IMG/VR virus record: IMGVR_UViG_3300020576_006124
Span: 32,001-96,000 of that record
Direction: 5' to 3' (one strand)
Length of the DNA stretch: 64,000 nucleotides
Source of the DNA: a virus
Taxonomy: Duplodnaviria > Caudoviricetes
The position numbers and the translations under genes are program-made. The notes beneath the pieces are model-generated. The model was not told the DNA's origin. It did not search any database and saw only the letters and a program-made list of their open reading frames with translations. Below, one piece after another: positions 1-64,000 of the stretch. The number at the start of each line of letters is the position of its first letter. Within the stretch, counting starts at the first letter, position 1.

Positions 1-69
1 AGGCAATCTATCTCAACCAACTAAGATAGATTTATATTCAAAACATCTTTTAGATTTAATAGAAGTCCT

Positions 70-801
70 ATGATGCAGATTGAAGCAAAACACCTTTTTC
101 CGGAGAGAGCCAAGCATCTTATTACTAAATTAAATCTAAACAAAGAGGGAGTAATCAATAAAGAAGGTTTTAATAAAGCTAAGAGCATTCTAGAAACCAC
201 AACATTCTGGCATAATGATCAGAAAGGTGGTATAGAATCTTTCTTACCAATCATTACTCCTAAATTTCCAGAATATAAATCCACCCAATTAGATTTTATC
301 CTTAGTTCTATCTCAGGTATTGTATTAAAAGGAGAATATGCTTACTATGGGAAAAGGTTCGATACCCCTTCTATTATCTTAAATCATTCCCCAGTTCTAG
401 TACTCCCTACTTTCGTTTTGATTCCTGGTCGCCAAGAGGATTACTACCCTTTTACCTTAACTTTAACTACTAAAGAATTAATAAGAGAGTCCGTACTGAT
501 TTCCCTTAATAACGACGGGGATCTTAAAAGTACTTCAATAACAGATGATTACCTGGAAAAGTTAGGACAATTAGATGAAAGAGAGGCTATCTTAGTTAAA
601 GGCCCTACTTGTGAATGGATTAAAGGTCTAAGGGAGATTAGCCAAAGCCATAATACAAATCAGGTAGATTTATTTGAACCCTGTGTAAGAACTTTAGAAA
701 TGTTCTGCATTCAAAACAATTTTACTTGTAAAGGACAGCAATTAAATGAACGCATACAGCTTCCCTATAACATTCTCGAAAGTCTCTTTGAGTTTCTATG
801 A
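70..801 (+). CDS. Hypothetical protein, member 1 of a 3-paralog family with a conserved Cys-Glu (AILVKGPTCE)
   Basis: 243-aa ORF; C-terminal third resembles 798..1421 and 1991..2716. Confidence 0.6.
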   Translation: MMQIEAKHLFPERAKHLITKLNLNKEGVINKEGFNKAKSILETTTFWHNDQKGGIESFLPIITPKFPEYKSTQLDFILSSISGIVLKGEYAYYGKRFDTPSIILNHSPVLVLPTFVLIPGRQEDYYPFTLTLTTKELIRESVLISLNNDGDLKSTSITDDYLEKLGQLDEREAILVKGPTCEWIKGLREISQSHNTNQVDLFEPCVRTLEMFCIQNNFTCKGQQLNERIQLPYNILESLFEFL

Positions 802-1421
802 GTACGGATTTTAATTCTCTTTCTGGGATTGATATAAGCTTAGTAGGGGATAGAATTGAGATTAGAAGCAGATTTTATCCACTTTCTCCTGTCATCCATG
901 CTAGATTTATTTGCGCGGGATTAATAAGTACTTCTACCCCTATACCTGGAGTAGAACTAAATATTAACGACGTTTCTTGTACTATTTCAGAGTGTGTCTT
1001 CTTCATTCCTTTTGCTGATAGTAAAGAAACATTTATGGAAGAAGATTTACATATAGTTCCTGGATTTTTAGCTAAAAATCCAAATAATGGAAATCATATT
1101 TTAGGTTTTTCGACAAAAAAATTGATACTTAATAATTCTATACATCGTTCTGAGAACATACCTAGGGAAAAGATTAGTCCTTATCTTTCTAGATTCTCAG
1201 ATTCAGATCTTATTTTTATAAAAAGCAAAGAATGTGAATATGACTCAGGTTACTTTGATTCAAGCTGTCACTATATCGCACAGAAGACTTACTTAGAACC
1301 ATTCCCTAGAACGGTAGAAGAATTTGTCCTAGGTTACTTAGAAAGACCTTTTGAGGGGAAGAAACCTTCCCCAAAATTAAAGGTAGCAAAAGAACTAGGT
1401 GAATTAATAGAGATCCTTTAG
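798..1421 (+). CDS. Hypothetical protein, paralog family member 2 (LIFIKSKECE)
   Basis: 207-aa ORF with ATGA overlap to the upstream gene; shared CE motif and C-terminal helix. Confidence 0.6.
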   Translation: MSTDFNSLSGIDISLVGDRIEIRSRFYPLSPVIHARFICAGLISTSTPIPGVELNINDVSCTISECVFFIPFADSKETFMEEDLHIVPGFLAKNPNNGNHILGFSTKKLILNNSIHRSENIPREKISPYLSRFSDSDLIFIKSKECEYDSGYFDSSCHYIAQKTYLEPFPRTVEEFVLGYLERPFEGKKPSPKLKVAKELGELIEIL

Positions 1422-1460
1422 TACAATTTTTCTTGGACAGTCGAAAGACTGGTCTTCGGA
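1422..1460 (+). promoter_or_regulatory. Putative -10 box (TACAAT) followed by a 5' leader hairpin with GAAA tetraloop
   Basis: TACAAT 1422-1427; stem cagtc-GAAA-gactg 1438-1451, extendable to 1436-1454; overlapping tc-TTCG-ga 1453-1460. Confidence 0.45.
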
Positions 1461-1478
1461 GATAAAAAAAACGAAACT

Positions 1479-1916
1479 ATGAATAGCTACTCTAGCAATT
1501 CCCGAGTCACGATTTTTGTGACTGCGGGTAAGGGCTCTACAACGCCCGAAGTTCTTTCTCTTAGTGATCTGGGAGTTGACCCAGCTAACTACACTGCAGC
1601 GACTGCCAATCAGTCTATTCAGGAGAAGATGGTGGAACTCATCGTCGAAAATCCTAATTTGACCGCTGATGCTTTGACTAAGCTTGCCCAAGCAAGTCAG
1701 GCTCTGGATGGGGCAGACCCCTCTAAGCTTCTCCCTGCAAAGGTTGTGGATGCTGTTTACGATCGACTCACTACGCACAGCCTCTATCAAGGAGCTACAG
1801 CAGAAAAGAAGCTTCAGGTTAAGAAGGGGGATCTTCAAATCTCTCAGAACCCCCACCCAACCAATCCTGATCTGTCAACCTTTACAATTACGGTTCCCAG
1901 TACCTGGGGATTCTAA
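1479..1916 (+). CDS. Putative ubiquitin-like (beta-grasp) protein with C-terminal W-G-F
   Basis: VTIFVTAGKGSTTPEV resembles ubiquitin MQIFVKTLTGKTITLEV; STFTITVPSTWG aligns without gaps to ubiquitin STLHLVLRLRGG; E1-like gene two ORFs downstream. Confidence 0.55.
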   Translation: MNSYSSNSRVTIFVTAGKGSTTPEVLSLSDLGVDPANYTAATANQSIQEKMVELIVENPNLTADALTKLAQASQALDGADPSKLLPAKVVDAVYDRLTTHSLYQGATAEKKLQVKKGDLQISQNPHPTNPDLSTFTITVPSTWGF

Positions 1917-1932
1917 TCTAGAGGAAATGGAT

Positions 1933-1958
1933 TTGGGGGGAGGTAATACTCCCCCCAA
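1933..1958 (+). terminator. Perfect 10-bp hairpin after the Ubl-like gene (terminator or 3' stabiliser)
   Basis: ttggggggag-gtaata-ctccccccaa; no immediate U-tract. Confidence 0.55.
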
Positions 1959-1990
1959 CCAGAGCTTTAAAGCAGGAGTGGTATAACCAA

Positions 1991-2716
1991 ATGAATCTAG
2001 ATCTAGTCTTCAAGACTTACCAAAAAAATCCAAACGCCATTTCAGGGAATTTTATCCACGGTAGCTTCTCTAGTACTGCTCTTCATCCTTTTTTTAATAG
2101 CGGACTAGATGAGGTTATTGAATCTATTAATCAAACTTTCAGGGGAGAGTTTAAGTCTGATGTGGTTCCCTGCTTTGGGTTCTATTTCAACGACGGGACA
2201 TCTTCACTGCATGCAGCTGCGAAACTAAATAAGTGTACCGTTATAGATTTTAGTTTAGTGGAGAAGGAGAACCTTTGTCCCTTTGCCGTTAGTAAAGGCT
2301 CTTCCCTTCCCAAAAACTATAAGATTACCTGCAACGAGAAAAGTTGTTTATTTGCGGGGAGGGCTTACATTATTAACCCTATCCATCTAGAGAGTAATAC
2401 TAGATTGGGATTCTATATGATCGCTCATATAGATGAAGTATCAAAATTCTATAACGATTTTGTCTCTGAGGAGTATTCAAATAGGGTGATAGAGACGTTT
2501 AAGGGCGAAGAATGGGTATATATCAGCTCTACCAACTGTGAGAGAGTTACTCCTAGTAGTAAACAAGAATCTATTCATTTACTTAATCCTATAGACTACC
2601 CATTTACTCCTTACAATTACTTAATATCGAGAGCTCTACTACAAGCTGAAGTAATAAAACCTATATCTTTTAAAGACTTGGGGTTACTAGCTGAATTGGC
2701 TAGTGTATTGGGTTAG
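1991..2716 (+). CDS. Hypothetical protein, paralog family member 3 (WVYISSTNCE)
   Basis: 241-aa ORF between the Ubl-like and E1-like genes. Confidence 0.6.
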   Translation: MNLDLVFKTYQKNPNAISGNFIHGSFSSTALHPFFNSGLDEVIESINQTFRGEFKSDVVPCFGFYFNDGTSSLHAAAKLNKCTVIDFSLVEKENLCPFAVSKGSSLPKNYKITCNEKSCLFAGRAYIINPIHLESNTRLGFYMIAHIDEVSKFYNDFVSEEYSNRVIETFKGEEWVYISSTNCERVTPSSKQESIHLLNPIDYPFTPYNYLISRALLQAEVIKPISFKDLGLLAELASVLG

Positions 2717-2724
2717 TCAAAGAA

Positions 2725-3495
2725 ATGAATGTACTTGTCATTGGAAGTGGTGCCGTTGGAAGTTTTGCAGTTAATTATATTGCAAGACTTTCTAGGACTC
2801 AGAATTTACCATTAGCTCTCGTTTTAGCAGACTTTGATACTGTCGAAGAGAGAAATGTTTATAGTCAGGACTTTACCTTTGAGGATATAGGAAAGAATAA
2901 GGCAGAAGTTACTGCTAAGAAAGCCTCAGAGTACATTAACAGCATAACTGCCTTTCCTGAGAAGGTAACCCCTGAAAACTTAAAGTCTTTACATGAAGAG
3001 TATAACTTCGATTGTATAGTTATCACGGTAGATAACCAATTTTCCCGAGTAGTTCTTAACACAGCTGGAACCATGGGTCTAAAAATTCCAGTACTACATT
3101 CTTCCATAAACTTAAATGGTACTGGTCAAGTATCTTGGTCCTACTTTAGCTCAGCTAAAAACTGTTATAGGTCTTCTTGGCCGGAAGACCCGGATAAACT
3201 TACTGCGGAGCAGCTTACTTCTCTTATGAGCCCAGAGAAAACCTCATCTCCTCCCCCTTGTGAGTTATTCCCTTTTGTACCTCTGATTCAAACTGCCGCT
3301 ATGGAGACAGCTTTGTCCTTGAGCACCTTTATAGGAAATGACCTTCATAAGGAAGTACTAAAGGTTCTTCGGGATAAAGGTACTCCCGAAGAAACTCTCC
3401 AAAATCTACCTACTAGTACCAAAGGATTTATGCTATCGAGAATTATCTCATTTAACACTAGTACCCTAACAGATCTTTTTCACCAAGATGCCTAA
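2725..3495 (+). CDS. ThiF/MoeB/E1-family adenylyltransferase
   Basis: GSGAVGS nucleotide-binding loop, ADFDTVEERNVYSQ, DIGKNKAEV, TVDN..SR, crossover-loop PPPCE (Cys179). Confidence 0.92.
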   Translation: MNVLVIGSGAVGSFAVNYIARLSRTQNLPLALVLADFDTVEERNVYSQDFTFEDIGKNKAEVTAKKASEYINSITAFPEKVTPENLKSLHEEYNFDCIVITVDNQFSRVVLNTAGTMGLKIPVLHSSINLNGTGQVSWSYFSSAKNCYRSSWPEDPDKLTAEQLTSLMSPEKTSSPPPCELFPFVPLIQTAAMETALSLSTFIGNDLHKEVLKVLRDKGTPEETLQNLPTSTKGFMLSRIISFNTSTLTDLFHQDA

Positions 3496-5818
3496 AAAAA
3501 AGAGTAAATTCGGCAATAAGTCTAAAATTCATTCTACAGAAAGTAAAAATAATATACCACAAAAAAAAAGAAAAAACAGAAGGTACGAAGATTTGAGCTA
3601 CATCGAAGAATTTTACGGTCAAGGGAATCACGGGATGCATACAACTACTCACTACTACTCATCTAAGAAATGTAGAGTATTTGGAGTATGTGCAGAGGAG
3701 ACCCCTGATCAGATTATTTTCTGTGATGGATACTCCAACTATAAAGAGGAGGAGTTACGAAAACAACTAGCCATTCATTTCAAGTTTAAAAACTACGCTT
3801 GGCCCGATGGTACAAATTTTCAGGTTTTCATCGTACCTAAAAAGAATCTTCCTTATATTAAAAAAATCTCTTCAAATAAAAGTGTCCTTTGCTGTGCCCA
3901 TGACGGTACTAAGGCTTATTTAAAGGCACATCTCGGAATTGAATTACAGTCCTCTGATAGGGATTGGTACTGTAATCACCCACAGACAGAAAGTAGTGGT
4001 CTTCCAGCACATTTTACCTTCCCTGTAATTCAATCTCTGATTAAGCCTTACAATATAGGTTTCTCAGAAATAATGGTAAAGATTCCTATGAATCTTGCCT
4101 TCCCTGAAGGATTTACTTTCCAGGATTTATACGGAAGTTATATGGAAGCCCTTGGTTGGCATCCTCTTTCTATTGCTTTATGTAATACAATTTCTGAGCC
4201 TACTCACGAAAATATTATAAACCTTCTAGAGCAAACCTTAAAAGAGATTCAATCTAATGAGTCCTATAGTGATCTTATTAAAGATAAACTAAGTGAACCG
4301 TATAGAAACGCTATAAAAGCTCAAAAAACAGCTCGGTTCACTTTCTTTAAAGAGGATCAAGAAGTCTGGGGTAAAGCATGGGTCATTACTCGGGAAGGGG
4401 TAGCTAATGGAAGAGGGGGTGTTGGACACGCTGAGTATATGGCTGTTAGAGAAAGAAAATCTAATATCTATCAGGCATTTAGATTTGATCACCTAAGTAA
4501 CTGCAATTACTCTTCAGAGCCTTTCCTTTTAGATTATGATCTGGAACAAAACTATACCTATCAAATAGATCCAGACCTTATCATGATTGAACAGGTCAAC
4601 AGCAAGGGAGAATTAGAGTTAAAGAAACTACAGTTCATGATTAACTCTTCCTACTCTCCAAATAATAGCAGTAATGTTATCTACGGAAGGGGGAACAGTG
4701 GTTCAACCGGGGCAGCTTATCATCCCTCTGTAACCGCAAACCCCTTAGAAGGAAGTCTAGACGCTTACGAACTTGCTAAAACACTATTAGCAGAAAATGA
4801 GAATAGTAAAATTACTAGGTCTCTTTCTTCTAATAGCCCTTTGACTGTAACCCACTTCAACGTTGAAGATACTGCAGTAGAAGCTCAGTCGGGAATGTTC
4901 GATTTCGTTAACTCTACTGGGTACAATCTATTTGAAAATATGATGGAAGATTATCTTGATCCTAAAGACCTTCCGAATTTACTCCCACTATATTATATAG
5001 ATGTAGACACTCAGATTTCCGATTTGAGTACCCTTGATAAAATCTACCAATCCTTTGCTTTGGGTTCAGTGAACGAAAGTGGTCTAAGGTCTGTATTTAA
5101 GTCTATAAAGGATAGTGTTTTCTATGAAACATGCTCTCCTGCTTCTTTTTTATGGGTAATGGATGAGAATCTCCCTAGAGAGATTAACTCTGAGTTTTTG
5201 AGAGTTCTTACTAAAGAGTGGGAAGAAGTTGCCTTTCCTTATATCTTAAAAGAATCTTTTGGGCCAAGTAATTCCTCAGAATTCTTTAACCTAAAGAAAT
5301 CTATTACCTCTATTCCTAATATTAAGTCAATCAAGGCTTCTACGGAGATCTTAGAGTCTAAGCTGGGAACTAACTTTATTGCATTTTTGCATACAAAAAA
5401 TCATAGACCTGACTTACTCTCATGTTGGAGTTCTCCAATGAGTCCTAAGTCTCAATTTGAGTATTTTAAATTATCTGTAGTTAATGGCTTCTTGAAACTT
5501 TTAGACACCTTTAGTGAATCATTAATTAGTGACTGTGAAGACCTATCCTGTACTACAGAAGATATAATAAATTCTTATTATGATAATTTTAGAGCAATAC
5601 TTGCTAATATGCCTGGTAAATACCGGATAGAAGATAGTGAAGAGTTTGTATCCAATCTTGGTAACGCTGCTAGGTATTATGATGTATATTATTTTGCTGT
5701 AGCTGTTTTAGCCCTGTCTGATAATCCAGATATATGTTCCCTAAGACATAAACTAGCAAGCATTCTTCATATCTTAATTTTTAATGTAACTGATTTTTCC
5801 ACTACAGGAGTTTGTTAA
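3488..5818 (+). CDS. Large hypothetical protein, basic N-terminus, overlapping the E1 stop codon
   Basis: 776-aa ORF; no family recognised. Confidence 0.7.
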   Translation: MPKKKSKFGNKSKIHSTESKNNIPQKKRKNRRYEDLSYIEEFYGQGNHGMHTTTHYYSSKKCRVFGVCAEETPDQIIFCDGYSNYKEEELRKQLAIHFKFKNYAWPDGTNFQVFIVPKKNLPYIKKISSNKSVLCCAHDGTKAYLKAHLGIELQSSDRDWYCNHPQTESSGLPAHFTFPVIQSLIKPYNIGFSEIMVKIPMNLAFPEGFTFQDLYGSYMEALGWHPLSIALCNTISEPTHENIINLLEQTLKEIQSNESYSDLIKDKLSEPYRNAIKAQKTARFTFFKEDQEVWGKAWVITREGVANGRGGVGHAEYMAVRERKSNIYQAFRFDHLSNCNYSSEPFLLDYDLEQNYTYQIDPDLIMIEQVNSKGELELKKLQFMINSSYSPNNSSNVIYGRGNSGSTGAAYHPSVTANPLEGSLDAYELAKTLLAENENSKITRSLSSNSPLTVTHFNVEDTAVEAQSGMFDFVNSTGYNLFENMMEDYLDPKDLPNLLPLYYIDVDTQISDLSTLDKIYQSFALGSVNESGLRSVFKSIKDSVFYETCSPASFLWVMDENLPREINSEFLRVLTKEWEEVAFPYILKESFGPSNSSEFFNLKKSITSIPNIKSIKASTEILESKLGTNFIAFLHTKNHRPDLLSCWSSPMSPKSQFEYFKLSVVNGFLKLLDTFSESLISDCEDLSCTTEDIINSYYDNFRAILANMPGKYRIEDSEEFVSNLGNAARYYDVYYFAVAVLALSDNPDICSLRHKLASILHILIFNVTDFSTTGVC

Positions 5819-5824
5819 AACGAA

Positions 5825-6970
5825 TTGAACCTACATAAACTTGATATAATTTACGACAAAGGTAAGGTCTCATCCTTTGGGTTCAGGGACCTTACCTTCC
5901 TTGGTAACTACTCCATTTTAGGGAGTAGGATGTACTCTCAACCTAAGGCTAGAGTCCTGGACTATGGTCATGCTCTCCCCATAATCAATGCCAATATGTC
6001 TAATATAGCTGGTATTGATATGATTAAGGCTCTACTTATCAACGAGTGTTTTGCCAGCACATCGAGATTTCACTGGAAAAACGAAGACTACAAGTCTAAA
6101 CTACAAAGCTTGATAGAAAGTAACCCTGAGTATCTTTCTAATCTATTCTTTAGTATTGGTGCTTCTTCAGAAGACCTAAGAATCCTAAAAGAGTTTTGTC
6201 ATAAGATCTACCTAACTGTATTAAATAAACTACCACATACAAACTATAAATTTAACCTTCTTATTGATGTTGCTCATGCTAACAGCATTGCCGTAAGCAA
6301 CTTTATGAAGAATAATACCTTTGACGAGTTTAATATTTTCATAGGCAATTACTTTGGCCATGAATATAAAGAATTCGACAGATTATACTCTTTAGGCATA
6401 AAAGGTATTAGAGTAGGGATAGGCCAAGGAGGAAGTTGTCTTACAACTAATGGAACAACATTCGGACTTCCTACCCTAACTTCTGTATACCTTGCTGACC
6501 GATGGAGAAGAGAAAAGGGAATAAATCCCTCAGACTTCATTATTATTGCTGATGGTGGTATTACTGGCCCTGGAGACATTATTAAGTGTTTACATTTTGG
6601 GGCTAATATAGTCTGTCTTGGATCGTATCTTTCAGATTGTAAAGAAAGACCCGGAAGATTAAAAAGAGACTGGCTTAAATTTGGAAAACCTTACAAGGAA
6701 TTTTATGGAATGTCTTCTCACAAATCCATTAAGGAAAGAGTTGGGCTAGTAAGAGAAGGAATCTCCTCAGAGGGATTAGTTAAGAAGGTTTATATAAAGA
6801 CCGAGGTGGCTCATAAGGTATCTGATTTCGCTTCCTTTTTAAGATCTGCTATATCTTATGCTGGAGTTGAAACAGTAGATCATCTGCATCATAAGTGTGA
6901 CTTTGAGTTTATTAGCCCTAGTGTAGCAGCTTATAACGCGAGTAAAGATGAATTCCTTAGAAAGTACTAA
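5825..6970 (+). CDS. guaC: GMP reductase-like protein (IMPDH/GMPR family, no CBS domains)
   Basis: IDVAHAN, RVGIGQGGSCLT (catalytic Cys), IIADGGI, GDIIK, FYGMSS...SEG; the flap region resembles GMPR more than IMPDH. Confidence 0.8.
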   Translation: MNLHKLDIIYDKGKVSSFGFRDLTFLGNYSILGSRMYSQPKARVLDYGHALPIINANMSNIAGIDMIKALLINECFASTSRFHWKNEDYKSKLQSLIESNPEYLSNLFFSIGASSEDLRILKEFCHKIYLTVLNKLPHTNYKFNLLIDVAHANSIAVSNFMKNNTFDEFNIFIGNYFGHEYKEFDRLYSLGIKGIRVGIGQGGSCLTTNGTTFGLPTLTSVYLADRWRREKGINPSDFIIIADGGITGPGDIIKCLHFGANIVCLGSYLSDCKERPGRLKRDWLKFGKPYKEFYGMSSHKSIKERVGLVREGISSEGLVKKVYIKTEVAHKVSDFASFLRSAISYAGVETVDHLHHKCDFEFISPSVAAYNASKDEFLRKY

Positions 6971-7232
6971 CTTGGAAAATAACTATTACTCCGTTATTAT
7001 TCCAGGTAAGGTTTCATGGTACAACACTTCTGAGAAAAATTTAACCACTTATTACATTTTCTTTGATAAAGAATTCGCTTTCAATTATGCTTCTGCTAAT
7101 ATAGGTGAATCCTTTATAGTTAAACAAATAGATTTAGAACATTTTAAGGAGAATTTACCTACATCTCTCTTTGGTAAAGTAATTATAAAATATTTAGAAA
7201 AAGACTTACCTAGTTACCAGGAGGAATTATGA
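6948..7232 (+). CDS. Hypothetical protein
   Basis: 94-aa ORF in a tightly packed run. Confidence 0.55.
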   Translation: MNSLESTNLENNYYSVIIPGKVSWYNTSEKNLTTYYIFFDKEFAFNYASANIGESFIVKQIDLEHFKENLPTSLFGKVIIKYLEKDLPSYQEEL

Positions 7233-7245
7233 TTTTTAATACCCT

Positions 7246-7557
7246 ATGGATTATTATTTTCCATCGAACATTAATGGAGAAGAATTAAAAAATCTTATCT
7301 TAACTGATGAAGATTTAAGAATACCTGTTTTATTCTCTAACAGCGTTCCGATGTTAATACCGAAAAATATATATTGTCACTATGAACAGACTGATCTAGA
7401 ACTTAAATGTCTAGCCTGCTCTCCTGTTCTTCCCCCAGATGGTAACTCATCTGTGAATATAAAGTATGTTCCTTACCATCAACTTAAAACTTTAGGAGCA
7501 GACTTAGCGTTATTTGGTCCCGATTTTTCTAGGCCAACCACCCTATTTTTAAGATAA
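7246..7557 (+). CDS. Hypothetical protein
   Basis: 103-aa ORF. Confidence 0.55.
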   Translation: MDYYFPSNINGEELKNLILTDEDLRIPVLFSNSVPMLIPKNIYCHYEQTDLELKCLACSPVLPPDGNSSVNIKYVPYHQLKTLGADLALFGPDFSRPTTLFLR

Positions 7558-7865
7558 TGAGTAAGGACTATAAAAAGATTTATGAAGAAAGAGCTGACTT
7601 TTTCCTGGAGGAAGCAGAAAAGTACATACAATGTTTTGAAGAACTAAAAACTTTAGAATATCAAATAGATTCTTCTCTATCTTCTTTAGGCTACTCCTCT
7701 TATTCAGAACTAGGAAAGAACGAACTAGAAAGAAAATCTAGCTTGAGATCCTTACTCCCAAACGAGTGTGCTCGAATAGACATGCTAAGAGTAATATACG
7801 AGACTAGAAAAAATAAATTAGAAATATTAAAGTTTTATATAGAAACTTTAAGACCTCTTATCTAA
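7557..7865 (+). CDS. Hypothetical helical protein
   Basis: 102-aa ORF, TAATG overlap. Confidence 0.55.
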   Translation: MSKDYKKIYEERADFFLEEAEKYIQCFEELKTLEYQIDSSLSSLGYSSYSELGKNELERKSSLRSLLPNECARIDMLRVIYETRKNKLEILKFYIETLRPLI

Positions 7866-7870
7866 TAACT

Positions 7871-8170
7871 ATGAACAATACCCTTAATACCAATCACATC
7901 ACTGTCTCAAACGGCGTAATGTATCTAATGTCATCGTTTGCACAAAAGTACTTGAAGGCAACCTATACTCACTGTAAGGTAACAGCCTCTGACAACAACC
8001 TGACTATTACCTTCTCTGATAAGAAAATGACTGGCTATTTACCTGTTAGGGCCTATCCAAATAGATCTTCATACAGAATCCCAGTCGGTATGGTTTTAGC
8101 CTCTACTATGGGGTCGTCCTATAAGATGACTTCTAATACGGGAAGAACTTTTAAGTTCTCAGTTAGCTAA
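7871..8170 (+). CDS. Hypothetical beta-rich basic protein
   Basis: 99-aa ORF. Confidence 0.55.
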   Translation: MNNTLNTNHITVSNGVMYLMSSFAQKYLKATYTHCKVTASDNNLTITFSDKKMTGYLPVRAYPNRSSYRIPVGMVLASTMGSSYKMTSNTGRTFKFSVS

Positions 8171-8198
8171 CAAGGTTAAGGGGAAGAAAGAGATCACA

Positions 8199-9308
8199 CT
8201 AGATCTTTAGTACTCCCCTAAACTGATTTTCAAAAATCCAGTCGTTATCTAGCCTCTTTCTACTCTTTCTAAAAGAAATAAGAGAGTTACTAGAAATAAT
8301 TTCTACTATGGCCTTGCCACGACTTTCCTCTGATGTAAAATCACACAGAATGGTTTCGGGGGTTTTAAACTCTTGTACACATTCTATAGTTTCCTGAACT
8401 ACACAAGTTTGTTTACTGAGCATGGCTTCCATCCAAATAAGAGACATACTTTCACCAGCGGAGGAAAGTAGAAATAAATCACAGAAACTATTTACTTTCT
8501 CTACTATTTCTTTGGGTACTGAATTCCCTTTTTCAAAATAGTCATTTACAATAATAACCCTTATTTTACTTCTCTTTATTAAATCCCTTAACTCAGCCAA
8601 CTTTATAGGATCAGGGTAGGCTAAACTGAGCAATCCTAAACACTTCTTACCACTTTTAGATTGTAATTCTTCTAGGAATTTTATCCAAAGGCCTATTCTT
8701 TTCCCCCCACACAGCCTAACTGGATATTGACAAATATATTCATATTTCCAAAGATCTACCTCAGGAAATAACTTTACATCCTCTTTAAAGTTATAGATAG
8801 TTTTTATCTTACTCTCTGGAATTTTAAATCTAGATGTTAATTCTTCCCTATTTCCTGAGGAGGGAAATACATATTTAGATTTTGGAAATCGAGAAAAGCA
8901 TATGACTTCTGGGTAGGTTGCTATATAATCCTTACCAGGGGTAGAATGTACCCAATGATAAAACTGCTTCCCGTCTCTAGCCTCTAACAGGGCCGCAGCG
9001 TAGATAGAATAGTCTGGGAGAAATGCTATATCATGGGTCAGTATTTTATCTATCCCATTAAGGTAGGATTTTAAAATTAGACCAGTCTCAGTAATATATA
9101 TAGACTTATTTTGTTTATAATACCTATCAAAATACTTTACTTTGACATTTTTAGGGAGAAGGTTTTTGTCCTGAAAATCGCTTGTTGTTAAAAACAATAC
9201 TTCCTGACCCCTTCTACTTAGAACATCTAAAGTATTTTTTACTACCCCTGCTATAGAATAAGCCGGGTTTAAATCTCTCAAAGGAGCAACCAAAGCAATG
9301 CCTGACAT
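8199..9308 (-). CDS. GT-B glycosyltransferase (GT4-like)
   Basis: YHWVHS; PVRLCGGKRI; DLFLLSSAGESMSLIWMEAM (E-x7-E motif). Confidence 0.85.
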   Translation of the reverse strand: MSGIALVAPLRDLNPAYSIAGVVKNTLDVLSRRGQEVLFLTTSDFQDKNLLPKNVKVKYFDRYYKQNKSIYITETGLILKSYLNGIDKILTHDIAFLPDYSIYAAALLEARDGKQFYHWVHSTPGKDYIATYPEVICFSRFPKSKYVFPSSGNREELTSRFKIPESKIKTIYNFKEDVKLFPEVDLWKYEYICQYPVRLCGGKRIGLWIKFLEELQSKSGKKCLGLLSLAYPDPIKLAELRDLIKRSKIRVIIVNDYFEKGNSVPKEIVEKVNSFCDLFLLSSAGESMSLIWMEAMLSKQTCVVQETIECVQEFKTPETILCDFTSEESRGKAIVEIISSNSLISFRKSRKRLDNDWIFENQFRGVLKI

Positions 9309-9582
9309 GTTAGAAACTTCCTATGGTTTAAGAATCCAGTTTAAGTATATTCAAGATAGCACTGAAGCCTCCAGAATATACGGTAGATTAAGATATTTTT
9401 TTGTCGGAGCTAACAGAGAAAGGGAGATGTCTATTTTCTCTGAGTCCGAACTTGAAGAAATGTCTCAGAACCCCCAATCTATGAGCCTATCTCTTTACTA
9501 CGGTGATGATGCAGAGTTTAGGGATAAACTTAATGACTTTTTAAAAACTGAGCCCTCTGTAATAGCTACAGTAATTGATTAA
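9298..9582 (+). CDS. Hypothetical protein (likely start ATG 9307)
   Basis: Fills the gap between two minus-strand genes. Confidence 0.55.
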   Translation: MPDMLETSYGLRIQFKYIQDSTEASRIYGRLRYFFVGANREREMSIFSESELEEMSQNPQSMSLSLYYGDDAEFRDKLNDFLKTEPSVIATVID

Positions 9583-10072
9583 GCATCCTATTTTCTTTAA
9601 AGTAGTCATCTACTATTTTATCTGCTTCAGATTTATTCTTTACGTAAGAGATATTTATAATAAAAAGAGTTATACCTTTATTTATACAGAGATTTGATCT
9701 TATTTTATCATTCTTTTGAACTTTTTTTAAATTCTCCTTCCCATAGATATTTTCTCTATGAACAGGGCCATTAACCTCAATTGCTATTTTATATTTAGGG
9801 ATATAAATGTCTAGTTCATACCCTATTTGCTTTCTGTCGTTCTTAAAAATTCTTATATCCGGTCTAACTCTTTCTCTTATACTCTCATAGATAAACTCTT
9901 CTGATTTACTTCTAGTTGTTTTTTTAAAGTGGTGGACTTTTAAGAGACACGCATAACAACAAAAGTTCTCTTCAACCCACCAGAACTTTTTCTTTAGTGA
10001 TTTAGGGATATTAGTTTCTGAAGAAAAACTAATTTTACAAGAAGAACAAACTCGAATCATGACTCTTATCAA
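9566..10072 (-). CDS. Zn-finger + Vsr/EDxHD-like PD-(D/E)XK endonuclease, putative homing endonuclease
   Basis: CSSC..CCYAC; SKSEE; YELDIYIPKYKIAIEVNGPVH; DKIRSNLCINKGITL. Confidence 0.8.
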   Translation of the reverse strand: MIRVMIRVCSSCKISFSSETNIPKSLKKKFWWVEENFCCYACLLKVHHFKKTTRSKSEEFIYESIRERVRPDIRIFKNDRKQIGYELDIYIPKYKIAIEVNGPVHRENIYGKENLKKVQKNDKIRSNLCINKGITLFIINISYVKNKSEADKIVDDYFKENRMLNQLL

Positions 10073-11168
10073 ACAGATTTCTAGTCCCTCTCACATTTTA
10101 AATACGGAACTACCTAAAACTATTAGAGTAGGTAATGAAGAAATTTCAATTCCTCAATGCCTCTTACATAAGTCAGTACAGTTCTCTCTTACTAAAGAGG
10201 GGATTCTAGAAACTTGTTTTATTGCACCCACTCTAGCTTACCTTCTAAAAGCAGCCTCATCAGAATCCCCACAAAAAGACTTTCAACTAGCTAGAAAGTT
10301 TCTTCTTTCTGCTATTCAAGACCTAGTAGAAAGTCAGCTTATTTCTGGCAGAGTACACCAAGGATATATGGGATTGGTTCAAGTTAATTCCCATTTAGAC
10401 ACAAATAGAGTAGCCCTTTCTAAAAGAACCTGGGAAGTCCTTTGTGAAGAGAGTAAAAAATGGAAAGACTGTTCTAAGATTATAGCCATTAGGTATCCCA
10501 ATTTAGGGCCCAAAACTACTTCCGTCCTGGAACTTCAAATTATAGAGGACTCTCCTTTAGGACTATCATTTGGAGCTTCTGATGGTATTTTAGATGGAGT
10601 ATATGTACATCCTACTACAATAAAAGAGAATTTTGAGGGTGATGCAGATGGAGATACTTTATTTTTAATACCCTTTGAAAATAATGGGAGCTTTATTGCA
10701 CCCCTTGCAAATTCTAGATCTAATGATTTGTTTTTAACAGAGAATCTTAGAGAAGAAATGCTTAAGAAGTTTTCTAGGTGTGATAGGTCAGATTCTAGAC
10801 TTAGCAATCATCTTTCTACTTGCTTTGATCCAGGTCTGATTGGTCTTGCTACCTATATAGTTAGAAGCAGATTAAGGAGATATGCTACAGCCAATAAATG
10901 TACTCTTAAGAAAGCATGGGATGCGGTAGCTCCAGAGGGACTACAATTAATAGAATCTGTCATGGATCTTAAAAAAGGAAATATGACACCCCAACAAGTA
11001 GATTCTCTTGTTAAACAAATAGAAAAAGAGAGTCTTCAGGTTGCAACTATAAGAAATTCTGGGGATCCTTATCACTCACTTATTACATCTAGCACATTAC
11101 CAGAAAACTTCCCATTAGTTTATCCTACTCTTTCGTCATTTGTGGAGCAGGCTTTTGGAACCCATTAA
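10059..11168 (+). CDS. Two-barrel RNA polymerase catalytic subunit (beta-prime-like core)
   Basis: [29 protein letters not shown] aligns to beta-prime [44 protein letters not shown] corresponds to the DxDGD Mg site. Confidence 0.85.
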   Translation: [369 protein letters not shown]

Positions 11169-11430
11169 AATATTAGTATCTGGTACCTTTATTATGGGAG
11201 AGAATAATCCCATTTGCATTTGTGGTTGCCCCCTAGAGAAGTTTACTGGATTTATACCTAGTCAGCTCTCTATGAAAAATTCTAGGGAGGTTGACTTACT
11301 TTCTATCCCAAATGATCAGTTTTCAGGAGAAACCTTTTGCCCACTTTGCGAAAGGATTCATACGTATACTTTTGAGATTGACAGAAGCACATCTATTCCT
11401 TTTTTAAAAGCCACTCCACTAGAAAAATGA
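11140..11430 (+). CDS. Small Zn-ribbon protein, possible detached beta-prime Zn-binding domain
   Basis: CICG...CPLC; lies between the two RNAP core genes and overlaps both. Confidence 0.5.
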   Translation: MWSRLLEPIKILVSGTFIMGENNPICICGCPLEKFTGFIPSQLSMKNSREVDLLSIPNDQFSGETFCPLCERIHTYTFEIDRSTSIPFLKATPLEK

Positions 11431-12767
11431 AAATAGCAACCAGAAACCATTTTACCACAAACTTTGTTAGGGAAGTAGTATCTTACTCTGGTACGGATTA
11501 CTATGGAGTGGAAATTGCTATACCACCTGTTTTTACCTATGATCAAAAAGAATACACACTAGAGGCACCACAAAAGATTTTAACTTCTTACAAGTTTAAT
11601 CCATTTAAAGATACAGGAAAGTCTTATCATATCTTCAGAAAGTCATTCTATGAATCCCTCTCTAGATTTCCTAAATTAAACTTAGATAATCTGGGGAAGA
11701 AGCATACTCTAGCAGAGTTCCTTTACTCATCCATTGTTTATTTTAGGCCTACATCCACTTTCGAATCTTATCTTTCTAAGCTTCCTTTTTCTCAAAGGGG
11801 TGAAGAGTTATCTTCTACTCTTATTACCTTAGCGGATAAAATTAAAAAAGACTACTCTCTCTCTTTAGACCTCTGGGCTGTACCTAAAAGAGAAGTTGGT
11901 AGTCTTATCCATATATCAGATGAAAACGGTTATTCTAGAATATCAAAGTTAATTTCTTTTGGATACCATAAGACTTTTCCACAAGACAGAATAACCAGAG
12001 AATCTGGATCCTTGAAAGAGTCTTATCGGTACAATAATCCTAACCATTTGGGGTATAAGTTTAATGAAATTATTGCCCCCTACGTTACTATGCTGAAAGT
12101 AGCTGTTATTTTCCCTAGGGAGAATATGGCTGATGGGGGTGAGTTTTTCTCCTCTGCGATTCCTCATTTATCTACATCTTTTACTCGGGACCGAGAAGTA
12201 GATCTTTATTCTAAGGAATACCCTGAGTCTATCATAGATATAAATGTCTCTAGTACATCAATTTCTCTAAAAAGAGTTCTAAGGACTATTATAAATGAGA
12301 ATCAATATTTAATGGGTCCTCTAAGATTGGTTTTACCTGGAGGAGTAAAGGTTTGTGCAAGTTTTAATAATAACCAGGCCATAGATAAGAATAATCAACC
12401 AATTGATCTTCTACTAGATTATAGAACCTTTGTCTCTAAAGGGGCAGTAGGAACTTTAATGATGCTGCAAAAAGGATTAGGGATTTGCCCTACGGCGGAG
12501 GAAGCATTGGAGTATTTTAACTCAGGATTAAAAATGACTACTATAAAGATAGGAGCTGAAACCTTAAACGCCCTAGTAGGTCATTTACCTATTTTCAGAC
12601 CTAGTCAAAGTTACTTAACACTCAATAAGCCCGGAGTAGTAGGATTAGATATTATTTCTAGAATTGTAACGGATTCTTCTCTATATCCTCATAAAGAAAC
12701 AGAAAGAGACTACCAAGAACTCTCCAGACTTTACTCACAAATCAGAACCCATGAACTCATCAACTAA
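11427..12767 (+). CDS. Two-barrel RNA polymerase second subunit (beta-like core)
   Basis: [15 protein letters not shown] ~ [27 protein letters not shown] ~ [34 protein letters not shown] ~ [33 protein letters not shown] ~ TVGYMYMLKL. Confidence 0.8.
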   Translation: [446 protein letters not shown]

Positions 12768-14274
12768 GTCCGAAATCGTTTGTTTAGTCCCTGAGCTTTT
12801 ATTTGATCAGGCAGCGGGAATGTTAGAGAGAATTGCTTACTCTAACATTGCGGGGAACCCTGAGAGGCCCATTATTCCTCTTTTTGTAGCTCCCCCAGGA
12901 GTGGGAAAAAATGCTCTTATTAACGATCTTTTACGGAACCTAAACTCCGGACAGTTAAAAGAGAATATCATTAACTCTGGTGCAGTAAAAGCTGAAGATT
13001 ACAAAGAATGGGAGATCTTCCCCCTTAGAGTTAGCCAGAAAGATAATGTAGGTATTGCGGGGGCTTGTACAATTGTTAAGGATTCTGAGAATCAATCTTA
13101 CACCTATACTGCTCCTCCTGCCGGTTTTCCTCTTCTAAATAACCCCTCTTCCGCAAAAGGGAAAAACATCTTAATTGTCTTAGATGAGTTTGGGCAAGCA
13201 GTTCCTGCTGTTCAAAGTTTAGCCGCTAGTTATCTAGATGGAGAAATTGGGTCTGAGAGGTTTGATCCTTCTAGAGTTCTTTTAGTTATACTTACTAATG
13301 GAGTCAAAGATGGAGCGGCATCAAATATGATTCCAGCACAGATTAGAAATCGTGTAGTCATGTTCTCCCTTAAGCCAAGTATTGCCCAGTGGACTAGGGA
13401 TTTTGCTCTAAAAAATGGCATTCCAATCTCAGTTATCAGTTACCTAAACGAAAAGGGTAATTCTTATTTCTTTTTAGATACTCAGGAAGAACTAAAGAAG
13501 GTTGTAAATACCATGTCTCCCTTCCAGAGCCCTAGAAGTTGGACCACTTTTTCAAATTTGCTTTCTGCGTGTTATACTAATGAAAAACTGGAACATATTA
13601 TGTCCAAACATTGGGACTCAAAAATAAATCCAGCAGAGGATGCGGAACAAAACCTAATTAGAGCTATGGCTATAGGGGCGCTAGGTCTGGATAAGGGGAA
13701 TGATTTTATTACTTGGTTGATAGAGATATCCAAATTAGTAAGACTCTCTGATATTATTTCCGGCACCTCTAAAGATGCATCTCAAATTAGTAAAGAGAGC
13801 CATCAAAAAGTTCTATTCTATATATCCTATCAATTAAGGTCCTTTATTAATTCTATTGGGGCAGAGTTCCAGGAGTTTAGAAATTCCAAAACTGCTATAG
13901 ACCCCAAAAACCCTAATGAAGTTAGAGACCTATTTCAAGGATTTTTTAAGGGATCCGATCTAAGTACTTCAATAGACCGAGTATCTTTATGGATTATGGA
14001 CCTACTATCAAGAACTCCTAAAGATAACTTGTTTATTCTTATTCCTACTCTTAGCCTTATTTTACCTCCAACTAATCAGTTAGCTTATATGCCCATTTCC
14101 AACATTAACGAAGCTAGAAAGCTAGCTGCTTCATCAGAAACCGTAAAAAGAAATCTTGACTTTACTCTTTCTACCTGGCCAATGTCTTTTGTAGATTTAT
14201 ATAGCCTTTGTCAAGAAGGGGGAGAGAAAGATCATAATTTAGTCTTGAGTAAATACTCAAAAGAAACAAGATGA
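12751..14274 (+). CDS. MoxR-like AAA+ ATPase
   Basis: Walker A APPGVGKN, Walker B IVLDEF, sensor LTN, arginine finger QIRNR, SPRSW. Confidence 0.85.
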   Translation: MNSSTKSEIVCLVPELLFDQAAGMLERIAYSNIAGNPERPIIPLFVAPPGVGKNALINDLLRNLNSGQLKENIINSGAVKAEDYKEWEIFPLRVSQKDNVGIAGACTIVKDSENQSYTYTAPPAGFPLLNNPSSAKGKNILIVLDEFGQAVPAVQSLAASYLDGEIGSERFDPSRVLLVILTNGVKDGAASNMIPAQIRNRVVMFSLKPSIAQWTRDFALKNGIPISVISYLNEKGNSYFFLDTQEELKKVVNTMSPFQSPRSWTTFSNLLSACYTNEKLEHIMSKHWDSKINPAEDAEQNLIRAMAIGALGLDKGNDFITWLIEISKLVRLSDIISGTSKDASQISKESHQKVLFYISYQLRSFINSIGAEFQEFRNSKTAIDPKNPNEVRDLFQGFFKGSDLSTSIDRVSLWIMDLLSRTPKDNLFILIPTLSLILPPTNQLAYMPISNINEARKLAASSETVKRNLDFTLSTWPMSFVDLYSLCQEGGEKDHNLVLSKYSKETR

Positions 14275-15650
14275 AAGACACACTATCCAGATTCTTTCGA
14301 AGGGCGGGCGGATCTCCTGTTGTAGGAGCCGCTCTCTCTTTAAAGTGGGAAACCTCAGATATAGGAGGACCCCACCCCTTCTATATTAAAAAAGACTCTA
14401 TTATTACCAATCTTAGCTGGATAGCTAGAAAACCCACAGAGTCAGAAAAACTAAGGATAGAACAAACTCTTGCTTTTGCTGCTTATTTTTATATACTAGG
14501 GTTTTCGAAAAAAGAAAAAGGAACTCTTTTTCCTCATATAGCTTATTTATCTAAATATATTTCTACAGCTTTAATGGTATCTTTTGATCCCAACATTAAA
14601 TTTTTAATGTTAAACACCCCTAATGGACAAGAGGATTGTACTATAAATGGGACATTTTTTAAACCTTTGCAAGAAAAAGGTTTAAAAATAAGTCTTCCTG
14701 TAACTCTTAAAAAGAACCTACTATTAAATGTTAGCATGGAAGAAACTGTAGCTTCCATTAATCTTTCTGAGAAAGCTACATGGACCTACATTTATTCAAG
14801 TCTATGCCAGACATTTGACAGTGCTAAACTAGATGAGGACCTTAGAAATATCTTTATTATCCCAACAGAGAATGAAGATAGTGATCCAGACTCTGAGATT
14901 TGGAAAAATAATGTTCTTGTAAGTCTTGGTCAAGAAGAATTTACATCCGGTCAGGATGAGGAAAGAAAAAGCCAGATGACAAACTTCTTTTCTCAAATGA
15001 AAGGGGTTTGGGGTAGTCATTCTGACGGATTCTTAGATGTATTTGAAATCCCAGATCAAGAGACATCTTTTATTGATTTTAAAGATCTTCTATCTTCTAA
15101 TATAAAATCTAATCTTCATACTGATGGGGATTTTTCCTGGCAAGTAAAAAGACATGGAGAAAATTCTTCCATACCCTTAGAGCCAAGATTAATCGGAACA
15201 AAATTTAAGACTTTATTCTTTTGTACTGATACCTCTGGTTCTATGTCAAGAGAGGAGCTGATTGACTCAGCGTCTGAAACAAAGAACTTCCTTTCGTCTG
15301 ATGCTAAAACTAGTTTTATAAATATTCAATTTGATACTGATATTCAGCATGTAGCAGAATTTACCCCTTACGATTACATAGAACTCGACGATATCATTCC
15401 AAACGGTTTTAAGGGAAGAGGGGGAACTGATCTTAATAAGCTCTTTTTCTATATTGAAGATTACATCTATGATAATTCTTTATCTGTAGAAGATTTAGTA
15501 GTCGTAATCCATACAGACCTAGGTTTCGCAGTTCCTGTTGAACCTTCTTTTGGAGAAAAGATAGTTTGGGTAAGTAGATTTGAGAAGACTATGCCATATG
15601 GAACCCTTGTTCAAGTTAGAGACACGACCAAAATCCACGGGATTTATTAA
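14271..15650 (+). CDS. vWA-domain protein, partner of the MoxR ATPase
   Basis: MIDAS DTSGSMS, QFDTDI, GRGGTD, IHTD. Confidence 0.85.
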   Translation: MKDTLSRFFRRAGGSPVVGAALSLKWETSDIGGPHPFYIKKDSIITNLSWIARKPTESEKLRIEQTLAFAAYFYILGFSKKEKGTLFPHIAYLSKYISTALMVSFDPNIKFLMLNTPNGQEDCTINGTFFKPLQEKGLKISLPVTLKKNLLLNVSMEETVASINLSEKATWTYIYSSLCQTFDSAKLDEDLRNIFIIPTENEDSDPDSEIWKNNVLVSLGQEEFTSGQDEERKSQMTNFFSQMKGVWGSHSDGFLDVFEIPDQETSFIDFKDLLSSNIKSNLHTDGDFSWQVKRHGENSSIPLEPRLIGTKFKTLFFCTDTSGSMSREELIDSASETKNFLSSDAKTSFINIQFDTDIQHVAEFTPYDYIELDDIIPNGFKGRGGTDLNKLFFYIEDYIYDNSLSVEDLVVVIHTDLGFAVPVEPSFGEKIVWVSRFEKTMPYGTLVQVRDTTKIHGIY

Positions 15651-16290
15651 TACAGAGTACTTCTCCATTCCGGGATATTTACAACCTATATTAAAGTTCC
15701 CTAAAAACCACATTAATTATATAGTATCAGAGAATACGGAAGAAGCCACCTCTCTAGTTAATTATATACTAGAAAGATATCAGAACAGTATCCTGATAGG
15801 GTTTCAGATTAATAAAGACTTATACCCTGAAGAGTCTTTAATCTTCAACTATTCTTCTGAGGAAGAATTTACTTCTATGATTAGAGATATAGTCATGAAA
15901 GTAAAAGACTGTATTCTTTTAATTGATGGAATTCGGTTTCTTCCAATGAATTCTTTAAAACTTTTAAAGGCTTTAGGAATAACCGCAATAGTAGTTTCTT
16001 TGAAGGGAAGAAGAAAAATTTTTCTTGACGAAAATACCATTTTCATTAAAAGAAGAAAACTAATAAGTTACATACACCACCAAATCGGGTATATTGTACA
16101 AATAGATTCTATTTGGGGCTCTAAAAAACATTTTTTTGCTTTTTCTACTTTAAAACTCTCATCTTTCTATGATAACAATATTGAGTCTTATAGTAAAGGA
16201 GTAAGAAAGTTTGAAATAAACGGTAGAAAACTGTCCCTACTAAAATGTCTAATTTTGGAAAATTATAAAAACTATGATCACATTATCTAA
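15580..16290 (+). CDS. Hypothetical protein, possibly a degenerate P-loop fold
   Basis: Walker-B-like LLIDGI, no Walker A. Confidence 0.45.
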   Translation: MRRLCHMEPLFKLETRPKSTGFINTEYFSIPGYLQPILKFPKNHINYIVSENTEEATSLVNYILERYQNSILIGFQINKDLYPEESLIFNYSSEEEFTSMIRDIVMKVKDCILLIDGIRFLPMNSLKLLKALGITAIVVSLKGRRKIFLDENTIFIKRRKLISYIHHQIGYIVQIDSIWGSKKHFFAFSTLKLSSFYDNNIESYSKGVRKFEINGRKLSLLKCLILENYKNYDHII

Positions 16291-16543
16291 CGGAAAAGTC
16301 GTCCTTGAAACACAAGAGGGCAAGATTGAATTTGCTCCAGACAAAAGTCTGCAGACTATACATGTTCATGCCGAAGTAGATACTACTACTGGTAAGATTG
16401 TTAGTTATTCTCTTTCTCCTGGTAGTCAGAAAGAAATTATCGAAGAGGTTACTAAGGAGTCTACGAAATCAAAGGATACAGGGGCTAAGAAAGTCTCTGA
16501 GGAGACGGTAAGGGAAAATGATAGTCCAACAACTTCATCTTAA
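16274..16543 (+). CDS. Hypothetical protein
   Basis: 89-aa ORF overlapping both neighbours. Confidence 0.55.
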   Translation: MITLSNGKVVLETQEGKIEFAPDKSLQTIHVHAEVDTTTGKIVSYSLSPGSQKEIIEEVTKESTKSKDTGAKKVSEETVRENDSPTTSS

Positions 16544-16925
16544 CTTTATAAAGGACGGAGAAGACCATTATTCTGTAACTGTGCAACAGCCTGACGGATC
16601 CTTTAAAGTAGTTCCTGTAAGGGTGCCCTCTGGCTCCAGTCTGGATTTAATTCCAGCACTTGCATCAGAGGCGGTTTCTAGTCTAGATAAAGCTATCCCA
16701 GACTTATTTACTAGCTTAAAAGAGCTCTCATCTATAGATCTTTCCTCTATAGATGAAAAGTATGAAAAGAGTGTCTTAGGAAATCCGATCTCTAATCCAT
16801 TGAAAGCTAAAGTGGAGGAACTGGTAGGAAAGTTACAATGGCCAGCCATTAGGAACTTAGAAACTTATACTAATAAAGAAGCTATCGTACTACTAAAACT
16901 CTTACAGATTAAACTAGGAGAATAA
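16518..16925 (+). CDS. Hypothetical protein
   Basis: 135-aa ORF. Confidence 0.55.
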   Translation: MIVQQLHLNFIKDGEDHYSVTVQQPDGSFKVVPVRVPSGSSLDLIPALASEAVSSLDKAIPDLFTSLKELSSIDLSSIDEKYEKSVLGNPISNPLKAKVEELVGKLQWPAIRNLETYTNKEAIVLLKLLQIKLGE

Positions 16926-16927
16926 GA

Positions 16928-17221
16928 ATGACAGTTTGTTTACAGGCTGTATGTCAAGTAATTAATAATAATTACTTTCTGAAGGATTTGGATACTGGAG
17001 AAAGGTATCCAGCAGTCTTCTTAGAAGAGATTACTCCAGGAACAGAGGGACTATTCATAGGAACCTTCTGTTCCGGAATAGTCAACGTCTCCAAAAGAGA
17101 TGTGAGAGAATTTATTAATCCTTTTTACGAGGAGGATGTAATCTTACTCGGCTCCGAATTTTTTGCTGAGAACACCCTTCCATTTGATTTAACTACACTA
17201 TATGAAACTATCCCCTCTTGA
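16928..17221 (+). CDS. Hypothetical protein
   Basis: 97-aa ORF upstream of the helicase. Confidence 0.55.
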   Translation: MTVCLQAVCQVINNNYFLKDLDTGERYPAVFLEEITPGTEGLFIGTFCSGIVNVSKRDVREFINPFYEEDVILLGSEFFAENTLPFDLTTLYETIPS

Positions 17222-18275
17222 AACTTTTGAAAAAGCCAAAGGGAACTTATCTAATGCTATTATAGGGGAGCTTGAAAAGGCCAGAATAGCTTTTTCTAAA
17301 AGAAGTGGTCCCTACCTAAAATGGTTTCCAGATATTGATCCAGATGATAACGCCCTAGTCTTTCCCTCTCTTTATGGAGATGATAAAAATACTGTAACTA
17401 AAAGTCTAGTAGACTTTACAGAAGGTTTAGGGGTTATAGCTGGAAATCCTAATGCAGGTAAAAGTTCGGTAATAATCTCCCTTATTCATGGCCTACTATC
17501 CCAACAAAATGATGTAGTCGTAGTAGATATATCTTATGATGATGGCTACTCCTACAGATATTTACAACACCTTTGTTTTCTTACAGGTCTTGTGTATAGT
17601 GAGGTTAGTAACTATTCTCTTCTAAGCCCAGAAAAGAAACAGGTTTACGACAAAGCTGATAAGCACCTAAAATCCATAATTCAAAGTGAAACATTCTATC
17701 TTTTTGGTCCTAGTTTAAAAGTTGATACTGAAGAAAGACCTATAACTCTCAGGGTTGATCAGCTTAGCCACATCCCCTCTTTATTTACTTTTCTTCGAAA
17801 GATCCATCCAGATAAAAAAATAGTAGTCTTTATCGACGCTCTTAATGATATAGTATTTGACAGTGTAGCCAACTCAGATCTAACCAAAGATGACATGGTC
17901 ATCACTACACTCTCCAAATCCTGCATAGAGAACAAACTTGTCTGTATGCTGAGTACCCATTTAAGGAAAAACAAAGACGATATTTCCATCGAGGATATTA
18001 AAGGATCCAAAACTTTAGAGTATGCAACTAAGGTTGTATACCTCGTTAGAAACATGAGAAGAGAGGGGGTAGAAAATTGTCCTAAGGTAAACATTAATGG
18101 CTATCTAATAGACCCTCTTATACTCCAAGTAGCTAAATCGAAAGTCTCTAGTTTCCAGACCAATATAGTTTTTGGGATAGATAGTTCAAGATGTAGACTT
18201 TATCCTGTAACTTTAGAGGACTACAATAAGGTTAATAAGGACTTTTATAATTATCTTAAGTATAAAACAAAATGA
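17202..18275 (+). CDS. DnaB-like SF4 replicative helicase
   Basis: AGNPNAGKSS; VFIDAL; STHLRK; IEDIKGSKTLEYATKVVYL ~ LSDLRESGSIEQDADVIMF. Confidence 0.85.
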   Translation: MKLSPLETFEKAKGNLSNAIIGELEKARIAFSKRSGPYLKWFPDIDPDDNALVFPSLYGDDKNTVTKSLVDFTEGLGVIAGNPNAGKSSVIISLIHGLLSQQNDVVVVDISYDDGYSYRYLQHLCFLTGLVYSEVSNYSLLSPEKKQVYDKADKHLKSIIQSETFYLFGPSLKVDTEERPITLRVDQLSHIPSLFTFLRKIHPDKKIVVFIDALNDIVFDSVANSDLTKDDMVITTLSKSCIENKLVCMLSTHLRKNKDDISIEDIKGSKTLEYATKVVYLVRNMRREGVENCPKVNINGYLIDPLILQVAKSKVSSFQTNIVFGIDSSRCRLYPVTLEDYNKVNKDFYNYLKYKTK

Positions 18276-18709
18276 TAACTATTGACTTTTTAAAAATCTC
18301 CTCCTCTTTATCAGACCTAAGTATAGAGGAGGCTGAGGATGTAAAAAAACTTATAAGAAACTTTTATAATCAAGAATATACTAGGTTTGAGAAACTAAAG
18401 CAGGATGTTGATGATAACAACGAGATAGACCCCGTTATACTCTATCCTAGATTCCTATATTACAAAGATACCTTCAGTAAAATTGTAGCTATCGGAGACT
18501 CTCTGAAAGAGCAACTAGTAGCCCATTGGTATAATAATTTGATTTTAACCAATGTTGAGACTAAAGAAAAAAAAGTATCTTACACCGCTGAGGACAGGAA
18601 GGTACTAGCTAAAGGAAAAACAGCAGACATAGACTCCTTAGTGTCTCTAGCCAAAGCCTCTCTTGCTGAAGCTACAAGTAGAATGTACCAATATAGGGTT
18701 ACATTCTAA
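18272..18709 (+). CDS. Helical protein, possibly a UvsY-like recombination mediator
   Basis: 145-aa all-helical ORF in replication context; functional guess is weak. Confidence 0.35.
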   Translation: MITIDFLKISSSLSDLSIEEAEDVKKLIRNFYNQEYTRFEKLKQDVDDNNEIDPVILYPRFLYYKDTFSKIVAIGDSLKEQLVAHWYNNLILTNVETKEKKVSYTAEDRKVLAKGKTADIDSLVSLAKASLAEATSRMYQYRVTF

Positions 18710-18720
18710 AAAAAAGCATT

Positions 18721-18888
18721 ATGAAAACAATCCTAAACCAAGAGCAAATACTAGATATTCTTTCCAACCACTTAAGCATTCCAGTAGACCAAATCGCAAT
18801 TAGGTGCGAAACTCTATCTTTGCCTGATGGAAGTTGGCCCATAGGAAAGGAATTTTCCTTAGTTTCCTTACATGAAACCGAGGAATAA
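18721..18888 (+). CDS. Small hypothetical protein (55 aa, below the ORF-track cutoff)
   Basis: ATG 18721, MKTILNQEQILDIL...ETEE, TAA 18886-18888; fills the gap. Confidence 0.5.
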   Translation: MKTILNQEQILDILSNHLSIPVDQIAIRCETLSLPDGSWPIGKEFSLVSLHETEE

Positions 18889-19312
18889 TATAAAGGAGCC
18901 TATCTGGAAACAGGTAGAAAAGAGAATAGCCTCTCTCTCAGGGGGTCGTCTAACTCCGGCATCAGGCTCCGGGAATATAAAAGGGGACATAAGACTAAAG
19001 AACAGAACAAGTAATGGCTTTGCCCAAGAGCTTTTAATAGAAGCTAAAAGTACTCAAAAAAATTTCATTACACTTCAGAGAATATGGTTTGTAACTTTAG
19101 ATCAGCTAACTACCCCTACATGCCTTACTTGTTTGTATTTGTATATAAACAATAAGATAACCTTATACATACCTGAGTCAATAAATTTATCCCAAGAGGC
19201 AGATTCTTGGGAAACTAAGAAATGTTCTTATGAAGACCTGCCGGATCAAATTCTCACTAAGGAGCAGATATGGAAGAAGAAAACGGAATTGCAGCTATTA
19301 TCGCTAATATAG
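18872..19312 (+). CDS. PD-(D/E)XK nuclease, putative Holliday junction resolvase
   Basis: EKRIA..GGRLTPASGSG..KGDI...LIEAKST. Confidence 0.8.
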   Translation: MKPRNNIKEPIWKQVEKRIASLSGGRLTPASGSGNIKGDIRLKNRTSNGFAQELLIEAKSTQKNFITLQRIWFVTLDQLTTPTCLTCLYLYINNKITLYIPESINLSQEADSWETKKCSYEDLPDQILTKEQIWKKKTELQLLSLI

Positions 19313-19686
19313 AAGAGGCCTTAAATACACCCATCAAAAGCAGTGTTCTGGATTCAACTGCTACCTTAGAGGGGGATACTTACATTGCTAATGAGGGCGT
19401 ACTAGCTCTTCAAATAAAAGGACAATCTCCTGAGTCTGGCTTTATTGAGTTTATTGCTAAGCAAGAATTATACAAAGATAGTCCAGAAGGTAAAGAAAGT
19501 GAAATAGTTTTAGCCCTAAACAAACCCCTATTTATTAGATCTATGGGAATTTTACTTAATCCTGAAATTAAGATTCTTAAGTTTGAAATTTATGCAAATT
19601 TAACTATTTGCATTGCTAACCTTTGTTACTCTATACCTGAAAATCTGGTATCCGAACTTTTAACCAAGATAGATAGTGCGTTTTGA
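19270..19686 (+). CDS. Hypothetical protein
   Basis: 138-aa ORF. Confidence 0.55.
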   Translation: MEEENGIAAIIANIEEALNTPIKSSVLDSTATLEGDTYIANEGVLALQIKGQSPESGFIEFIAKQELYKDSPEGKESEIVLALNKPLFIRSMGILLNPEIKILKFEIYANLTICIANLCYSIPENLVSELLTKIDSAF

Positions 19687-20605
19687 CTATCATTTAATTG
19701 AATATGAGCTAGGGTCTATAGTCAATAATTCTTCCCACGCTGACAATATCAAAATAAAATGTAATCATTGTGATAAGAAAGCCCTCTACTTAAAATCAGA
19801 CACACTTCAATATAACTGCTTTGGTTGTGGCAGGCATGGAAAATTAGCTCTTGACTCCCCAAGTACTCCTACCAAAAAAGAGATTGATCAAGGATTACAG
19901 ATAAAGATCTTACTTTATCTCATAAAAAACTCAGAGTTATCCCAAGAGCACTCCTTAGAGTTACTAGAAAGAAGAATCTTTAGACCTAATAGATTCTTAC
20001 TTAGGTCTATACCCTTTAATGTTTCGAAGATTCTCTCAGAGAAATTCTCTTCTAGAGAACTTAGATCCGCTGGACTCCTAAATGAAGGAGGAAATCTAAT
20101 ATCCCAGTTCTCATATGGGAATCTACTTATACCCTTTATAAGCCAGGGAGTAATAAAGGGATTCCAAGTAAAGATAAACAAAAGGGACACATCTGACAAA
20201 TTCAAGTACCTTATGTTTCCGGGGTCTAAGGTAGGTCACCATTTCTATACTACTCTCCCCTCAGCCCCAAATAACTACATTATAGTTACAGAATCACCTC
20301 TTAAAACTATATCAGCTTTAGATAATGGATACAACTGTGCTGGGTTTGTAGGCATAAATCCTGCAGACAAAGCTATATTAGATCTTAAGCAGTTTCTCTT
20401 TAGATCGAAATGTAACACCTATTTAATCTATGATTCATCAGAATCTGACTTAGTAGATTCAAATCTGAGATCTGCTCAGGAAAGATTTATTCTTAATTTA
20501 GGGAGAAAAGTACAGATAAAATCCCTCCCACTATTAAAATACTCTAAGATGGATTTAGATAAATATCTTTTTATAAAAGGCAACTTAGATGATATTATCA
20601 CATAG
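19676..20605 (+). CDS. DNA primase (Zn finger + TOPRIM)
   Basis: CNHC...YNCFGCGRHG; FKYL; IVTESPLK; LIYD; KMDLDKY. Confidence 0.8.
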   Translation: MRFDYHLIEYELGSIVNNSSHADNIKIKCNHCDKKALYLKSDTLQYNCFGCGRHGKLALDSPSTPTKKEIDQGLQIKILLYLIKNSELSQEHSLELLERRIFRPNRFLLRSIPFNVSKILSEKFSSRELRSAGLLNEGGNLISQFSYGNLLIPFISQGVIKGFQVKINKRDTSDKFKYLMFPGSKVGHHFYTTLPSAPNNYIIVTESPLKTISALDNGYNCAGFVGINPADKAILDLKQFLFRSKCNTYLIYDSSESDLVDSNLRSAQERFILNLGRKVQIKSLPLLKYSKMDLDKYLFIKGNLDDIIT

Positions 20606-20618
20606 GAGATAAGTCCCC

Positions 20619-20855
20619 ATGGAAAATAACTTAGAAAAAAAGCCCTTAAGTTGCCCCCACTGCAAAAGCAAAGATACTGTTTTATCAACTGATGGAGAAA
20701 TGTGGTGGGGCGCCTGTTGGGATTGTCAAATGGAAGGACCCATAGTTGAAACTGACTTAGAGGCCCTTAAAACTTGGAATAATCTTTCTCAGTTAAGATC
20801 TTTTAAAGATAACATTCAAAAAAAAATCTTAGATAACAAAATCAGAGAACTTTAG
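20619..20855 (+). CDS. Lar-like Zn-ribbon protein (restriction alleviation family)
   Basis: PLSCPHCKS...CWDCQMEGP...EALKTWN. Confidence 0.65.
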   Translation: MENNLEKKPLSCPHCKSKDTVLSTDGEMWWGACWDCQMEGPIVETDLEALKTWNNLSQLRSFKDNIQKKILDNKIREL

Positions 20856-20877
20856 GTTTTGGTCTTAGGAGAATAGC

Positions 20878-21177
20878 ATGAGGGAGAACAGGACATTGAG
20901 GTCGGGAGAACCATGCCGACACCCTGGGTGCCTAAGTCACATTTCGCACTCTTGCGAGTGCTGTGGGCGCGTAGGTGGGAGAAGCCTACGAGACCTTTTG
21001 CTGCATGAACGGGTTGATGTTAGGTGGTACGGTCAAAATGACTACTTGGGGCCATATGTATTCGAGGTGGACCTACATGAAGGCGACGTATTTTGTTCGC
21101 AGGGGCTCATTGTTGGGTCTATTCGCGACGTGGCCTCATGGCGATTACATGTGCCAAAAGAGCTGGCGGACCTATGA
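20878..21177 (+). CDS. Hypothetical protein, Cys/His-rich N-terminus and D-V-x-S-W-R C-terminal domain
   Basis: AGGAG RBS; CRHPGCLSHISHSCECCG. Confidence 0.6.
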   Translation: MRENRTLRSGEPCRHPGCLSHISHSCECCGRVGGRSLRDLLLHERVDVRWYGQNDYLGPYVFEVDLHEGDVFCSQGLIVGSIRDVASWRLHVPKELADL

Positions 21178-21263
21178 CGAGCAGGAACAAACGCCTACCC
21201 CATGTAAGACCAGGACGCTGGGCCGCGTTTGGGTCAAGCCCCTGGGAGTGAGAAGAAAGAACG

Positions 21264-22193
21264 ATGAATATTGGAACAAGTTGGCATAGCTACCCAAAGA
21301 TTTACAACGTAGGCCACGCCTATCTGGAAGGTTTTTTTGATGGATCGTCCTGGTTGTCGGTTGAAGAAAAGGTAGATGGATCACAGTTTAGCTTTGGTGT
21401 ATTCGGGGGCGAGATTAAGTGTCGCTCGAAAGGCCAGGAATTGATTGTTGAGCGTCCCGAAAAGATGTTTGCCCGCGCGGTGGAGTCTGTCAAAGAGATT
21501 GCCCATCTGCTTCGGGATGGTTGGACCTATCGGGGTGAGTATCTACAATCCCCCAAGCACAACACTCTCAAGTATGATCGCGTGCCGAACCTACACATCA
21601 TCGGTTTCGACGTGTCTCCCACCGAAGAGCAATATTTGATCTACGATGACAAAACTGAGGAGTTTGCTCGTATCGGGCTTGAGGTTGTTCCTCGCATCTG
21701 GCAAGGCACGCACCCTGACCCCAAATCTCTCATGGATACCGAGAGCATTCTCGGCGGATCGAAGATTGAGGGGCTTGTGTTCAAGCGACATGCGAACCCA
21801 CTGTACGGGCCCGACAAAAAGGTGTTGCTTGCCAAGCACGTTTCGGAGGCGTTCAAGGAGGTCCATAGCAAGGAGTGGAAGAGAACTAACCAGACCGGAA
21901 AGGACTTCGTGGGCGCTCTTGCCGAACGGTATTGCGCTGAGGGCCGATGGGCCAAAGCCGTCCAGCGGCTCACGGAATCAGGCGTGGCGACGAACACACC
22001 ACAAGACATTGCAGCACTGATCGCTGAGGTTCAGCGTGACATTAAAGATGAGTGCCGCGAAGAGATCATCAAAGAGTTACTTTCCTATGCCTGGCCCCAT
22101 ATTGCCCGAGCATCTGTGCGCGGTTTGCCGGACTGGTACAAGAACCGACTCATGGAATCCGCCATTGGGTCCATGCCCCAGGAGGTCGAATGA
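21264..22193 (+). CDS. ATP-dependent RNA ligase (Rnl2-like)
   Basis: Motif I EEKVDGSQ, GEY, IGFDV, EGLVFK, AKHVSEAFKE; helical C-terminal domain. Confidence 0.85.
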   Translation: MNIGTSWHSYPKIYNVGHAYLEGFFDGSSWLSVEEKVDGSQFSFGVFGGEIKCRSKGQELIVERPEKMFARAVESVKEIAHLLRDGWTYRGEYLQSPKHNTLKYDRVPNLHIIGFDVSPTEEQYLIYDDKTEEFARIGLEVVPRIWQGTHPDPKSLMDTESILGGSKIEGLVFKRHANPLYGPDKKVLLAKHVSEAFKEVHSKEWKRTNQTGKDFVGALAERYCAEGRWAKAVQRLTESGVATNTPQDIAALIAEVQRDIKDECREEIIKELLSYAWPHIARASVRGLPDWYKNRLMESAIGSMPQEVE

Positions 22194-22483
22194 AGATCAC
22201 CGTCCGCCAGGCATTCAAGAAGGCGTATGGGCCGATCCCAGATGGGGCTACGTGCCATTTGGCAAACTGGCCCGGTCCTACTTTGCCCCAATTTATGAAC
22301 ATTGAGCCTACCATATGGGAAGACGGCTGGCCTGAATCCCTGGGAACACGCGAGGACGGTAGCCCTGGAGTAATGGAATATCCCTTTGGCCCCGACATCT
22401 CAGATCGCGACGCAGAAGCCTTCCGGGGTTTATTCGGGGACGATTACGACAAAGCCCTAGATGGGCTGTTGGGGGCTGAATGA
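22190..22483 (+). CDS. Hypothetical protein (true start likely ATG 22190)
   Basis: GGAGG RBS and ATGA overlap with the ligase stop. Confidence 0.6.
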   Translation: MKITVRQAFKKAYGPIPDGATCHLANWPGPTLPQFMNIEPTIWEDGWPESLGTREDGSPGVMEYPFGPDISDRDAEAFRGLFGDDYDKALDGLLGAE

Positions 22484-22713
22484 CTTGGTCCGAGGCGATT
22501 GCCACTTTGGGGGTGGTTGGTCTATTTGGACTCCTTGTATGGACAAGCCACAGGGAGAACATGGCAAGATATGCTCTCTTACAGAAGACCGTGGAACTAG
22601 AGGAGATATTGAAGGATGCACCAAAGCAGGTGAGCGTCGGCAAGAAGTGCATCGCACGAGGAGTGATACGCAAAGTAGCACCACCGGTAACATTGGAGGA
22701 TGAGAATGTCTAA
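22480..22713 (+). CDS. Small protein with an N-terminal transmembrane helix
   Basis: AIATLGVVGLFGLLVW; ATGA overlap. Confidence 0.6.
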   Translation: MTWSEAIATLGVVGLFGLLVWTSHRENMARYALLQKTVELEEILKDAPKQVSVGKKCIARGVIRKVAPPVTLEDENV

Positions 22714-22721
22714 GCAGAGTG

Positions 22722-22741
22722 TGGAGGTGCCCCGTGGCTAA
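22722..22741 (+). repeat. 20-bp direct repeat, copy 1 (RBS + GTG start + upstream stop)
   Basis: tggaggtgccccgtggctaa. Confidence 0.9.
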
Positions 22742-22967
22742 ACACGACCTCAAGATCAGGCAGATCACCGCTGTAAGCGTTCCAGAGAACTGCTTTACGC
22801 AATGCGAGGCGATCCTATTTGCCTTGACCGACGATGGCAGGCTCTTTCACACAACCAACAGGGACATGGGGGCCGTTTGGTACGAGGTAGGGCAGCCTTA
22901 CCTGACGGTCGATGAAAGAGACGCCATAGCCCCCCTCATGGCTGAGCTGGAGGTGCCCCGTGGCTAA
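22734..22967 (+). CDS. Hypothetical protein bounded by the direct repeats
   Basis: GGAGG then GTG 22734, MAKHDLKIRQ...EVPRG. Confidence 0.6.
   Translation: MAKHDLKIRQITAVSVPENCFTQCEAILFALTDDGRLFHTTNRDMGAVWYEVGQPYLTVDERDAIAPLMAELEVPRG
22948..22967 (+). repeat. 20-bp direct repeat, copy 2
   Basis: tggaggtgccccgtggctaa. Confidence 0.9.
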
Positions 22968-23121
22968 GAAGCTGTACGGGCAAGTCGGGCGCAACGGGGA
23001 GTTGCATTGGGTGGAAGCCTCTTCCGCTAAGTGGATCGCCGGGAGAATGTGGTTTGTGTACAATGCCCCCAACTGGGTCTTTTCCTATGAGAGTCCTGGG
23101 GGCTTTATACACTTTTCATAA
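22960..23121 (+). CDS. Small ORF crossing the island's right boundary, possibly truncated or chimeric
   Basis: GGAGG + GTG 22960, MAKKLYGQVGRNGELHW...; runs from GC-rich into AT-rich DNA. Confidence 0.4.
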   Translation: MAKKLYGQVGRNGELHWVEASSAKWIAGRMWFVYNAPNWVFSYESPGGFIHFS

Positions 23122-23323
23122 TAAGTACTCCTGGAAGTGTTATCAACTAACACCAAAAATCCTTAGTTCTACTCAGAAGTTAAAACTAAATATTAATGGA
23201 GAATGCCAAAACGGAGAAGTAGTTAGCACAGAAGGGATTTTCAAGATCATTACTGATGGAAATTTGCTCTTATCCCCTGAAGATATTGAATCTTGGAGAC
23301 TTGTTTTTTCTTCTACGACTTAA
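23054..23323 (+). CDS. Hypothetical protein with D-I-x-S-W-R C-terminal domain
   Basis: IITDGNLLLSPEDIESWRL; true start may be the downstream ATG (MRVLG). Confidence 0.55.
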   Translation: MCTMPPTGSFPMRVLGALYTFHNKYSWKCYQLTPKILSSTQKLKLNINGECQNGEVVSTEGIFKIITDGNLLLSPEDIESWRLVFSSTT

Positions 23324-23381
23324 CCACTAAAAAGTAGTGTAAAAATTTAGAGGATTTCTTATACTTCTACAGAACCGGAAA

Positions 23382-23918
23382 ATGGAAATTAAATCAAAGC
23401 ATTTATCTAAGGTAAAGGACCCAGGAATTCTCTCTCTTATTTATTTGTCTCTAGGTGTATTAGAAAAAAGCTTAGAAACAGACTCCTACCTTAAAGAGAC
23501 TGGTTTTTTAATTAGAGATTACCGATATATTGGGACTAGATTAATCTACAAAAATTGCCATATAGCAGAGAGAAAATCTATTGGATGGGTGCTTTTACCT
23601 AAAATTAACAAGATCTTATTTGACATCTGTAAAGATCTAGGTTTATATAAATATTTTAACCCCGAGCGAACTTTCCTAAGAAATTTTTTAAATTCTATAA
23701 TCCAGTTCAGCATATTACATAATTGGAACTCTCCCACTACCTTTTTAGATTCTATAGAACCAGGAGATTACATAGAAATAAAAACTGAAGAGAGATCCTA
23801 TAACGTTACCGTCCTAAGGGAAAGTATAGAAATGGAATTCATCCTCACTGATGAAAATATCATTCTTCAGCTCCAAGACATCGTTTCATGGAGAAAAATT
23901 TATGTTCGACCCAAATAA
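23382..23918 (+). CDS. Hypothetical protein, paralog of 25345..25866
   Basis: DLGLYKYF...ILTDENIILQLQDIVSWRKIYV. Confidence 0.7.
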   Translation: MEIKSKHLSKVKDPGILSLIYLSLGVLEKSLETDSYLKETGFLIRDYRYIGTRLIYKNCHIAERKSIGWVLLPKINKILFDICKDLGLYKYFNPERTFLRNFLNSIIQFSILHNWNSPTTFLDSIEPGDYIEIKTEERSYNVTVLRESIEMEFILTDENIILQLQDIVSWRKIYVRPK

Positions 23919-24462
23919 ATTATGGTTTACCTCTGATACTCATTTTGGACATAGAGGGATTCTTAAACATCAGCAGACTAGATCACACTTTTCCTCTCTA
24001 GAGGAAATGGATGAGACACTTATTTTTAATTGGAATAGTCGGGTTAAGCCTGGGGATTGTATCTTTCATTTAGGGGATTTTTTTCTGTGTTCTTCTGATC
24101 GAGCTAAATCTATTCTGTCTAGATTGAATGGAGAAATACATCTAATTGAGGGTAATCACGACTCAAATGCCCATACTTTAAGAAAAAAATTAGCCAGCTA
24201 TAGACAGATAGCTGAAGTAAACGTTGATGACCCAGACAGGAAAGTGTGTATTATCTGCTGCCACTACTGTATGAGAACCTGGAACAAATCACACCACGGT
24301 TCTTGGCATATTCACGGGCACTCTCATGGGTCTCTACAGCGGCCTGAGGGACCTGTTCTAGATGTAGGAGTAGACTGCCATAATCTTTCCCCTATTTCGT
24401 ACTGGGAACTGAAAGAATTTATGCTGGGAAGAACATTCCCCATAGTAGATCATCACAAATAG
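23902..24462 (+). CDS. Calcineurin-like metallophosphoesterase
   Basis: SDTHFGH, HLGDF, EGNHD, HGHSH; likely start MFDPNK. Confidence 0.9.
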   Translation: MFDPNKLWFTSDTHFGHRGILKHQQTRSHFSSLEEMDETLIFNWNSRVKPGDCIFHLGDFFLCSSDRAKSILSRLNGEIHLIEGNHDSNAHTLRKKLASYRQIAEVNVDDPDRKVCIICCHYCMRTWNKSHHGSWHIHGHSHGSLQRPEGPVLDVGVDCHNLSPISYWELKEFMLGRTFPIVDHHK

Positions 24463-24472
24463 GGAATTTAAA

Positions 24473-25348
24473 ATGGAACTAACGAAACCTGAAGATATAA
24501 AGTTTGTTTACTGCTGGCATTGTTTACATTACACAGGATTGTGCCCCCACTGCGATGGCAATGCCTGTTCCTGCTTTTGTCAAGGTAATAGCATAGAAGA
24601 ATTCAAAGATCTATCCCAAGAGGAGATGCCCTGTAAAAAATCTAAGTACTGGGAAGCTTTAGAGAAAGCTGAGCAAATGGGATTAGAGCCTACTGTTATA
24701 TCTAGAGAGGAAATAGATAAAAGATTAGGAGGACTATTTAATTGGCTATCATCTTTAACACCAGAGCAAAAAGAAAAAAATGAAGCACCATTACAAGATG
24801 GGCTTCTAGAAGAAGATGACTACTGGTATATAACTAAAGCCGCTAGAGAAATTAACTACTCAATCCCTTCTTTAGAAGAATTTGCAACTAGTGTTGGAGT
24901 AAAACCAACCTATAACTGCAATACAGGCAAAGGATTTACAGAAGAAAGGGACATACCTATTTTAAATCCCTCCGGCTGGCAATCTTTACAAGGTTACGAG
25001 AATGAGAGAATACCCTGGTTTGAATACTGTATAAGAAGAGAAAAATCCGAGTGTGATTATCGTCAGCACCGACATAAAGACTCATTCGGTAGAATCACCA
25101 TTTCAAAAGTACCTTTAGAGCTAAAAGCAAGAGTACTTTCTGGGATCTTTAAGAGTAGGATATTCACTTTAAAGGCAAAAAATGGAAAAACCTGTACAGT
25201 TAAGTTCGAAGATACTCAAGAAACCCTTGAAATAAACTCTTATGAAGATTCAATTCTAATCACAACAGAAGAACTTCAAAAAAAAGAAAGAGAGGAAAAG
25301 TTTAAACAGTACTTAGATGAGAAAAACTCAAACAAGGAAACAAAATGA
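24473..25348 (+). CDS. Hypothetical protein with a Cys-rich N-terminus
   Basis: CWHC..CPHCDGNACSCFC. Confidence 0.6.
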   Translation: MELTKPEDIKFVYCWHCLHYTGLCPHCDGNACSCFCQGNSIEEFKDLSQEEMPCKKSKYWEALEKAEQMGLEPTVISREEIDKRLGGLFNWLSSLTPEQKEKNEAPLQDGLLEEDDYWYITKAAREINYSIPSLEEFATSVGVKPTYNCNTGKGFTEERDIPILNPSGWQSLQGYENERIPWFEYCIRREKSECDYRQHRHKDSFGRITISKVPLELKARVLSGIFKSRIFTLKAKNGKTCTVKFEDTQETLEINSYEDSILITTEELQKKEREEKFKQYLDEKNSNKETK

Positions 25349-25866
25349 AATCAATCTTAACCTCATATTTTGAACTAATAGAGTGCTGGATAGAAAAAAA
25401 TGAAGAGTTAGCAAACCAAATAGGTATTACAACAAAGTTTGAGGGGTTCGTACTAGATACTTTTCTCACCTCCCACTTATTAAGTTCTAATCTTCTATAC
25501 AAGGGGGACGTTTTTGCTTCTCAGCCTTATCCAGGAGGGAAAGTTGAAATTATCTGCTACAATACCCTAGTCTCTCTATTTGATGATTTAGATTTAGGGA
25601 AGTACTTCCCCGATAAGGGACTTTTACTAGAAAGAATATTCAAAGGTCTATTTGACTTTCTAGATCCTTTTAGTTGGCATGATGACTCTCACTTCTTAGA
25701 CTGTCTTAACACTAGGGATAGAATAGAAGTTCTAACCTCTGAGGGGAATCATATTGGGGAGATAGTTTCTGGTGATGAGTGGTATGACAACATACTGACT
25801 GATGAAAACATCTTAATATCTTATAATGATGTACTAGGCTGGAGAAAGGTATATGTTGGATCCTGA
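25345..25866 (+). CDS. Hypothetical protein, paralog of 23382..23918
   Basis: DLDLGKYF...ILTDENILISYNDVLGWRKVYV. Confidence 0.7.
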   Translation: MKSILTSYFELIECWIEKNEELANQIGITTKFEGFVLDTFLTSHLLSSNLLYKGDVFASQPYPGGKVEIICYNTLVSLFDDLDLGKYFPDKGLLLERIFKGLFDFLDPFSWHDDSHFLDCLNTRDRIEVLTSEGNHIGEIVSGDEWYDNILTDENILISYNDVLGWRKVYVGS

Positions 25867-26242
25867 AATTATTTTCTTCATTATTTCCTTACTAGGCGCA
25901 ATAATCTTCTCTTATCCATTTCTATCTTTCTATAAGTATAAAAAAGAATTAACCCATATAGTTTTTCAACTCTTAGGCACCAAGGGCTCTTCTGCATTAG
26001 AGAAGGCTCTTGACCAAATTCCAATGAGTCAAATTAGAGAAATTGTTAAATATAAGGCAATAGTTGAAGCTTCTATGGGAGCATCCAGAATCTTAAAAAG
26101 ATTAGAGGGAGTAGATTATAGAATAATTTGGCTTATATCTGAGACAGGAAGAATAGAGGTTGTAATAAAGTATCATAAAGACCGTGAGTCCCGAGTAATA
26201 GTTCCTCCTGGTGAGGACTTCAGAATCTTTAATGACATCTAG
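25853..26242 (+). CDS. Membrane-anchored hypothetical protein
   Basis: N-terminal hydrophobic helix IIFFIISLLGAIIFSYPFL. Confidence 0.6.
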   Translation: MLDPEIIFFIISLLGAIIFSYPFLSFYKYKKELTHIVFQLLGTKGSSALEKALDQIPMSQIREIVKYKAIVEASMGASRILKRLEGVDYRIIWLISETGRIEVVIKYHKDRESRVIVPPGEDFRIFNDI

Positions 26243-26275
26243 GGATTTAATTTAAGGGAGAGAATTTCTGCTGAT

Positions 26276-27178
26276 ATGAGCCACTTAATTTTCAAGCTTT
26301 TAGAGAATGGAACACTCAAGAGGGGAGATGTTCCATCACATTTTCCCACTAGTATACAGTACTTAACCATTACTGGATCTAAGGCTTATGGTGTAAGTAA
26401 GGACAGTTCTGATTTAGATATATATGGATTCTGTATACCTAAAAAAGAGGATCTGTTTCCACATTTAAGGGGGGAAATACCTGGCTTTGGAATACAGAAA
26501 GGGAACTTTGAACAGTGGCAGATGCACCATATTAAGACAGAAGAAACAGAGTATGATTTTTCTGTTTATTCTATTATAAAGTATTTTCAACTTTGTATGG
26601 AAAATAACCCTAATATGGTTGATACTTTGTTTACTCCTTTAGATTGCGTTGTGCATTGTACTGAAATAGGAAGAATAGTTAGGGACAATCGAAAACTTTT
26701 CCTCAGCAAGCTCTCTTATCACAAATTTAGAGGATACGCATTTTCTCAACTTCATAAGATGTCGATTAAGACTGATCCTAAAAGTGAATCAAGGAAGAAA
26801 GACGTTGAAGATTTCGGAATAGATTTAAAGTTTGCTTACCATCTTGTAAGACTTGTTCTAGAATCTGAGCAGATTCTTAAATATGGAGATTTAGATCTAA
26901 GAAAAGATTCTAAACTTCTATCAGATATAAGGGGGGGTCTTCTTTCGAAGAGTGACATAACCAACATATTTGAATCTAAACAGAAAGAACTAGAGATTTT
27001 ATACAAAGAAAGTAATGTAATTCCTCATAAGCCTAAAGAAGATCAGATTAAATCTCTCCTCCTAGACTGCCTAGAGCAATATTATGGAAGCATTAGCTCT
27101 TTAGTTAAACTGGGTAATATAGAAGAAAAATTAATATCAAATATTGAAAATCTTATACATAGTTACAGGAACCAATGA
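26276..27178 (+). CDS. Pol-beta superfamily nucleotidyltransferase (YcgL/RlaP-like)
   Basis: ITGSKAYG..SSDLDIYG; ENNPN; KFAYHLVRL. Confidence 0.85.
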   Translation: MSHLIFKLLENGTLKRGDVPSHFPTSIQYLTITGSKAYGVSKDSSDLDIYGFCIPKKEDLFPHLRGEIPGFGIQKGNFEQWQMHHIKTEETEYDFSVYSIIKYFQLCMENNPNMVDTLFTPLDCVVHCTEIGRIVRDNRKLFLSKLSYHKFRGYAFSQLHKMSIKTDPKSESRKKDVEDFGIDLKFAYHLVRLVLESEQILKYGDLDLRKDSKLLSDIRGGLLSKSDITNIFESKQKELEILYKESNVIPHKPKEDQIKSLLLDCLEQYYGSISSLVKLGNIEEKLISNIENLIHSYRNQ

Positions 27179-27753
27179 AAGCAAAAAAAGAACCAGTATT
27201 TCATAGCACAGTACCAGAAGCTGTAAGGGTAGCTTTTATTGACTATTTAAATTGCTGTTATTCTTTAGGGTACAACTATCTAGATCTGAAATATAATTCT
27301 CTATCAAATTTACAATGGTGGGATGAAATCTTAAGAAAAAAAGTAATACAGGGCCTTCAAAAGCCGGAGAAGGGAGCCATAATAGAGCGAGTAATAACAG
27401 AAGAACTTACGGATATTGGTGTTTTACACGACTGTAGCATAGGTGATTTTATAGGATCTATAGAAAGCTTAAAAGATAGATACCCAGATTCCAGAGTTGT
27501 TTTAACTTCCAAGGAGGATTACGAAAGCTATAAGGATTATTACTTCTTAGCTTTAGAGTATAAACTAAGAATTCCTATTAGTGATAGGGAATATGAAGAA
27601 CAGTTAAGAGATTATAAATACTACATAGTACTAAACGAGTTTCTAAGAATTACTAGCCCTATAGCTAATATTGCTAAAAAACAGTGGCAAAAATATCAAA
27701 AATCTCAAAAACCGTTTACTCCAGATTTTTCTGATCTGAAGGATAAGGATTAA
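27175..27753 (+). CDS. Hypothetical protein, probable paralog of the next gene
   Basis: HSTVPEAV, LQWWD. Confidence 0.6.
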   Translation: MKAKKEPVFHSTVPEAVRVAFIDYLNCCYSLGYNYLDLKYNSLSNLQWWDEILRKKVIQGLQKPEKGAIIERVITEELTDIGVLHDCSIGDFIGSIESLKDRYPDSRVVLTSKEDYESYKDYYFLALEYKLRIPISDREYEEQLRDYKYYIVLNEFLRITSPIANIAKKQWQKYQKSQKPFTPDFSDLKDKD

Positions 27754-27758
27754 TTAAA

Positions 27759-28340
27759 GTGTCTTCTAGAGCAGTATCTTACCATCACACAGTCCTTCCT
27801 GAAGTGAAGGAAATAATAGAAACCCATGCTTATTTCCTTAATAATATCTTGAAAGATGAAATATTAATAGGATTAACAGATTTTGAGCTACTTGTTTTTA
27901 GAGATTCACCGTTTATTTTCTTTACTTTTGAAGATTTGGAATCTGTAACTTGGTGGGACATTAGTCCTCTAGCTAAAAGCGTAGGTTACTGGGGTTTAAA
28001 TGGAAAAACTACAGAGACCCCTCTTTTACCTGTAACTAGCCATTACTACCGAGAGCCTATTAATTTAATTAAACTAATACCCTTAATATTAACTCAGTTG
28101 CAGAAGGATCCTTCTGCAACTGTTTCCTTTACATCATACCCACGAGAAAACCTTGTTGTTTCATGTACAACAGAGAAAGATCTATCTGACTCTGAGAAAG
28201 AGTTGATTAAAGCCTTAAAAATAATCTACCAAAAAGAGGAGGAAATATATCAACTATTCGTTACTATATTTAAACCACTAGAAGAAAACTATAGTAGGTT
28301 TCTTGATAATCGAATATTTGATATTAATAAACAATACTAA
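27759..28340 (+). CDS. Hypothetical protein
   Basis: HHTVLPEV, VTWWD. Confidence 0.6.
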   Translation: MSSRAVSYHHTVLPEVKEIIETHAYFLNNILKDEILIGLTDFELLVFRDSPFIFFTFEDLESVTWWDISPLAKSVGYWGLNGKTTETPLLPVTSHYYREPINLIKLIPLILTQLQKDPSATVSFTSYPRENLVVSCTTEKDLSDSEKELIKALKIIYQKEEEIYQLFVTIFKPLEENYSRFLDNRIFDINKQY

Positions 28341-28343
28341 CTT

Positions 28344-28739
28344 ATGAGCAAGATAGATCCTAGAAAAAGCATTACCTATATAAAAGCACTGAAAAGAAAG
28401 GACGAAGCTCTAAATGAGCTTAGTAAAGTATCCAGAGCCTTAGAACTAAAAGCCAAAAAAAGATGGTCAGGTAAGTTTTTCAAAATAGAGCAGGCTCATT
28501 TAAATGAGTATTTCATACTCGGATTTATGGATAGTGGGGGTACTATTACTAAAATAAAAGAGTATGGAAAAGATCTCTCTGTGGAAGATAGATATTATTC
28601 TATAGAAGTAAACAGGTATAAAATAGAGGCATCCGAACTTCTTTGGAATGATACCTGGATTCCATCTAATAGAAAGGAGTGGAACGATTTAATTATAAGA
28701 TTCATGGAGTGGCTAAACTTTGGCTCTCCTAATAGTTAA
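28344..28739 (+). CDS. Hypothetical protein
   Basis: 131-aa ORF. Confidence 0.55.
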   Translation: MSKIDPRKSITYIKALKRKDEALNELSKVSRALELKAKKRWSGKFFKIEQAHLNEYFILGFMDSGGTITKIKEYGKDLSVEDRYYSIEVNRYKIEASELLWNDTWIPSNRKEWNDLIIRFMEWLNFGSPNS

Positions 28740-28799
28740 CATCTTCATTTTAATTTTCTATTGAGTTATTCAATGCTAGAATAACAAGGTATTAAAGGC

Positions 28800-29117
28800 A
28801 TGAAGAAACCTCTAGTTAGCAAAGTTATTGTAGGAGCAATTGAGAAGGGGATTTCTATTCCCCCAATTAGATCTAATAATAGTAACAGCCTAGACAAAAA
28901 ATACCCCCTTCCTTTAGAGAAAATGGAAGTGAACGATTGTATTCGTCTTAATTTAACATTATCCAAAGAAGATAATGGAAAAGTACAACAAAATATTTAC
29001 CAAGCTATCCTAAGGAAGAGAAAGATTTGTCCAGAAATTACTACTTATAAGTTCGCCGTTAGACAACTGTCAAAAGCAGATAAGAAAGTTACCCTGGGAA
29101 TTTGGAGGATTAGATGA
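28800..29117 (+). CDS. Small basic protein, possibly DNA-binding
   Basis: IEKGISIPP...KYPLPLEKMEVNDC...KFAVR...GIWRI pattern of small phage proteins. Confidence 0.55.
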   Translation: MKKPLVSKVIVGAIEKGISIPPIRSNNSNSLDKKYPLPLEKMEVNDCIRLNLTLSKEDNGKVQQNIYQAILRKRKICPEITTYKFAVRQLSKADKKVTLGIWRIR

Positions 29118-29326
29118 GAAGCTACTCTGTATCTATACATGCTAATCTTAGTATTGATGTTGAGGAGGATCTTGCAACTCTTTCTAAGTCTGTACTTCTT
29201 GACAAATTATATAGTAAATTTGATTTAATATGTTCCGATCCAGAAACTAAAGAAGAGTTGTTTCTTGACACTATGGAGATAACTGACGTATGGGATAACG
29301 AAAGAGAGGAGGAGATTCTTCTATAG
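29114..29326 (+). CDS. Small acidic hypothetical protein
   Basis: 70-aa ORF, ATGA overlap. Confidence 0.55.
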   Translation: MRSYSVSIHANLSIDVEEDLATLSKSVLLDKLYSKFDLICSDPETKEELFLDTMEITDVWDNEREEEILL

Positions 29327-29403
29327 AACTGTTAAACAAGGTAGACTCTTTAAATATAGCGGCTTCTGGTGGATTTGGAAATCATCTTAAATCTTGGAAT
29401 ACC

Positions 29404-29901
29404 TTGGACAGCTTCAAGAAGGATGTTCTAGTAAGCCTTAACAGAATTAAAGACTTCTTCTCCTTAAGAACCTGTAGTAAACCTGGAAGGGACTATCCTG
29501 ACTACTGCTTCTTTACTCCCGCTTATGATATAGAGCGACTAGTCAATCTTTGGGTAGAGAAGTACCAATGTCCCTTAGAAGACATTAGAATCTATGAGTC
29601 CACTTATGGGTACAACAGTATTTTACAGGGTGAAATAAGAAGATCAGAAAAGTACTTTGATCTAACTTACTCTTTAAGTCCTCTACCTCTTATGAGACAA
29701 GCTTTTAGAGAGGATATACACTACTGTTCTGGATTGAAGGCTTTTTTAATGGTTAAAAATTCTATGGATGATTATTCTTGGGAAAGATTAAACTTCCTTT
29801 TAGATATCTACCCTGACTCCATTATAGAATTCTCTGTACTCGATAAGCCTTTAGGGTCTCATTACTCCAATACAATCATCTGGGAGGTTAGAAATTATTA
29901 A
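29404..29901 (+). CDS. Hypothetical protein (frame open from 29299; possible ATA start at 29323)
   Basis: 165 aa from TTG; ends IIWEVRNY. Confidence 0.6.
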   Translation: MDSFKKDVLVSLNRIKDFFSLRTCSKPGRDYPDYCFFTPAYDIERLVNLWVEKYQCPLEDIRIYESTYGYNSILQGEIRRSEKYFDLTYSLSPLPLMRQAFREDIHYCSGLKAFLMVKNSMDDYSWERLNFLLDIYPDSIIEFSVLDKPLGSHYSNTIIWEVRNY

Positions 29902-30106
29902 TACGTTATTTCTTCTGATTATACTTTTAATCCCATGGTCTCTTCTATTCTATTACTATTTTAAATATATACATTTATTCTATGAGAATAAAAAGATTTC
30001 ACTAAAGTATGAGCATCTTTCTCAAGATTTCCAAAATCTCCTTTCTCTTTTAAGTAAGTATTCCAGAGAAAGGGATAGTAACGGAAGATTCAAGAAAAAA
30101 CTCTAG
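29894..30106 (+). CDS. Possible small membrane protein with an ATT start
   Basis: Open frame INTLFLLIILLIPWSLLFYYYF...RERDSNGRFKKKL; GGAGG at 29883-29887; no ATG. Confidence 0.35.
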   Translation: MINTLFLLIILLIPWSLLFYYYFKYIHLFYENKKISLKYEHLSQDFQNLLSLLSKYSRERDSNGRFKKKL

Positions 30107-30116
30107 TTATTTTTAA

Positions 30117-30195
30117 CTGCGTATAGAGGAGCTTGGTTTATCTCGCCTTCTTTGGGAGAAGGAGCACGTCAGTTCGAATCTGACTACGCAGACCA
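30117..30195 (+). tRNA. tRNA-Pro(UGG)
   Basis: Acceptor CTGCGTA/TACGCAG; anticodon arm ccttc-ttTGGga-gaagg; gtcagTTCGAATctgac T-arm; encoded CCA. Confidence 0.93.
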
Positions 30196-30219
30196 GTTTT
30201 AACTCCTACTTGGGGTTAT

Positions 30220-30906
30220 TTGAAAGGAAAAGTAAAACGTATAATGCCAGAGATAGAAGTTTGTGTAGTATCAGACATTCATGGGTATATCCCCTCAAAT
30301 GTTCCTGATTGTGATTTATTTATAGTTGCAGGGGACTTAACACATGAAGGAAGAAACGGAGTTAAAGGGGCCTCTTGGATTAATAAAAAGTTTGTACCTT
30401 TCGCTGAAGATCTTAAACGGAGAGGAATACAAGTTTTAGTTATTGCAGGAAACCACGACTATTGTTTCCAAACCCATTGGCACCTATTACAACCTAATGT
30501 CCCCTGGAAATATCTAGAAAATACTGCTTTCCATTTTAAAGGGCTGAAGATTTGGGGAAGTCCTTGGACCCCTTTCTTTTTTAACTGGGCTTTCAATACT
30601 ACTGAATCTGATCTTAAAAGAATGTACTCTGCTATTCCTAAAGATACAGATATATTAATAACACACGGCCCCCCAAAAGGAATTTTAGATCTTTCCCCTT
30701 ATGGAATGGTAAATGCTGGATCTACGTCTTTAAAAGATATTATTCCAACCTTAACGAATCTTAAGTTACATATTTTTGGTCATATTCACCATTCGAGAGG
30801 GGAACTAAGAACAGATTCTGGTCTGATTCATGTTAATGCATCATATGTAAAAGAGGATTATAAGCCTCATGGTTCTCCTTTACAAATCTTCAAATTAAGT
30901 GTTTAA
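30220..30906 (+). CDS. Metallophosphoesterase
   Basis: SDIHG, AGDLT, AGNHD, ITHGPP, FGHIH. Confidence 0.9.
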   Translation: MKGKVKRIMPEIEVCVVSDIHGYIPSNVPDCDLFIVAGDLTHEGRNGVKGASWINKKFVPFAEDLKRRGIQVLVIAGNHDYCFQTHWHLLQPNVPWKYLENTAFHFKGLKIWGSPWTPFFFNWAFNTTESDLKRMYSAIPKDTDILITHGPPKGILDLSPYGMVNAGSTSLKDIIPTLTNLKLHIFGHIHHSRGELRTDSGLIHVNASYVKEDYKPHGSPLQIFKLSV

Positions 30907-31318
30907 AATTATGTATTCTCTCCATCCTCTAAGCTTAGTTCTTCCTTACTACCTAAGACCCTCTTATTTTAATGGGTGTCTTACTATTTTCTCTCCTGAG
31001 ACACTAAAGTACTATACTATAGATTTAAAGAAATCATTTCAACACAACTCTACTCCAATAATTTGCATATTAGAACACCTTAAGCTGGAGTTATCTTCTT
31101 ATTCTACCAAACTTTCCTCTAACAAATTATTTCACCCTTCTCATTCTTCATACTGGGAATACTGTGAATGTAGAGAAGTTATTAATAGTTTAAGTATATT
31201 AAACGCCTCACAGGAGGATATACTTTCTTCTTTTGAGGTAGCCTTTAGATTTCTAAAATTAAATAACAACCTTAAACAAGAAAAACCAAAGCCTTTATTA
31301 TTCTCAGGAAGGGATTAA
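30899..31318 (+). CDS. Hypothetical protein
   Basis: 139-aa ORF. Confidence 0.5.
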   Translation: MFKIMYSLHPLSLVLPYYLRPSYFNGCLTIFSPETLKYYTIDLKKSFQHNSTPIICILEHLKLELSSYSTKLSSNKLFHPSHSSYWEYCECREVINSLSILNASQEDILSSFEVAFRFLKLNNNLKQEKPKPLLFSGRD

Positions 31319-31324
31319 TAGAAA

Positions 31325-32437
31325 ATGGATCTAAAAAAAATTAAAGGAAAAGTCTTAGTACTCGAAAACGATGATATTTTACTGTTTGTTTCGGTTACTA
31401 AGCAGGGTATTAAAACTACCCGCACAACTTCTGAGGGAGAAGAAACCACTTTCTTCTTAGACGAGAATGGAATTCTTGAGTTTATGACTCAGGAAGAACT
31501 AGAAGATCTTTGTACTCCTAAGAAAAAAGAAAAACCTTTACCTTTTAATAATCCAATTCTTTTAAGGATTTATCCCCATCTAAAAAAAAGTGAGAATCTT
31601 CTAGAGTTATTAGGGGTAGATTCTGAGGAAGGACTACCTACAACTGAGGAAGAGTTTCTAAACTGGTATTGGCATACCAGACTATCTAATTGCAAAAGAT
31701 GTTCTCTTTGTGAGTCTAGAACTAACGTTGTAAAATATGATGGCAAAGTTTCAGCTAAGATTATGGTAGTAGCAGAGGGGCCTGGATTTCTAGAGGATCT
31801 TACAGTTCTTCCTATGGTAGGCTACAATCAACTACTGGTTAGCAGATGCAATACGTGTGAGGAAGTTAAGAGGTGTTTCTCTCATAGACTATTAAAGTCC
31901 CCCACCTCTTGGGGTGGAAGGTCTAAAATAGTAGAGTGTAAGTATAAGAAGAGTAATACCCCCTTATTACAACCTAAGAAATTCTTTATTAGATCTGCTG
32001 GTCAGGTAATAGATGGCGTACTAAACTCTATAGATCACTCCTTAAAAAGACAGTCCTATTATGACGCGCAAGGGATTTCAAAAGAAAGCCTCTTCTTTTT
32101 TACAAACGTTGCCCTATGTAGAACTAAAGATCTTTCTGGATTGAAAGACCAAACTCCAGACTCCTTAACTATCAAGCAGTGTAGAATAAATCTCCTTGTT
32201 CAATTAGCTTGTGTTCAGCCTGAGGTAGTTTTGCTGTTAGGAACTGTATCAGCAAAAGCGTTTCATATGGAGACTTCTCCGTTTAGAACTTTAGTTGATT
32301 CAAGATACGGCTGTAAAATAATAAAAGACAGACATCCCGCCTTTATTATGAGATTAGAAACACCTCAAGAAAAGGCAAGTGGCTATGCTCTGCTTAGAAA
32401 AACTTTCAAAGACGCAATAGAATATGTTGGAAACTAA
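31325..32437 (+). CDS. Family 4 uracil-DNA glycosylase with N-terminal extension and Cys-rich insertion
   Basis: CKRCSLCESRTNVV, AEGPG, RSAG, TNVALCR, LLLG, RHPA. Confidence 0.85.
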   Translation: MDLKKIKGKVLVLENDDILLFVSVTKQGIKTTRTTSEGEETTFFLDENGILEFMTQEELEDLCTPKKKEKPLPFNNPILLRIYPHLKKSENLLELLGVDSEEGLPTTEEEFLNWYWHTRLSNCKRCSLCESRTNVVKYDGKVSAKIMVVAEGPGFLEDLTVLPMVGYNQLLVSRCNTCEEVKRCFSHRLLKSPTSWGGRSKIVECKYKKSNTPLLQPKKFFIRSAGQVIDGVLNSIDHSLKRQSYYDAQGISKESLFFFTNVALCRTKDLSGLKDQTPDSLTIKQCRINLLVQLACVQPEVVLLLGTVSAKAFHMETSPFRTLVDSRYGCKIIKDRHPAFIMRLETPQEKASGYALLRKTFKDAIEYVGN

Positions 32438-33179
32438 TATGAAAAACTCAAAAGAAGACAATAAAGTACTAGAGCTTGTCCTGAGAACTGCTAATTTAGA
32501 TAGGTTAGAACAAGCAATTCTTCAATACCAGAAAGGTGTTTATACAAAGGATAGAAAAGACTTTAGACCATCTGTTTCTACCAATGAATTAAAAACATGG
32601 TCTCTATACTTTACTAAAGAGAAAAATAAGAAATCATGTCTTGCTATAGAATATTTAAGGAACTTGTGGTCTTTATCTAATTCATTTATGAGTTCTTATT
32701 CAAATCTTATAAATTACTTGAATCGAAATGCCTCATCTTTTGCGAGTAAGGTACGTTTTGAGTATTTATACCAAACCTTATTAGAGGGTACCGATTCTTA
32801 TCAGAAACTTAGGGACTTCTTGGGAATTGAGACAGTCTCTAAAATCAAACTAGGACTAAGTACACTAAGGAGTACTTATTTAAACCCTGAGGATCTTAGA
32901 ATTGACATAAGTGAGGAGGAATGGACTCAAATTCAGGACTCCAGAAATTTAATTATAGCCTTTGGCTTATTTCTCTCTTCCCCATTGGTTACTAAGGTAC
33001 TTTCTGATTCTAGCGAAGACCATACAACTGAAGAGGTTCATTTTAACGTATTTCAGTTTAATGTTGCATCTGATTTTCCAAACTTACCAAGACCTAATTT
33101 TAAGTTTAAAGCTAAAACAGATCTTTATGCTGAGTCTATGTTAAATGAAATTAAAAAGATTAAAGACTTGTCTTTATAG
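32424..33179 (+). CDS. Hypothetical protein
   Basis: 251-aa ORF. Confidence 0.6.
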   Translation: MLETNMKNSKEDNKVLELVLRTANLDRLEQAILQYQKGVYTKDRKDFRPSVSTNELKTWSLYFTKEKNKKSCLAIEYLRNLWSLSNSFMSSYSNLINYLNRNASSFASKVRFEYLYQTLLEGTDSYQKLRDFLGIETVSKIKLGLSTLRSTYLNPEDLRIDISEEEWTQIQDSRNLIIAFGLFLSSPLVTKVLSDSSEDHTTEEVHFNVFQFNVASDFPNLPRPNFKFKAKTDLYAESMLNEIKKIKDLSL

Positions 33180-34011
33180 GAACCTGAGAGAACGGGAGTT
33201 TTATTTCTCCCCGTATCTGAATATTCTACATAGCCCTAATCTTTCTGGAAAGACTAATCTTTTTAGGGCGCTAGAGTCTCTATGTTTCTTTAATACAATT
33301 AAGTATGAGGATGATATAACGTGGGGATTTGAGAAATCTGGGGAGGATATTACCCTCGAATTAGAAACTTCAGACTACACACTAAAGAGAACTATATCCA
33401 AATCAGAACAAACCTTTGAGCTAGGAGATCATTTCATCAAAGGTATAAAGGATGCTGAGCGTATCTTACAAAAAGAAACTAGGTTTAAACCCTATGGCTT
33501 TCTAAAAGACTTCAAAAACCTGAACTTTTTCCAAGCTAGACAAACCCTTCTTCTTTCTCAAAATACACCTCAAGAACTTTATAAGCTATTTTCTACTCTA
33601 TATGGGGTCAGCTTTTTTACTGATAATCTAAAGAAACATAAGAAGGACCTGCAGACTCAAGAGACAATTCTTTTAAACACCAATAAAGAATTGGAGAGGC
33701 AAGAAGAGAATGTTTCTTCTTTGAGGGAGGAACTAAGTTTTGTCGAGAGTCAGATTAAAGAGAAGGAAAACCTAGTTCTATTATTAGGTGCTCTTGACTC
33801 AGAAAAAAGAGTGTTAGATGAAGAGATTTCGTCGCTAGAGACTTTGTCCAGAGAGCTAGTATTTTCTTTATTCGTAAAAGATAGTACAAGCGATTTATCA
33901 ACCTTAATACTGGATATTCAGACCTTACTTATACCTGTCGGTCCTTTAACTAAAGAGGTTATTAATTCCAAATATGAAAAAGTATGTCCTACCTGTAAAA
34001 GACCGATTTGA
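33145..34011 (+). CDS. Rad50/SbcC-like ATPase, N-terminal half ending at the Zn hook
   Basis: LNILHSPNLSGKTNLFRAL (Walker A), FFQ Q-loop, coiled coil, terminal CPTCKRPI. Confidence 0.85.
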   Translation: MKLKRLKTCLYRNLREREFYFSPYLNILHSPNLSGKTNLFRALESLCFFNTIKYEDDITWGFEKSGEDITLELETSDYTLKRTISKSEQTFELGDHFIKGIKDAERILQKETRFKPYGFLKDFKNLNFFQARQTLLLSQNTPQELYKLFSTLYGVSFFTDNLKKHKKDLQTQETILLNTNKELERQEENVSSLREELSFVESQIKEKENLVLLLGALDSEKRVLDEEISSLETLSRELVFSLFVKDSTSDLSTLILDIQTLLIPVGPLTKEVINSKYEKVCPTCKRPI

Positions 34012-34972
34012 AATTCTCTATTTTGGGGATGCCCATTTTCATAATTCCAAAGCCGCCTGCTCCCCAGAAGTAACCCCAGAAAAATATCTAGAACTGCTGG
34101 ACCAACTTCTTTACCATTTTGATTCGGATATAGTTATTTGTGGGGGGGATTTCTTCCACCTCCCACAATACCCAAGAGACTTTACTGTTAAAGTTATATC
34201 TAAGATAGTTTCAGCTTTAGGTCGTCATACTCAACTTATTTGGTGTTTGGGGAATCATGATATATTTGGGTACTCTAATTCTTCTTTTAATGAGACTATA
34301 CCTGGGCTACTAAAAATAACCCTAGAGGAACTAGCTCAATCAAAGAGCTTAGTTCCTACAAAACCGCTTTTGGGAATTGAAGAAAGCGGAATTTCCTTCT
34401 CCTCCAAAGAGTATGGGAATCTAGATTTATTCTTATTTGACTCTAAGACTAATCTTGAAGCTTACAAAAGATTTATAGGAAATTATTCATCTAGTACTCC
34501 ATTTATCACCTGTGGACATCAAAGAGTTGGGCCAGAAGAATCATATTATTGTCAAGGCTTTAAGAGCCTTCCTTATAGGAATAACCAAGTTATATCATTT
34601 TGGGCGGATATTCATGAACCTTTCCTAGAAAGGAATGATTTTGGAAATCCAGTAATTAATAATGGGAGTATCTGTAGAAGAACTATTTCTGAGGAATATC
34701 CTTCTCATATCTATAGAATCCAAGTTGACTTAAGTGCAACTCTACCGATAGAATCTATTACCAGAATAGATTTAAACTTTAATAGAGGAACTTTAGTTTT
34801 TCCTAAAAAGAAGAAGGACTTAAAAACAGAGCAAATATCATCTTCAGAGTCTTTATTCACATCTGAGAAAGATTATAGATCCTTAGATTTTCTAAAGTCT
34901 TTATTTAATACCAGAGACTATGACCCTATATTAGAAAAAATTCATAACGAAATGAAATCTTTGGAGAGCTAG
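33974..34972 (+). CDS. Mre11/SbcD-like nuclease
   Basis: GDAHFH, GGDFFH, GNHD, GHQ, ADIH, NNGSICR. Confidence 0.88.
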   Translation: MKKYVLPVKDRFEILYFGDAHFHNSKAACSPEVTPEKYLELLDQLLYHFDSDIVICGGDFFHLPQYPRDFTVKVISKIVSALGRHTQLIWCLGNHDIFGYSNSSFNETIPGLLKITLEELAQSKSLVPTKPLLGIEESGISFSSKEYGNLDLFLFDSKTNLEAYKRFIGNYSSSTPFITCGHQRVGPEESYYCQGFKSLPYRNNQVISFWADIHEPFLERNDFGNPVINNGSICRRTISEEYPSHIYRIQVDLSATLPIESITRIDLNFNRGTLVFPKKKKDLKTEQISSSESLFTSEKDYRSLDFLKSLFNTRDYDPILEKIHNEMKSLES

Positions 34973-35175
34973 TGGAACTTATAGAAATACCAGAATTCCT
35001 TCTTCAGAAACTTAGAAAAAGAATACCAACTTTTGAGTCGAAAGATCTTTACTCAGTCCAAGAGATACAGACAATATTAGAGGAGCTAAAAGTACAGAAG
35101 GAGGTTCTTCATCAAAACAGAGTTAAAGTCCTTTCTGAGTTAGAGGAGTTAAAAACAAAGTACTTAAATGGTTGA
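34972..35175 (+). CDS. Small coiled-coil protein
   Basis: 67-aa ORF between the Mre11 gene and the Rad50 C-half. Confidence 0.5.
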   Translation: MELIEIPEFLLQKLRKRIPTFESKDLYSVQEIQTILEELKVQKEVLHQNRVKVLSELEELKTKYLNG

Positions 35176-35755
35176 AGAGTTAAAATTAGAGATTAATGAT
35201 CTGAGAGTAAGAAAGATTCTTTTAGAGAAAGACTTAGAGAGGATCAAGTCAGCCACCTCAGAACTTTACTCAACGAAGAAGTCCGCTGAGGAATTTATTT
35301 CACTTCATAGGGATTATGTTTTTGTTCTTACTAAAATAGTAGACTCTGTTGTAGAACAAATCAAGAGCTTCTCTGAAGCTCAGACTAGAAACCTAGATCT
35401 TCTATTCCCTGAAAAGAAGTATCATTGTGAGTTTGAATTTGTAAAAGACTCAGAAGGGTACTACAAAGAGATAAAGTATAAGGTATACTCTAACGGTAAG
35501 CTGATAAAAGACTTAGAGTCTCAGGAAGGTGCAAGCTTACTCAATATCAACTCCAGCCTATCTCTCATAGAGATAGTATCATCAGGGCAGATAGGCCCTA
35601 AAATACTTTTTCTGGATGAGTCTTTCGCTAACTTAGATTCCAGTAATTGGGCTAAGCTTGAGCCTTATTTAGAAGAAATTTGTAGAGAAAAAGATTTACA
35701 ATTATTCTTAATTAGCCATCATACACCACTTTCGGAAAACGTAATAACAATATGA
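35168..35755 (+). CDS. Rad50/SbcC-like ATPase, C-terminal half
   Basis: Coiled coil, degenerate signature SQEGA, Walker B LFLDESFANLD, H-loop LISHH. Confidence 0.85.
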   Translation: MVEELKLEINDLRVRKILLEKDLERIKSATSELYSTKKSAEEFISLHRDYVFVLTKIVDSVVEQIKSFSEAQTRNLDLLFPEKKYHCEFEFVKDSEGYYKEIKYKVYSNGKLIKDLESQEGASLLNINSSLSLIEIVSSGQIGPKILFLDESFANLDSSNWAKLEPYLEEICREKDLQLFLISHHTPLSENVITI

Positions 35756-36021
35756 ACGGATCTTTTTATACTTGTAAGAACTGTGGAAGTAATAAGGTTA
35801 ACTGTCACTTTCACATAGAAAAGGGAGGAAGTATTCTAAAGAATACGGGCTACAGACCTTTAATGTTCGAATCTAGGCTTAAGGCCTTGAACTACGCTAT
35901 ATTGAATAATATTTATCCCCCTATAGATATCTATGCTACTTCTTCCTGTGAGGTCTGCCAACACCCCAATCAAATCTACACACTCCATTCGGGATTTAGA
36001 CAGACCTTTAACAGTTATTAA
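35752..36021 (+). CDS. Small Zn-finger protein
   Basis: CKNC...CEVC. Confidence 0.55.
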   Translation: MNGSFYTCKNCGSNKVNCHFHIEKGGSILKNTGYRPLMFESRLKALNYAILNNIYPPIDIYATSSCEVCQHPNQIYTLHSGFRQTFNSY

Positions 36022-38124
36022 ATGAAAATCTTAAATGTAAATGATCTAAATAGTAAATTTTTGGGTAAGACTTTATTCTTAGAAACTCAGGAAGAACTAG
36101 ATAAGTTTTTCATAAAAGCTAAGAAAGAGTCTAAGCATACTTTTATTGATCTAGAAACTAACTCTCTTAACTGTAGGAGTGGGGATATACTACTCAACTC
36201 CTTATCTCTTAGAAAAGGTTGGGCTGTTGTTTTTAACCCAAATAAGTTCAAAAGCCTTAATTCTTTTAAAGATTATCTTCATAGACTGATGGTTTCCAAC
36301 CAGTCTATGTCATTTGATCTCCCCTGGCTATATCACCATTATGAGGTAGAACCTAAACTTACATGGTGTACAGAAATTGCAGCCCAGTATGGCTGGGGGG
36401 AATTACTCCCTTATAAATCCTTAGACTATCAGTGTCAGATGTTTCTAAATACTAAACTGGATAAAATGGTAAGAGACCAGTTTATTGGAAGGGATCCAGA
36501 AGAAGACCCTACAGATGATGAGATAGCTTATGCTGCTGCAGACACTATTGTTCTCCACGATCTAACTAGGATACAGTGGAATAGAATTAAAAACATAAAT
36601 CAACAAGATTTCTTCCTAAAATATGAAATCCCTTGCTTGGAGATTCTTACTAAAAGCTCTTATTTAGGGTATCCAATTAATGTTGATTATTTAAAGGACT
36701 CTTTATTAGAAGTAGAAGGCCAATTAGCTTCTATAAAAAATAAGTTCACTGAACTAAACAGGAGTCTGCAGCAGAAGTTAGAACCAGAACTAGATATTGA
36801 TTTCACTGTCAATCCCAGAGCTAGAGAGCAAATCATTAAACTTCTCGAACTTACTGGCATAAGAACTAATTCTATTAAAGAAGAAGTTATAGAAGACTTA
36901 TTTAATAAGAACCCTGATAACCCAGTTCTTTCTTTATATAAAGGGGAATATGCTAAGAGTAAAGCTTATTACGAAAAATACTTAAAGCCTTACTCAGCCT
37001 TTGCCTCCTCAGACTCAGAATCTAGAATACATCCATCTATTAGAACCTGTATTAATACAGGAAGAATGGCATCCAAGGATCCAAACATTATGGCTACTCC
37101 TGCTACTGGGAGATCATTAGTAAGGGCTGAGGAAGGATGCTACATAGTCTCTTGCGACTTCTCCTCTTATGAGTTTAGGGCTTGCGCTGCGGATTCAGAT
37201 GAAGAGGTTTTATTAGAAGCTTTTAAAACCAGAAAAGGTTTACTTCCGGAGATCACCTCTTTAGCCTCAAAATTTGTTGAAAGTAATGGAGTTCCTTTTA
37301 AGGATCCAGATAAGTTTACTAAAACTTACTTTGAAAAAAGACCAGATACAATAGTTCTTACAGAAAAAGAAAGATCCTTATTAGAGATTTTCTACTGCAA
37401 TGACATACATAGGCTTAATGCATCTCGCATGTGGAAGATATCTCCATTAGATGTAACATCGGCTCAGAGAACTATTGCTAAAATGTTAGGCTATGCTGTA
37501 CTTTATAGTATTACAGCAGAAAGTCTACAAATTCAGCTAAGAGGAGAAGGATTGAATTTTTCCATTGAGGAGGTAAAGGAATTTATGGGTCTTTTTACAG
37601 AGGCCTATCCTAAAATCGCTCTATCAATAAAAGATAATAATACAAAGATATCTCTTCCAAAATTCAAATCTTCTATTAGAGAAGAGTACTGGCAAGAAAC
37701 TTTACTCGGTAGAAAGAGATGGTTTTTATTCCCTAAAAATAAGAAATCAGATTACTACAGGGAAGTACTTTCTGCGAACCAGAGAGAGTCTTATAATCAT
37801 AAATTCCAAGGGAACAATGCTGATGCATTAAAGATAGCCTTACCAGAACTGGATACATTCTTCAGGAGTCTTAACAAGACAAGTGAATACGCAAGTCCAT
37901 ATTCTGAGCAGGAATATATAAGATTTGTTAGACAAAATAACTATCAAGTATCCAGGGTCTTTTGGCCTGTACACGATGAGATTAACTCAAACGTAGAAGA
38001 TAGACACTTAGATATAGTTATAAAGGAAAAACCTCTTATACTTGAAAGAGCAGGAGAAATAGCCACAGGGTATAAAGTACCAATGGAAATAGCTGTATCA
38101 TACGATAGGGTTTGGCCTAAGTAA
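36022..38124 (+). CDS. polA: DNA polymerase family A with 3'-5' exonuclease
   Basis: FIDLET, SFDL, YAAAD; NTGRMASKDPN; motif A CDFSSYEFR; motif B RTIAKMLGYAVLY; motif C VHDEI. Confidence 0.95.
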   Translation: MKILNVNDLNSKFLGKTLFLETQEELDKFFIKAKKESKHTFIDLETNSLNCRSGDILLNSLSLRKGWAVVFNPNKFKSLNSFKDYLHRLMVSNQSMSFDLPWLYHHYEVEPKLTWCTEIAAQYGWGELLPYKSLDYQCQMFLNTKLDKMVRDQFIGRDPEEDPTDDEIAYAAADTIVLHDLTRIQWNRIKNINQQDFFLKYEIPCLEILTKSSYLGYPINVDYLKDSLLEVEGQLASIKNKFTELNRSLQQKLEPELDIDFTVNPRAREQIIKLLELTGIRTNSIKEEVIEDLFNKNPDNPVLSLYKGEYAKSKAYYEKYLKPYSAFASSDSESRIHPSIRTCINTGRMASKDPNIMATPATGRSLVRAEEGCYIVSCDFSSYEFRACAADSDEEVLLEAFKTRKGLLPEITSLASKFVESNGVPFKDPDKFTKTYFEKRPDTIVLTEKERSLLEIFYCNDIHRLNASRMWKISPLDVTSAQRTIAKMLGYAVLYSITAESLQIQLRGEGLNFSIEEVKEFMGLFTEAYPKIALSIKDNNTKISLPKFKSSIREEYWQETLLGRKRWFLFPKNKKSDYYREVLSANQRESYNHKFQGNNADALKIALPELDTFFRSLNKTSEYASPYSEQEYIRFVRQNNYQVSRVFWPVHDEINSNVEDRHLDIVIKEKPLILERAGEIATGYKVPMEIAVSYDRVWPK

Positions 38125-38128
38125 AAAA

Positions 38129-38329
38129 ATGAGTAAATTAGTAAGAAAAATAACTAATGGGTTTGTAGTACAAGTTTTTAATGAGGAGACTCGAAAAATA
38201 GTAGACCAAGAGTTTATATCTTGTGACGAGTACGAGATAACTACCTTAGATGGGGAAGTTTTAGATAGTGCTTCATATGAAGATCTTTATCATCCTTTCA
38301 ATCTAGAAGAGATACCACATAATGACTGA
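38129..38329 (+). CDS. Small hypothetical protein
   Basis: 66-aa ORF. Confidence 0.55.
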   Translation: MSKLVRKITNGFVVQVFNEETRKIVDQEFISCDEYEITTLDGEVLDSASYEDLYHPFNLEEIPHND

Positions 38330-39479
38330 ACTTGAAAGAATTATACAAAAAGTAAATAAAGATAGGGACAAGCAGGGGAAAGATCCCCTAGTTATTCAAG
38401 CCAAAAAGCTTGAGCCTGTCTTCAAGATAGGAACTGGTATTGAACAGGTAGATGAAGCTTTAGGGGGAGGAATTTCAAGAGGTATCAGCACAGCTATTTG
38501 GGGTCCTCCTAATTGCGGTAAAACTTCCCTCTGTCTAACACTAGCCCGAGGAGTTATTAACTCCGGAGGTACAGTAGTATGGGTAGATACAGAAAATCTA
38601 AAACCAGAGGCTTTAGAAGCTTTCAGAGTAAATATTGACTCCCCTAACTTCTTTATTATAAGAAATAATGATTCTGCAGAGGAGATGATAGATACTGTCA
38701 ACACTATGCTATTCGATGAGGGCACTTCTAAGCATAGGGGGCTAGTTGACTTAATTATTATTGACTCTATTACTAATCTCCCCCCAGATGCTGAGAACAC
38801 TGCATTAGAAAAGACCGGACTTGCTGGGAGTGCCCAGTTAGCTAGATTACCTGCTATGTTAGCTAGATGGACAACTCAAGTAACTGGTAGAAACATGTTA
38901 GGTTATGGAGAAAAAGCTACAGCTCTTGTTTTAATTGCACAGCAAAGAGCTAATGTAGGAGACCAATACAATCCTACTCATATGTCGGGGGGACATGCCG
39001 TAAAGCACAACCCTAAAGTAATAGCTAAAGTAACTAGGGCCGGAAATACTTCTAAAAAAGATCCTAAAACCCAGCAGCTTATTCCCTATAGCCATGATGT
39101 TATTTTTGAAGTTACCAAGAATACCTCTGGAGGTATGCCTACCAAAATAAGGTATACTGTAATATACGGTGTAGGTGTGGATGATACTCCTTCTATTTAT
39201 AAGAAGGCCCTAGACAAAGGCTATATACAAAAACATCCGAAGTCAACTTTCTTCTACCTTACTTCATCTGGTGTATACAAGTTTGTTGGAAAACAGGCAG
39301 ATTCTATGGAGATACTTAATCATATTCCAGAGATTAAAGACTCTTTAAGAAATGATATTAAAGGCCCTAGAGTAACTGAGTTATTTAATCCAGATGAGTC
39401 AGAAGTAGAAATTAAGACAATTTCTTTTGAGGTTCAGGCTTCAACAGATTCTGAGGATCCTGATCAAATAGAAAACTAA
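38322..39479 (+). CDS. recA: RecA/UvsX-like recombinase
   Basis: TGIEQVDEALGGG, WGPPNCGKTS, WVDTE, IIIDSI, QQR, SGGHAVKH, VTKN. Confidence 0.9.
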   Translation: MTELERIIQKVNKDRDKQGKDPLVIQAKKLEPVFKIGTGIEQVDEALGGGISRGISTAIWGPPNCGKTSLCLTLARGVINSGGTVVWVDTENLKPEALEAFRVNIDSPNFFIIRNNDSAEEMIDTVNTMLFDEGTSKHRGLVDLIIIDSITNLPPDAENTALEKTGLAGSAQLARLPAMLARWTTQVTGRNMLGYGEKATALVLIAQQRANVGDQYNPTHMSGGHAVKHNPKVIAKVTRAGNTSKKDPKTQQLIPYSHDVIFEVTKNTSGGMPTKIRYTVIYGVGVDDTPSIYKKALDKGYIQKHPKSTFFYLTSSGVYKFVGKQADSMEILNHIPEIKDSLRNDIKGPRVTELFNPDESEVEIKTISFEVQASTDSEDPDQIEN

Positions 39480-39483
39480 AACT

Positions 39484-39924
39484 ATGAGTAACATTAATAC
39501 TATTGTCGTTTCCGGGTACGTTAACCGATCTTCGTCCCGAGCAATTAGTGACACACTACGAGTCCTAAACTTTACACTGTCCGTTCCTGGAGCTGGTCCT
39601 AAGGATCCAACTACGAACAAGAGAACTTATGGGTACTTTGACGTAACTCACTTCAACGCTCCTGATTGGATGGAGGCAGCGATCCTGAGCGCTCCAGACA
39701 CTAAAGGGTCTAAGGTCTATGTTCAAGGAACTCTTCAGATGGAAAGTTGGGTTGATAAGGATACTCAGAAGAATATGTACAAGACAGTCATTATTTCTAA
39801 TGATATTGACGTATCAGCTACAAAGGACTCAGTTCCGAGTAGTGAGGAGTCATCTTCTAGCAGCACTCAGCCCGTTCAGTCTTCTCCTTCTCTAACAGAT
39901 GAAGTTGCGGCCCTACTAGGCTAA
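39484..39924 (+). CDS. ssb: Single-stranded DNA-binding protein
   Basis: INTIVVSG, KGSKVYVQGTLQMESWVDKD, low-complexity tail. Confidence 0.9.
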   Translation: MSNINTIVVSGYVNRSSSRAISDTLRVLNFTLSVPGAGPKDPTTNKRTYGYFDVTHFNAPDWMEAAILSAPDTKGSKVYVQGTLQMESWVDKDTQKNMYKTVIISNDIDVSATKDSVPSSEESSSSSTQPVQSSPSLTDEVAALLG

Positions 39925-39939
39925 AAAATAAAAGAGTTA

Positions 39940-39962
39940 CCCAGATCTCATAAAAATCTGGG
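39940..39962 (+). terminator. Hairpin after ssb
   Basis: cccagat-ctcataaaa-atctggg. Confidence 0.4.
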
Positions 39963-39983
39963 ATATATAAACATTTAAACAAT

Positions 39984-40217
39984 ATGGAAAAAGTAACCTT
40001 AGTTGGATTATTAACATACTCAGGTCCCGGGGGAGATCCTGTCTTTACAGGTTTCCTTAAAGATGAAATAGGGATTGTGCCTTGTGTAGATTGCTCCTAC
40101 GATGAAATCGTTTCGACTTATTCTGAACTGATGCCACTTATCCCCCAATATTCCTTCTCTTTAGAACATGTGTTTTGTGAAAGCTCAGCACAGCTTGTTA
40201 GAGAGGCTCAGAAGTAA
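39984..40217 (+). CDS. Hypothetical protein
   Basis: 77-aa ORF. Confidence 0.5.
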   Translation: MEKVTLVGLLTYSGPGGDPVFTGFLKDEIGIVPCVDCSYDEIVSTYSELMPLIPQYSFSLEHVFCESSAQLVREAQK

Positions 40218-40220
40218 AAG

Positions 40221-40889
40221 ATGATGTCCCGAGATGAAATTATACACCAGAGGCTCTTAGCTCCTTTTCCAGTAACGGCATTGGACTTTAAGCCTCTGGA
40301 CGGGACTATGAGGGATGGAAAGGCAAAACCTTATTGCTATCCTGATATCAGAGCAGTAACCGACAGACTTGTAAAGAGTATTGGGGTTAATGACTTCAAG
40401 ATCTCCACAGATTTTCACCATATTAGCCCCTTTCTCTATGAGAAAGTAGATAAACATAATAAAGAGGCTAAGCTTGTCGTGGAGACTCATTTTAAAGCCT
40501 GTATAGGTGTTACAATTGGTATTAGAATAGGAGAGGACAACTGGGTCACTCGGTCTAACGTTGGTGAAGCAGAGAAGAGGGCCGAAGCTATGACTACAGC
40601 ATACTCTCAAGCCTTTAAAAGAGCAGCTGTTTTGTTTGGATTAGGAAGATATTTATATGATATGGATTTGCCTCTTTACCCTTATAATCGAGGATTCGAT
40701 ACGAATAAAATCTTTCAGAGCCCTGAATTCGATGCTGCGGTAAAGAAAGCGTTAGAAGCTTCAGGCTTTGAATTCAAATGCGAAGAGACCGGACAAAAGG
40801 TTGATTGGAAAACCGCATCACTTACAGTAGCTAAACTTGGCAGAGTCCTTTCTATAGATGCTGTTAAGAAAATTACAGGAGCAGTATAA
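40221..40889 (+). CDS. Rad52/Sak-like single-strand annealing protein
   Basis: LLAPFP, YPDIRAVTDRL, AYSQAFKRAAVLFGLGRYLYD. Confidence 0.88.
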   Translation: MMSRDEIIHQRLLAPFPVTALDFKPLDGTMRDGKAKPYCYPDIRAVTDRLVKSIGVNDFKISTDFHHISPFLYEKVDKHNKEAKLVVETHFKACIGVTIGIRIGEDNWVTRSNVGEAEKRAEAMTTAYSQAFKRAAVLFGLGRYLYDMDLPLYPYNRGFDTNKIFQSPEFDAAVKKALEASGFEFKCEETGQKVDWKTASLTVAKLGRVLSIDAVKKITGAV

Positions 40890-41380
40890 TGGAGAAAACA
40901 GAAAGTTTAATGCCTCCTCCCTGGAAGGAACATTCTTTAATAAACCATAAGTTAGAGGTAGATATGGAGTGTCCAGAGGCCCTTAGGCCCTGGCAGCCAG
41001 ATACAGCATCATCTGGATTAGATCTGAGATCCTCTATAGATTTTACCTTAGAGCCGGGTAAAAGAAGCTTAATTCCTGTGGGGGTTAAAACTCGATTTAT
41101 TCCAGGCTATGAGGTTCAGATTAGGCCTAGATCCGGATTGGCCCTAAAGCACGGAATAACAGTATTGAATACACCAGGGACAATAGACAGTGGCTACTGT
41201 AATGAGTGGGGTGTAATACTGTTTAATACCTCTGATGAACCCTTCAAAATCAAAAAAGGAGAAAGAATTGCTCAGGCAGTGTTTTGCCCTATCTGCTTTC
41301 CCCAAATTACTTATGTAGAAAAGATTGAAGCAACTACGGAGAGAGGTTTAAAAGGATTTGGAAGTTCCGGAATAAGTTAG
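40889..41380 (+). CDS. dut: Trimeric dUTPase
   Basis: SGLDL, RPRSGLA, PGTIDSGY, GERIAQ, RGLKGFGSSG. Confidence 0.95.
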   Translation: MEKTESLMPPPWKEHSLINHKLEVDMECPEALRPWQPDTASSGLDLRSSIDFTLEPGKRSLIPVGVKTRFIPGYEVQIRPRSGLALKHGITVLNTPGTIDSGYCNEWGVILFNTSDEPFKIKKGERIAQAVFCPICFPQITYVEKIEATTERGLKGFGSSGIS

Positions 41381-41384
41381 AGAA

Positions 41385-41612
41385 ATGATAAAAAAAACTA
41401 CTGTATCCTTTTATGATATTTATGATTTAGGGCTTTCAGAGGAAAGTTTTGACGAAGTTCAAGATAGTGATTTTTGCTTCGGAACCAACTTAATAACGCT
41501 AGTTTATGCAGTAGAATTAGCAGATGTTATTTCTGAAACAAATCAAGTACTAAACAAGATTATTTTAGATGATCCATATGCCCTGATTGCTTTGGAGGAT
41601 AAAACAGTCTAA
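41385..41612 (+). CDS. Small acidic hypothetical protein
   Basis: 75-aa ORF. Confidence 0.5.
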   Translation: MIKKTTVSFYDIYDLGLSEESFDEVQDSDFCFGTNLITLVYAVELADVISETNQVLNKIILDDPYALIALEDKTV

Positions 41613-41627
41613 AGGCCCTTAAAAAAA

Positions 41628-41930
41628 ATGATAGTTAAAGCAACAAATATTTACGGTTTTACTTCTGAGAAGTTTGTACGAAGTGAAAAACAATTAACCC
41701 TAAGAGAGTGGTTTGGTTTAGGTAAAGAACTTTTACCTGGCATGAGGTTCTCTTTAAAGGGAGAGAGTAGTAACGAAACTTTTTATTTAGGAGATGCTAC
41801 TCCCTACCATCAACCCTCTGATAATGATGGGGGATTTGGTTGGGATATGGATCACCCTAGAATGTCTATGCTAATATCAGAGGTACATATGCCGTGCTTT
41901 ACGTCCAGACCTGACCTCAATGAAGGATAG
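41628..41930 (+). CDS. Hypothetical protein
   Basis: 100-aa ORF. Confidence 0.55.
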   Translation: MIVKATNIYGFTSEKFVRSEKQLTLREWFGLGKELLPGMRFSLKGESSNETFYLGDATPYHQPSDNDGGFGWDMDHPRMSMLISEVHMPCFTSRPDLNEG

Positions 41931-41934
41931 AATA

Positions 41935-42345
41935 ATGACTACACAAGATCTTATAACAGCCCTCCTTCATGAGGGCTTTAGTCAAGATAGGCTAAATCAT
42001 GGAACCTAGAGATTTTACAAATGCGGAGAAGAAATTGGTTTTTCTATCTTTTGCACATTTTTAATTGAAGACGGTAAGATAATTGAAAGACTTGATGGAT
42101 ATATTCATTATCTTCGTAATGCGGAAGAAGAAAAAACTACAGGAAGCCTCCAACATATTTGGTCTTGGTATCGTAAGGCAGTAGAATTTCACAAGCCCCC
42201 TTATAAAAATTTTGAAGTTACATTTAAACTTAGAACATATTTACGAACATATTCTGAGGAAACTGACTTGGACACAATTTCTCTCGACTATACCCAATCA
42301 GGTGCTTTAGAAATAACCTATTATAAAATAACTGAATTAAAATGA
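41935..42345 (+). pseudogene. 137-codon gene interrupted by one in-frame TAG (42007-42009)
   Basis: ATG 41935 MTTQDL...HGT*RFYKCGEE...ITELK TGA; the final stop overlaps the next ATG (ATGA). Confidence 0.7.
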
Positions 42346-42590
42346 AAAACCAAATATTTACACTAAGAGGAGTACTTGAAGATCCTCTAGACTCTTTCTT
42401 TACAGGAGTTCTTTCTATTGAGGGTGATAAGGACGAAACCTTTGTAGGTGTTCCTCTTGAGGAGATCCTTTTCTATAATGCTAAATATGAGGAAGGGTCT
42501 AACTTTACTTTAAATTTTATTCATGATGAGGAAACTGCAAAAAAAGCTGAGCAAGATTTGGAAGATCAGCACCCAGGCCCTTCTCTATAA
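42342..42590 (+). CDS. Small acidic hypothetical protein
   Basis: 82-aa ORF. Confidence 0.55.
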   Translation: MKNQIFTLRGVLEDPLDSFFTGVLSIEGDKDETFVGVPLEEILFYNAKYEEGSNFTLNFIHDEETAKKAEQDLEDQHPGPSL

Positions 42591-42601
42591 ATATTCCTAA
42601 T

Positions 42602-44833
42602 ATGTCAACTATACCAAAAGAACTTATGCAAGTTACTAAAAGAGACGGGTCAAAAGAGGCTCTGGATTATGATAAGATAAACAAGATTTTATCCTGGGCT
42701 ACCGAAGGGGTAAAAGAGGTTAGTATTACTGATATTATTATAAAGGCTGAGTTAAGCATAACTAATAATATCAAGACTAAGGACATCCATAAAGTCCTTA
42801 TTCAGGCGGCAGTTAATTGTATGAGTCTGGAAACTCCTAACTACCAGTATGTCGCTTCACGTCTTCTCAATTTCCAGATTAGAAAAGAGGTTTGGGGGGG
42901 AGTAGAAGCTCCTAAGTTAAAGGAAATCATTCTCTCCAATATTAGTAAGAAAGTTTATGATAAAGACATACTAAATCAGTACTCTGAAGAAGAAGTTGAA
43001 CAATTAGACTCCTATATCAATCATCAAAGAGATTTTATTTTTTCTTATGCGGGCCTAAAGCAAATGTGTGACAAGTATCTAATTCAAGATAGAACTAAAA
43101 AGATACTTTTTGAAACCCCCCAATTTGCTTATATGATTATTCCCATGGTTATCTTCAATAGATATCCTAAGGAGGTCAGACTAGACTGGATTAAGAGAGC
43201 TTATGATCAATTCAGCCTTCACAAATTGAACCTACCTACACCACAATTGGCTGGGATTAGAACTCCCTTAAGAGCATATAGTAGCTGCTGTCTAATTGAG
43301 ATGGGAGATACTATGGGCAGTATTCTTTCTACCAATTTTGCTATTGGAGCAGCAACATCTCAGAGATACGGAATTGGGGTTAACATCTCAGGAGTTAGAG
43401 CTATTGGCAGTAAAGTTAAAGGCGGAGAGGTTGTTCATACAGGATTAATACCTATTCTAAAGATAGTAGAAGCTAATACTAAAGCATTCCAACAGAATGG
43501 AATCAGAGGTGGAGGTGCCACTGTAACTTTCCCATATTGGCATCACGAAGTTCTAGATGTTCTCTCTTTAAAGAATAATGGTGGGACAGAAGAGAATAGA
43601 GTAAGAAAACTGGATTATAGTATTGCTGTTGATAGGCTATTATTAGAGAGATTTAGAGAGAATAAACTAATTACTCTTTTCAGTCCCCATCAAGTCCCAG
43701 ACCTCTACGAAGCTTTTGGAACACCTAAATTCCAAGAACTATACGAGAAGTATGAGAAAGACCCAAGTGTTATTAAGAAAACAGTTTCAGCCCTAGAATT
43801 AATGGGGGCTCTTGTTAAAGAGAGAACTGAGACGGGGAGGATCTACGTGTTCTTCATTGATCTTTATAACCATCATTGCTCTTGGGGAGAGACAGTTCAA
43901 ATGTTAAACCTATGCCAGGAGGTTGGTACTCCTACAGTACCTCTTCAATCTACCGACGACCCAGATGCAGAAATAGGGATATGCACTCTGGGAGCCATTA
44001 ACTGGTTAGCAGTAGATTCAGAACAGGATATCAAAGAGTCTTGTGAACTTGCTGTCAGATTCCTTGATGAGTTATTAGACCATCAAGAATACTTTCTTCC
44101 TGCAGCCGAAAACTTTGCATTGAAAAGAAGAAGTTTGGCTGTAGGTATTAACAACTTTGCAGCCTGGACAGCTAAGAAAGGATTTAGAGAATGGGGATCA
44201 CCGGATCACTTAAAAGCGGTAGATACAAAAATGGAACTACAACAGTACTATCTACTTCAAGCATCCCTCCAGCTAGCTAAAGAAAAAGGTCCTTGCACTA
44301 AATTCTCTAATACTAAGTACGCTAAAGGAATTTTACCTATAGACACTTATAAGAAAGATCTAGACTCCATTTGCGAATTACAATTAAGTAAAGATTGGGA
44401 TTCTTTACGAAGTGAGATAGTTTCTCATGGATTAAGACATAGTACCCTTAGCGGCCAGATGCCCGTTGAATCTTGTCTAAGCTTAGATACAAAGATTCAA
44501 ACTCCCTCTGGGTTGCAGACGTTCAGAAAACTACTAGAGGACTCAGGTCTTAATTCGGATAGGGTAATAGACGAGGACTTACAGGGCTGGCATGAACTTG
44601 ACCTACCTCTTGACTTATGTACGAGATTTGGGAATAAGCAATCCCCCAGAGTCTATTATAATGGAATCTCCTCAACCACTTTGATAGAAATGGAAGATGG
44701 TACTCAAATTAAAGCCACTGGGGAGCATAAGTTCTTAGTAAGAACTGAGTCAGGGGATGAAAGTTGGAAAAAAGTATATGAACTTTCTGAGGAAGATGAT
44801 ATTATCACTTCAGAATTTTATTTTCAAGAATAA
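42602..44833 (+). CDS. nrdA: Class Ia ribonucleotide reductase alpha subunit, N-terminal part fused to split-intein IntN
   Basis: ATP cone VTKRDGSKE, PTP, SSCCL, NLCQE, GLRHSTLSGQMPVES followed by CLSLDT. Confidence 0.95.
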   Translation: MSTIPKELMQVTKRDGSKEALDYDKINKILSWATEGVKEVSITDIIIKAELSITNNIKTKDIHKVLIQAAVNCMSLETPNYQYVASRLLNFQIRKEVWGGVEAPKLKEIILSNISKKVYDKDILNQYSEEEVEQLDSYINHQRDFIFSYAGLKQMCDKYLIQDRTKKILFETPQFAYMIIPMVIFNRYPKEVRLDWIKRAYDQFSLHKLNLPTPQLAGIRTPLRAYSSCCLIEMGDTMGSILSTNFAIGAATSQRYGIGVNISGVRAIGSKVKGGEVVHTGLIPILKIVEANTKAFQQNGIRGGGATVTFPYWHHEVLDVLSLKNNGGTEENRVRKLDYSIAVDRLLLERFRENKLITLFSPHQVPDLYEAFGTPKFQELYEKYEKDPSVIKKTVSALELMGALVKERTETGRIYVFFIDLYNHHCSWGETVQMLNLCQEVGTPTVPLQSTDDPDAEIGICTLGAINWLAVDSEQDIKESCELAVRFLDELLDHQEYFLPAAENFALKRRSLAVGINNFAAWTAKKGFREWGSPDHLKAVDTKMELQQYYLLQASLQLAKEKGPCTKFSNTKYAKGILPIDTYKKDLDSICELQLSKDWDSLRSEIVSHGLRHSTLSGQMPVESCLSLDTKIQTPSGLQTFRKLLEDSGLNSDRVIDEDLQGWHELDLPLDLCTRFGNKQSPRVYYNGISSTTLIEMEDGTQIKATGEHKFLVRTESGDESWKKVYELSEEDDIITSEFYFQE
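44474..44830 (+). mobile_element. Split intein N-fragment (119 aa)
   Basis: Block A CLSLDTKI, block B ATGEHKFL, WKKVYELSEEDDI, then stop. Confidence 0.9.
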
Positions 44834-44843
44834 TTAAGAAGTA

Positions 44844-45497
44844 ATGCCTCTATAAGCATTTTCTAAAAAATTTGGACCAGAGAGGGCTGAAGAGGAGTTA
44901 CGAAAATGGAAGAAAGAGTCTTCGAGATTATCTAAATTACATTGGATAAAAAAGGGATTAGCAGAAGAGGGAGCTAATCTAAAAGTTTCTGTGATTCAGA
45001 GAAAAAATTCGGGAGTACATCCCTGTTACTATGAGGACAAAGGCCTTACTGACGATGAAATTAGCTTTATTCTTAAAGAGATTAATAAAAAGAAATCTAA
45101 TCATAGGAGGAACAGAAAGTACCTTAGGGAGTCTGGTATTGAAAATTGGGAAGAGATTTATCTAGAATCTCAGAAAAGACATAGAGACACTATGGAAAGC
45201 CTGGGAAGATGGATTGTCAGATCGGAGTATGATTCTTTTGGAAAATATAGATCTCTAGTCTCTTTTTATACTAGGCAGTCTTTAGAGAAAAAAGATCTTC
45301 TCAATCTTAACTCAAAAGAACTACATATTGATCACAGGTTTTCTGTCAAGTCTGGATTTCTAAATCAAGTATCCCCAGAAGTTATAGGTAGCATAGTAGA
45401 TTTATGTTTTCTCCCTGCTAAACTTAATTCCGCTAAGGAAGCTAAGAGCAGTATAACGCCAGAAGAACTAAACGAGTTGTATAAAAATGAAAATTAA
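44844..45497 (+). pseudogene. Free-standing HNH-like endonuclease with a stop at codon 4 (longest remaining ORF 44991..45497)
   Basis: ATG CCT CTA TAA then an open frame AFSKKFGPERAEEE...; LHIDHRFSV...DLCFLPAKLNSAK. Confidence 0.65.
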
Positions 45498-45594
45498 AAA
45501 AATCACCCATAACTATTCAATCGAACCAACTTTCGACTTAGAAGTACCAGGAGTCCACGAATTTCTCTTAGAGGGTAATTTAGTCACCCATAAT
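45487..45594 (+). mobile_element. Split intein C-fragment (36 aa)
   Basis: Block F PTFDLEVPGVHEF, block G VTHN, +1 Ser. Confidence 0.9.
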
Positions 45595-45981
45595 AGCTCC
45601 TTGATATCTAATTCCACTAATGGTATTGAGCCTCCCAGAGATTATATCTCTTATAAGAGATCTAAATCGAGTACCATTCCTATTATTGTTCCATTCTATC
45701 AGAAACTAAAGAAGGATTATACTTTAGCTTTCGATATTGGAGATAATAAAAAGATTCTTAATGTGGTTGGGGTTTTATCTAGATGGTTAGACATGTCTGT
45801 AAGCACCAATCTATACTACCGATACTCGGACTATCCCGGGGAGAAACTGCCTGATATGGTGGTTATTAAAGACATATTCTATGCATATAAACTTGGAGTA
45901 CCTGCTCTCTACTATTCAAATACTTCAGATATGACGTCTATGGATTTGGAGTCCTGTGCTGGAGGAGCTTGTGCGATATGA
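45487..45981 (+). CDS. nrdA: Split-intein IntC fused to the RNR alpha C-terminal part
   Basis: MKIKKI...TFDLEV...VTHN, then SSLISNSTNGIEP, ALYY, CAGGACAI. Confidence 0.95.
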   Translation: MKIKKITHNYSIEPTFDLEVPGVHEFLLEGNLVTHNSSLISNSTNGIEPPRDYISYKRSKSSTIPIIVPFYQKLKKDYTLAFDIGDNKKILNVVGVLSRWLDMSVSTNLYYRYSDYPGEKLPDMVVIKDIFYAYKLGVPALYYSNTSDMTSMDLESCAGGACAI

Positions 45982-46313
45982 AAAAATCAGAACTAAGAGC
46001 ACTTATTCTAAATAGTAATAAGGAAAGACTTAAGCACCCCCTTGAAATGATGGAAGATCTTTCAGAGGGAGAAAGCTTCCAAATACTTAAGTATTTTGGA
46101 AAGGATTGTTGGTTTTATAGGGTTAGAGAAAATAACCTAACTGGCACCTTATACAAAGAACACTATAAGGTAGATAAGAGAGAGGCAGCGATTATCGGAC
46201 TGCTTCTTAACTCCTCAGTAGAAGGTATATCAAAAGAGTATTTTGAAGATACTATTCAGAACATGGAAAAGTACATCAATGGGGAAAAAGAAAAGGAAAC
46301 CGTACAGTCTTAA
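45969..46313 (+). CDS. Hypothetical protein
   Basis: 114-aa ORF; likely start ATG 45978. Confidence 0.55.
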   Translation: MCDMKKSELRALILNSNKERLKHPLEMMEDLSEGESFQILKYFGKDCWFYRVRENNLTGTLYKEHYKVDKREAAIIGLLLNSSVEGISKEYFEDTIQNMEKYINGEKEKETVQS

Positions 46314-46545
46314 AATAAAGCCGGGGTCAGGGCATACACAATACTCTGGCTCCGGACCTCATAAGAATAAAAATACTAAAAGGTCTAATAACCCTAATAA
46401 TAAAGAGCGAGGGGGTAGAGAGTCTTCTGAAGATGTAATTATTAGGAACCTCGAATTCCTACAAGAAGTGGTTGAGGGTAAGGTTCAAATGATTCCTAGA
46501 GTGGGCTATGATGTTAAAGCCTCTTGTGAAATGTTTACACCTTAA
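46243..46545 (+). CDS. Small basic hypothetical protein
   Basis: Likely start MGKKKRK; GSGPHKNK. Confidence 0.5.
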   Translation: MKILFRTWKSTSMGKKKRKPYSLKIKPGSGHTQYSGSGPHKNKNTKRSNNPNNKERGGRESSEDVIIRNLEFLQEVVEGKVQMIPRVGYDVKASCEMFTP

Positions 46546-46554
46546 ATTTTATAC

Positions 46555-46989
46555 ATGACCAAAGAAGAGACGGCTAGATTCACTATAAAAATAAAAGCCC
46601 TTCAACATCATCTTAGAGAAATTTTCGATAGACAGAGAGTTTCTTTCTTATTGTCCAAACTTGAAGAAAAAGGATATACTCTCGAAGAACGTGGGGGAGG
46701 AGTACAAAAAAAGGTTATCTTTAAGGCTAGAAGACACAGAAAACCCCATATTTTAAGAGTAGGTATAAAATTACACTATAGTGAGGGGTTCTCATTTATG
46801 ATTGAACGATTAGATCGCAACGGGTGTTCTTGGGTTACTCATAAGAGTTTTTCTACCTCGGATCACAGTTTTAATGCTCTAACCAGAAAACTATCTCTAC
46901 CTATTGGGGCTAAAAAGCATCTAGAATCCATTTTTGAGGAGACCCTATTTCTATTAGATTACTTCCAACTTAAAATTGAGCAGGTTTAG
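46555..46989 (+). CDS. Hypothetical basic protein
   Basis: 144-aa ORF; its stop lies inside tRNA-Gly. Confidence 0.55.
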   Translation: MTKEETARFTIKIKALQHHLREIFDRQRVSFLLSKLEEKGYTLEERGGGVQKKVIFKARRHRKPHILRVGIKLHYSEGFSFMIERLDRNGCSWVTHKSFSTSDHSFNALTRKLSLPIGAKKHLESIFEETLFLLDYFQLKIEQV

Positions 46990-47054
46990 CTTAATGGTTA
47001 AAGTCCCAGTCTTCCACACTGGTTATACGGGTTCAATTCCCGTAACCTGCTCCA
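46980..47054 (+). tRNA. tRNA-Gly(UCC)
   Basis: Acceptor GCAGGTT/AACCTGC; anticodon arm ccagt-ctTCCac-actgg; acgggTTCAATTcccgt T-arm; T discriminator and CCA. Confidence 0.93.
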
Positions 47055-47078
47055 AGATTTTTTAATTCTAGAGAAAAA

Positions 47079-47528
47079 ATGAGTTATATTTACCGAAGTA
47101 GATTTTTTGTTTTTCCCTCTGATTGTAATCATTCAGCTGAGATTATATTTGGAGGGAAGCTTATGTCTGAAATGGATTTAGCTGCCGCCCATGCAGTAAG
47201 TGGCTTATTAAGAGATGACGCAACTCTAGCTTTAGGCGTTGAGTCCGCAGTTACACACAAAGCCTCTTTTGAGTTTGTTGCTCCATCGTATTGTGGGGAT
47301 GAATTAGAAATTATTGCCTCAGCAGAGTTTGGAGAAAATAAGTCTGTTAAGATTGAAGTAGTTGCTATAATATTTAATGGGAAGAGACTAAAGCCCCTCG
47401 CGAAAGCTTTAGTTTTAGAAGATATTAAAGATAAAATAGTTGCAAAAGCCAGTTTTGTTTTTATTACAACATCTGCTTACACAGGGAAGTACAATATGTT
47501 AAACTATAAGAATCATCATGATGTATAA
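47079..47528 (+). CDS. Hotdog-fold acyl-CoA thioesterase (YciA-like)
   Basis: VFPSDCNH..IFGGKLMSEMDLAA, AVT, FVAP..GD, ASFVF. Confidence 0.85.
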   Translation: MSYIYRSRFFVFPSDCNHSAEIIFGGKLMSEMDLAAAHAVSGLLRDDATLALGVESAVTHKASFEFVAPSYCGDELEIIASAEFGENKSVKIEVVAIIFNGKRLKPLAKALVLEDIKDKIVAKASFVFITTSAYTGKYNMLNYKNHHDV

Positions 47529-48039
47529 AACTAGTTTCCCATATCAAATGCTAGATATTATTAGTTCTAAGTCTAAGATCCTTAGGGATTATGAAGAGGA
47601 GATTTTTAAAAGCTTTGATAGGATCTCTAATATTTTTTTCTTATCTCTATTAGAAACTCTGCCTAAGGAAGTTCATTCTTTTTGTATAGAGTTAGAATAT
47701 AAAGTAACTGGTCCTGAAGAGCAGTTGAATTGCTATGAGGGGTATTTTAGCTTATATGAAACCTTTTCCTACTTAAATGAAGAGAGTATTCTATTTTTTA
47801 ACAAAGAGAGAGAGATAATTGCAGATTGGTGTGAAGATGATTCGACCCCAGAAAACCCAATTAGAGAATATTACGCCCATGCTGAGAATATCATTAATCA
47901 TCTAGATAGAATCCCAGCTCTAATTTGGAGATGGTATGATGGTAGTATTGATACAAATAAATATTTTATATGTAGCAGAGACCTAGGTTGGTCCACCACA
48001 AGAGAGTTACCAAAGAAAAAACATGATAACAGTATTTAA
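47518..48039 (+). CDS. Hypothetical protein
   Basis: 173-aa ORF. Confidence 0.55.
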   Translation: MMYKTSFPYQMLDIISSKSKILRDYEEEIFKSFDRISNIFFLSLLETLPKEVHSFCIELEYKVTGPEEQLNCYEGYFSLYETFSYLNEESILFFNKEREIIADWCEDDSTPENPIREYYAHAENIINHLDRIPALIWRWYDGSIDTNKYFICSRDLGWSTTRELPKKKHDNSI

Positions 48040-50056
48040 CAACGATTTTATAGACCCACGTAGTCAGCCTATCTTCCTTGGTCAACCTTTAGGGTTACAA
48101 AGATTTGATCTGCTAAAATACCCTAAATTCTTTAAGCTGGCTGAGACACAAGAGGGATTTTTCTGGAGAGCAAACGAAGTTGATCTCACTAAGGACAGAA
48201 GTGATTATAAGAGTCTTTCTGAGACAGATAGATTTATCTTTGACAGTAACCTAAGATGGCAAACTATGACTGATAGTATGCTCTCTAGATCAATCAATGG
48301 TATTATGGAGTATATTACCAACCCAGAACTAGAAGCTTGTTGTCAGGTATGGGCCTTCTTTGAATCTAATATCCACAGTAGATCCTACTCTCATATCTTA
48401 AAATCTGTGTATCCTGATGAGACAGCTTTCTGGAATAGTATTATTGAAGATAAAGAAATTATTAGAAGAGCGTCAGAAATTAAGAAATCCTATGATAATC
48501 TTTTTGGATTAGATTATTACGCAACTCAGACTGATATTAAAAGATCTATCTTTAATGCTTTAGTTAGTACTAATGTAACTGAGGCCTTAGCTTTCTATGT
48601 TTCCTTTGCCTGCTCATTCTTTTTCGGAGCAACTGGGGTGATGGAAGGTAACGCTAAGATTATTAAGTTCATTGAGAGGGACGAAAGGTGTGTTTCCGAT
48701 GATACAGAGGTTTTTACATCCGATGGGTGGAAATTAATTCAAAATCTTACTCAATATGACCATGTCGCTCAAGTTAACAAGGATAACACTTTAACCTTTG
48801 TTAAACCTTCTAATATAATCAATAAATCATATAAAGGTATTATGAAAAGACTTTATATGACCAGTGGATTAGATATGTTACTCACGCCCGATCATAGAGT
48901 TGTTTGGCAGGATAAACAGGGTAATTGGGGAGAAAATGAAGCTCAGCTTATTAAATTTACACCCCATAAATACTTACCTGCTTGCGCTAAAATAAAGAAT
49001 ACTACATCTGAGAAATTTAATCTAACAGATTATCAGAGGTTTCTTATAGCACTTCAAGCGGATGGTCGCTTACTTAAACATGATTTACGAAATGGCAAGT
49101 TTTCTGGATGTAAACCGGTAGTATTTAAATTGAAAAAAGATAGAAAGCTGAAGGAATTGAAACTTTTATTATCTAGTTTAAAGTTTGATTATACTGAATC
49201 GAAGATTAATTCTCAGGGGATGATTTCATTTTATATTAAAGTCCCCAAAGAAAGTTTACTAACTAAGAGTTTCAGTGATTGGGTTAAAGGATCAGATTTT
49301 TCAGTAGAATGGTGTAAAGACTTTATTGAGGAATTAGTTAAATGGGATGGGTCTCTTATTAATTCTAATAGATATTACTATTCTAGTATCAAAAAAGATA
49401 ATGTAGAAATAGCTCAAACTATAGCTATGTTAGCCGGGTATAAAACTCATTTTAGTATCCAGAAGGATAATAGAAAAGAAACTTATAATACAGTTTATAG
49501 ACTCTCAATAAGAAAGAACGTTGACTCTTATAACTTCCAGTCTATTAAATCTGAAGATATTAATTACGACGGAAATGTAACTTGTGTTACAGTACCATCG
49601 GGAATGTTCTTAGCTAAGAGAAATAATAATATATTTGTTACAGGAAATTGTCATGCAAATATTACTACAGAGATTCTTAAGATTTTAAGGGATGTACCTG
49701 AGGAAGGATTCCAGGAGATATATAACCCCGATTTAATCATAGAAGCTTATAAGGTTGGCCTGGAGTCAGAAAAGATGTGGGCTGACTACCTCTTCAGTAA
49801 GGGCAGTCCTTTAGGCTTGACAGCAGAGCAATTTAAGATGTTCGCAGAGTTTAAGGCTAATGAGAGACTTAGATTATTAGATCTTCCATTAATTGCCCCA
49901 AAACAAAAAGATAATCCTTTAGGATCATGGTATAATGAATTCCTAAATTCAGACAAGGTTCAGGTGGCACCTCAAGAGACTGAAATAACTTCTTATAGAA
50001 TAGGGGCAAGAGACACCACAATGGATCAACAAGAAATTAAAGACTTGGACTTTTAA
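48023..50056 (+). CDS. nrdB: Class Ia ribonucleotide reductase beta subunit with intein
   Basis: FFWRANEV, ESNIHSRSY, EALAFYVSF, RDER[intein]CH, VAPQETEITSY. Confidence 0.95.
   Translation: MITVFNNDFIDPRSQPIFLGQPLGLQRFDLLKYPKFFKLAETQEGFFWRANEVDLTKDRSDYKSLSETDRFIFDSNLRWQTMTDSMLSRSINGIMEYITNPELEACCQVWAFFESNIHSRSYSHILKSVYPDETAFWNSIIEDKEIIRRASEIKKSYDNLFGLDYYATQTDIKRSIFNALVSTNVTEALAFYVSFACSFFFGATGVMEGNAKIIKFIERDERCVSDDTEVFTSDGWKLIQNLTQYDHVAQVNKDNTLTFVKPSNIINKSYKGIMKRLYMTSGLDMLLTPDHRVVWQDKQGNWGENEAQLIKFTPHKYLPACAKIKNTTSEKFNLTDYQRFLIALQADGRLLKHDLRNGKFSGCKPVVFKLKKDRKLKELKLLLSSLKFDYTESKINSQGMISFYIKVPKESLLTKSFSDWVKGSDFSVEWCKDFIEELVKWDGSLINSNRYYYSSIKKDNVEIAQTIAMLAGYKTHFSIQKDNRKETYNTVYRLSIRKNVDSYNFQSIKSEDINYDGNVTCVTVPSGMFLAKRNNNIFVTGNCHANITTEILKILRDVPEEGFQEIYNPDLIIEAYKVGLESEKMWADYLFSKGSPLGLTAEQFKMFAEFKANERLRLLDLPLIAPKQKDNPLGSWYNEFLNSDKVQVAPQETEITSYRIGARDTTMDQQEIKDLDF
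48689..49648 (+). mobile_element. Intein with LAGLIDADG homing endonuclease (320 aa)
   Basis: CVSDDTEV, LTPDHR, FLIALQADG, FIEELVKWDG, VTCVTVPSG, VTGN, +1 Cys. Confidence 0.92.
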
Positions 50057-50058
50057 TT

Positions 50059-50547
50059 ATGGCTAAGAAAAATAATACAAATAATTCAAATCTAGACTTT
50101 TCAAAGTTCTTAGATGTTAATTTACCTAAGAACTTTCAAGAGGTCTACGATTCACTACTAAGATCTGTATCACTATCAGATCTAGAGGATGAAGGTAAGA
50201 AGGTTCTTTGGTCCCTCAGTACCTCACTCACAAATCTCTATTCCTTTAAGTTTAATCTTGCCTCTTGGAAGCTTCCTTTCTCTGACGAAGAAAGAATTAA
50301 AGCTTTCATTCAGGACTTTACAGACTACGCATCTAAAGCTGTATCAGAAAATCCTTTGCTTATTTTAGAGGTTTCTGCTTCTATTTCTGAAGTACTTTCG
50401 GGAATGGTAGATGCTCTTATCAGAGGAGCCAAGAAGGTTAATCTCTTCAACTGGGATGCCACAAAGGAATTTAGACTCTATTGTGACACAGCAGCCAGAA
50501 AATACCTGAGTAAGGATTCAAGATATAGGATCCTAAGAAAAATCTAA
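50059..50547 (+). CDS. Hypothetical protein
   Basis: 162-aa ORF. Confidence 0.55.
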   Translation: MAKKNNTNNSNLDFSKFLDVNLPKNFQEVYDSLLRSVSLSDLEDEGKKVLWSLSTSLTNLYSFKFNLASWKLPFSDEERIKAFIQDFTDYASKAVSENPLLILEVSASISEVLSGMVDALIRGAKKVNLFNWDATKEFRLYCDTAARKYLSKDSRYRILRKI

Positions 50548-50753
50548 TGGAATTACCTATACCTAAATCTGATTATGCAAGGAGACTTGGAGAGTTAGTT
50601 ACTAGGTACAAAGGGGAAGTAAAAGGAGTAAAACGAGGGAAACACCTGAAACTACTATTTAATGGCCGATTAGTGGTTGTCTCTACTTCCCCTAGAGACC
50701 CAAGCACAGCCTTAAAAAAGATAGAAAGTGATATCAGAAAAACCATTAGCTAG
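50547..50753 (+). CDS. HicA-like small protein
   Basis: RGKHLKL...VVVSTSPRD...KKIESDIRK. Confidence 0.6.
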   Translation: MELPIPKSDYARRLGELVTRYKGEVKGVKRGKHLKLLFNGRLVVVSTSPRDPSTALKKIESDIRKTIS

Positions 50754-51099
50754 AGATTATACGGAGTTCTATAAAGAACACGTAAATGACGTTAAGGCCA
50801 CTCAGTTAAAATGGGGAGTCTTTAGATATGTTATTTTAACTTCCTCTGGGAGAAGTTTGTTTAAAGATCTACCTCTATCAGTAAAGGTAAGATCCGTAGA
50901 AGACAAAACATCTCTTGATATTATTATAGGGTCAGAAGAGGCCGATGAGGAAACTAATGATTACTTATATGAGCTATTTTCTGTGTCTATAAACCAATCC
51001 TGGATTGATCAAGGTAATTCCCTTACTAAACCTAAGCAGGATATAAAACAGCTGATAGCAAAAGTATTAAAGTATAATGGTCTTTCTTTCGAACGATAG
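50728..51099 (+). CDS. Hypothetical protein
   Basis: 123-aa ORF. Confidence 0.5.
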   Translation: MISEKPLARDYTEFYKEHVNDVKATQLKWGVFRYVILTSSGRSLFKDLPLSVKVRSVEDKTSLDIIIGSEEADEETNDYLYELFSVSINQSWIDQGNSLTKPKQDIKQLIAKVLKYNGLSFER

Positions 51100-51481
51100 T
51101 CCCTTTTCTAAAACTGTATCTAGAAGAATAATAGGGAAGAGATTTAATTACCTGGAGATCCCCCCAGGTAATCTTCTTTTTTTGCCCCTAGTTAGAAATA
51201 GTCGGAGTCAAAAATCCTTAAAAGACCCTAGAAGAATCTACTATAGAATACCTGAGACGGATATTTACTTCTTTAAGCAACTAAAGCAGACTAATCAGGC
51301 TTTTCTGGAAGGCAACTTTTACATTAAAGAGTGGTATATAAACAAGAACTCATTAGGGTCTATACCTTCTTTTTTATCCTTTACCTTTTTAAAAGTTTCG
51401 GAGTGGGATTTAAAATCTAGAAAAAACATATCTTCTTTAAAAAGAAAGAAACTAGAATATTTCAAGAACAATCTTTTTTAG
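51077..51481 (+). CDS. Hypothetical basic protein
   Basis: 134-aa ORF; last + strand gene before the convergent junction. Confidence 0.5.
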   Translation: MVFLSNDSPFSKTVSRRIIGKRFNYLEIPPGNLLFLPLVRNSRSQKSLKDPRRIYYRIPETDIYFFKQLKQTNQAFLEGNFYIKEWYINKNSLGSIPSFLSFTFLKVSEWDLKSRKNISSLKRKKLEYFKNNLF

Positions 51482-51897
51482 ATAGGATTATGTATAAAAA
51501 CCAGGGGGAATTCTATTACCTCAGTCTCTAATTTTGGGGATTCACTTTTGTCGCATTCAAATCTAGCCCTTATTACTTGGCAAGTCTTAGTTTCACAGTA
51601 ACCATAGATATCCTTAGATGAGAACCAAACCCAATCGGATGTTTCCCCTAAGTTTGAGACAATATCGTAGTAACCCCTTAGTAGAATTTCTGCAGACTTA
51701 GAATGTGAAACTATTGGGTAATCCGGCTCCAAAACTACAAGGGACCATTCTTCCTCAGGCTCCGGCCAGCATCCTATAACATCTTTAGGTTTTAGGCTAA
51801 TCCTTAAGTTATTGTTATTATAGAAAAGTAGTATTTCTTTTTTAGCAATTTCATTCTTAGAGGTAACTCTTACCTTTCTTTTATACTCTATAGGCAT
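51478..51897 (-). CDS. Hypothetical protein
   Basis: 139-aa ORF. Confidence 0.55.
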   Translation of the reverse strand: MPIEYKRKVRVTSKNEIAKKEILLFYNNNNLRISLKPKDVIGCWPEPEEEWSLVVLEPDYPIVSHSKSAEILLRGYYDIVSNLGETSDWVWFSSKDIYGYCETKTCQVIRARFECDKSESPKLETEVIEFPLVFIHNPI

Positions 51898-52550
51898 TAG
51901 ATACCCACATTTCTAAAGTAACTGTGTCTTAGAACTTTCATTTCCCATTTACTACTAGGAATTTCTAGAGAGCTTTCTAGATTCCGCATTAAGGACTCCT
52001 CGGTAGAAACTTTATCCATAACGTAAAAGGCTTGGTCAACGTTTACTTCATTCTTTCTAAATTTATCGTCTATATAAGTCTTAACTACGGCTTTTAATTT
52101 AGCTGCTATAGTAAGAAAGAAATTCTTTTCCCAATCCTTAATTGCAATAAGGATTGCAACCCTTACCATATGCTTAAGTTCATCATCAGGCACATCAACT
52201 AATTGATTCTTATAGACTAAACACTGTGCTTTGTATTTACTTTTATCCTTTGTGTGGAGTTTTAGAAAATACATCTGCCCCTTAGACCTATAGTTATAAG
52301 ATCCCTTTCTGAACATACTAAAGAATCCCTCTATAGTCTTTTCAAACCTTAGAAGGATCTCCTCTACCGCCTTAGGGTCATTTTCTCTTGCTTTTCTGAG
52401 AATGTCCTCTAATTCGTTGGGGTCATAATTAGGTAAAACCTTTTTAGGTCCTAACTTTTTTACCATATCCTTTATTAGTACCATTACTATGTTCTGGTAG
52501 TATACTCGATGTACGTATACTAAACTGCTGAGAAACGAATACTTTATCAT
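51897..52550 (-). CDS. Sigma-70-like protein, region 1.2/2 only (true start probably 52484 or 52466)
   Basis: ILRKARENDPKAVEEILLRFEKTI; DELKHMVRVAILIAIKDW..FFLTIAAK. Confidence 0.55.
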   Translation of the reverse strand: MIKYSFLSSLVYVHRVYYQNIVMVLIKDMVKKLGPKKVLPNYDPNELEDILRKARENDPKAVEEILLRFEKTIEGFFSMFRKGSYNYRSKGQMYFLKLHTKDKSKYKAQCLVYKNQLVDVPDDELKHMVRVAILIAIKDWEKNFFLTIAAKLKAVVKTYIDDKFRKNEVNVDQAFYVMDKVSTEESLMRNLESSLEIPSSKWEMKVLRHSYFRNVGI

Positions 52551-53505
52551 TTAAAAGTTTTCTTATCTCAGGAATAACTAAGGAACCCCTTAGGAGTTCG
52601 TCCACACATTCCCCTACGTTTTTATAAATGTGTAGCTCGTCGAAGTCTTTCATCTCTACGATAAAATCGAAAATAGGTTCACTATCTCTTTCTCTTCTTC
52701 TCTTCCTACCTTGATTCATCTTACTAGCTGATTCATCAGTGAGAGTAACTTCACTTATAGACCCTATTAGATGGTTTAAAGGGGGGTTATTTATTAGATT
52801 TTCTAAGGAGTTGCCATGAGCAGTTGCTATTAGTTTAACTCCTCTTTGAGAGATAGTTATGGCAGCAAGGGCCTCTTCTTCTGTGGATATCTCATCAATA
52901 ATCATACACTCCGGGGTATGTGACTCCAAAGCGTAGATCATGATATTTTCTTGGGTTTTCCCTTTCGGTACTTCGAATCTACGAGAGAATCCTATAGAAG
53001 GGTGTGCCGGACTAGACTCCCCCCCGATCTCGCTGCTTTTATCTACAACTAGAGTTCTCTTAACCTCTCCTAGGTATCTAGCTATTTTTCTAAGGGTAGA
53101 AGTTTTACCCCTTCCAGGGCTGCCTAGAATAAGGACAGACCCCTTATCAACGAGGTCCTTAATCATCTCTAGAGCTCCTCCTATATCCCTTCCAACTCTA
53201 TAGGTAAGACCGACTACCTCACCATTTCGATCCCAAACACAAGAGACTCTGTGAAGGGTTTGAGGGATGCCAACTCTACCATCGGATCTGAACGCAGATA
53301 GATTCTTTAAGCACTCTTCAAGGTGCTCTTTAGTTATAACTGTGTCAACAAGTATAGGTCTGAATGAGGACACTCTGTACTCAAAGTATCTGCCTAAATC
53401 TATAATAATCTCATTCACCTTGTTATAGTCTTCTGGATCTATTAGCTTAACCAGATTTTCAGGTAGTGTGCTTAAAAGACGTTCGAACTCTACTTCATTC
53501 GACAT
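52444..53505 (-). CDS. SpoIIIAA/Ycf45-like AAA ATPase
   Basis: DLGR, TLHRVS, GLTYRVGR, GSPGRGKTSTLR, VDKSSEIGG, HTPECMIIDEI, ATAHG. Confidence 0.9.
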   Translation of the reverse strand: MSNEVEFERLLSTLPENLVKLIDPEDYNKVNEIIIDLGRYFEYRVSSFRPILVDTVITKEHLEECLKNLSAFRSDGRVGIPQTLHRVSCVWDRNGEVVGLTYRVGRDIGGALEMIKDLVDKGSVLILGSPGRGKTSTLRKIARYLGEVKRTLVVDKSSEIGGESSPAHPSIGFSRRFEVPKGKTQENIMIYALESHTPECMIIDEISTEEEALAAITISQRGVKLIATAHGNSLENLINNPPLNHLIGSISEVTLTDESASKMNQGRKRRRERDSEPIFDFIVEMKDFDELHIYKNVGECVDELLRGSLVIPEIRKLLNDKVFVSQQFSIRTSSILPEHSNGTNKGYGKKVRT

Positions 53506-53518
53506 TAGTTATTTTTCC

Positions 53519-53728
53519 TTATTTTCTTACGACAACTATAAGGTTATCGTAAACTCTTATAAACTCTTCCTGACTGGGATGCCTCTTGAGAATTAAAGAA
53601 GGTATAGGCAGGTTAGAGTATTTGTTCTCCAGAATTCTGTACATTTGTGGGGGCATCTGACTACTTAAAGCAGTAAGTCTACCACTTTCTTTTTTTAAAT
53701 ATACCCCATCAGAAACTCTTTCAAACAT
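53519..53728 (-). CDS. Small hypothetical protein
   Basis: 69-aa ORF. Confidence 0.5.
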   Translation of the reverse strand: MFERVSDGVYLKKESGRLTALSSQMPPQMYRILENKYSNLPIPSLILKRHPSQEEFIRVYDNLIVVVRK

Positions 53729-53754
53729 TTTATTTTTAGGTATTATATTAAAAT

Positions 53755-54309
53755 ATGGATTTTGACACCACTTATATAAACTTCTTTGCTGGACCTGGAT
53801 CAGGAAAATCAGTTCTTTCTAATGAATTATATACAAGATTTGAAAAAGAAGGTCTGTCAGCCCAGTCTATAACAGAGTTTGCTAAGGATAGGGTCTGGGA
53901 AGAGTCCACAACAGTTTTAAAATGTCAACCTTACATAATCGGGGGTCAGATACTTAGACAATTCGTTTTAAGGGGCAAGGTGGAAGTTGTTTTCGTAGAC
54001 AGCCCTATTCCTCTAGGCATAGCCTACAAAGGCTTTGGTTGTAACGAAGATTGGGAAAAAGGGGTAATATATCAATTCAACTCCTTCAGGAACATTAACT
54101 TTCTTCTTTTAAGAAACCCAGATCTCATTACTTTTAAAACTAAAGGAAGAATTCATTCTTATGAAGAATCTCTGAAGAAAGATGAAGAGATAGTTAGTAT
54201 TCTTAAGAAACATAATATACCTTACTACGAAATTACCCCCCAGAAGGATGGGTCTCATTTAACAATTATTACTGACATAATCCTAGAGGAACTAAATAAA
54301 ACTGTCTAA
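53755..54309 (+). CDS. NadR/Ttd14-like P-loop kinase/ATPase
   Basis: INFFAGPGSGKS, EFAK, VDSP, GRIH. Confidence 0.8.
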   Translation: MDFDTTYINFFAGPGSGKSVLSNELYTRFEKEGLSAQSITEFAKDRVWEESTTVLKCQPYIIGGQILRQFVLRGKVEVVFVDSPIPLGIAYKGFGCNEDWEKGVIYQFNSFRNINFLLLRNPDLITFKTKGRIHSYEESLKKDEEIVSILKKHNIPYYEITPQKDGSHLTIITDIILEELNKTV

Positions 54310-54965
54310 GGAATAACTTTAATGGATTTAAGAATTTTCTCAGGAGTTTCAAATAAGTCGTTATTGACTACTGGTATTTTCCTTTTTATATTTTTGTATA
54401 AATCATCAAGTATTTCTTCAAACTCAAGTTGAAGGCCCAAAGAGTCTACTCTTAAGACCATATCATCCTCAACTTTTGGAATTGAATTTATCTTATTCCA
54501 CATTTGGAAAGAGGCACCACCACAGTAATCTAGATCTGATGTAAAGGGGAGATCCGATGTACAATACACCCCAATAATAGGTACACTATCTATTCCTTTC
54601 CAATGTTGCTCTTCACAGATTTGAGAATAAAACTTTAGTGACCTTAAATAATTAGTTGTTACGACAATGGATGTCTTTGACTTCTCTTGTATTTTCTTAT
54701 GGTATTGAAGAAGAAAGCTTCTGTACAAGCTGACCCATTTATCGGGGTTAGATAGTAAAATATCCGGTCTATTTTTTATCAGCCTAAAAAACTCAAAGTC
54801 TAAATCATAAATCGAAAAATTAGGTAATCCAAAAAAAGGAACCCTTAGCTTTTTAGCCAAATAGGTTCCTAATATTTTTTTGCCACAGTTTATTGAACCA
54901 TAAAGTTCAATAATGGTTCCTTTATTCCTATCTAATTTTTGATCTCTTTTTAAGCTGACAATCAT
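54306..54965 (-). CDS. Degenerate thymidylate-kinase-like P-loop protein
   Basis: GTIIELYGSINCGKK..LAKKL; VVTTNYLRS in place of the VxxDRYxxS motif. Confidence 0.55.
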   Translation of the reverse strand: MIVSLKRDQKLDRNKGTIIELYGSINCGKKILGTYLAKKLRVPFFGLPNFSIYDLDFEFFRLIKNRPDILLSNPDKWVSLYRSFLLQYHKKIQEKSKTSIVVTTNYLRSLKFYSQICEEQHWKGIDSVPIIGVYCTSDLPFTSDLDYCGGASFQMWNKINSIPKVEDDMVLRVDSLGLQLEFEEILDDLYKNIKRKIPVVNNDLFETPEKILKSIKVIP

Positions 54966-55300
54966 TGATAGTTGAGAGAGCTAAACTCTGCTGATTTGTC
55001 CTTAATGTAGTCCTCATAATTTAACTTCTTTAATAAGTCGTCAGTAGATAAAGGGGAAAGGACAAGACTATTATCTTCTAATAAAAGTACTGATCTTATT
55101 TTTTTATTTGCTTCGTATAAAGAGATAACCCTAAATCCAGTTTCTTGTCCATTTTTTACTCTCCTTACAAGGCCAGAAGTCTTCCTTTGGCTGTAATCTA
55201 GGATCAATCTTATACTATCCACAGAAACATGGTTACCAAAACCTATATTTATAAATAAAGGAATAAGCCCTTTTTCTGACTTAGTAACTTCCAAGCTCAT
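54962..55300 (-). CDS. RemA/DUF370-like protein
   Basis: FINIGFGNHVSVDSI...KIRSVLLLEDNSLVLSPLSTDDL. Confidence 0.8.
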   Translation of the reverse strand: MSLEVTKSEKGLIPLFINIGFGNHVSVDSIRLILDYSQRKTSGLVRRVKNGQETGFRVISLYEANKKIRSVLLLEDNSLVLSPLSTDDLLKKLNYEDYIKDKSAEFSSLNYQ

Positions 55301-55691
55301 TTATAACCTCTAGCTCTCCTACTTCCTCTTGCTGTTTCATAGTCTCTAAGGCCTCTGCCAGTCTTAACTGCTTATCAATAGCCCAGCCTATTTCCTCTAC
55401 ATATTGACCTGTGCCCTGGTTATTAGGAGCTCTCTTCCTAAGATTTTCCATAAAGTTATGAGCTTCTTGTATATCCTTTCGATGATCAGACTCGAAAGGA
55501 TAACCTTTAATTGGAAAACCAGAGGCAGGCTTATTTAATGCTTCTACCACCCTCAATTCACAAGATTTACATTTAAGTAGATGAGGGTTATAGTTCTGAC
55601 ATTTACTTGAAACTATACAAAGATGACATCTAGAGCATTTCTTTCTTTGAGGGCTATCATAGTAAAACCCTGCACTCTGGCCGTTATACAC
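55281..55691 (-). CDS. Cys-rich Zn-binding hypothetical protein
   Basis: CSRCHLC...C...CKSCE. Confidence 0.55.
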   Translation of the reverse strand: MYNGQSAGFYYDSPQRKKCSRCHLCIVSSKCQNYNPHLLKCKSCELRVVEALNKPASGFPIKGYPFESDHRKDIQEAHNFMENLRKRAPNNQGTGQYVEEIGWAIDKQLRLAEALETMKQQEEVGELEVINELGSY

Positions 55692-55694
55692 TAC

Positions 55695-56135
55695 TTAAAT
55701 TTCCTCGTCCTCTTTTTCGAAAGCATCTCTTACGACCTTGATATGCCTAGTTGAGACTTTCTTTAACTTCTCAAAGGTCTTATCAAAAAACTCAGAACTG
55801 AATTCGGCCTTAGCAGGCTCTAGACCAAGATTTATTCTGCTCCTCAGATCTGATAATACCATGCTCACAGTATTAATATAAATATGATTTAGACAATGTT
55901 CTAACAGGCTCTTCCCGTCTTCACTTTGAGTCAAGAAGAACACCTCAAAGATCTTTTTAAGTTCAGGTGTAATTTCATCCTCAATAAGACTAAGAATATT
56001 TTCGATATTCTTTTCTCCACCCTGTGACTCAAAGGACTCCACAGAAATCAGATCATTAGCCTTTCTACTAATTTCTTCTGAAGAAACCTCAGACAGAATG
56101 TCTTCTAACTTTTCATAAAAATCTCTACTTAACAT
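55695..56135 (-). CDS. Acidic helical hypothetical protein
   Basis: 146-aa ORF. Confidence 0.55.
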   Translation of the reverse strand: MLSRDFYEKLEDILSEVSSEEISRKANDLISVESFESQGGEKNIENILSLIEDEITPELKKIFEVFFLTQSEDGKSLLEHCLNHIYINTVSMVLSDLRSRINLGLEPAKAEFSSEFFDKTFEKLKKVSTRHIKVVRDAFEKEDEEI

Positions 56136-56722
56136 TTTTTTTTAACGTATCCTATAATCTCTGAGCTGTCAATAAAATACTCATTAACGTCTTCTAGACC
56201 TAAATGAGAATATTTAAGCTTAATAGACCTGAACGGAATGAACATAACAGTATCCCCCTCTTTTAAATCAAGAGAAATAAACTCATTTTGTTCATTCTTA
56301 AGGCCACTACCTACTCTCTTAATAGTTCCCCACCAGTACTCTGGTATCTCTGTCCGAGAATACCCAACCTTTTGAGTAAACTCAATAGGCTCAATAACTA
56401 CGTAATTACCATAAGGAACTATTTTACCATCTCTAACTACTGCGATGGCATCTAATACAGATGCAGCGTAAATTAGATCGTCCTCATCTGGTAAAGAAAA
56501 AGGTTTTACTCCATGATTAGCCATGTATACTATTTCTTCATTAAATATATCTGTGGTAATAAGGTTACCTGTAGAGCTATATATGCCCGGGCCGGAGCTT
56601 AGAACCTTATACCAATTAGTCTCTTTCTCAAAGGGGTTTTCTATGGGGGAAGACTGATCCTCCGCCTTTGAGACTTTATCTAAGATTAAGTAGTTTAGTC
56701 TTCCTTCTATTTTATAAGTCAT
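56129..56722 (-). CDS. Tandem two-domain GroES/Cpn10-like co-chaperonin
   Basis: Domain 1 KVLSSGPG...DAIAVV; domain 2 IVPYGNYVVIEP...GTIKRVGSG...DLKEGDTVMF...SEIIGYV. Confidence 0.8.
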   Translation of the reverse strand: MTYKIEGRLNYLILDKVSKAEDQSSPIENPFEKETNWYKVLSSGPGIYSSTGNLITTDIFNEEIVYMANHGVKPFSLPDEDDLIYAASVLDAIAVVRDGKIVPYGNYVVIEPIEFTQKVGYSRTEIPEYWWGTIKRVGSGLKNEQNEFISLDLKEGDTVMFIPFRSIKLKYSHLGLEDVNEYFIDSSEIIGYVKKKC

Positions 56723-57005
56723 CTATAGTTTCGGGGCCTGATATTCCATTATCCTCTTCATTCTCTTCTATGATTACAAACTCTTTAGTATCTATGAATT
56801 CTGTAACCACAGATTGAATCTCCTGCCCTAAGTAGTCCGTCAGATTATCTCTAAGATCTTTAATAGAGAAAAGGGGTAAACAAGAGGTTAAAACGTTACT
56901 AATAAAGAATATACAATCGCTTGTAGGTGCAGACAAGCCTGGAACGAACTTGATATCCCCGTAAATCCCCTTAACGCTACCTGTGGAAACTTTAATTTCC
57001 CCCAT
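56712..57005 (-). CDS. Hypothetical protein
   Basis: 97-aa ORF. Confidence 0.5.
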   Translation of the reverse strand: MGEIKVSTGSVKGIYGDIKFVPGLSAPTSDCIFFISNVLTSCLPLFSIKDLRDNLTDYLGQEIQSVVTEFIDTKEFVIIEENEEDNGISGPETIDDL

Positions 57006-57486
57006 TATCCAAAGTCTCCTCCTTCTTTCTTCCGGGCTTTTTTACTTTAATAGGAGTAGTATCTACTTCTCCCTTAGAAGCAGGGTTATCCTCCGTAGAT
57101 TTTACCCCTTCTTCTACCTTTTCTTTCACAGTCTTTGGTTTAGAAATAAAGTTGAAGATTAAAACCTTCTTTTTATCCTTAGCAGGAACTGACAAGTACC
57201 ATGGAACTACTGCACCTTTTAAAAAAGTTAATTGATTCTCAAAGACCTGGACAGCACCCGGGTCACCCTTATGATAAATGGCCATTCTTTCAAGCTCTCC
57301 TTGGTCTGGGAGCAGAAAGGTAATATTTTCCACCTTCTCATCATAGGTTCCACTAGAGTCTAAAAGAACCAACTCTAATCTCCTCACATGCCCTTGATCC
57401 TCCCCAATCCTCAATTCTGTTTTGGATTGTAGGGGAAAAGAAGCTAGAAGCCTAGCTATTTCTAGTTTTATTCTGGATGCATCCAT
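56992..57486 (-). CDS. Hypothetical protein
   Basis: 164-aa ORF with a charged tail. Confidence 0.55.
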   Translation of the reverse strand: MDASRIKLEIARLLASFPLQSKTELRIGEDQGHVRRLELVLLDSSGTYDEKVENITFLLPDQGELERMAIYHKGDPGAVQVFENQLTFLKGAVVPWYLSVPAKDKKKVLIFNFISKPKTVKEKVEEGVKSTEDNPASKGEVDTTPIKVKKPGRKKEETLDNGGN

Positions 57487-57488
57487 AC

Positions 57489-58547
57489 TTATGTTAGATT
57501 ATACTCTACTCCCTTTAAAATTGGGGTAAAATAACTACTATTAGAATTAAAAATGATATTAATTCTATTTGAGGAAAGATATCCAAGTAATTCATTAGTA
57601 TTAGCTCCCTCGAAAGAGAAAACCTCTGTAAGAGTACCGGCTGAAGGATGCTTTACTACAACTGTTCCGGTAGTATCATAGTTATTATTTTTTATGTCGA
57701 AGGATCTAAAGCCTATTTTAGTTAATGTCTTGGTGTCTATGCAAACTAAAACATCTGAAACATCCTTAGTTCTTCCATCAAAAAGAAGTCTGAAACTACT
57801 TATACTTGATGCAGTTCCTCCAGAGTATAGAGGTAGATAGCTAAAGTCGTGTGTTTCCCAGTTGCCACCAAAACTTCTTATCTTTACAACTTTTAGATCA
57901 GAGCAGAATGCTGGCCATACATCTAATGTAAAACAATTAGTTACCAGGTTAGTTAATCTAGTGTTCTGCCTAAACCACAACCACATATAATGATCAGTTA
58001 AATCTGCATCTAAAGAGATTGGTCGAATTGGGCTAAAGATGTCGTTTAAATCCAATATCTCAGTAAAAGAAGAGGATGAAGGTTGAGTGGTGCTGTTAGT
58101 TTTTGCGTACTTTACTTCTATCCCTTCATGTACAATTCTGTGGTTAGAATCGTTTACGATATAAACGTTACTTGTGGAGCTGTTTATTGGAAGGGTTATT
58201 TGTCCATATTGAGAGTCTAAGCTACCTGTAGGGGAACTATGTACAAAGGAACTGCTATAAAAATCTGCGTATCTAGTAGTTCCAGCTATAGTACCTACAG
58301 CCGTAGTCAAAGAAGAAATAAGGCTTGTTAACGCGGCATTCTCTGTAGAGGAAAAGGTATTAGTTAGGTCTAGTGCATCTCTAAGTCTAGAAGATGAAAA
58401 ATACAGCTTAAATAGATCATTATTCAGCGCAGTTAAGAGTTTATTAAAGTCTTCGCTGGAGCTAATACCCCCTGCTTTAGGCTTTTTACTTATAAGTGAT
58501 TCTAATTGTTTTAAAACAATTTCTTTTGGGAATCCATAATTACTCAT
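57489..58547 (-). CDS. Probable virion structural protein
   Basis: 352 aa; helical N-terminus then Ser/Thr-rich beta region; structural-type gene run. Confidence 0.5.
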   Translation of the reverse strand: MSNYGFPKEIVLKQLESLISKKPKAGGISSSEDFNKLLTALNNDLFKLYFSSSRLRDALDLTNTFSSTENAALTSLISSLTTAVGTIAGTTRYADFYSSSFVHSSPTGSLDSQYGQITLPINSSTSNVYIVNDSNHRIVHEGIEVKYAKTNSTTQPSSSSFTEILDLNDIFSPIRPISLDADLTDHYMWLWFRQNTRLTNLVTNCFTLDVWPAFCSDLKVVKIRSFGGNWETHDFSYLPLYSGGTASSISSFRLLFDGRTKDVSDVLVCIDTKTLTKIGFRSFDIKNNNYDTTGTVVVKHPSAGTLTEVFSFEGANTNELLGYLSSNRINIIFNSNSSYFTPILKGVEYNLT

Positions 58548-58552
58548 TTTTT

Positions 58553-58813
58553 TTATCTATTAAAGAATTCTATTTGAACCAGGGCTGAATTAATTGACGA
58601 TCTAATGGAAGATGAGAAAGCTGTATTCTCTGGGCTATAATCAAAAAATTCATTGAGGTCGCTGTCTACTAAGTAAAGAACCCTAGTCATCTCCTGAATC
58701 CCTAATTGTAACTTCCAAACATCTCTTGTACCATATTTAGAAAAAGGAAGAGTAGTATTAAAATACTCAGTGGTATTAAACCTTGTATGTTTAGAAAAGT
58801 AATTATCTTCCAT
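58553..58813 (-). CDS. Hypothetical protein
   Basis: 86-aa ORF. Confidence 0.5.
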   Translation of the reverse strand: MEDNYFSKHTRFNTTEYFNTTLPFSKYGTRDVWKLQLGIQEMTRVLYLVDSDLNEFFDYSPENTAFSSSIRSSINSALVQIEFFNR

Positions 58814-60788
58814 ATACCCTCAGTTTAGACATTCTATCTTCAATATTTTTGAAGTTAAAAGTTAAAGCGGTTTCTAGGGATTCTTCTTCTGAAGAAGAGC
58901 CTTCGTATAAATACTTGGTTGAGATTCCTCTCACCCTGCCATCAAGATTATTATCTACTTCTCTTAAAAGTATTCTACCATTCTCAGAGTCTAATGCAAA
59001 AGAAGTTTGTGTTGAGTCATCGCTTAAAATACTATTGAGCGATATATTGTTAAGGACTTCCCCTCCCCAGTACCTATCTACTCCCGACTCAGAAAAAACA
59101 TCAGAAAAAGGACTTGGGTAAAAAGATACTTGTAAGTATGGTTCATTAGTGAATAATGATCTTTCGTTTTTAATGGAGGAGTTAATATCACTGTAGAGAA
59201 TCTCAATACTAAGAGTATTTTTTCCTTTTTTAAAGTTCAAATCGAATTTGTTAAATTGGGAATCTATACTTCCATCAGAGTAGACTTTGCTGAGACTTCT
59301 AGACGATGTAATTTCCTTCCCATTTAAAGACACTTTTGCTTTGATTAAAGCATCTGTATAGTTGGGGTTATTGACTTCTGATATTGGTATAACACCTTGT
59401 ATAATGTTTAAAAGACAATCTTTAACAGAGAAATCTTGGTTGCATCTCAAGTTAATACTAAAAGTGTAAGTATTTCCTGGTACTAAGAACTGGCTGTTAT
59501 TTCCATAATTTAAGCTGACTGGAATTACTAATTCCTTATAGATTCCGTGAGGATTATCTCTTTGGAAAAGAACATCCACTCCACTTATTAGTTTAGTAGA
59601 GTCCCCAGGCTCAACTGCTAAATAGGACGTTGTTTGTAGATCATTATTCTCTACGCTAGAGTAGATAACTCCTATTTTTTTGTTTCCTCTGGAGCAAGCT
59701 ATTTGTATTTGGTCTAACCCAACGTACATTTCTGCTTTTTCTGTATTAGAAACTTTACTTGTTGTTTTCTGCTTTATATTTCCCCAAGCAATTGGGGTTA
59801 GAGATGAAGAAAGAAATTCTTCCCTCTTAATCTCGGGGGATTTGACTGATACCCATTTATTCAAAGCACAAGGGTAGTCTACAGAAGAATGCGTATACGA
59901 CGCTTCTCCTAAGAAATCTGTTTCCACAAAAATTGAGGATACGCTCTCTGGTATATTAAAAGATCCTGTAGTCAGAGAGCCTGGGTCTACGATAGAATCT
60001 TTTATGCCTAAAGTTCTAACTTTAAGAGTTATCGGCCTTACCTCAGGAGAGAGTAAAGACACTGTAAACGTTTTTTCTTTAACCGGAATAGCTAGATAAA
60101 GACTACCGTTAAAAACAACCTCACTACTTTTTTCCAAGCCATCTGAATATTTCAGCTGTACGGAGTTAGAGCAAGATAGATTAATGTAGTTAAAAACTTC
60201 ACTACTGCTAAGAGTAACATTAAAGGAAACTTCTTCTCCAAACTTTAATATCAGTTCTCCATCTGAATTCTGAATAGAGTTTTTGCTATTGGTAGTTAAT
60301 TTAAAATCCTTTAAGGCTCGAACTTTAACCCAAGCTTTAGACCTTATTTCTCCAGAGGTTTGATTAAAGAAAACATCGCTGCTTCTATCAAAAGTAGAAA
60401 AGGATTTAAAGTCCCCTATCAACAAGGCTTTATTAGTTATATTGCCTGAGACTCTACTCTTTAGCCTGGAGACTTCCTGTTTCAGAGTCTCTATCCTTTC
60501 TGTGACACTTTGAGCCAAAAGAAAGTGGTGCTGGTTGAGTATTTCTTGTGAGAGCCTAATCGTGTCTGAATCTATCCTCAGACTTTTAAAAAAGTCCCTC
60601 ATCTTTCTTGATGAAATCTCCTCCATAGGAAAGGCCGTATAATTTTGAGTTATAGGAGACCCTACTAGGAACTTAGTCGAGATTTCAGAGTAAAGATCCT
60701 GGAAGGAAGTTATTCTTCCTTTCTCAAGACTTAAGCTAAGAAGCTCGGAATAAAGTCTTTTAAATTGTTGCTCTTCTACTAAACTCAT
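58803..60788 (-). CDS. Probable virion structural protein
   Basis: 661 aa; N-terminal coiled coil then beta-rich region. Confidence 0.5.
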   Translation of the reverse strand: MSLVEEQQFKRLYSELLSLSLEKGRITSFQDLYSEISTKFLVGSPITQNYTAFPMEEISSRKMRDFFKSLRIDSDTIRLSQEILNQHHFLLAQSVTERIETLKQEVSRLKSRVSGNITNKALLIGDFKSFSTFDRSSDVFFNQTSGEIRSKAWVKVRALKDFKLTTNSKNSIQNSDGELILKFGEEVSFNVTLSSSEVFNYINLSCSNSVQLKYSDGLEKSSEVVFNGSLYLAIPVKEKTFTVSLLSPEVRPITLKVRTLGIKDSIVDPGSLTTGSFNIPESVSSIFVETDFLGEASYTHSSVDYPCALNKWVSVKSPEIKREEFLSSSLTPIAWGNIKQKTTSKVSNTEKAEMYVGLDQIQIACSRGNKKIGVIYSSVENNDLQTTSYLAVEPGDSTKLISGVDVLFQRDNPHGIYKELVIPVSLNYGNNSQFLVPGNTYTFSINLRCNQDFSVKDCLLNIIQGVIPISEVNNPNYTDALIKAKVSLNGKEITSSRSLSKVYSDGSIDSQFNKFDLNFKKGKNTLSIEILYSDINSSIKNERSLFTNEPYLQVSFYPSPFSDVFSESGVDRYWGGEVLNNISLNSILSDDSTQTSFALDSENGRILLREVDNNLDGRVRGISTKYLYEGSSSEEESLETALTFNFKNIEDRMSKLRVYGR

Positions 60789-60791
60789 AAC

Positions 60792-62723
60792 TTACTGCTC
60801 GATGAGGGTTACTGTGCTTACAACACCACGGTTTCCACTCGTAGACTCTATTAAAATTTTATAGTAAATGAACTTTGGTGAGTCCATATAAACTAGAGCT
60901 GTTGGATTGGCTTTTACATCCTCTGTCTGAATCCAATTTATTCCATCTTCTGATAAGAAGTATCTGTAAATTACACCAGGGGCTTCATCTGCCTCAACTG
61001 TAATACCTACTTTAGTAACTTTCTTTTTAATTGGAATAGCCGAGGATATTATAGCAGACTGGGATAAATATTTATTGCTATGCACTTCAATATCCTTAAT
61101 GGCAATTCCAGCTCTCCACCCAAAGAAAATATCATAGGAAATAATAGAATTTTCGGGAGTCTTTTGATGGTTATAGCTAAAGGCATTTTGTAAGGTATCC
61201 GCAACAGCTAGTACCCCAGAATATACCCCTAGAGCAGAGCTTATCCCTGATGGAATAAGGCTACTTATCAGAGCCCCGGATTTTACATGGGAAGATTTTC
61301 CTCCTGTGATCGAAGTTAGAACATTATTTAACTCTTTAGAGCTTTTATTGATGTTACCCAACGCTCTAGTAGTTCTAAATAGACTGTTAGTTGAGGTTAA
61401 GACGTCTTTGTAAGTATAATAAGTACTTAAGGCACTAACAGGATTAAGAGGACTTAAGTTTACATTTCCTTTAAATAAGGACTGCGGAACGTAGGTTTCT
61501 CCCGAGGAGGAAAGTAAAGTAGGGCTGTATATGTCTATAGATTTAGATGAGTATTTATTGGGGGATCTTTCCCAAGACTCCCACTTATCAACTGTTCTCC
61601 ATAGTCCGTGGCTCCTTGTGGATTTTCTCAGAAATTTAGTAGTTTCAAACTCTTTATAAATTAATCCAGTATCTACATAATCTGTAGAGAACAGTAAATC
61701 AATTTGATCCGTAGGTAGGATAGAATTTAGACCTAAAACAACAGTTCCTTTTATTACCTGAGCTTCTTTTATAGACACCCATCTATCATTAACAAGAATC
61801 TTTACAGACTCAATTTTTAAATGACTAAATCCTCTTCGAAATAGTGGGTTAATTGTAATAGAATTAACTTCTTTAGGCTCAGGCAGAATCAGCTTAAGAT
61901 TCACATAAAATTTATCTACTGGCTTCTCTGAGGATATGTTTAATAAAGTTTTATCCTCACTTTTGGATCCATTCTTGATTGTTATAGTATTGTCATCTTT
62001 TGGAATTAGGGGGGATACATCTATATTCTTTCCCCCATCAGAGTAAGTATTAGATGTACTTTTCTTTATTGGCTGGTTTCTCTTAACAAAGTAAAGCTCC
62101 ATTTCAAAGCAACTTGTTGGATCCCCATCTGATAGATTAAGAATACAAAAACTTTGATTAGGTTCTTTCTCTACTGAGACTGCACCAGTTTCCTTATCAA
62201 TCTTAAAAGTTGTAGACAAAGCATTGCATCCTGGGATCGCCCCTTGGGATGTCTTTTCCCCCAAAACAGGCAGATAGTCTACGGCCTCTGAAGACTCTAA
62301 ACCACTTGATGCTATTCCAAGGCCTAAATCCACAAACCCGTTTGTTGCTCCTAAGTTTAAATATTCCGAAGAGTTAAAGGGTTCTTGAAATAGGATGTTG
62401 TATTTTCCTTGAGACCTTGTAGCACTTAAAGACTTCCCTAATGATTGAACCTCTTTTAGTAAAGAATCAAGTGAGATAACCCCGGAATTGAACAGGGATA
62501 AAAGATCAACCGAATTTTTATTAATATCAGTAATAACTTTATTTATCTCTGTCTCTACAGAAATTATTCTATCTTGAGTCAGCTCAGTAACATCAGAGCA
62601 ATCAGTCAATATGGTAAGGTCAGACTCTGTCTCGAAATTAAAATTAGAATAACAAAGTTGTATCTCCTCTAAGCTGGAGGAGTTACTAACGTCCACAGAT
62701 TCAATTTTTTTATTGAGTTCCAT
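60792..62723 (-). CDS. Probable virion structural protein
   Basis: 643 aa; coiled coil, LSDGDPTSCFE, YFLSEDGINW (beta-sandwich-like). Confidence 0.5.
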   Translation of the reverse strand: MELNKKIESVDVSNSSSLEEIQLCYSNFNFETESDLTILTDCSDVTELTQDRIISVETEINKVITDINKNSVDLLSLFNSGVISLDSLLKEVQSLGKSLSATRSQGKYNILFQEPFNSSEYLNLGATNGFVDLGLGIASSGLESSEAVDYLPVLGEKTSQGAIPGCNALSTTFKIDKETGAVSVEKEPNQSFCILNLSDGDPTSCFEMELYFVKRNQPIKKSTSNTYSDGGKNIDVSPLIPKDDNTITIKNGSKSEDKTLLNISSEKPVDKFYVNLKLILPEPKEVNSITINPLFRRGFSHLKIESVKILVNDRWVSIKEAQVIKGTVVLGLNSILPTDQIDLLFSTDYVDTGLIYKEFETTKFLRKSTRSHGLWRTVDKWESWERSPNKYSSKSIDIYSPTLLSSSGETYVPQSLFKGNVNLSPLNPVSALSTYYTYKDVLTSTNSLFRTTRALGNINKSSKELNNVLTSITGGKSSHVKSGALISSLIPSGISSALGVYSGVLAVADTLQNAFSYNHQKTPENSIISYDIFFGWRAGIAIKDIEVHSNKYLSQSAIISSAIPIKKKVTKVGITVEADEAPGVIYRYFLSEDGINWIQTEDVKANPTALVYMDSPKFIYYKILIESTSGNRGVVSTVTLIEQ

Positions 62724-64000
62724 TATTCTAATCCAATTTTAATACTAGTTATTTTAGGAGGAAGATCTTCGCTATTTAGAATAATCTTCGACACAGCTTT
62801 CTGCTTAAGTGTATCATATGATACACTTATTTTAGAAGAATAAGAGCTAAAAGGACTTAGCTCCCTGCTGAATATTAACTCTCCATTCGGTTTAACCCTA
62901 TATTCCAATATAGGGTAATAATTGGGAGAGTTCTGGTCTAGGTTTAGGGGCCTCAACTCCAACTCTTCCCAAGTTTCGTAGTCTGTTACATTTCGGGTCA
63001 GAGGGAACTTAACATTAGAACCAAAAACAGTTCCGTCATCTAATTTAAACCAACCGCTATTCACAAATCTACCCATTGTATTCTTAGGCTTGTAATTAGC
63101 AAACACAGAGTAATCCCCTGGTAGGTTTGAGATAGTTAATTTAATAACTCCTATCTCATAGTAGACCTGGTATTCTCCTGGCTCCAATATTCTTGTAGCC
63201 GAAGTAGAATTGTTAGTCACGCTAATTTGGATAGATTCTTCCCCTTCCATTAATGGGAAATAAAGGGTCTTGAACGCTGATTGTACTGCTGTTATAGTTT
63301 CTGTAACGTCTCCGTCTTTGCCAGAGAGGTTCTTATCGAAGTCGTTTTTTATAAGGTCTTTTAGTCCACCAAGTAATCCACCCTCTATTGCTTTCTTTAT
63401 GCTTAGATCTAAGGACTCAGCACTAAGATTCTTGGAGATAGTGTCTCGGTACTGGGATATGCTCAAATAATTTCTTAAAGTGATTGCTCCGGACCACTCA
63501 TCAAAAGTAATAGCTGAGTTTTGTTTAATTTTCTTTGAGACTTCAAAGCTAATATTAGTTAGCTCTTCTCCTATTATTACATTATTGCTGAATGAATTAG
63601 GCGGGCCTAGTGTGTCGGGAACTGCAGTAAAATGCTCATTCTCTACTGTTACTTCAACGGGCATATACCCATCACAGATTTCCAGATCAGCCTCTAATTG
63701 TTCTACAGAAAGAACCCCTTTTGTTTGAAGTTCTGGTAAGTCTGCAAGACTAGCTGACTTTAATCCAAAATATTTTTTGATATTTGGATTAAAAGGAATT
63801 TTATAGATGTAGTGTACTCCAACCCAGTCCTTAATTTTCTTAACTTTTACTTTGCTTACATGTGGGGCATACTCTAGTTGAATTCTTCCAAAAAGATCAG
63901 TGCCATTAAATTCCTCTGTTATCTTCTGAGGTTTAACTATTACAATATCACTACTATCTACAGAGTTCCAACCAGCCTCCTCTTCCTCTGTGGTAATTAT
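62723..64000 (-). CDS. Probable virion structural protein, 5'-truncated by the window end
   Basis: The reading frame of 62723..63664 stays open to 64000 (IITTEEEEAGWNSVD...DGYMPVEV). Confidence 0.7.
   Translation of the reverse strand: MITTEEEEAGWNSVDSSDIVIVKPQKITEEFNGTDLFGRIQLEYAPHVSKVKVKKIKDWVGVHYIYKIPFNPNIKKYFGLKSASLADLPELQTKGVLSVEQLEADLEICDGYMPVEVTVENEHFTAVPDTLGPPNSFSNNVIIGEELTNISFEVSKKIKQNSAITFDEWSGAITLRNYLSISQYRDTISKNLSAESLDLSIKKAIEGGLLGGLKDLIKNDFDKNLSGKDGDVTETITAVQSAFKTLYFPLMEGEESIQISVTNNSTSATRILEPGEYQVYYEIGVIKLTISNLPGDYSVFANYKPKNTMGRFVNSGWFKLDDGTVFGSNVKFPLTRNVTDYETWEELELRPLNLDQNSPNYYPILEYRVKPNGELIFSRELSPFSSYSSKISVSYDTLKQKAVSKIILNSEDLPPKITSIKIGLE

Follow-up and report, generated by a model that had tools for sequence, protein, structure and literature searches.

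Five fast-evolving sister genes lie around those of a ThiF/E1-type activating enzyme and of a small protein that may serve as a tag in the genome of an uncultured ~200-kb river phage, which raises the question of whether they act with that enzyme and, if so, in what capacity. The original prediction, made from a 64,000-nt stretch of this genome (the window, to which coordinates refer unless given as genome positions), described three of these genes and suggested that their products might be E2/E3-like acceptors or adaptors for the tag protein, a candidate Ubl, or else specificity variants.

Five paralogs enclose a candidate modifier

The genes run on the + strand in the order A-B-C-D-[145-aa candidate Ubl]-E-E1. 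Copy A (280 aa, genome 30527-31369; motif LYYLKGFRCEF) lies wholly 5' of the window, while copy B (235 aa, genome 31366-32073; motif AILVKGPKCEW) starts 5' of it at genome 31366 and reaches into it with its last 23 codons and stop (2..73, + strand). Paralog C (243 aa) occupies 70..801, with Cys181-Glu182 encoded at 610-615 (Cys codon 610-612) and His194 at 649-651; paralog D (207 aa) occupies 798..1421, with Cys146 at 1233-1235 and His158 at 1269-1271; and paralog E (241 aa) occupies 1991..2716, with Cys183 at 2537-2539 and His196 at 2576-2578, all three on the + strand. The three ORFs first described are thus real and were correctly placed at 70-801, 798-1421 and 1991-2716 on the + strand, but the family numbers five, and the suspicion that more copies might lie upstream proved right with A and B. 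ATGA overlaps link A-B-C-D, including those that join the start of C to the stop of B and the start of D to the stop of C. A six-frame search of the 197-kb contig recovered no further family copies, and a scan for promoters and terminators gave counts not above shuffled expectation. The stretch is not an assembly artefact, because independent assemblies from two studies agree with zero differences across the parts covered. A second tandem paralog array is present ~5 kb upstream.

The candidate modifier (1479..1916, + strand) has the C-terminus TVPSTWGF, in which Gly144 is followed by Phe145, and this octapeptide is identical in the only other phage lineage in which the protein was met, at an overall identity of about 52%. 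A word-based homolog search with the profile of the candidate Ubl found two orthologs only, and a beta-grasp fold is putative (ESM Atlas model pTM 0.43, neighbours unrelated). Folding of the 80-nt spacer that follows the gene places a G+C-rich stem-loop directly after the stop codon (1935..1956, + strand; spacer −29.6 kcal/mol, z=−3.65), and the second phage has a G-rich/C-rich stem of other sequence at the same position (L003; −20.5 kcal/mol, z=−2.07).

Copy E comes next after the Ubl candidate and ends 8 nt 5' of the E1 start. The E1 itself (2725..3495, + strand; PF00899, E=3.6e-22) is a compact single-domain ThiF/MoeB/E1-type adenylating enzyme of 256 aa, in which Cys179 (3259-3261) is conserved as part of the sequence SPPPCEL. 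Relative to two aligned MoeB/MoeZ sequences, it has ~14 extra residues before Cys179 and is without their N-terminal segment and CxxC zinc cysteines, and since that segment and those cysteines are absent, the mechanism of the enzyme is itself uncertain. Prok-JAB had no match at E<=1 in the 197-kb contig (~85% complete), and no other recognisable trimming peptidase was found there.

A Cys-Glu pair is invariant in otherwise diverged sequences

The mutual similarity that the original prediction read from shared motifs is significant, although unevenly so. Paralogs B and C are 34% identical (E=2e-26) and C matches D across the Cys region (E=1e-4), whereas C and E give no BLASTP alignment. Profile-profile comparison joins the B/C group to the D pair (E=5.7e-17) and to the A pair (E=2e-6), and the E pair to the A pair (E=4.6e-5), while the B/C group reaches just E=0.15 against the E pair; searched against all six frames of the 197-kb contig, the A-pair HMM had copy E as its best non-self match (E=0.0078). 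Pairwise identities among the 10 family sequences, which come from two phage lineages, range from about 15 to 37%, with ~25% typical.

Against this divergence the Cys-Glu pair is invariant in 10/10 sequences, so the Cys singled out by the original prediction is kept in every known member; the motifs quoted there are all present, with the Cys codons at the positions given above. The only other invariant residues are Met1 and Pro60, the latter in a poorly aligned N-terminal part. Invariance of a single Cys typically marks a nucleophile and not a disulfide or metal site. A His follows the Cys by 12-15 residues in eight of the 10 sequences, five of which have it at exactly +13 (B, C, E, P0006 and P0008) and the others at +12 (D), +14 (P0007) and +15 (P0009); the A pair is without a downstream His in the same alignment. 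In most members the His is followed by Asn/Gln (H..NQ). The alignment also contains no HPN motif, as had been noted for the three paralogs, and no conserved His or Asn upstream of the Cys; in E2s, the HPN motif precedes the Cys by about 8-10 residues. A Pro-containing motif had been proposed downstream of the Cys in each paralog, and an 'EP..RT' motif is indeed common to B, C, D and their counterparts, but it is missing from A and E. The loops of rhodanese (CX5R), CPxP and DsrE type were not found, the residues after the Cys being E-W/Y/F/R-x-x-G without a conserved Arg or Pro.

At its extreme C-terminus, paralog C forms an amphipathic helix. We considered whether the conserved C-termini of the paralogs could themselves be substrates of the E1, as CD-NTase tails are for Cap2, and regard this as unlikely, the ends being predicted helical and hydrophobic (L..L.E.L) and not Gly/Ala-terminated.

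Distribution and evolutionary rates

One other phage lineage carries all five copies, the Ubl candidate and the E1 in identical order. When 1.84 billion cluster representatives were searched with a profile, every family match mapped either to this phage genome or to a single syntenic contig, and the co-occurrence that the original prediction set as a check was found: across these representatives the family was never met without the E1 and the Ubl candidate. Neither the family nor the Ubl candidate occurred at any of 80 distant ThiF loci from metagenomes, a word-based homolog search with paralog C returned only itself, and neither paralog C nor the Ubl profile found relatives in a scan of viral contigs. 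We caution that the two phages are collinear across at least 19 genes, and that synteny of two related collinear phages is by itself no proof of functional linkage.

Rates of change differ among the copies. Within the 19-gene syntenic block, no genes evolve faster than paralogs A-D (alignment score per residue 0.14-0.43, compared with 1.0-3.6 for the other 15 genes), whereas E is the best-conserved copy (45-46% identity to its counterpart) and keeps pace with the E1 and the Ubl candidate (identities to counterparts 45-51%). This pattern fits a set of variable specificity modules (A-D) plus a core enzyme (E).

An alternative interpretation is that the five are fast-evolving phage proteins unconnected enzymatically to the E1, such as host-interaction or anti-defence binders or assembly factors, with a Cys that serves redox sensing, an intermolecular disulfide or a ligand. 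Collinearity over at least 19 genes means that the gene order was inherited and not independently selected, A-D change faster than every neighbour, and host-interaction gene arrays in large phages often evolve fast; the other tandem paralog array ~5 kb upstream is compatible with such a role, and none of the methods used assigned the family to an enzyme class. We nevertheless consider this interpretation unlikely, because a Cys-Glu pair held invariant amid near-total change argues for chemistry and not for mere binding, because E is flanked by the Ubl candidate on one side and, 8 nt away, by the E1 on the other and evolves at their rate, and because the His at +13 parallels that of the bacterial E2 BilB.

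Predicted folds and similarity searches

AF2 models of C and E are poor (mean pLDDT 54 and 56, pTM 0.57 and 0.56), with pLDDT <50 in the Cys loop of both. The core segments of the E model (pLDDT 71-83) comprise a helix, a beta-sheet, the Cys three residues after the last strand and two helices, and in both models the Cys is placed, at low confidence, three to four residues past the last predicted strand. In E2s the catalytic Cys occupies the loop behind the last meander strand, and the paralog Cys would, on these low-confidence models, be its equivalent. The UBC fold consists of an N-terminal helix, a four-stranded antiparallel meander and C-terminal helices; the models of C and E have, in addition, a helix between strands that is foreign to the canonical fold.

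When the model of E was compared exhaustively with 48,161 chains (VIA), UBC, UEV or RWD domains made up 13/50 best matches, all with Z <=3.6, which is below the noise level of 7-8 that the tool states for best matches. Among these were the Cap2 E2 domain (7to3_A residues 7-157; Z 3.4, rmsd 4.6 Å, 105 residues aligned), the Plasmodium E2 2h2y (Z 3.2, 98 residues aligned), the Tsg101 UEV domain, the FANCL DRWD (three times), the CdnG-E2 complex 8hsb_B and 8tyz_C from a bacterial E1-E2-Ubl complex, for which the E2 assignment derives from length and aligned range. This enrichment may only reflect a common helix-plus-meander arrangement, and the model of C had zero UBC-like chains in its top 50 structural matches. 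Foldseek searches of PDB and BFVD with the models of C and E gave nothing below E=0.09, re-examination of the PDB matches from Foldseek yielded nothing either, and the ESM Atlas model of paralog C (pTM 0.18) had unrelated neighbours. Prediction of a complex of the E1, the Ubl candidate and E gave ipSAE values of 0.00-0.01, the fold of the partner being itself uncertain, and so counts neither for nor against such a complex.

Profile methods were similarly unrevealing. Pfam, NCBIfam, PADLOC and PHROGs gave no match for any paralog (E<=10, or <=1), and subfamily profiles found nothing relevant in PDB; the sole PDB-profile match below 0.01, the phi29 upper collar (portal) protein (E=0.0087), had a per-domain E=1 over '...FLKS..CE...' and was judged to be chance. 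In hhalign comparisons, the best local match of the E pair to BilB places the Cys on the catalytic-Cys column at E=0.04, which is not significant, and the matches of the whole family and of the A pair stop in the strand just before the catalytic Cys; the BilB alignment used here was built from five BilB-model matches from genomes, with the Cys kept in one only. Against eight Cap2 E2 domains, values were likewise not significant (E >=0.019), one low value aligning an unrelated region. The positive control, BilB against Cap2-E2, failed as well (E=0.23), so the test is low in power.

We therefore regard the E2-like reading of the paralogs as weakly supported. Of the original proposal of E2/E3-like acceptors, the invariant Cys and the co-occurrence with the E1 and the Ubl candidate stand, whereas the models are poor, the UBC signal is confined to E and no profile link was recovered. 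The interpretation that we tentatively prefer is that the five paralogs form a sequence-orphan, phage-specific family, most likely of Cys thioester carriers (functional E2s, possibly E2/E3s) of the neighbouring modifier.

The same site could instead belong to Cys-His hydrolases that trim Phe145 and/or deconjugate targets in place of the missing JAB deubiquitinase. The invariant Cys with a nearby His, then Asn/Gln in most members, is compatible with such an activity, and a modifier ending in Gly-Phe would need trimming in a contig where no JAB peptidase was detected. This appears improbable, however, because the paralog Cys comes after a beta-strand, whereas in papain-like and NlpC folds it heads a helix, and because the Cys-His spacing of ~13 residues is, to our knowledge, unlike that of known Cys peptidase clans; no peptidase family was matched, no peptidase fold appeared among the top 50 structural matches of C or E, the A pair is without the His, and five paralogous deconjugases for a single modifier would be odd.

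A further possibility is that the paralogs are Cys carriers or ligases of the modifier built on a non-UBC scaffold, for example a zinc-less JAB/MPN-like fold, since a helix followed by a hydrophobic strand and an active-site residue is likewise the local arrangement at the JAB HxH strand of BilC sequences. Comparison of every subfamily with five BilC JAB domains by hhalign gave E >=0.12 and left the Cys strand unaligned (with low power at such divergence), there was no MPN chain in the top 50 structural matches of the C and E models and no JAB signal was seen in Pfam, which makes this scaffold quite improbable.

Comparison with characterized systems

The closest functional parallel is offered by Bil. 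In BilB, a solved bacterial E2, the catalytic Cys138 has a partner His151 at +13 that is proposed to assist catalysis, and the classical upstream His is absent; a divergent disordered segment of BilB is proposed to choose targets without an E3, and the modifier BilA ends in Gly97-Ala98 and needs trimming (PMC10557695). BilABCD (types I and II) corresponds to operon classes 6d/6C of Iyer, Burroughs & Aravind 2006, in which BilB is the 'CEHH' protein (PMC1779556). The phage locus resembles Bil in a candidate modifier ending in Gly-X, which would need trimming, and in an E1 with a conserved Cys, and its partners resemble BilB in having a Cys without an HPN motif, a His at +13 and a divergent segment. 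Unlike BilB, however, they show no sequence or profile similarity to it (no match to the PADLOC BilB model; hhalign E >=0.04), there are five of them instead of one, and no JAB gene was found in the phage contig. The 256-aa phage E1 is a single domain, whereas the Bil E1 has IAD and AAD with a CYS domain and a zinc site, and the phage-encoded system contrasts with the location of Bil in a bacterial defence island.

The resemblance to Cap2 of type II CBASS (an E2-E1 fusion; Prok-E2_B) comes from the E model, of which 7to3_A is the best E2-type match, and from a Cys placed directly after a hydrophobic strand. Cap2 differs in having a His ~8 residues upstream of its Cys, which the phage family is without, in being fused to its E1 where the phage paralogs are separate genes, and in its substrate, which is a cGAS-like enzyme and not a small protein; profile similarity between the two is absent (hhalign E >=0.019). 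A single activating enzyme gene with several diverged Cys-bearing partners recalls the eukaryotic organization of one E1 and many E2s, but eukaryotic E2s are recognisable (UQ_con, HPN motif) and act with E3s, neither of which is seen in the phage.

The compact single-domain E1, with its conserved Cys in the crossover-loop region, is like those of ThiF-ThiS, MoeB-MoaD and archaeal UbaA-SAMP, but these systems have no set of Cys-bearing paralogs and their carriers end in Gly-Gly, unlike the phage protein. The best family matches of the phage E1 are ThiF, MoeB, MoeZ and UbaA, with E. coli ThiF and the Uba1 adenylation domain scoring alike at ~31 bits, and among the 97 distant ThiF loci that hold its nearest relatives in metagenome and genome collections, the two with neighbourhoods read (L006 and L021) are ordinary MoeB/MoeZ genes. 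These matches, together with an IMPDH-family (IMPDH/GMP-reductase-like) gene two genes downstream, would suit sulfur transfer, in which a ThiF/MoeB-like enzyme adenylates a sulfur carrier and the paralogs relay a persulfide, perhaps for nucleotide modification, but we consider this very improbable because the 145-aa protein ends in Trp-Gly-Phe and not in the Gly-Gly of known sulfur carriers, the Cys has no rhodanese CX5R loop and no conserved Arg after it, TusA, DsrE and rhodanese signals are absent, and metabolic relay proteins are normally conserved, whereas we know of no precedent for five that diverge rapidly.

A possible pathway and its implications

If the paralogs are thioester carriers, the 145-aa protein would be trimmed after Gly144, and the compact ThiF-type E1 would adenylate the C-terminus of the modifier and then load the modifier onto Cys179. 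The acyl group would pass to the invariant Cys of a paralog, two to three residues past a hydrophobic beta-strand, where the His ~13 residues on may assist in the manner of BilB His151, and the paralog would discharge the modifier onto a target. The role of core partner would fall to copy E, which changes at the pace of the E1 and the Ubl candidate, and A-D would be specificity variants with divergent N-terminal parts and inserts that could pick different targets without an E3.

In the prokaryotic cases characterized so far (Bil, CBASS Cap2 and Bub), Ubl conjugation is a weapon of bacteria against phages. A more far-reaching scenario, which we regard as possible though somewhat doubtful, is that the virus owns a Ubl-type tagging system that does without any recognisable JAB or E3. 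One minimal E1 would charge five rapidly diversifying, sequence-orphan Cys carriers, each of them an E2 and E3 in one with its own target among host or competitor proteins; such a system would mirror on the phage side, and might serve to counter, the conjugation defences of Bil and CBASS, and its carrier family would be one that current profile libraries fail to recognise. Were the carrier reading wrong, the family would still be a compact case of a strict Cys-Glu site in otherwise free-running sequences. If it is true, a phage has tagging machinery of its own, in which specificity would come from multiplied and diversified carriers instead of E3 ligases, and the family would illustrate how much sequence drift E2-type chemistry can tolerate, because it is invisible to all profile libraries tried and was found in two phage lineages only among 1.84 billion protein clusters.

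Five cysteine-bearing paralogs and a candidate modifier gene

The original prediction had described three divergent paralogs with a conserved Cys as possible E2/E3-like acceptors or adaptors flanking the gene for 'Ubl', here a 145-aa candidate modifier. These ORFs (C, window 70–801; D, 798–1421; E, 1991–2716; all plus strand) are present exactly as described, with their Cys codons checked, and its guess of further copies upstream was borne out by reading the contig in that direction: A (genome 30527–31369 in whole-record coordinates; 280 aa; motif LYYLKGFRCEF) and B (genome 31366–32073; 235 aa; motif AILVKGPKCEW), the latter 34% identical to C (BLASTP, E=2e-26). A family HMM matched exactly five copies in the six-frame translation of the contig, and the locus reads A-B-C-D, the 145-aa ORF (window 1479–1916), E, the ThiF/E1 gene (window 2725–3495), a 776-aa ORF and an IMPDH-family gene. 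At the A/B (genome 31366–31369), B/C (genome 32070–32073, equal to window 70–73) and C/D (window 798–801) junctions, an identical hexamer, CTATGA, spans the final Leu codon, the stop and the following gene's ATG in a 4-nt overlap, which suggests translational coupling of A-B-C-D; the terminal Leu, conserved in the paralogs, is tied to this stop/start overlap.

The window covers bases 32001–96000 of an IMG/VR phage record that comprises 197,239 bases and is estimated to be 85% complete. Public runs of two studies, assembled independently, contain the same DNA, the covered parts without differences, and one public-run contig spans all 7 kb (window 1–7000); because one of these sources is labelled a riverine metagenome, the phage is probably a freshwater one. 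Among the public runs listed for this stretch, no RNA run carrying window 1–7000 was found.

Significant BLASTP similarity among the paralogs was restricted to B-C and C-D (C-D, E=1e-4), and profile–profile comparisons were made with sub-alignments of orthologs from this phage and a second lineage represented by metagenome contig L003. The mutual similarity held, unevenly, in these HMM–HMM comparisons: the B/C group matched the D pair (E=5.7e-17) and the A pair (E=2e-6), the E pair matched the A pair (E=4.6e-5), and the B/C group against the E pair reached only E=0.15. In six-frame searches of the genome, the top non-self match of the A-pair HMM was E (E=0.0078), and the near-top matches of the D-pair HMM were B and C, followed by E and A. 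With the Cys in register across all inter-paralog alignments, we accept A–E, from their profiles, as one family in which E is the most distant member, linked via A.

The E1 and neighbouring elements

The E1, of 256 aa, belongs to the ThiF family (PF00899, E=3.6e-22); among solved structures, ThiF and the Uba1 adenylation domain are about equally close to it. It retains the glycine-rich loop, the DN...R motif and a conserved Cys179 in SPPPCEL, immediately preceded by about 14 additional residues; it begins directly at the Rossmann strand, without the N-terminal segment of ~35 residues of two aligned MoeB/MoeZ sequences, and neither of their CxxC zinc pairs remains (CYRS in this phage, QYRT in the second). 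The last eight residues of the 145-aa protein are identical in both phages and end Gly144-Phe145. No match to JAB, UQ_con or Prok-E2_B was found in the 197,239-base contig.

A 10-bp G/C stem-loop (window 1935–1956) directly follows the 145-aa gene's stop codon in this genome of 35% G+C; the folding energy of the spacer is -29.6 kcal/mol (z=-3.65). The second phage has an equivalent stem in the same place (L003, about 6717–6740), of different sequence and the same G-run/C-run design, and both phages have a weaker hairpin 5' of the gene. Acting on RNA stability or by attenuation, the stem-loop may give the small protein a level different from those of the genes on either side. Two genes after E1, an IMPDH/GMP-reductase-family gene (window 5825–6970; PF00478, E=5.5e-35) encodes an active-site loop with a Cys (GGSCLTT) and shares 59% identity with its counterpart in the second phage. 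The paralog array is directly preceded in both phages by an RlpA-like double-psi beta-barrel (DPBB_1) gene (genome 29991–30527, just upstream of A; L003 3011–3376; 71% identity), whose ATG-started frame in this phage has about 57 more residues at its N-terminus.

Distribution and divergence of the family

When the five-copy profile was searched against 1.84 billion cluster representatives without a length filter, the only matches were the five copies themselves and four others, and these four all lie on the 13.2-kb contig L003; the L003 family proteins are also carried by two short Logan contigs. L003 is syntenic: a DPBB protein comes first, then five paralogs, the last two separated by a small ORF, and these are followed by ThiF, a 732-aa ORF, IMPDH and four small ORFs. 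Matches to the 'Ubl' candidate were likewise confined to these two phage lineages, and neither this candidate nor the paralog family turned up at 80 loci whose ThiF genes are more distant. The family is therefore seen only alongside this E1 and the small protein, although two related, collinear phages make for weak co-occurrence statistics. A–D are the most diverged of the 19 orthologous gene pairs in the shared block (22–30% identity; global alignment score per residue 0.14–0.43, with the other 15 pairs at 1.0–3.6); between-phage identity is 45% for E and 51% for both E1 and Ubl. A maximum-likelihood tree supported E+E' (100/100), A+A' (89/93) and {B, C, C'} (88/91), primes denoting L003 copies, and left D, D' and B' without resolved placement; from these groupings, the paralogs radiated before the two phages diverged, and the B–D group has undergone additional turnover.

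The invariant cysteine and comparison with E2 proteins

The Cys singled out in the original prediction is invariant in all ten aligned family members. After Met1, only Cys-Glu and one Pro, in the poorly aligned N-terminal part, are invariant in this alignment. A hydrophobic strand precedes the Cys; a His follows at +12 to +15 in 8 of the 10 sequences (exactly +13 in five), usually with N-Q-V thereafter, and is missing from the A pair. Further downstream, the B/C/D group has a P..RT.E.F motif, and an amphipathic L..L.(E/D).L helix closes every member, at the C-terminus or within three residues of it.

AlphaFold2 models of C and E, built with the 10-sequence alignment, were of low confidence (pLDDT 54 and 56; pTM 0.57 and 0.56, respectively), with core segments at 70–83. 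They share an order of elements: N-terminal helices come first, then a beta-sheet into which a disordered segment and a helix are inserted, a last strand, the Cys and two helices. The Cys lies in a low-confidence loop three to four residues past the last strand. Foldseek returned no match for the paralog models. In an exhaustive VIA-align search with model E, all Z scores were 3.6 or less, in a tool for which best hits of Z 7–8 are ordinary noise; at that level (Z≤3.6), 13 of the 50 best chains belonged to the UBC/UEV/RWD superfamily, as assigned from entry titles and ranges. They included the Cap2 E2 domain (7to3_A residues 7–157; Z 3.4, rmsd 4.6, 105 aligned), a Plasmodium E2 (Z 3.2, 98 aligned), three FANCL DRWD entries, the Tsg101 UEV domain, the VPS37A UEV-like domain, kinetochore RWD domains (Spc24/25 and others), 8tyz_C from a bacterial E1-E2-Ubl complex and 8hsb_B from a CdnG-E2 complex. 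The model of C matched beta-meanders only (PH domains, WD40 blades), and UBC-like chains were absent from its matches. The modelled helix-plus-meander-plus-helices architecture is a hint compatible with the E2 superfamily, short of a fold assignment.

The sets for profile comparison came from 400 genomes in the phylum that includes a Fluviicoccus keumensis genome: five PADLOC BilB-model matches, BilC JAB domains at the same loci and eight Cap2 E2 domains (Pfam Prok-E2_B). None of the paralog subfamilies matched any of these sets significantly in hhalign, but the control pairing of BilB with Cap2-E2, both established as E2s by structure, failed as well (E=0.23), and the negatives therefore carry little weight. 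The best local alignments of three subfamily profiles to BilB, all non-significant, fell on the stretch leading to the Cys; that of the E pair placed the family Cys on the catalytic column, with WVYISSTNCERVT of E opposite ALYLPCDRVS of a BilB. Four of the five BilB-model matches (L104–L107; E 1e-35 to 1e-41) have Trp in place of the catalytic Cys (YRPWDR or YRGWQR versus YLPCDR in the fifth), and L104 has no cysteine anywhere; such proteins may be E2-like without activity, or may rely on a different nucleophile. In the PDB, the paralog-family profile A2 weakly matched 1fou_A, the upper collar (portal) protein of phi29 (E=0.0087; per-domain E=1), over '...FLKS..CE...', which was judged a chance match.

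In the E2-like proteins that bacteria encode in operon class 6d, the classical upstream His is absent and a His downstream of the Cys is absolutely conserved (Iyer et al., PMC1779556). In the BilB structure, Cys138 occupies the E2 catalytic position with His151 (+13) adjacent, and a divergent disordered loop has been put forward as the element that chooses targets where no E3 is present (Chambers et al., PMC10557695). The phage family resembles BilB in its Cys/+13 His spacing and its divergent disordered insert. BilA, the Bil Ubl, ends Gly97-Ala98 and requires trimming (PMC10557695), and the small phage protein likewise ends in Gly plus one residue, Gly144-Phe145. By analogy, these resemblances indicate how the family may work, short of establishing membership. 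The principal alternative to the carrier reading favoured below, and less likely than it, is that the paralogs are fast-evolving phage proteins with no relation to the E1. Less probable again are three other readings: Cys-His peptidases, carriers on a non-UBC scaffold, and sulfur relay proteins.

The observation behind the original prediction is confirmed and now extends to five copies. We tentatively favour, as the leading possibility rather than a settled assignment, a reading in which each of the five carries the neighbouring candidate modifier on its cysteine; they would then be functional E2s, E the conserved core partner and A–D fast-evolving specificity variants.

Follow-up and report, generated by a model that had tools for sequence, protein, structure and literature searches.

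A phage-encoded MoeZ-like E1 enzyme and a neighboring orphan protein with a conserved Trp-Gly-X terminus: a candidate ubiquitin-like activation module

To our knowledge, ubiquitin-like (Ubl) protein conjugation in prokaryotes has been characterized only as host-encoded defense or stress machinery, namely Bil, Bub, and CBASS Cap2. The bacterial Bil (BilABCD), Bub, and type II CBASS Cap2/Cap3 systems are Ubl-conjugation operons that include trimming of a pre-protein, which exposes its Gly (PMC11601596; 10.1101/2023.09.26.559546; 10.1101/2023.09.04.556158). The original prediction for the locus described here started from the premise that such systems are exclusively cellular; this premise is outdated, as three viral contigs in IMG/VR (L018, L019, and L020) carry a JAB gene, an E1 gene, and a di-ThiS-like Ubl ending in VKGG-R. 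We analyzed a 64,000-nt stretch (the window, to which coordinates refer unless stated otherwise) of the 197-kb, 85%-complete genome of an uncultured phage, in which a candidate Ubl and an E1 had been proposed to form a conjugation system.

The genes of interest within the window are all encoded on the plus strand. Upstream are members of a family with an invariant Cys-Glu pair (the CE family): a 280-aa paralog at genome positions 30527-31369, recognized by the family HMM; a 235-aa paralog at genome positions 31366-32073, whose 3' end occupies positions 1-73 of the window (BLASTP against its 243-aa neighbor, 6e-29); the 243-aa paralog itself at 70-801, in whose alignments the pair appears as PTCEW; and, by family comparison, a 207-aa paralog at 798-1421. 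They are followed by ORF145 (1479-1916), the candidate tag precursor; ORF241 (1991-2716), a further CE-family member; the E1 (2725-3495); the orphan ORF776 (3488-5818); and a GMP reductase/IMPDH-like gene (5825-6970; Pfam IMPDH, 5.5e-35; NCBIfam GMP reductase, 5e-34, below the cut-off). Synteny in related phages had been suggested as a check, and the order CE paralog(s), ORF145, ORF241, E1, ORF776, GMP reductase-like gene is indeed common to three diverged phages. Collinearity of the three loci extends far past the E1-ORF145 block, however, and synteny is therefore weak evidence for functional linkage. The GMP reductase/IMPDH-like gene, which adjoins the block in all three loci, probably serves nucleotide metabolism and is not part of the module. 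Neither the phage DNA nor ORF145 had a match in the GenBank phage collection; the DNA is present in data from two studies, including a riverine one, and no RNA run is among the public runs listed as holding it. The phage carries tRNAs, and a single tRNA was the only Rfam match in the window.

The 256-aa product of 2725-3495, located two genes downstream of ORF145 as predicted, matched the Pfam ThiF profile (PF00899) at 79.1 bits (cut-off, 28.1; E = 3.6e-22), and a six-frame search of the genome with this profile gave 80.6 bits. Judged by its sequence, it is a minimal E1-like enzyme with a genuine ThiF/MoeB-type adenylation domain. Its best NCBIfam models were ThiF, MoeB, UbaA, and MoeZ (2.6e-15 to 2.7e-12), all below their equivalog cut-offs, with TcdA (8e-5) well behind. 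Matches in the PDB were to Uba1 and ThiF, while a PDB sequence-profile search with the C-terminal half returned nothing meaningful; PADLOC gave weak matches to Cap2 E1-E2 models (8.6e-8) and to BilD (8.5e-4). The adenylation motifs had been described as intact, which holds for GxGxxG, DFD, K59, D103, and R108; indeed, neither the phage clade nor its MoeZ-like relatives vary at G7, G9, G12, D36, D38, K59, D103, or R108. The exception is the NxxRQ motif, which reads N44-V-Y-S47-Q48 in all four phage homologs, with Ser in place of the canonical ATP-site Arg (NLQRQ or NLHRQ in MoeZ-like proteins, NLNRQ in Uba1). An Arg, R43, adjoins this motif.

The predicted PPPC179E motif is present, within the stretch SPPPCEL, and is invariant in the four homologs. 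Cys179 aligned with the PNCS-motif Cys that is invariant in the crossover loop of MoeZ-like proteins, and both Pro177 and Cys179 are invariant columns common to the two groups; by this alignment, Cys179 and the crossover-loop Cys of MoeZ-type enzymes are homologous. Relative to those proteins, insertions of ~20 and ~11 residues flank the Cys179 region. The enzyme contains Cys only at positions 97, 147, and 179, confirming that it lacks the paired CxxC Zn sites; it also lacks a rhodanese domain, and it begins directly at the Rossmann motif with no N-terminal peptide-clamp extension. Scanning metagenomes with the E1 profile recovered only distant ThiF genes (<=35% identity), none with an ORF145, CE-family, or ORF776 homolog nearby. 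The nearest ThiF in the GenBank phage collection, from Virus Rctr197k, is 27% identical and has a dissimilar neighborhood; ThiF-like genes stand alone in other phages.

ORF145 has the predicted length of 145 aa and ends in TVPSTWGF, such that W143-G144-F145 forms its C-terminus, with Trp before Gly and no Gly-Gly. An exhaustive HMMER search of 1.8 billion representatives found only two homologs, P0008 (50% identity, ending in STWGF) and P0009 (38% identity, ending in SQWGN), each in a locus of the same gene order, with an orthologous E1 as the second gene downstream. Conservation of the terminal Gly had been singled out in advance as telling, and the Trp-Gly-X end is kept in all three sequences (n = 3), the last residue varying (F, F, N). 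ORF145 and the E1 clade are found together in each locus of sufficient length, and nowhere else; among the other ORFs around the E1, none has a terminal Gly that is conserved. A word-based homolog search returned only ORF145 itself, an IMG/VR scan found no relatives, and a PDB sequence-profile search gave nothing meaningful.

The four-point sequence match to ubiquitin that was first claimed for ORF145 is not above chance. Local alignment to ubiquitin scored 24, as against 26.1 +/- 4.6 for shuffled ORF145 (z = -0.46), and 1378 of 2000 shuffles reached that score; hhalign gave a probability of 0.06 for ubiquitin, the probability for a viral ThiS-like di-Ubl was 0.14, and neither a Ubl nor a helix-turn-helix (HTH) family matched in Pfam at E <= 1. 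The gap-free C-terminal 12-mer scored 9, reached by 26 of 5000 shuffles, in a comparison that was picked post hoc. On these searches, ORF145 is a conserved orphan without sequence homology to ubiquitin. The protein is net acidic (11 K+R vs 14 D+E), and its residues 36-75 are similar to the unit repeated in tandem winged HTH (wHTH) proteins.

Structure prediction was more accommodating. The AF2 model of ORF145 (pLDDT 83, pTM 0.76) runs beta-beta, three helices, beta-beta, 3/10 turn, beta, which is the order of ubiquitin plus extra helices. In VIA comparisons, the model matched ubiquitin, SUMO, and ISG15 at Z 4.2-4.8 (rmsd 2.6-3.5, 59-67 residues aligned), weak values below 5; among these were Caldiarchaeum ubiquitin (Z 4.8, rmsd 3.5, 67 residues) and ubiquitin 1cmx_B (Z 4.2, rmsd 3.2, 63 of 76 residues), where model residues 6-144 fell on ubiquitin 1-76 and residue 144 superposed on Gly76. 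Approximately 20 of the 50 VIA matches listed were ubiquitin-type beta-grasp domains aligned across nearly the whole chain, but POTRA domains tied with them (Z 4.5-4.7), and a VIA-wide comparison gave mostly helix-pair matches to the insert. A 64-aa viral protein matched the core (TM 0.73, rmsd 2.1), Foldseek returned no match at E <= 1e-3, and the last residues were modeled as a strand rather than a free tail. As to the beta-grasp fold that had been expected, the model is compatible with one that carries a three-helix insert, which is a weak indication. A predicted complex of the E1 with ORF145 (ipSAE 0.00, no control complexes) counts neither for nor against the pairing.

ORF145 differs from its neighbors in GC3 and in its flanking spacers. 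Its GC3 is 0.46, as compared with 0.23-0.36 in neighboring genes, and it is flanked by spacers with hairpins of its own: one at 1429-1462, within the 57-nt 5' spacer (RNAfold, -12.1 kcal/mol), and a strong GC hairpin at 1933-1958, directly 3' of the stop codon (spacer fold, -29.6 kcal/mol). The corresponding 5' spacers in the other two phages, L001 and L023, also hold hairpins (-13.5 and -11.7 kcal/mol, respectively; RNAfold), and their 3' spacers fold at -20.5 and -27.8, the latter followed by a U-run. In each of the three phages, ORF145 alone among the genes of the block has spacers, hairpins, and an elevated GC3, a combination expected of a stoichiometric substrate. The elevated GC3 and the hairpins on either side suggest high expression. 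The hairpin at 1933-1958 is possibly a terminator or mRNA stabilizer, although it escaped a simple terminator scan; a scan for sigma-70 promoters and terminators showed no enrichment over shuffles, and the window has 34 matches to the shared upstream word TTCTCTTGG vs 28 expected, which is no enrichment. Other GC-rich genes of the genome, considered as a check on whether high GC3 marks structural genes, have no family assignment.

The CE family comprises five genes in the genome, which match the family HMM, surround ORF145, and keep the Cys-Glu pair invariant. ORF241 (ortholog identities, 45% and 34%) is the member invariably found between ORF145 and the E1, and it contains a conserved TNCER.TPSSK (Cys183-Glu184). 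Its AF2 model is of low confidence (pLDDT 56); weak rows of the RWD/UBC type (Z 2.0-2.9), the Cap2 E2 domain included, offer a weak lead toward an E2-like fold for the family, while Foldseek gave only noise. The 243-aa paralog belongs to no Pfam, PHROG, or PADLOC family. ORF776, which overlaps the 3' end of the E1 gene by 8 nt, has orthologs only in L001 and L023, conserved N-terminal motifs (CAxD, WYxNH, and GHAEYM), and no match to a family or in the PDB. PADLOC found nothing among the neighbors of the E1, sequence-profile searches of the PDB with the CE family and ORF776 were without meaningful result, IMG/VR scans found no relatives of ORF241 or ORF776, and ESM Atlas look-ups for these two gave only sub-threshold rows.

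The predicted lack of sulfur-pathway genes in the window extends to the whole genome, in which there is no ThiS, rhodanese, or PP-loop thiolase (ATP_bind_3). The profiles for Prok-JAB and for UQ_con (UBC-type E2) also had no match in the genome at E <= 1, and no peptidase for removal of ORF145 residue 145 was found there.

We propose that the phage encodes a self-contained activation module of the E1-Ubl type, a reading that we consider plausible if tentative. We infer a pathway that would start from ORF145 as an abundant, beta-grasp-like precursor with three inserted helices and a Trp-Gly-X end. A peptidase would remove its last residue, exposing Gly144, and the 256-aa ThiF/MoeZ-derived E1, paired with ORF145, would activate Gly144 as an adenylate before binding it to Cys179 in a thioester; the tag would then pass to protein targets, possibly via the invariant Cys of ORF241 and the four other CE paralogs. 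Of the conjugation system as originally conceived, this retains the E1, the homology of Cys179, the Gly-X end, and the conserved adjacency; the sequence match to ubiquitin is lost, and the fold match is weak and shared with POTRA domains. A fuller scheme, which we regard as unlikely, is a phage tagging system of orphan families with neither JAB nor Gly-Gly, in which the helix-inserted beta-grasp tag ending in Trp-Gly-X and the minimal MoeZ-derived E1 would be served by five Cys-Glu carrier or ligase paralogs, each directing the tag to its own host or phage targets through a variable N-terminal half, with ORF776 as a processing or ligase component.

The E1 and ORF145 could also be unrelated neighbors, which is nearly as plausible as the module. 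ORF145 would then be an abundant protein with another function (e.g., structural, or regulatory through a tri-helical, HTH-like insert), and the E1 would act on a nucleotide, a tRNA, or a host protein, whether a carrier of the ThiS, MoaD, or TtuB type or, as hijacker or decoy, a defense Ubl such as BilA. Collinearity over many genes means that the adjacency may reflect shared ancestry alone, and a GMP reductase-like gene lies two genes 3' of the E1; against this, ORF145 and the E1 clade occur together in every sufficiently long locus and nowhere else, although ThiF-like genes are solitary in other phages. The missing Ubl sequence signal, the equal standing of the POTRA matches, and the wHTH-like repeat unit at residues 36-75 all suit another function for ORF145, but its W-G-X end is conserved, it is net acidic, and it matches no HTH family at E <= 1. 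As for substrates, the E1 is much nearer to Ubl-activating models than to TcdA.

Two further schemes keep the pairing and change the chemistry. ORF145 might be a sulfur carrier, the E1 adenylating Gly144 and a host persulfide donor converting it to a thiocarboxylate for thio-modification of tRNA, DNA, or a cofactor. The nearest relatives of the E1 are the sulfur-pathway enzymes ThiF, MoeB, and MoeZ, the phage encodes tRNAs, and capped sulfur carriers that are trimmed by a peptidase are known (QbsE/QbsD and CysO/Mec). We nonetheless hold this to be improbable: the E1 has no rhodanese domain, the 85%-complete genome has no rhodanese, ThiS-family, or PP-loop thiolase gene, the terminus is Trp-Gly rather than Gly-Gly, ORF145 is twice the size of known carriers, and five Cys-bearing paralogs would be unexpected in a sulfur relay. 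ThiF-family enzymes with MccB/PaaA-like chemistry also exist, and one ORF145 ortholog ends in Asn; the E1 would then act on ORF145 without trimming, adenylating its C-terminal residue to yield a C-terminally modified protein or peptidyl-nucleotide. This is very improbable, as only two of the three orthologs end in Phe, leaving the last residue unconserved, and the enzyme lacks the N-terminal peptide clamp.

Were the activation module real, protein tagging would serve phages in attack or in their own assembly, new protein families would join the E2 and Ubl repertoire, and the Gly-Gly rule for Ubl C-termini could drift further. Were the pairing false, the locus would still be a rare case of a MoeZ-derived E1 among phages of a clade devoid of a sulfur pathway.

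Among known systems, the phage E1 most resembles the minimal homodimeric enzymes (MoeB, ThiF, the adenylation domain of MoeZ/Uba4-MOCS3, archaeal UbaA, and Thermus TtuC), with which it shares a single ThiF domain of ~250 aa, the GxGxxG, DFD, Lys, and Asp-x4-Arg motifs, and a Cys at the C-terminal end of the crossover loop. It differs in scoring far below their equivalog cut-offs, in lacking Zn CxxC pairs and a rhodanese, in the Arg-to-Ser change in NxxRQ, in the ~20- and ~11-residue insertions around the Cys, and in a genome without sulfur-pathway genes; unlike the ThiF/MoeB sulfur-carrier systems, the phage has neither a rhodanese or sulfurtransferase partner nor a Gly-Gly carrier. With Bil, Bub, and Cap2/Cap3 it would share E1-type activation of a protein C-terminus beside a small candidate tag, which in the phage is a prediction. 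It departs from them in having no JAB peptidase or recognizable UBC E2, an E1 that is not of the IAD-AAD-CYS type, a candidate tag with a helical insert and no Ubl sequence signal, and a location on a phage rather than in a host defense island. Modifiers of the Atg8/Atg12 type have aromatic-Gly C-termini, as does ORF145, and yeast Atg8 is synthesized with one capping residue, which is cleaved off ahead of activation by the E1; they are, however, eukaryotic, unrelated to ORF145 in sequence, and dependent on an Atg7 E1 and Atg3/Atg10 E2 architecture that the phage lacks. The viral modules of L018, L019, and L020 likewise place a phage-borne ThiF-type E1 next to a small protein whose terminal Gly is capped by one residue. 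Their Ubls are recognizable members of the ThiS/SAMP2 family with Gly-Gly and a JAMM peptidase alongside, whereas ORF145, the CE paralogs, and ORF776 are unrelated orphans; if the pairing is true, the E1-ORF145 module is plausibly a divergent variant among phage Ubl cassettes.

The ORF at 2725-3495 (256 aa) encodes an E1 enzyme, an identity that we consider established. Pfam ThiF matched it with an E-value of 3.6e-22 and a score of 79 bits, the cut-off being 28, and its top NCBIfam models were ThiF (2.6e-15), MoeB, the archaeal SAMP-activating UbaA (2.3e-12), and MoeZ, all with scores far under the equivalog cut-offs; the TcdA model reached only 8e-5. The PADLOC models for Cap2 E1-E2 and for BilD matched weakly, and a PDB profile search led to E. 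coli ThiF and to the active Uba1 adenylation domain. Among this E1 and its three homologues (51, 50, and 37% identity), G7/G9/G12, D36-F-D38, K59, D103, R108, and the block SPPPC179EL are invariant. When three MoeZ-like adenylyltransferase/sulfurtransferases from the same homologue search were included in the alignment, Pro177 and Cys179 shared invariant columns with the MoeZ-like PNCS motif, which contains the crossover-loop cysteine regarded as a hallmark of E1 proteins (PMC11601596). Unlike the MoeZ-like enzymes, the phage E1s carry insertions of ~20 and ~11 residues around the Cys and have no rhodanese domain; they are also devoid of any CxxC pair. In addition, they read NVYSQ where their relatives read NLQRQ, so that a canonical ATP-site Arg is replaced by Ser. 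The original prediction, a ThiF-type E1 with a crossover-loop Cys179, was thus essentially right, but its adenylation motifs cannot be called intact. Profile searching found a single ThiF gene in the whole 197-kb genome.

The candidate Ubl precursor, ORF145 (145 aa; 1479-1916), is a real gene whose product is net acidic. Exhaustive searching of 1.84 billion representatives with HMMER brought up two homologues and no more: P0008 (50% identity) and P0009 (38%). The three proteins end in STWGF, STWGF, and SQWGN, the Trp-Gly being invariant and the last residue variable. Other profile matches, to tandem winged-HTH repeat proteins, were rejected: they cover residues 36-75 only and owe their E-values to repetition. 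This stretch (..LIVENPNLTADALTKLAQAS..), helices 1-2 of the insert, resembles the repeat unit of those array proteins, and ORF145 had no match among HTH families. The proposed sequence similarity to ubiquitin was not borne out, with a local alignment score of 24 (shuffles, 26.1 +/- 4.6), an hhalign probability of 0.06, and no Ubl family in Pfam at E <= 1. For the gap-free C-terminal 12-mer, 0.5% of shuffles attained the observed score, but this region was picked for comparison post hoc.

From a three-sequence alignment, AlphaFold2 gave a surprisingly confident model of ORF145 (pLDDT 83, pTM 0.76; all five models 77-83). Its strands (9-14, 24-27, 112-114, 120-124, then, after a short turn, 134-139 and 141-143) and helices (40-57, 63-77, 81-99) follow the ubiquitin order beta-beta-alpha-beta-beta-3/10-beta with two extra helices; the last residues are drawn as a strand rather than a free tail. 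In an unbiased VIA search the helical insert captured the matches, and these were set aside. Foldseek's own candidates were re-aligned, and approximately 20 of the 50 rows listed were ubiquitin-type beta-grasp domains covered over nearly their full length. These included Caldiarchaeum ubiquitin (Z 4.8, rmsd 3.5, 67 residues), SUMO (Z 4.6), ISG15 (Z 4.6, rmsd 2.6), and ubiquitin 1cmx_B (Z 4.2; 63 of 76 residues, model 6..144 on Ub 1..76), with streptokinase alpha, PI3K N-terminal domains, SARS-CoV-2 Ubl1, and several NUDIX proteins as further beta-grasp rows. A 64-residue viral protein in the ESM Atlas also superposed on the core (TM 0.73, rmsd 2.1). Foldseek itself returned nothing at E <= 1e-3, and POTRA domains matched equally well (Z 4.5-4.7); we take the model to be compatible with a beta-grasp, short of proof.

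In all three phages, ORF145 has GC of 0.48-0.51 and GC3 of 0.46-0.64, against 0.23-0.36 GC3 for its neighbours, and it alone among them is flanked by spacers of 50-75 nt. Each locus has a hairpin upstream and a strong GC hairpin (-20 to -30 kcal/mol) 3' of the stop codon, followed in the more distant phage locus, L023, by a U-run. These features suggest a gene under its own control and with high expression, which would fit a stoichiometric tag and equally suits any abundant protein.

The gene order of the window recurs in L001 (a 13-kb JGI contig) and in L023: DPBB protein, Cys-Glu paralogue(s), ORF145, ORF241 (1991-2716), E1, ORF776 (3488-5818), and a GMP-reductase-like gene. The loci are collinear past this block too, so synteny alone says little. 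More telling is co-occurrence: ORF145, the Cys-Glu family, and ORF776 were seen only with this E1 clade, and at none of ~100 loci whose ThiF genes, from phages or metagenomes, are more distantly related. The Cys-Glu family comprises ORF241 and four further genes in the window's genome (two in the window, two upstream), five members in L001, and two in L023. Its members have no invariant residues other than Cys183-Glu184, and conservation is higher over the C-terminal third than towards the N-terminus; family, PDB, and PADLOC searches gave no match. The AlphaFold2 model was poor (pLDDT 56) and its structural matches all had Z <= 3.1; several were of the RWD/UBC superfold (Spc24/25, the Cap2 E2 domain, FANCL, Mad1, RWDD1, BRE), and the E2-like role they suggest is a lead, nothing more. 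ORF776 overlaps the E1 gene by 8 nt, indicating translational coupling, and has conserved CAxD, WYxNH, and GHAEYM motifs; family and PDB profile searches detected no relatives.

The flanking genes are also shared. A DPBB_1 (RlpA-like double-psi beta-barrel) protein (L025:7976-8527; genome 29976-30527) lies directly upstream of the Cys-Glu array at all three loci and is 71% identical between the window's genome and L001, far above its neighbours. Beside ORF776 in all three phages is a GMP reductase/IMPDH-like gene (window 5825-6970) with a GxGxGSxCTT-type catalytic loop (GIGQGGSCLTT), probably serving purine-pool remodelling for an AT-rich genome.

We tentatively favor ORF145 as a beta-grasp substrate of the E1 as the best single explanation. 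The proposed phage protein-tagging pathway goes further: ORF145 would be a tag, activated by the E1 and passed via the Cys-Glu paralogues to proteins, and conjugation by this route we consider unlikely. A profile search of the 197-kb genome at E <= 1 bears on both this pathway and a sulfur-carrier role, as it found no Prok-JAB, UQ_con, ThiS, Rhodanese, or PP-loop ATP_bind_3. These absences weaken the sulfur-carrier reading, while those of Prok-JAB and UQ_con leave the trimming and transfer steps of conjugation without identified enzymes.

The source IMG/VR record, of which the window covers bases 32001-96000, is linear, 197,239 bp long (CheckV completeness estimate, 85%), and comes from a large uncultured phage of ~35% GC. 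Ribonucleotide reductase, DNA polymerase, a UvsX-like recombinase, a DnaB-like helicase, and two tRNAs are encoded in the window, which resembles no GenBank phage at the DNA level; its DNA turns up in public sequencing runs from two studies, of which one carries the label riverine metagenome. The stretch at window 20900-23000 has ~45-55% GC, many overlapping spurious ORFs on both strands, one 309-aa ORF (21264-22193), and no Rfam match; comparable GC-rich islands occur elsewhere in the genome, at 148-149 kb and 176-191 kb. Approximately 13 kb ahead of the window, a 130-aa ORF (L027:8618-9010; genome 18618-19010) that has no Pfam family ends in ...LIIFGRGG, a ubiquitin-like Arg-Gly-Gly.

The papers searched describe host-encoded Ubl systems only, apart from E1 genes predicted for Asgard viruses. 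Our E1 search also uncovered a canonical-looking viral Ubl module on IMG/VR contigs (L018:9004-11247; also L019 and L020), with three adjacent parts: a 314-aa protein containing WHSHANMGVFWSTTD, a JAMM motif; a 216-aa ThiF-like E1; and a tandem di-ThiS-like protein of 136 aa. Each repeat of the last of these (Pfam ThiS 4.8e-9, SAMP2 2.4e-4) ends in ...LVPAVKGG, the final one capped by a single Arg. Directly 3' of another viral ThiF-like gene, a 96-aa ORF (L011:10584-10874) ends in ...EGGGK and weakly matches Ub-Mut7C (8e-4) and ThiS (6e-3). The window's locus is a divergent, less certain version of this already emerging phage Ubl theme.

Follow-up and report, generated by a model that had tools for sequence, protein, structure and literature searches.

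Two-barrel RNA polymerases (RNAPs) transcribe all cellular genomes, and it is still an open issue how little of their beta and beta-prime subunits suffices and what form the ancestral enzyme took. The locus described here raises the question of whether such an enzyme, in greatly reduced form, is encoded by three short adjoining genes in an uncultured phage of ~200 kb. The window we analyzed is a 64,000-nucleotide stretch of IMG/VR record IMGVR_UViG_3300020576_006124, a 197-kb viral contig that is ~85% complete. An earlier note, made from the sequence of the window, had proposed a much-reduced two-barrel polymerase divided over separate ORFs, one that standard annotation would probably miss. 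Our analysis favors this reading: with a probability of roughly 0.7, ORF1 and ORF3 are the catalytic subunits (~815 aa) of a two-barrel polymerase of the cellular type that, together with ORF2 as a likely Zn subunit, is likely a DNA-dependent RNAP for phage genes. Because reduced RNAP-like catalytic subunits are encoded, the phage probably carries out its own RNA synthesis, with an enzyme about one-third of the usual size.

The three reading frames, all on the plus strand, are open as the note had them. ORF1 (10059-11168; ATG start, 369 aa) encodes a beta-prime/Rpb1-like subunit and ORF3 (11427-12767; ATG start, 446 aa) a beta/Rpb2-like subunit that amounts to a compacted conserved beta core; between them, ORF2 (11140-11430; TTG start, 96 aa) encodes a four-Cys, probably Zn-binding protein, and its stop overlaps the start of ORF3. 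Together they total 911 aa, of which ORF1 and ORF3 make up 815. A MoxR-like AAA+ ATPase (12751-14274, plus strand; phrog_1297 ATPase match, 3.3e-38) and a VWA/DUF2201 protein (14271-15650, plus strand; PF09967 match, 7e-08) follow, and both of these frames overlap their upstream genes. The RNAP-like genes sit within a DNA-metabolism block that holds a DnaB-like helicase (17202-18275), a Holliday junction resolvase, PolA, a RecA-like protein and RNR, and a weak DnaG-like primase candidate (19676-20605) also lies nearby. Many of the large adjoining ORFs have no family match. The same genome encodes two more candidate two-barrel proteins, of 743 aa and 1215 aa, each with its own DxDGD; these are candidates for separate enzymes rather than absent pieces of ORF1 or ORF3.

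The fold of ORF1 is that of an RNAP largest subunit. Its AlphaFold2 (AF2) model, built on the family alignment (pLDDT 84.9), runs from an N-terminal beta/alpha region through the Mg-binding double-psi barrel to C-terminal helices. A Foldseek search of the PDB returned at least 355 matches at E<=1e-3, the 50 listed all being RNAP largest subunits, with the non-virion RNAP (nvRNAP) of phage AR9 at the top (7s00_d, 1.9e-6), and in BFVD the top match was nudivirus LEF-9 (433 aa; E 1.3e-7). An unbiased, Foldseek-independent fold search of 48,161 chains gave best Z-scores of 10.1 (Pol I) and 9.8 (Pol II), and the alignment with Pol I A190 reached a VIA Z of 11.0 over 272 residues. Query-normalised TM-scores in Foldseek are low (0.2-0.3) because most of beta-prime is absent; the structural alignments nonetheless reach from Rpb1 ~35 to ~1420. 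Barrel A itself (approximately residues 100-208, including RYPNLGP; 10356-10682, plus strand) is also delimited by isolated double-psi beta-barrel domains (the N domains of Cdc48/p97 and PEX1, and designed ones), which align to model residues 100-208 at Z 8-10 (rmsd 2-3 A).

The beta-prime barrel motifs that the note had read in ORF1 are present and in order: RYPNLGP (R145, P147), HP (184-185) and the variant loop FEGDADGD (D195/D197/D199). Across 26 family members sharing 20-60% identity, P147, L149 and the Asp triad are kept in every one and R145 in 25. The predicted catalytic metal loop, D195-A-D197-G-D199 (10641-10655, plus strand), is placed by this invariance and by hhalign, which in a single comparison aligned ORF1 179-203 with E. 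coli beta-prime 445-468 (E 0.027) and set D195, D197 and D199 on D460, D462 and D464 of NADFDGD. Directly before the barrel, GRVHQGYMG resembles the beta-prime stretch GRFRQNLLG, which we take to be switch 2; the likeness was judged by eye. After the barrel, the model has two long helices (259-279 and 283-306; 10833-10979, plus strand), in which T265, E299, D303 and K306 are invariant. These may correspond to the bridge helix and the first trigger-loop helix, as several Pol II alignments end at ORF1 ~294-301 against Rpb1 ~1081-1103. The note's assignment of GLIGLATY and ESVMDLKKG to a bridge helix and trigger loop fits these end points, which is short of a residue-level match.

The beta-like partner is modeled less confidently (pLDDT 69.9, with 92 residues under 50), from an alignment of just 9 sequences, and its fold assignment is equally one-sided. 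At least 303 Foldseek matches in the PDB lie at E<=1e-3, and the 50 listed are all second-largest RNAP subunits; ORF3 aligns with E. coli beta 126-1243 over 350 residues (VIA Z 13.8), and with Rpb2_6 clusters of the ESM Atlas at TM 0.55-0.61. Isolated double-psi barrel domains align to model residues 217-395, which delimits barrel B (12075-12611, plus strand). Within it, ~60 residues forming a beta insert separate D236 from R300, with strands at 250-290 in the model; an SBHM "flap" domain inside the beta barrel is a feature of the cellular-type clade (PMC7824862), of which the insert might or might not be a reduced form. D236 (12132-12134, plus strand), the predicted fourth catalytic Asp of the note's NMAD motif, is invariant in 9/9 members and is, from motif order and the E. 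coli sequence, the putative equivalent of Rpb2 D837 and E. coli beta D814. Barrel B has its pair of basic residues, R300 and K308, eight positions apart (12324-12350, plus strand). K308, in the PGGVK that includes the note's GVK Lys, occurs in all 9 members, and the Arg that the note had suspected in place of the first conserved Lys is real (R in 7, K in 2). A single hhalign comparison aligned ORF3 313-344 with E. coli beta 1081-1112 (E 0.012); its register, together with the E. coli beta sequence, puts K308 on the Lys of GNKG and R300 on the Lys eight residues upstream, making the pair the predicted counterparts of Rpb2 K979 and K987. Residue 235, immediately before D236, is Ala in 3 members and Leu in 6, and the Glu found there in Rpb2 (E836) and E. 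coli beta (E813) is absent.

Two-barrel RNAPs share eight invariant residues (PMC2919709): in barrel A, R-x-P and DxDxD (Rpb1 R446, P448 and D479/481/483), and in barrel B, an Asp (Rpb2 D837) together with a pair of basic residues at a spacing of eight (Rpb2 K979 and K987). All eight are found here, as R145, P147, D195, D197 and D199 of ORF1 and D236, R300 and K308 of ORF3, and they are conserved across members at just 20-30% identity, the only variation noted in barrel B being the Lys at position 300 in two relatives. The AlphaFold models, each of a single chain, contain the double-psi barrels that the note had expected, at 100-208 in ORF1 and 217-395 in ORF3.

As to the branch of the superfamily, ORF3 is informative. 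In the unbiased search, nine beta/Rpb2 representatives of multisubunit type scored Z 10.1-12.8 and were the sole matches at Z>=8, whereas crAss phi14:2 gp66, RDR2, QDE-1 and P23-45 gp96 scored 5.3, 5.2, 4.5 and 4.0. The modeled fold of ORF3 thus belongs with the cellular/multisubunit clade and not with the YonO/QDE-1/crAss clade. ORF1 separates the two more weakly (Z 8.1-10.1 for multisubunit enzymes and 6.1-7.6 for the single-chain type). A closer likeness to the RdRP/YonO type, which the note had seen in the motifs after the ORF1 barrel, is therefore not supported, given the clade-wise gap in ORF3, where no such enzyme exceeded 5.3. Its further suggestion that the enzyme mixes features of both types survives in one trait, since the Glu before the beta Asp occurs in nearly all DNA-dependent enzymes and is lost in the RdRP/YonO type (PMC2919709); the overall fold is cellular.

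Annotation has missed these genes, as the note had supposed. None of the three ORFs matched Pfam, PHROG or PDB sequences, and the Pfam models RNA_pol_Rpb1_2 and RNA_pol_Rpb2_6 found nothing, even at E<=1, in the ORFs or in the 197-kb record, while the AlphaFold models of ORF1 and ORF3 match RNAP large subunits only. ORF1 and ORF3 are thus RNAP homologues by fold and motifs, outside current Pfam models. At the sequence level, ties to known RNAPs are weak, consisting of the two hhalign matches (E 0.01-0.03), which span 24-32 residues. Searching 50,697 GenBank phage records with tblastn gave no match to ORF1-ORF3.

Metagenomes show that the arrangement is conserved. A beta-prime-like gene followed by a beta-like gene recurs in ten lineages, most on contigs of 76-240 kb; the two are adjacent in the window, L001/L002, L004, L005, L006, L007, L009, L010, L011 and one more contig, and in L003 six small ORFs separate them. 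When 1.84 billion representatives were searched exhaustively with HMMER, 35 relatives of ORF1 were recovered, all of 104-455 aa and none fused. The conserved adjacency and the lack of fused relatives support a genuine split and suggest that the two products are partners. The Zn-binding ORF that the note had placed between the subunits is real: 7 lineages keep both Cys pairs, counting the window and 6 others whose homologues hold the same gene position. The gene is absent from L010 and L011, and the L006 version has only two Cys. An internal ATG at 11194 would yield 78 aa, but the N-terminal match of the L001 homologue reaches upstream of it, which favors the TTG start. Downstream of the beta-like gene, L001, L003, L005, L009 and L010 carry an ATPase homologue, and L005, L009 and L010 a VWA homologue as well. 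The MoxR-VWA pair is tied to the RNAP genes only through this conserved gene order, which may merely reflect the common ancestry of these phages.

Folds, conserved residues and conserved gene order are what the analysis establishes; from them we infer a heterodimer of ORF1 and ORF3 that synthesizes RNA on a DNA template, with a role for ORF2 in the enzyme and possibly one for the MoxR-VWA pair in its assembly. By homology, the ORF1 barrel would bind the catalytic Mg through D195, D197 and D199, and the ORF3 barrel, placed opposite as in this superfamily, where two barrels face each other across one active site, would supply D236 for the second metal, while R300 and K308 would touch the incoming NTP and the RNA 3' end. 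Helices 259-279 and 283-306 of ORF1 would form the bridge helix plus a trigger-loop-like element, in which the invariant M302 and K306 may take the places of bacterial M932 and H936. In an enzyme without the alpha-dimer assembly platform and omega/Rpb6 of the cellular type, and without sigma, promoters would be recognized by another phage factor or by the enzyme itself. Like Rpb1_2 and Rpb2_6, Pfam Sigma70_r2 had no match in the 197-kb record, which fits a phage in need of this enzyme; a search of the record for a T7-type RNAP, also without a match, is uninformative because the positive control was silent as well.

Alternatively, the two-barrel fold may serve another kind of synthesis than transcription, whether priming of replication, DNA synthesis of the PolD kind or RNA-templated synthesis like that of QDE-1. 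The superfamily does take in PolD and RdRPs, the genes lie among those of DNA metabolism (the DnaB-like helicase, PolA, RNR and others), the lost Glu is shared with RdRP/YonO-type enzymes (PMC2919709), and the two further DxDGD proteins could be the true transcriptases. We nevertheless consider this unlikely: ORF3 scores Z 10-13 against DNA-dependent multisubunit RNAPs and ~5 against QDE-1 and RDR2, and the genome already has a DNA polymerase of family A as well as a candidate DnaG-like primase. That candidate, weak as it is, and the neighboring DnaB-like helicase count against a priming role in particular, and the switch-2-like appearance of GRVHQGYMG speaks against the alternative as a whole, switch 2 being linked to DNA templates (PMC2919709).

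A different objection accepts transcription but takes ORF1 and ORF3 for the mere catalytic core of a larger enzyme, whose other subunits (a beta-prime C-terminal module, a beta N-terminal module or a specificity subunit like that of the phiKZ/AR9 nvRNAPs) are too divergent to recognize or lie in the absent ~15% of the genome. With the record ~85% complete, additional subunits are possible; enzymes of the phiKZ/AR9 type carry additional phage-specific subunits (PMC7824862), the top structural matches include nvRNAP chains of AR9 and phiKZ, numerous big ORFs nearby match no family, and ORF2 and the MoxR-VWA pair travel with the RNAP genes. We regard it as quite improbable even so, because ORF1 (Rpb1 ~35 to ~1420) and ORF3 (beta 126-1243) each cover the conserved core end to end and hence neither is half of a split subunit. 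Extra beta or beta-prime fragments, which would have undone the note's minimal claim, were sought in the 197-kb record with Pfam Rpb1_2 and Rpb2_6 and with the family's own profiles, and no fragment or paralogue was found. A degenerate relic, with polymerase function lost and the proteins retained for a structural or regulatory role, might be suspected from the extreme reduction, the loss of the Glu and the Arg replacing one Lys, yet it is very hard to reconcile with eight superfamily-invariant residues kept despite divergence to 20-30% identity and with the many more invariant positions that surround the predicted active site.

On the reading of a cellular-type phage RNAP, "near-minimal", as the note had it, calls for qualification, in that phage single-chain enzymes of like or smaller size are known. 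The active fragment of P23-45 gp96 comprises 327-1124, and a 616-aa P23-45 protein is presumably gp64, so that smaller two-barrel RNAPs than the present enzyme appear to be known already. Among those of the cellular type, it may be the smallest. A bolder version, which we hold as a tentative and rather doubtful possibility, is that it is the smallest cellular-type RNAP and self-sufficient with two to three chains (~815-910 aa), keeping the barrels, the bridge helix and a Lys-bearing trigger element and discarding clamp helices, flap, alpha and omega; that the MoxR-VWA pair is a dedicated chaperone for its assembly; and that, together with the DxDGD proteins of 743 aa and 1215 aa, as two-barrel polymerases unrelated to it and to each other, it makes this jumbo-phage clade fully independent of host RNAP.

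Our findings bear on how widely phages transcribe for themselves. Among 224 jumbo phages covered by a published survey, RNAPs turned up solely in the phiKZ-like ones and in two that carry YonO (PMC7824862). Here a separate group of uncultured myoviruses (~200-240 kb) carries an unannotated predicted RNAP, and host-independent transcription may therefore be commoner than annotation implies. The family is a natural, conserved candidate enzyme of ~815 residues, of the cellular clade by fold. It would show which parts make up a minimal functional set, namely the barrels, a switch-2-like segment, the bridge helix and a trigger element, and would offer a tractable target for structural work and for small orthogonal transcription systems.

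This kind of enzyme is already known, and many divergent phage families have been published. Closest are the nvRNAPs of AR9/PBS2 and phiKZ (7s00, 7s01, 7ogp), which are likewise phage-encoded and cellular-type, with barrels on separate chains and without alpha or omega; chain C of AR9 and of phiKZ score Z 12.1 and 11.9 against ORF3, and AR9 chain d is the top Foldseek match of ORF1. In those enzymes beta and beta-prime are each cut into N and C halves and a fifth subunit is added (PMC7824862), whereas ORF1 (369 aa) and ORF3 (446 aa) are one compressed chain per subunit. They also differ from the jumbo-phage nvRNAPs in having no detectable sequence similarity to them and in placing the beta-prime-like gene first. 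ORF1 and ORF3 also resemble LEF-9 and LEF-8, though we see no evidence of direct common descent, and LEF-8 is roughly double the length of ORF3. These Rpb1-like (LEF-9) and Rpb2-like (LEF-8) proteins are also strongly reduced, to little beyond barrels, switch 2 and funnel, but the baculovirus/nudivirus late RNAP is an insect-virus rather than a phage enzyme and has four subunits, including LEF-4 and p47 (PMC2919709).

Reduction has occurred in single chains as well. pGKL2 Orf6, an Rpb2::Rpb1 fusion of 982 aa, is a cellular-clade RNAP that has lost about half of its coding sequence (PMC2919709); unlike ORF1 and ORF3, it is one chain with the beta-like part first, eukaryotic, plasmid-borne and larger than 815 aa. 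YonO of SPbeta, phi14:2 gp66, P23-45 gp64 and gp96, and QDE-1 are small two-barrel enzymes in a similar size range, without accessory cellular subunits, and the YonO/QDE-1/crAss type shares with ORF3 the lack of the Glu before the beta Asp. That type is structurally much more distant from ORF3 (Z 4.0-5.3 vs 10-13) and somewhat more distant from ORF1 (6.1-7.6 vs 8-10), and it has the two barrels on a single chain, the beta-like one N-terminal, whereas here they are encoded by two genes, the beta-prime-like one first.

The three ORFs are present just as the earlier note had described them: the beta-prime/Rpb1-like ORF1 at window positions 10059-11168 (369 aa), the small, probably Zn-binding ORF2 at 11140-11430 (96 aa, starting at TTG) and the beta/Rpb2-like ORF3 at 11427-12767 (446 aa), with the ORF2 stop overlapping the ORF3 start. 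The TTG start of ORF2 is favored over an internal ATG at 11194 because the homolog in L001, a metagenomic locus with relatives of these genes, aligns upstream of that ATG. The expectation that routine annotation would miss these proteins held, as Pfam and PHROG scans of ORF1-ORF3 returned no family match even at E 1. A tblastn search of GenBank phages with ORF1-ORF3 gave no match, and the ORF1-family profile drew no more than a chance match from PDB sequences.

Eight residues are invariant in all two-barrel RNA polymerases (RNAPs), namely Rpb1 R446, P448, D479, D481 and D483 and Rpb2 D837, K979 and K987 (Ruprich-Robert and Thuriaux, PMC2919709). The polymerase motifs recognized earlier in both ORFs are confirmed, with all eight counterparts present and conserved across 26 ORF1-family and 9 ORF3-family sequences: R145, P147, D195, D197 and D199 of ORF1 are kept in 25-26 of 26, and D236 and K308 of ORF3 in nine of nine. 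Position 300 of ORF3, exactly eight residues from K308, had been read as an Arg replacing the first conserved Lys, and it is indeed R in seven sequences and K in two. The hhalign alignments fix the registers of these catalytic residues, pairing ORF1 179-203 with E. coli beta-prime 445-468 and ORF3 313-344 with E. coli beta 1081-1112. The ORF1 barrel aligned only after the beta-prime target had been cut to residues 330-480; against whole beta-prime, the ORF1 profile gave an N-terminal match only, which we judged spurious. By eye, with no statistics attached, GRVHQGYMG ahead of barrel A (the double-psi beta-barrel of ORF1, which bears the Asp triad) is similar to E. coli beta-prime GRFRQNLLG, a stretch we take to be switch 2, and ORF3 DRITRE...NPNH to E. 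coli beta GGLTRE...HPTH; an ORF3 segment ending in ..KP is likewise similar to a C-terminal beta motif.

The predicted ORF1 model, based on a 26-sequence alignment (pLDDT 84.9), has at least 355 Foldseek matches in the PDB at E<=1e-3, and 50 of 50 among the matches listed are RNA polymerase largest subunits, with the beta-prime N-terminal chain of the non-virion enzyme from phage AR9 at the top. In VIA-align it reaches Z 11.0 over 272 residues of Pol I A190 (model 25-369 on A190 357-1645), and its residues 100-208 match isolated double-psi barrels (p97/Cdc48 N) at Z about 10. Among viral predicted structures (BFVD), its best match is nudivirus LEF-9. The ORF3 model, with only nine sequences in its alignment (pLDDT 69.9, 92 residues under 50), has at least 303 Foldseek matches in the PDB at E<=1e-3, 50 of 50 among those listed being second-largest subunits; it aligns with E. 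coli beta 126-1243 over 350 residues (VIA-align Z 13.8) and with ESM Atlas clusters carrying Pfam Rpb2_6 at TM 0.55-0.61 by query. Complex prediction for ORF1+ORF3+ORF2, with ORF2 scored as partner, returned "no answer" (score 0.00), which is evidence neither way. The top query-normalized TM to ORF1 in BFVD (0.36) belongs to A0A172Q021_2 of Acinetobacter phage vB_AbaM_ME3 and A0A075BUT7_2 of Microcystis phage MaMV-DC, large uncharacterized proteins of cultured phages that may, judging from predicted structure, be hidden, unannotated two-barrel polymerases.

Two-barrel RNAPs have been ordered in a two-clade scheme (PMC10770324), and the earlier note had seen a closer resemblance to the RdRP/YonO type. 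Our most informative result is a Foldseek-independent search of 48,161 PDB representatives, in which just nine chains matched ORF3 at Z>=8, all beta/Rpb2 homologs of multisubunit enzymes (plastid, vaccinia, AR9, Pol I, phiKZ, Pol IV, ASFV, Xanthomonas and Pol III; Z 10.1-12.8). Next came crAss-like phi14:2 gp66 (Z 5.3), RDR2 (5.2), QDE-1 (4.5) and P23-45 gp96 (4.0). ORF1 gave the same ranking with a narrower gap, Pol I and Pol II scoring 10.1 and 9.8 versus 7.6 for gp96, 7.3 for RDR2 and 6.1 for QDE-1. With Z 10.1-12.8 for multisubunit enzymes against at most 5.3 for single-chain and RdRP enzymes, the resemblance proposed earlier is not borne out for ORF3, and the predicted fold places the enzyme in the cellular-type clade of that scheme, not in the YonO/RdRP-type clade. 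On the other side stands the Glu preceding the beta Asp, which is replaced by Ala or Leu in the ORF3 family and whose loss is a trait of RdRP/YonO-type enzymes (PMC2919709). To that extent the idea of an enzyme mixing features of both types survives, and no other real mixed feature was found. None of the four VIA-align lists for ORF1 and ORF3 includes PolD DP2, an absence that does not in itself exclude a relationship.

The C-terminal third of ORF1 is helical in the predicted model, and its alignments with Pol II repeatedly stop at model 294-301 against Rpb1 1081-1103, in the trigger-loop region. From these end points we infer that helix 259-279 (IGxATYxxR, with T265 invariant) would be the bridge helix and helix 283-306 the first trigger helix. 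M302 and the invariant K306 are four residues apart, the same spacing as between M932 and H936 in E. coli numbering.

HMMER, run exhaustively over 1.84 billion representative proteins, yielded 35 ORF1 relatives of 104-455 aa, none fused to anything larger, on viral or metagenomic contigs mostly of 76-240 kb; word-based protein searches found just 3-4 relatives per subunit, and a metagenome locus scan with the beta-like alignment found no matches. Because a beta-prime-like gene followed by a beta-like gene occurs in every locus read, the split into separate genes is ancestral in the family and no assembly artifact. The placement of a probably Zn-binding ORF between the subunits also recurs, with a small four-Cys gene so positioned in the window, L001/L002, L003, L004, L005, L007 and L009; the intervening gene of L006 has two Cys only, and L010, L011 and an additional contig lack such a gene. 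The L003 locus has six small ORFs between its beta-prime-like gene and its Zn/beta-like gene pair. Downstream in the window, ORF3 is overlapped by a MoxR-like AAA+ ATPase gene (12751-14274), itself overlapped by a VWA/DUF2201 gene (14271-15650); MoxR-type homologs lie downstream in L001, L003, L005, L009 and L010, and VWA homologs in L005, L009 and L010. Gene order alone suggests any role of ORF2 with the polymerase, and likewise a possible function of the MoxR-VWA pair as its assembly chaperone.

The source phage is a myovirus distant from cultured phages. Its IMG/VR record comprises 197,239 bases (estimated 85% complete; window, bases 32001-96000), with weak PHROG matches to tail sheath, portal, major head protein and an intein-bearing large terminase, and GroEL besides. 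The window encodes a family A DNA polymerase, a RecA-like protein, a DnaB-like helicase, an RNA ligase, two tRNAs and ribonucleotide reductase subunits with inteins; intein-splicing domains lie in the large and small reductase subunits (42602-44833 and 48023-50056) and in the large terminase (L018:9459-12608, outside the window). A homing/HNH-type endonuclease gene (9566-10072, minus strand; phrog_559, 1.3e-15) stands head to head against ORF1, whose start it overlaps, an arrangement also seen in L001. Positions 20001-24000 have a G+C content of 45% versus about 35% elsewhere and hold an RNA ligase-like gene (21264-22193) and ORFs overlapping on both strands; this stretch could represent inserted foreign DNA or genes for structured RNAs. 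Between 7500 and 17500, scanning for sigma-70 promoters and terminators gave background level only (27 promoter-like sites versus 27.8 expected), and sigma-like identity for the protein at 51897-52550 is unsupported, though not thereby disproved, by PHROGs or a genome-wide Sigma70_r2 search.

The ORF1-ORF3 enzyme is most likely a DNA-dependent RNA polymerase that transcribes phage genes, and the location of its own genes among those for replication and nucleotide metabolism points to a non-virion enzyme. A role in priming is less probable, given that the window holds both the DnaB-like helicase (17202-18275) and, near it, a DnaG-like primase candidate, albeit a weak one (19676-20605; Zn-ribbon_DnaG E 0.017, phrog_47 E 6.5e-4). 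The alignment of each chain spans its cellular counterpart from end to end, and ORF1+ORF3 therefore looks, in these models, like a complete enzyme in compressed form and not like half of a phiKZ-style four-piece core. Large extra beta/beta-prime fragments, which bear on the earlier claim of minimal size, were looked for across the 85% complete record, and neither these nor any other beta/beta-prime fragment, sigma-70 region 2 or ORF1-ORF3 paralog was found; a search for T7-type RNAP was uninformative, its control being silent too.

A motif scan revealed two more large DxDGD proteins in the same genome, both encoded outside the window. The 743-aa protein (genome 185902-188133; L020:7903-10134) has DCDGD at 97-101 and GFK...DKG near 591-634, and draws weak hhalign matches from both family profiles (metal loop, E 0.09; GxK...KG segment near 591-634, E 0.07), the beta-prime-like one first. 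Two related phage records of 235-240 kb each have a homolog; L023, the one covering the N-terminus, retains DSDGD. This protein is a candidate for a second, single-chain two-barrel polymerase with reversed barrel order. The 1215-aa protein (genome 161132-164779; L018:16133-19780) has DADGD at 197-201 (NDADGD), no family match and no homolog in the two related records; BLASTP against the 743-aa protein gives weak though colinear segments (best E 0.11). It may be a virion-packaged polymerase, since a GACTCTATT box 23 nt upstream of its gene is the same box that precedes late structural genes. Across the genome, many structural genes (sheath, head, large virion proteins) have GACTCTATT(T/A) 15-65 nt upstream, as at genome 105134, 128866, 142522, 146857, 149597 and 161105 (minus) and 161109 and 166993 (plus), and this motif resembles a late promoter made up of a single box; in intergenic DNA, the 8-mer ACTCTATT is enriched about 5.6-fold.

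We found no paper on the ORF1-ORF3 family. A survey of jumbo phages reported RNAPs only in phiKZ-like phages and two YonO-bearing jumbo phages (PMC7824862). The description of the enzyme as near-minimal holds in part. At 815 aa, ORF1+ORF3 is not the smallest of all two-barrel enzymes, as the active fragment of P23-45 gp96 has about 800 residues and a P23-45 protein that matches ORF1 in BFVD, presumably gp64, has 616. It is, however, smaller than the killer-plasmid Orf6 of 982 aa (PMC2919709).
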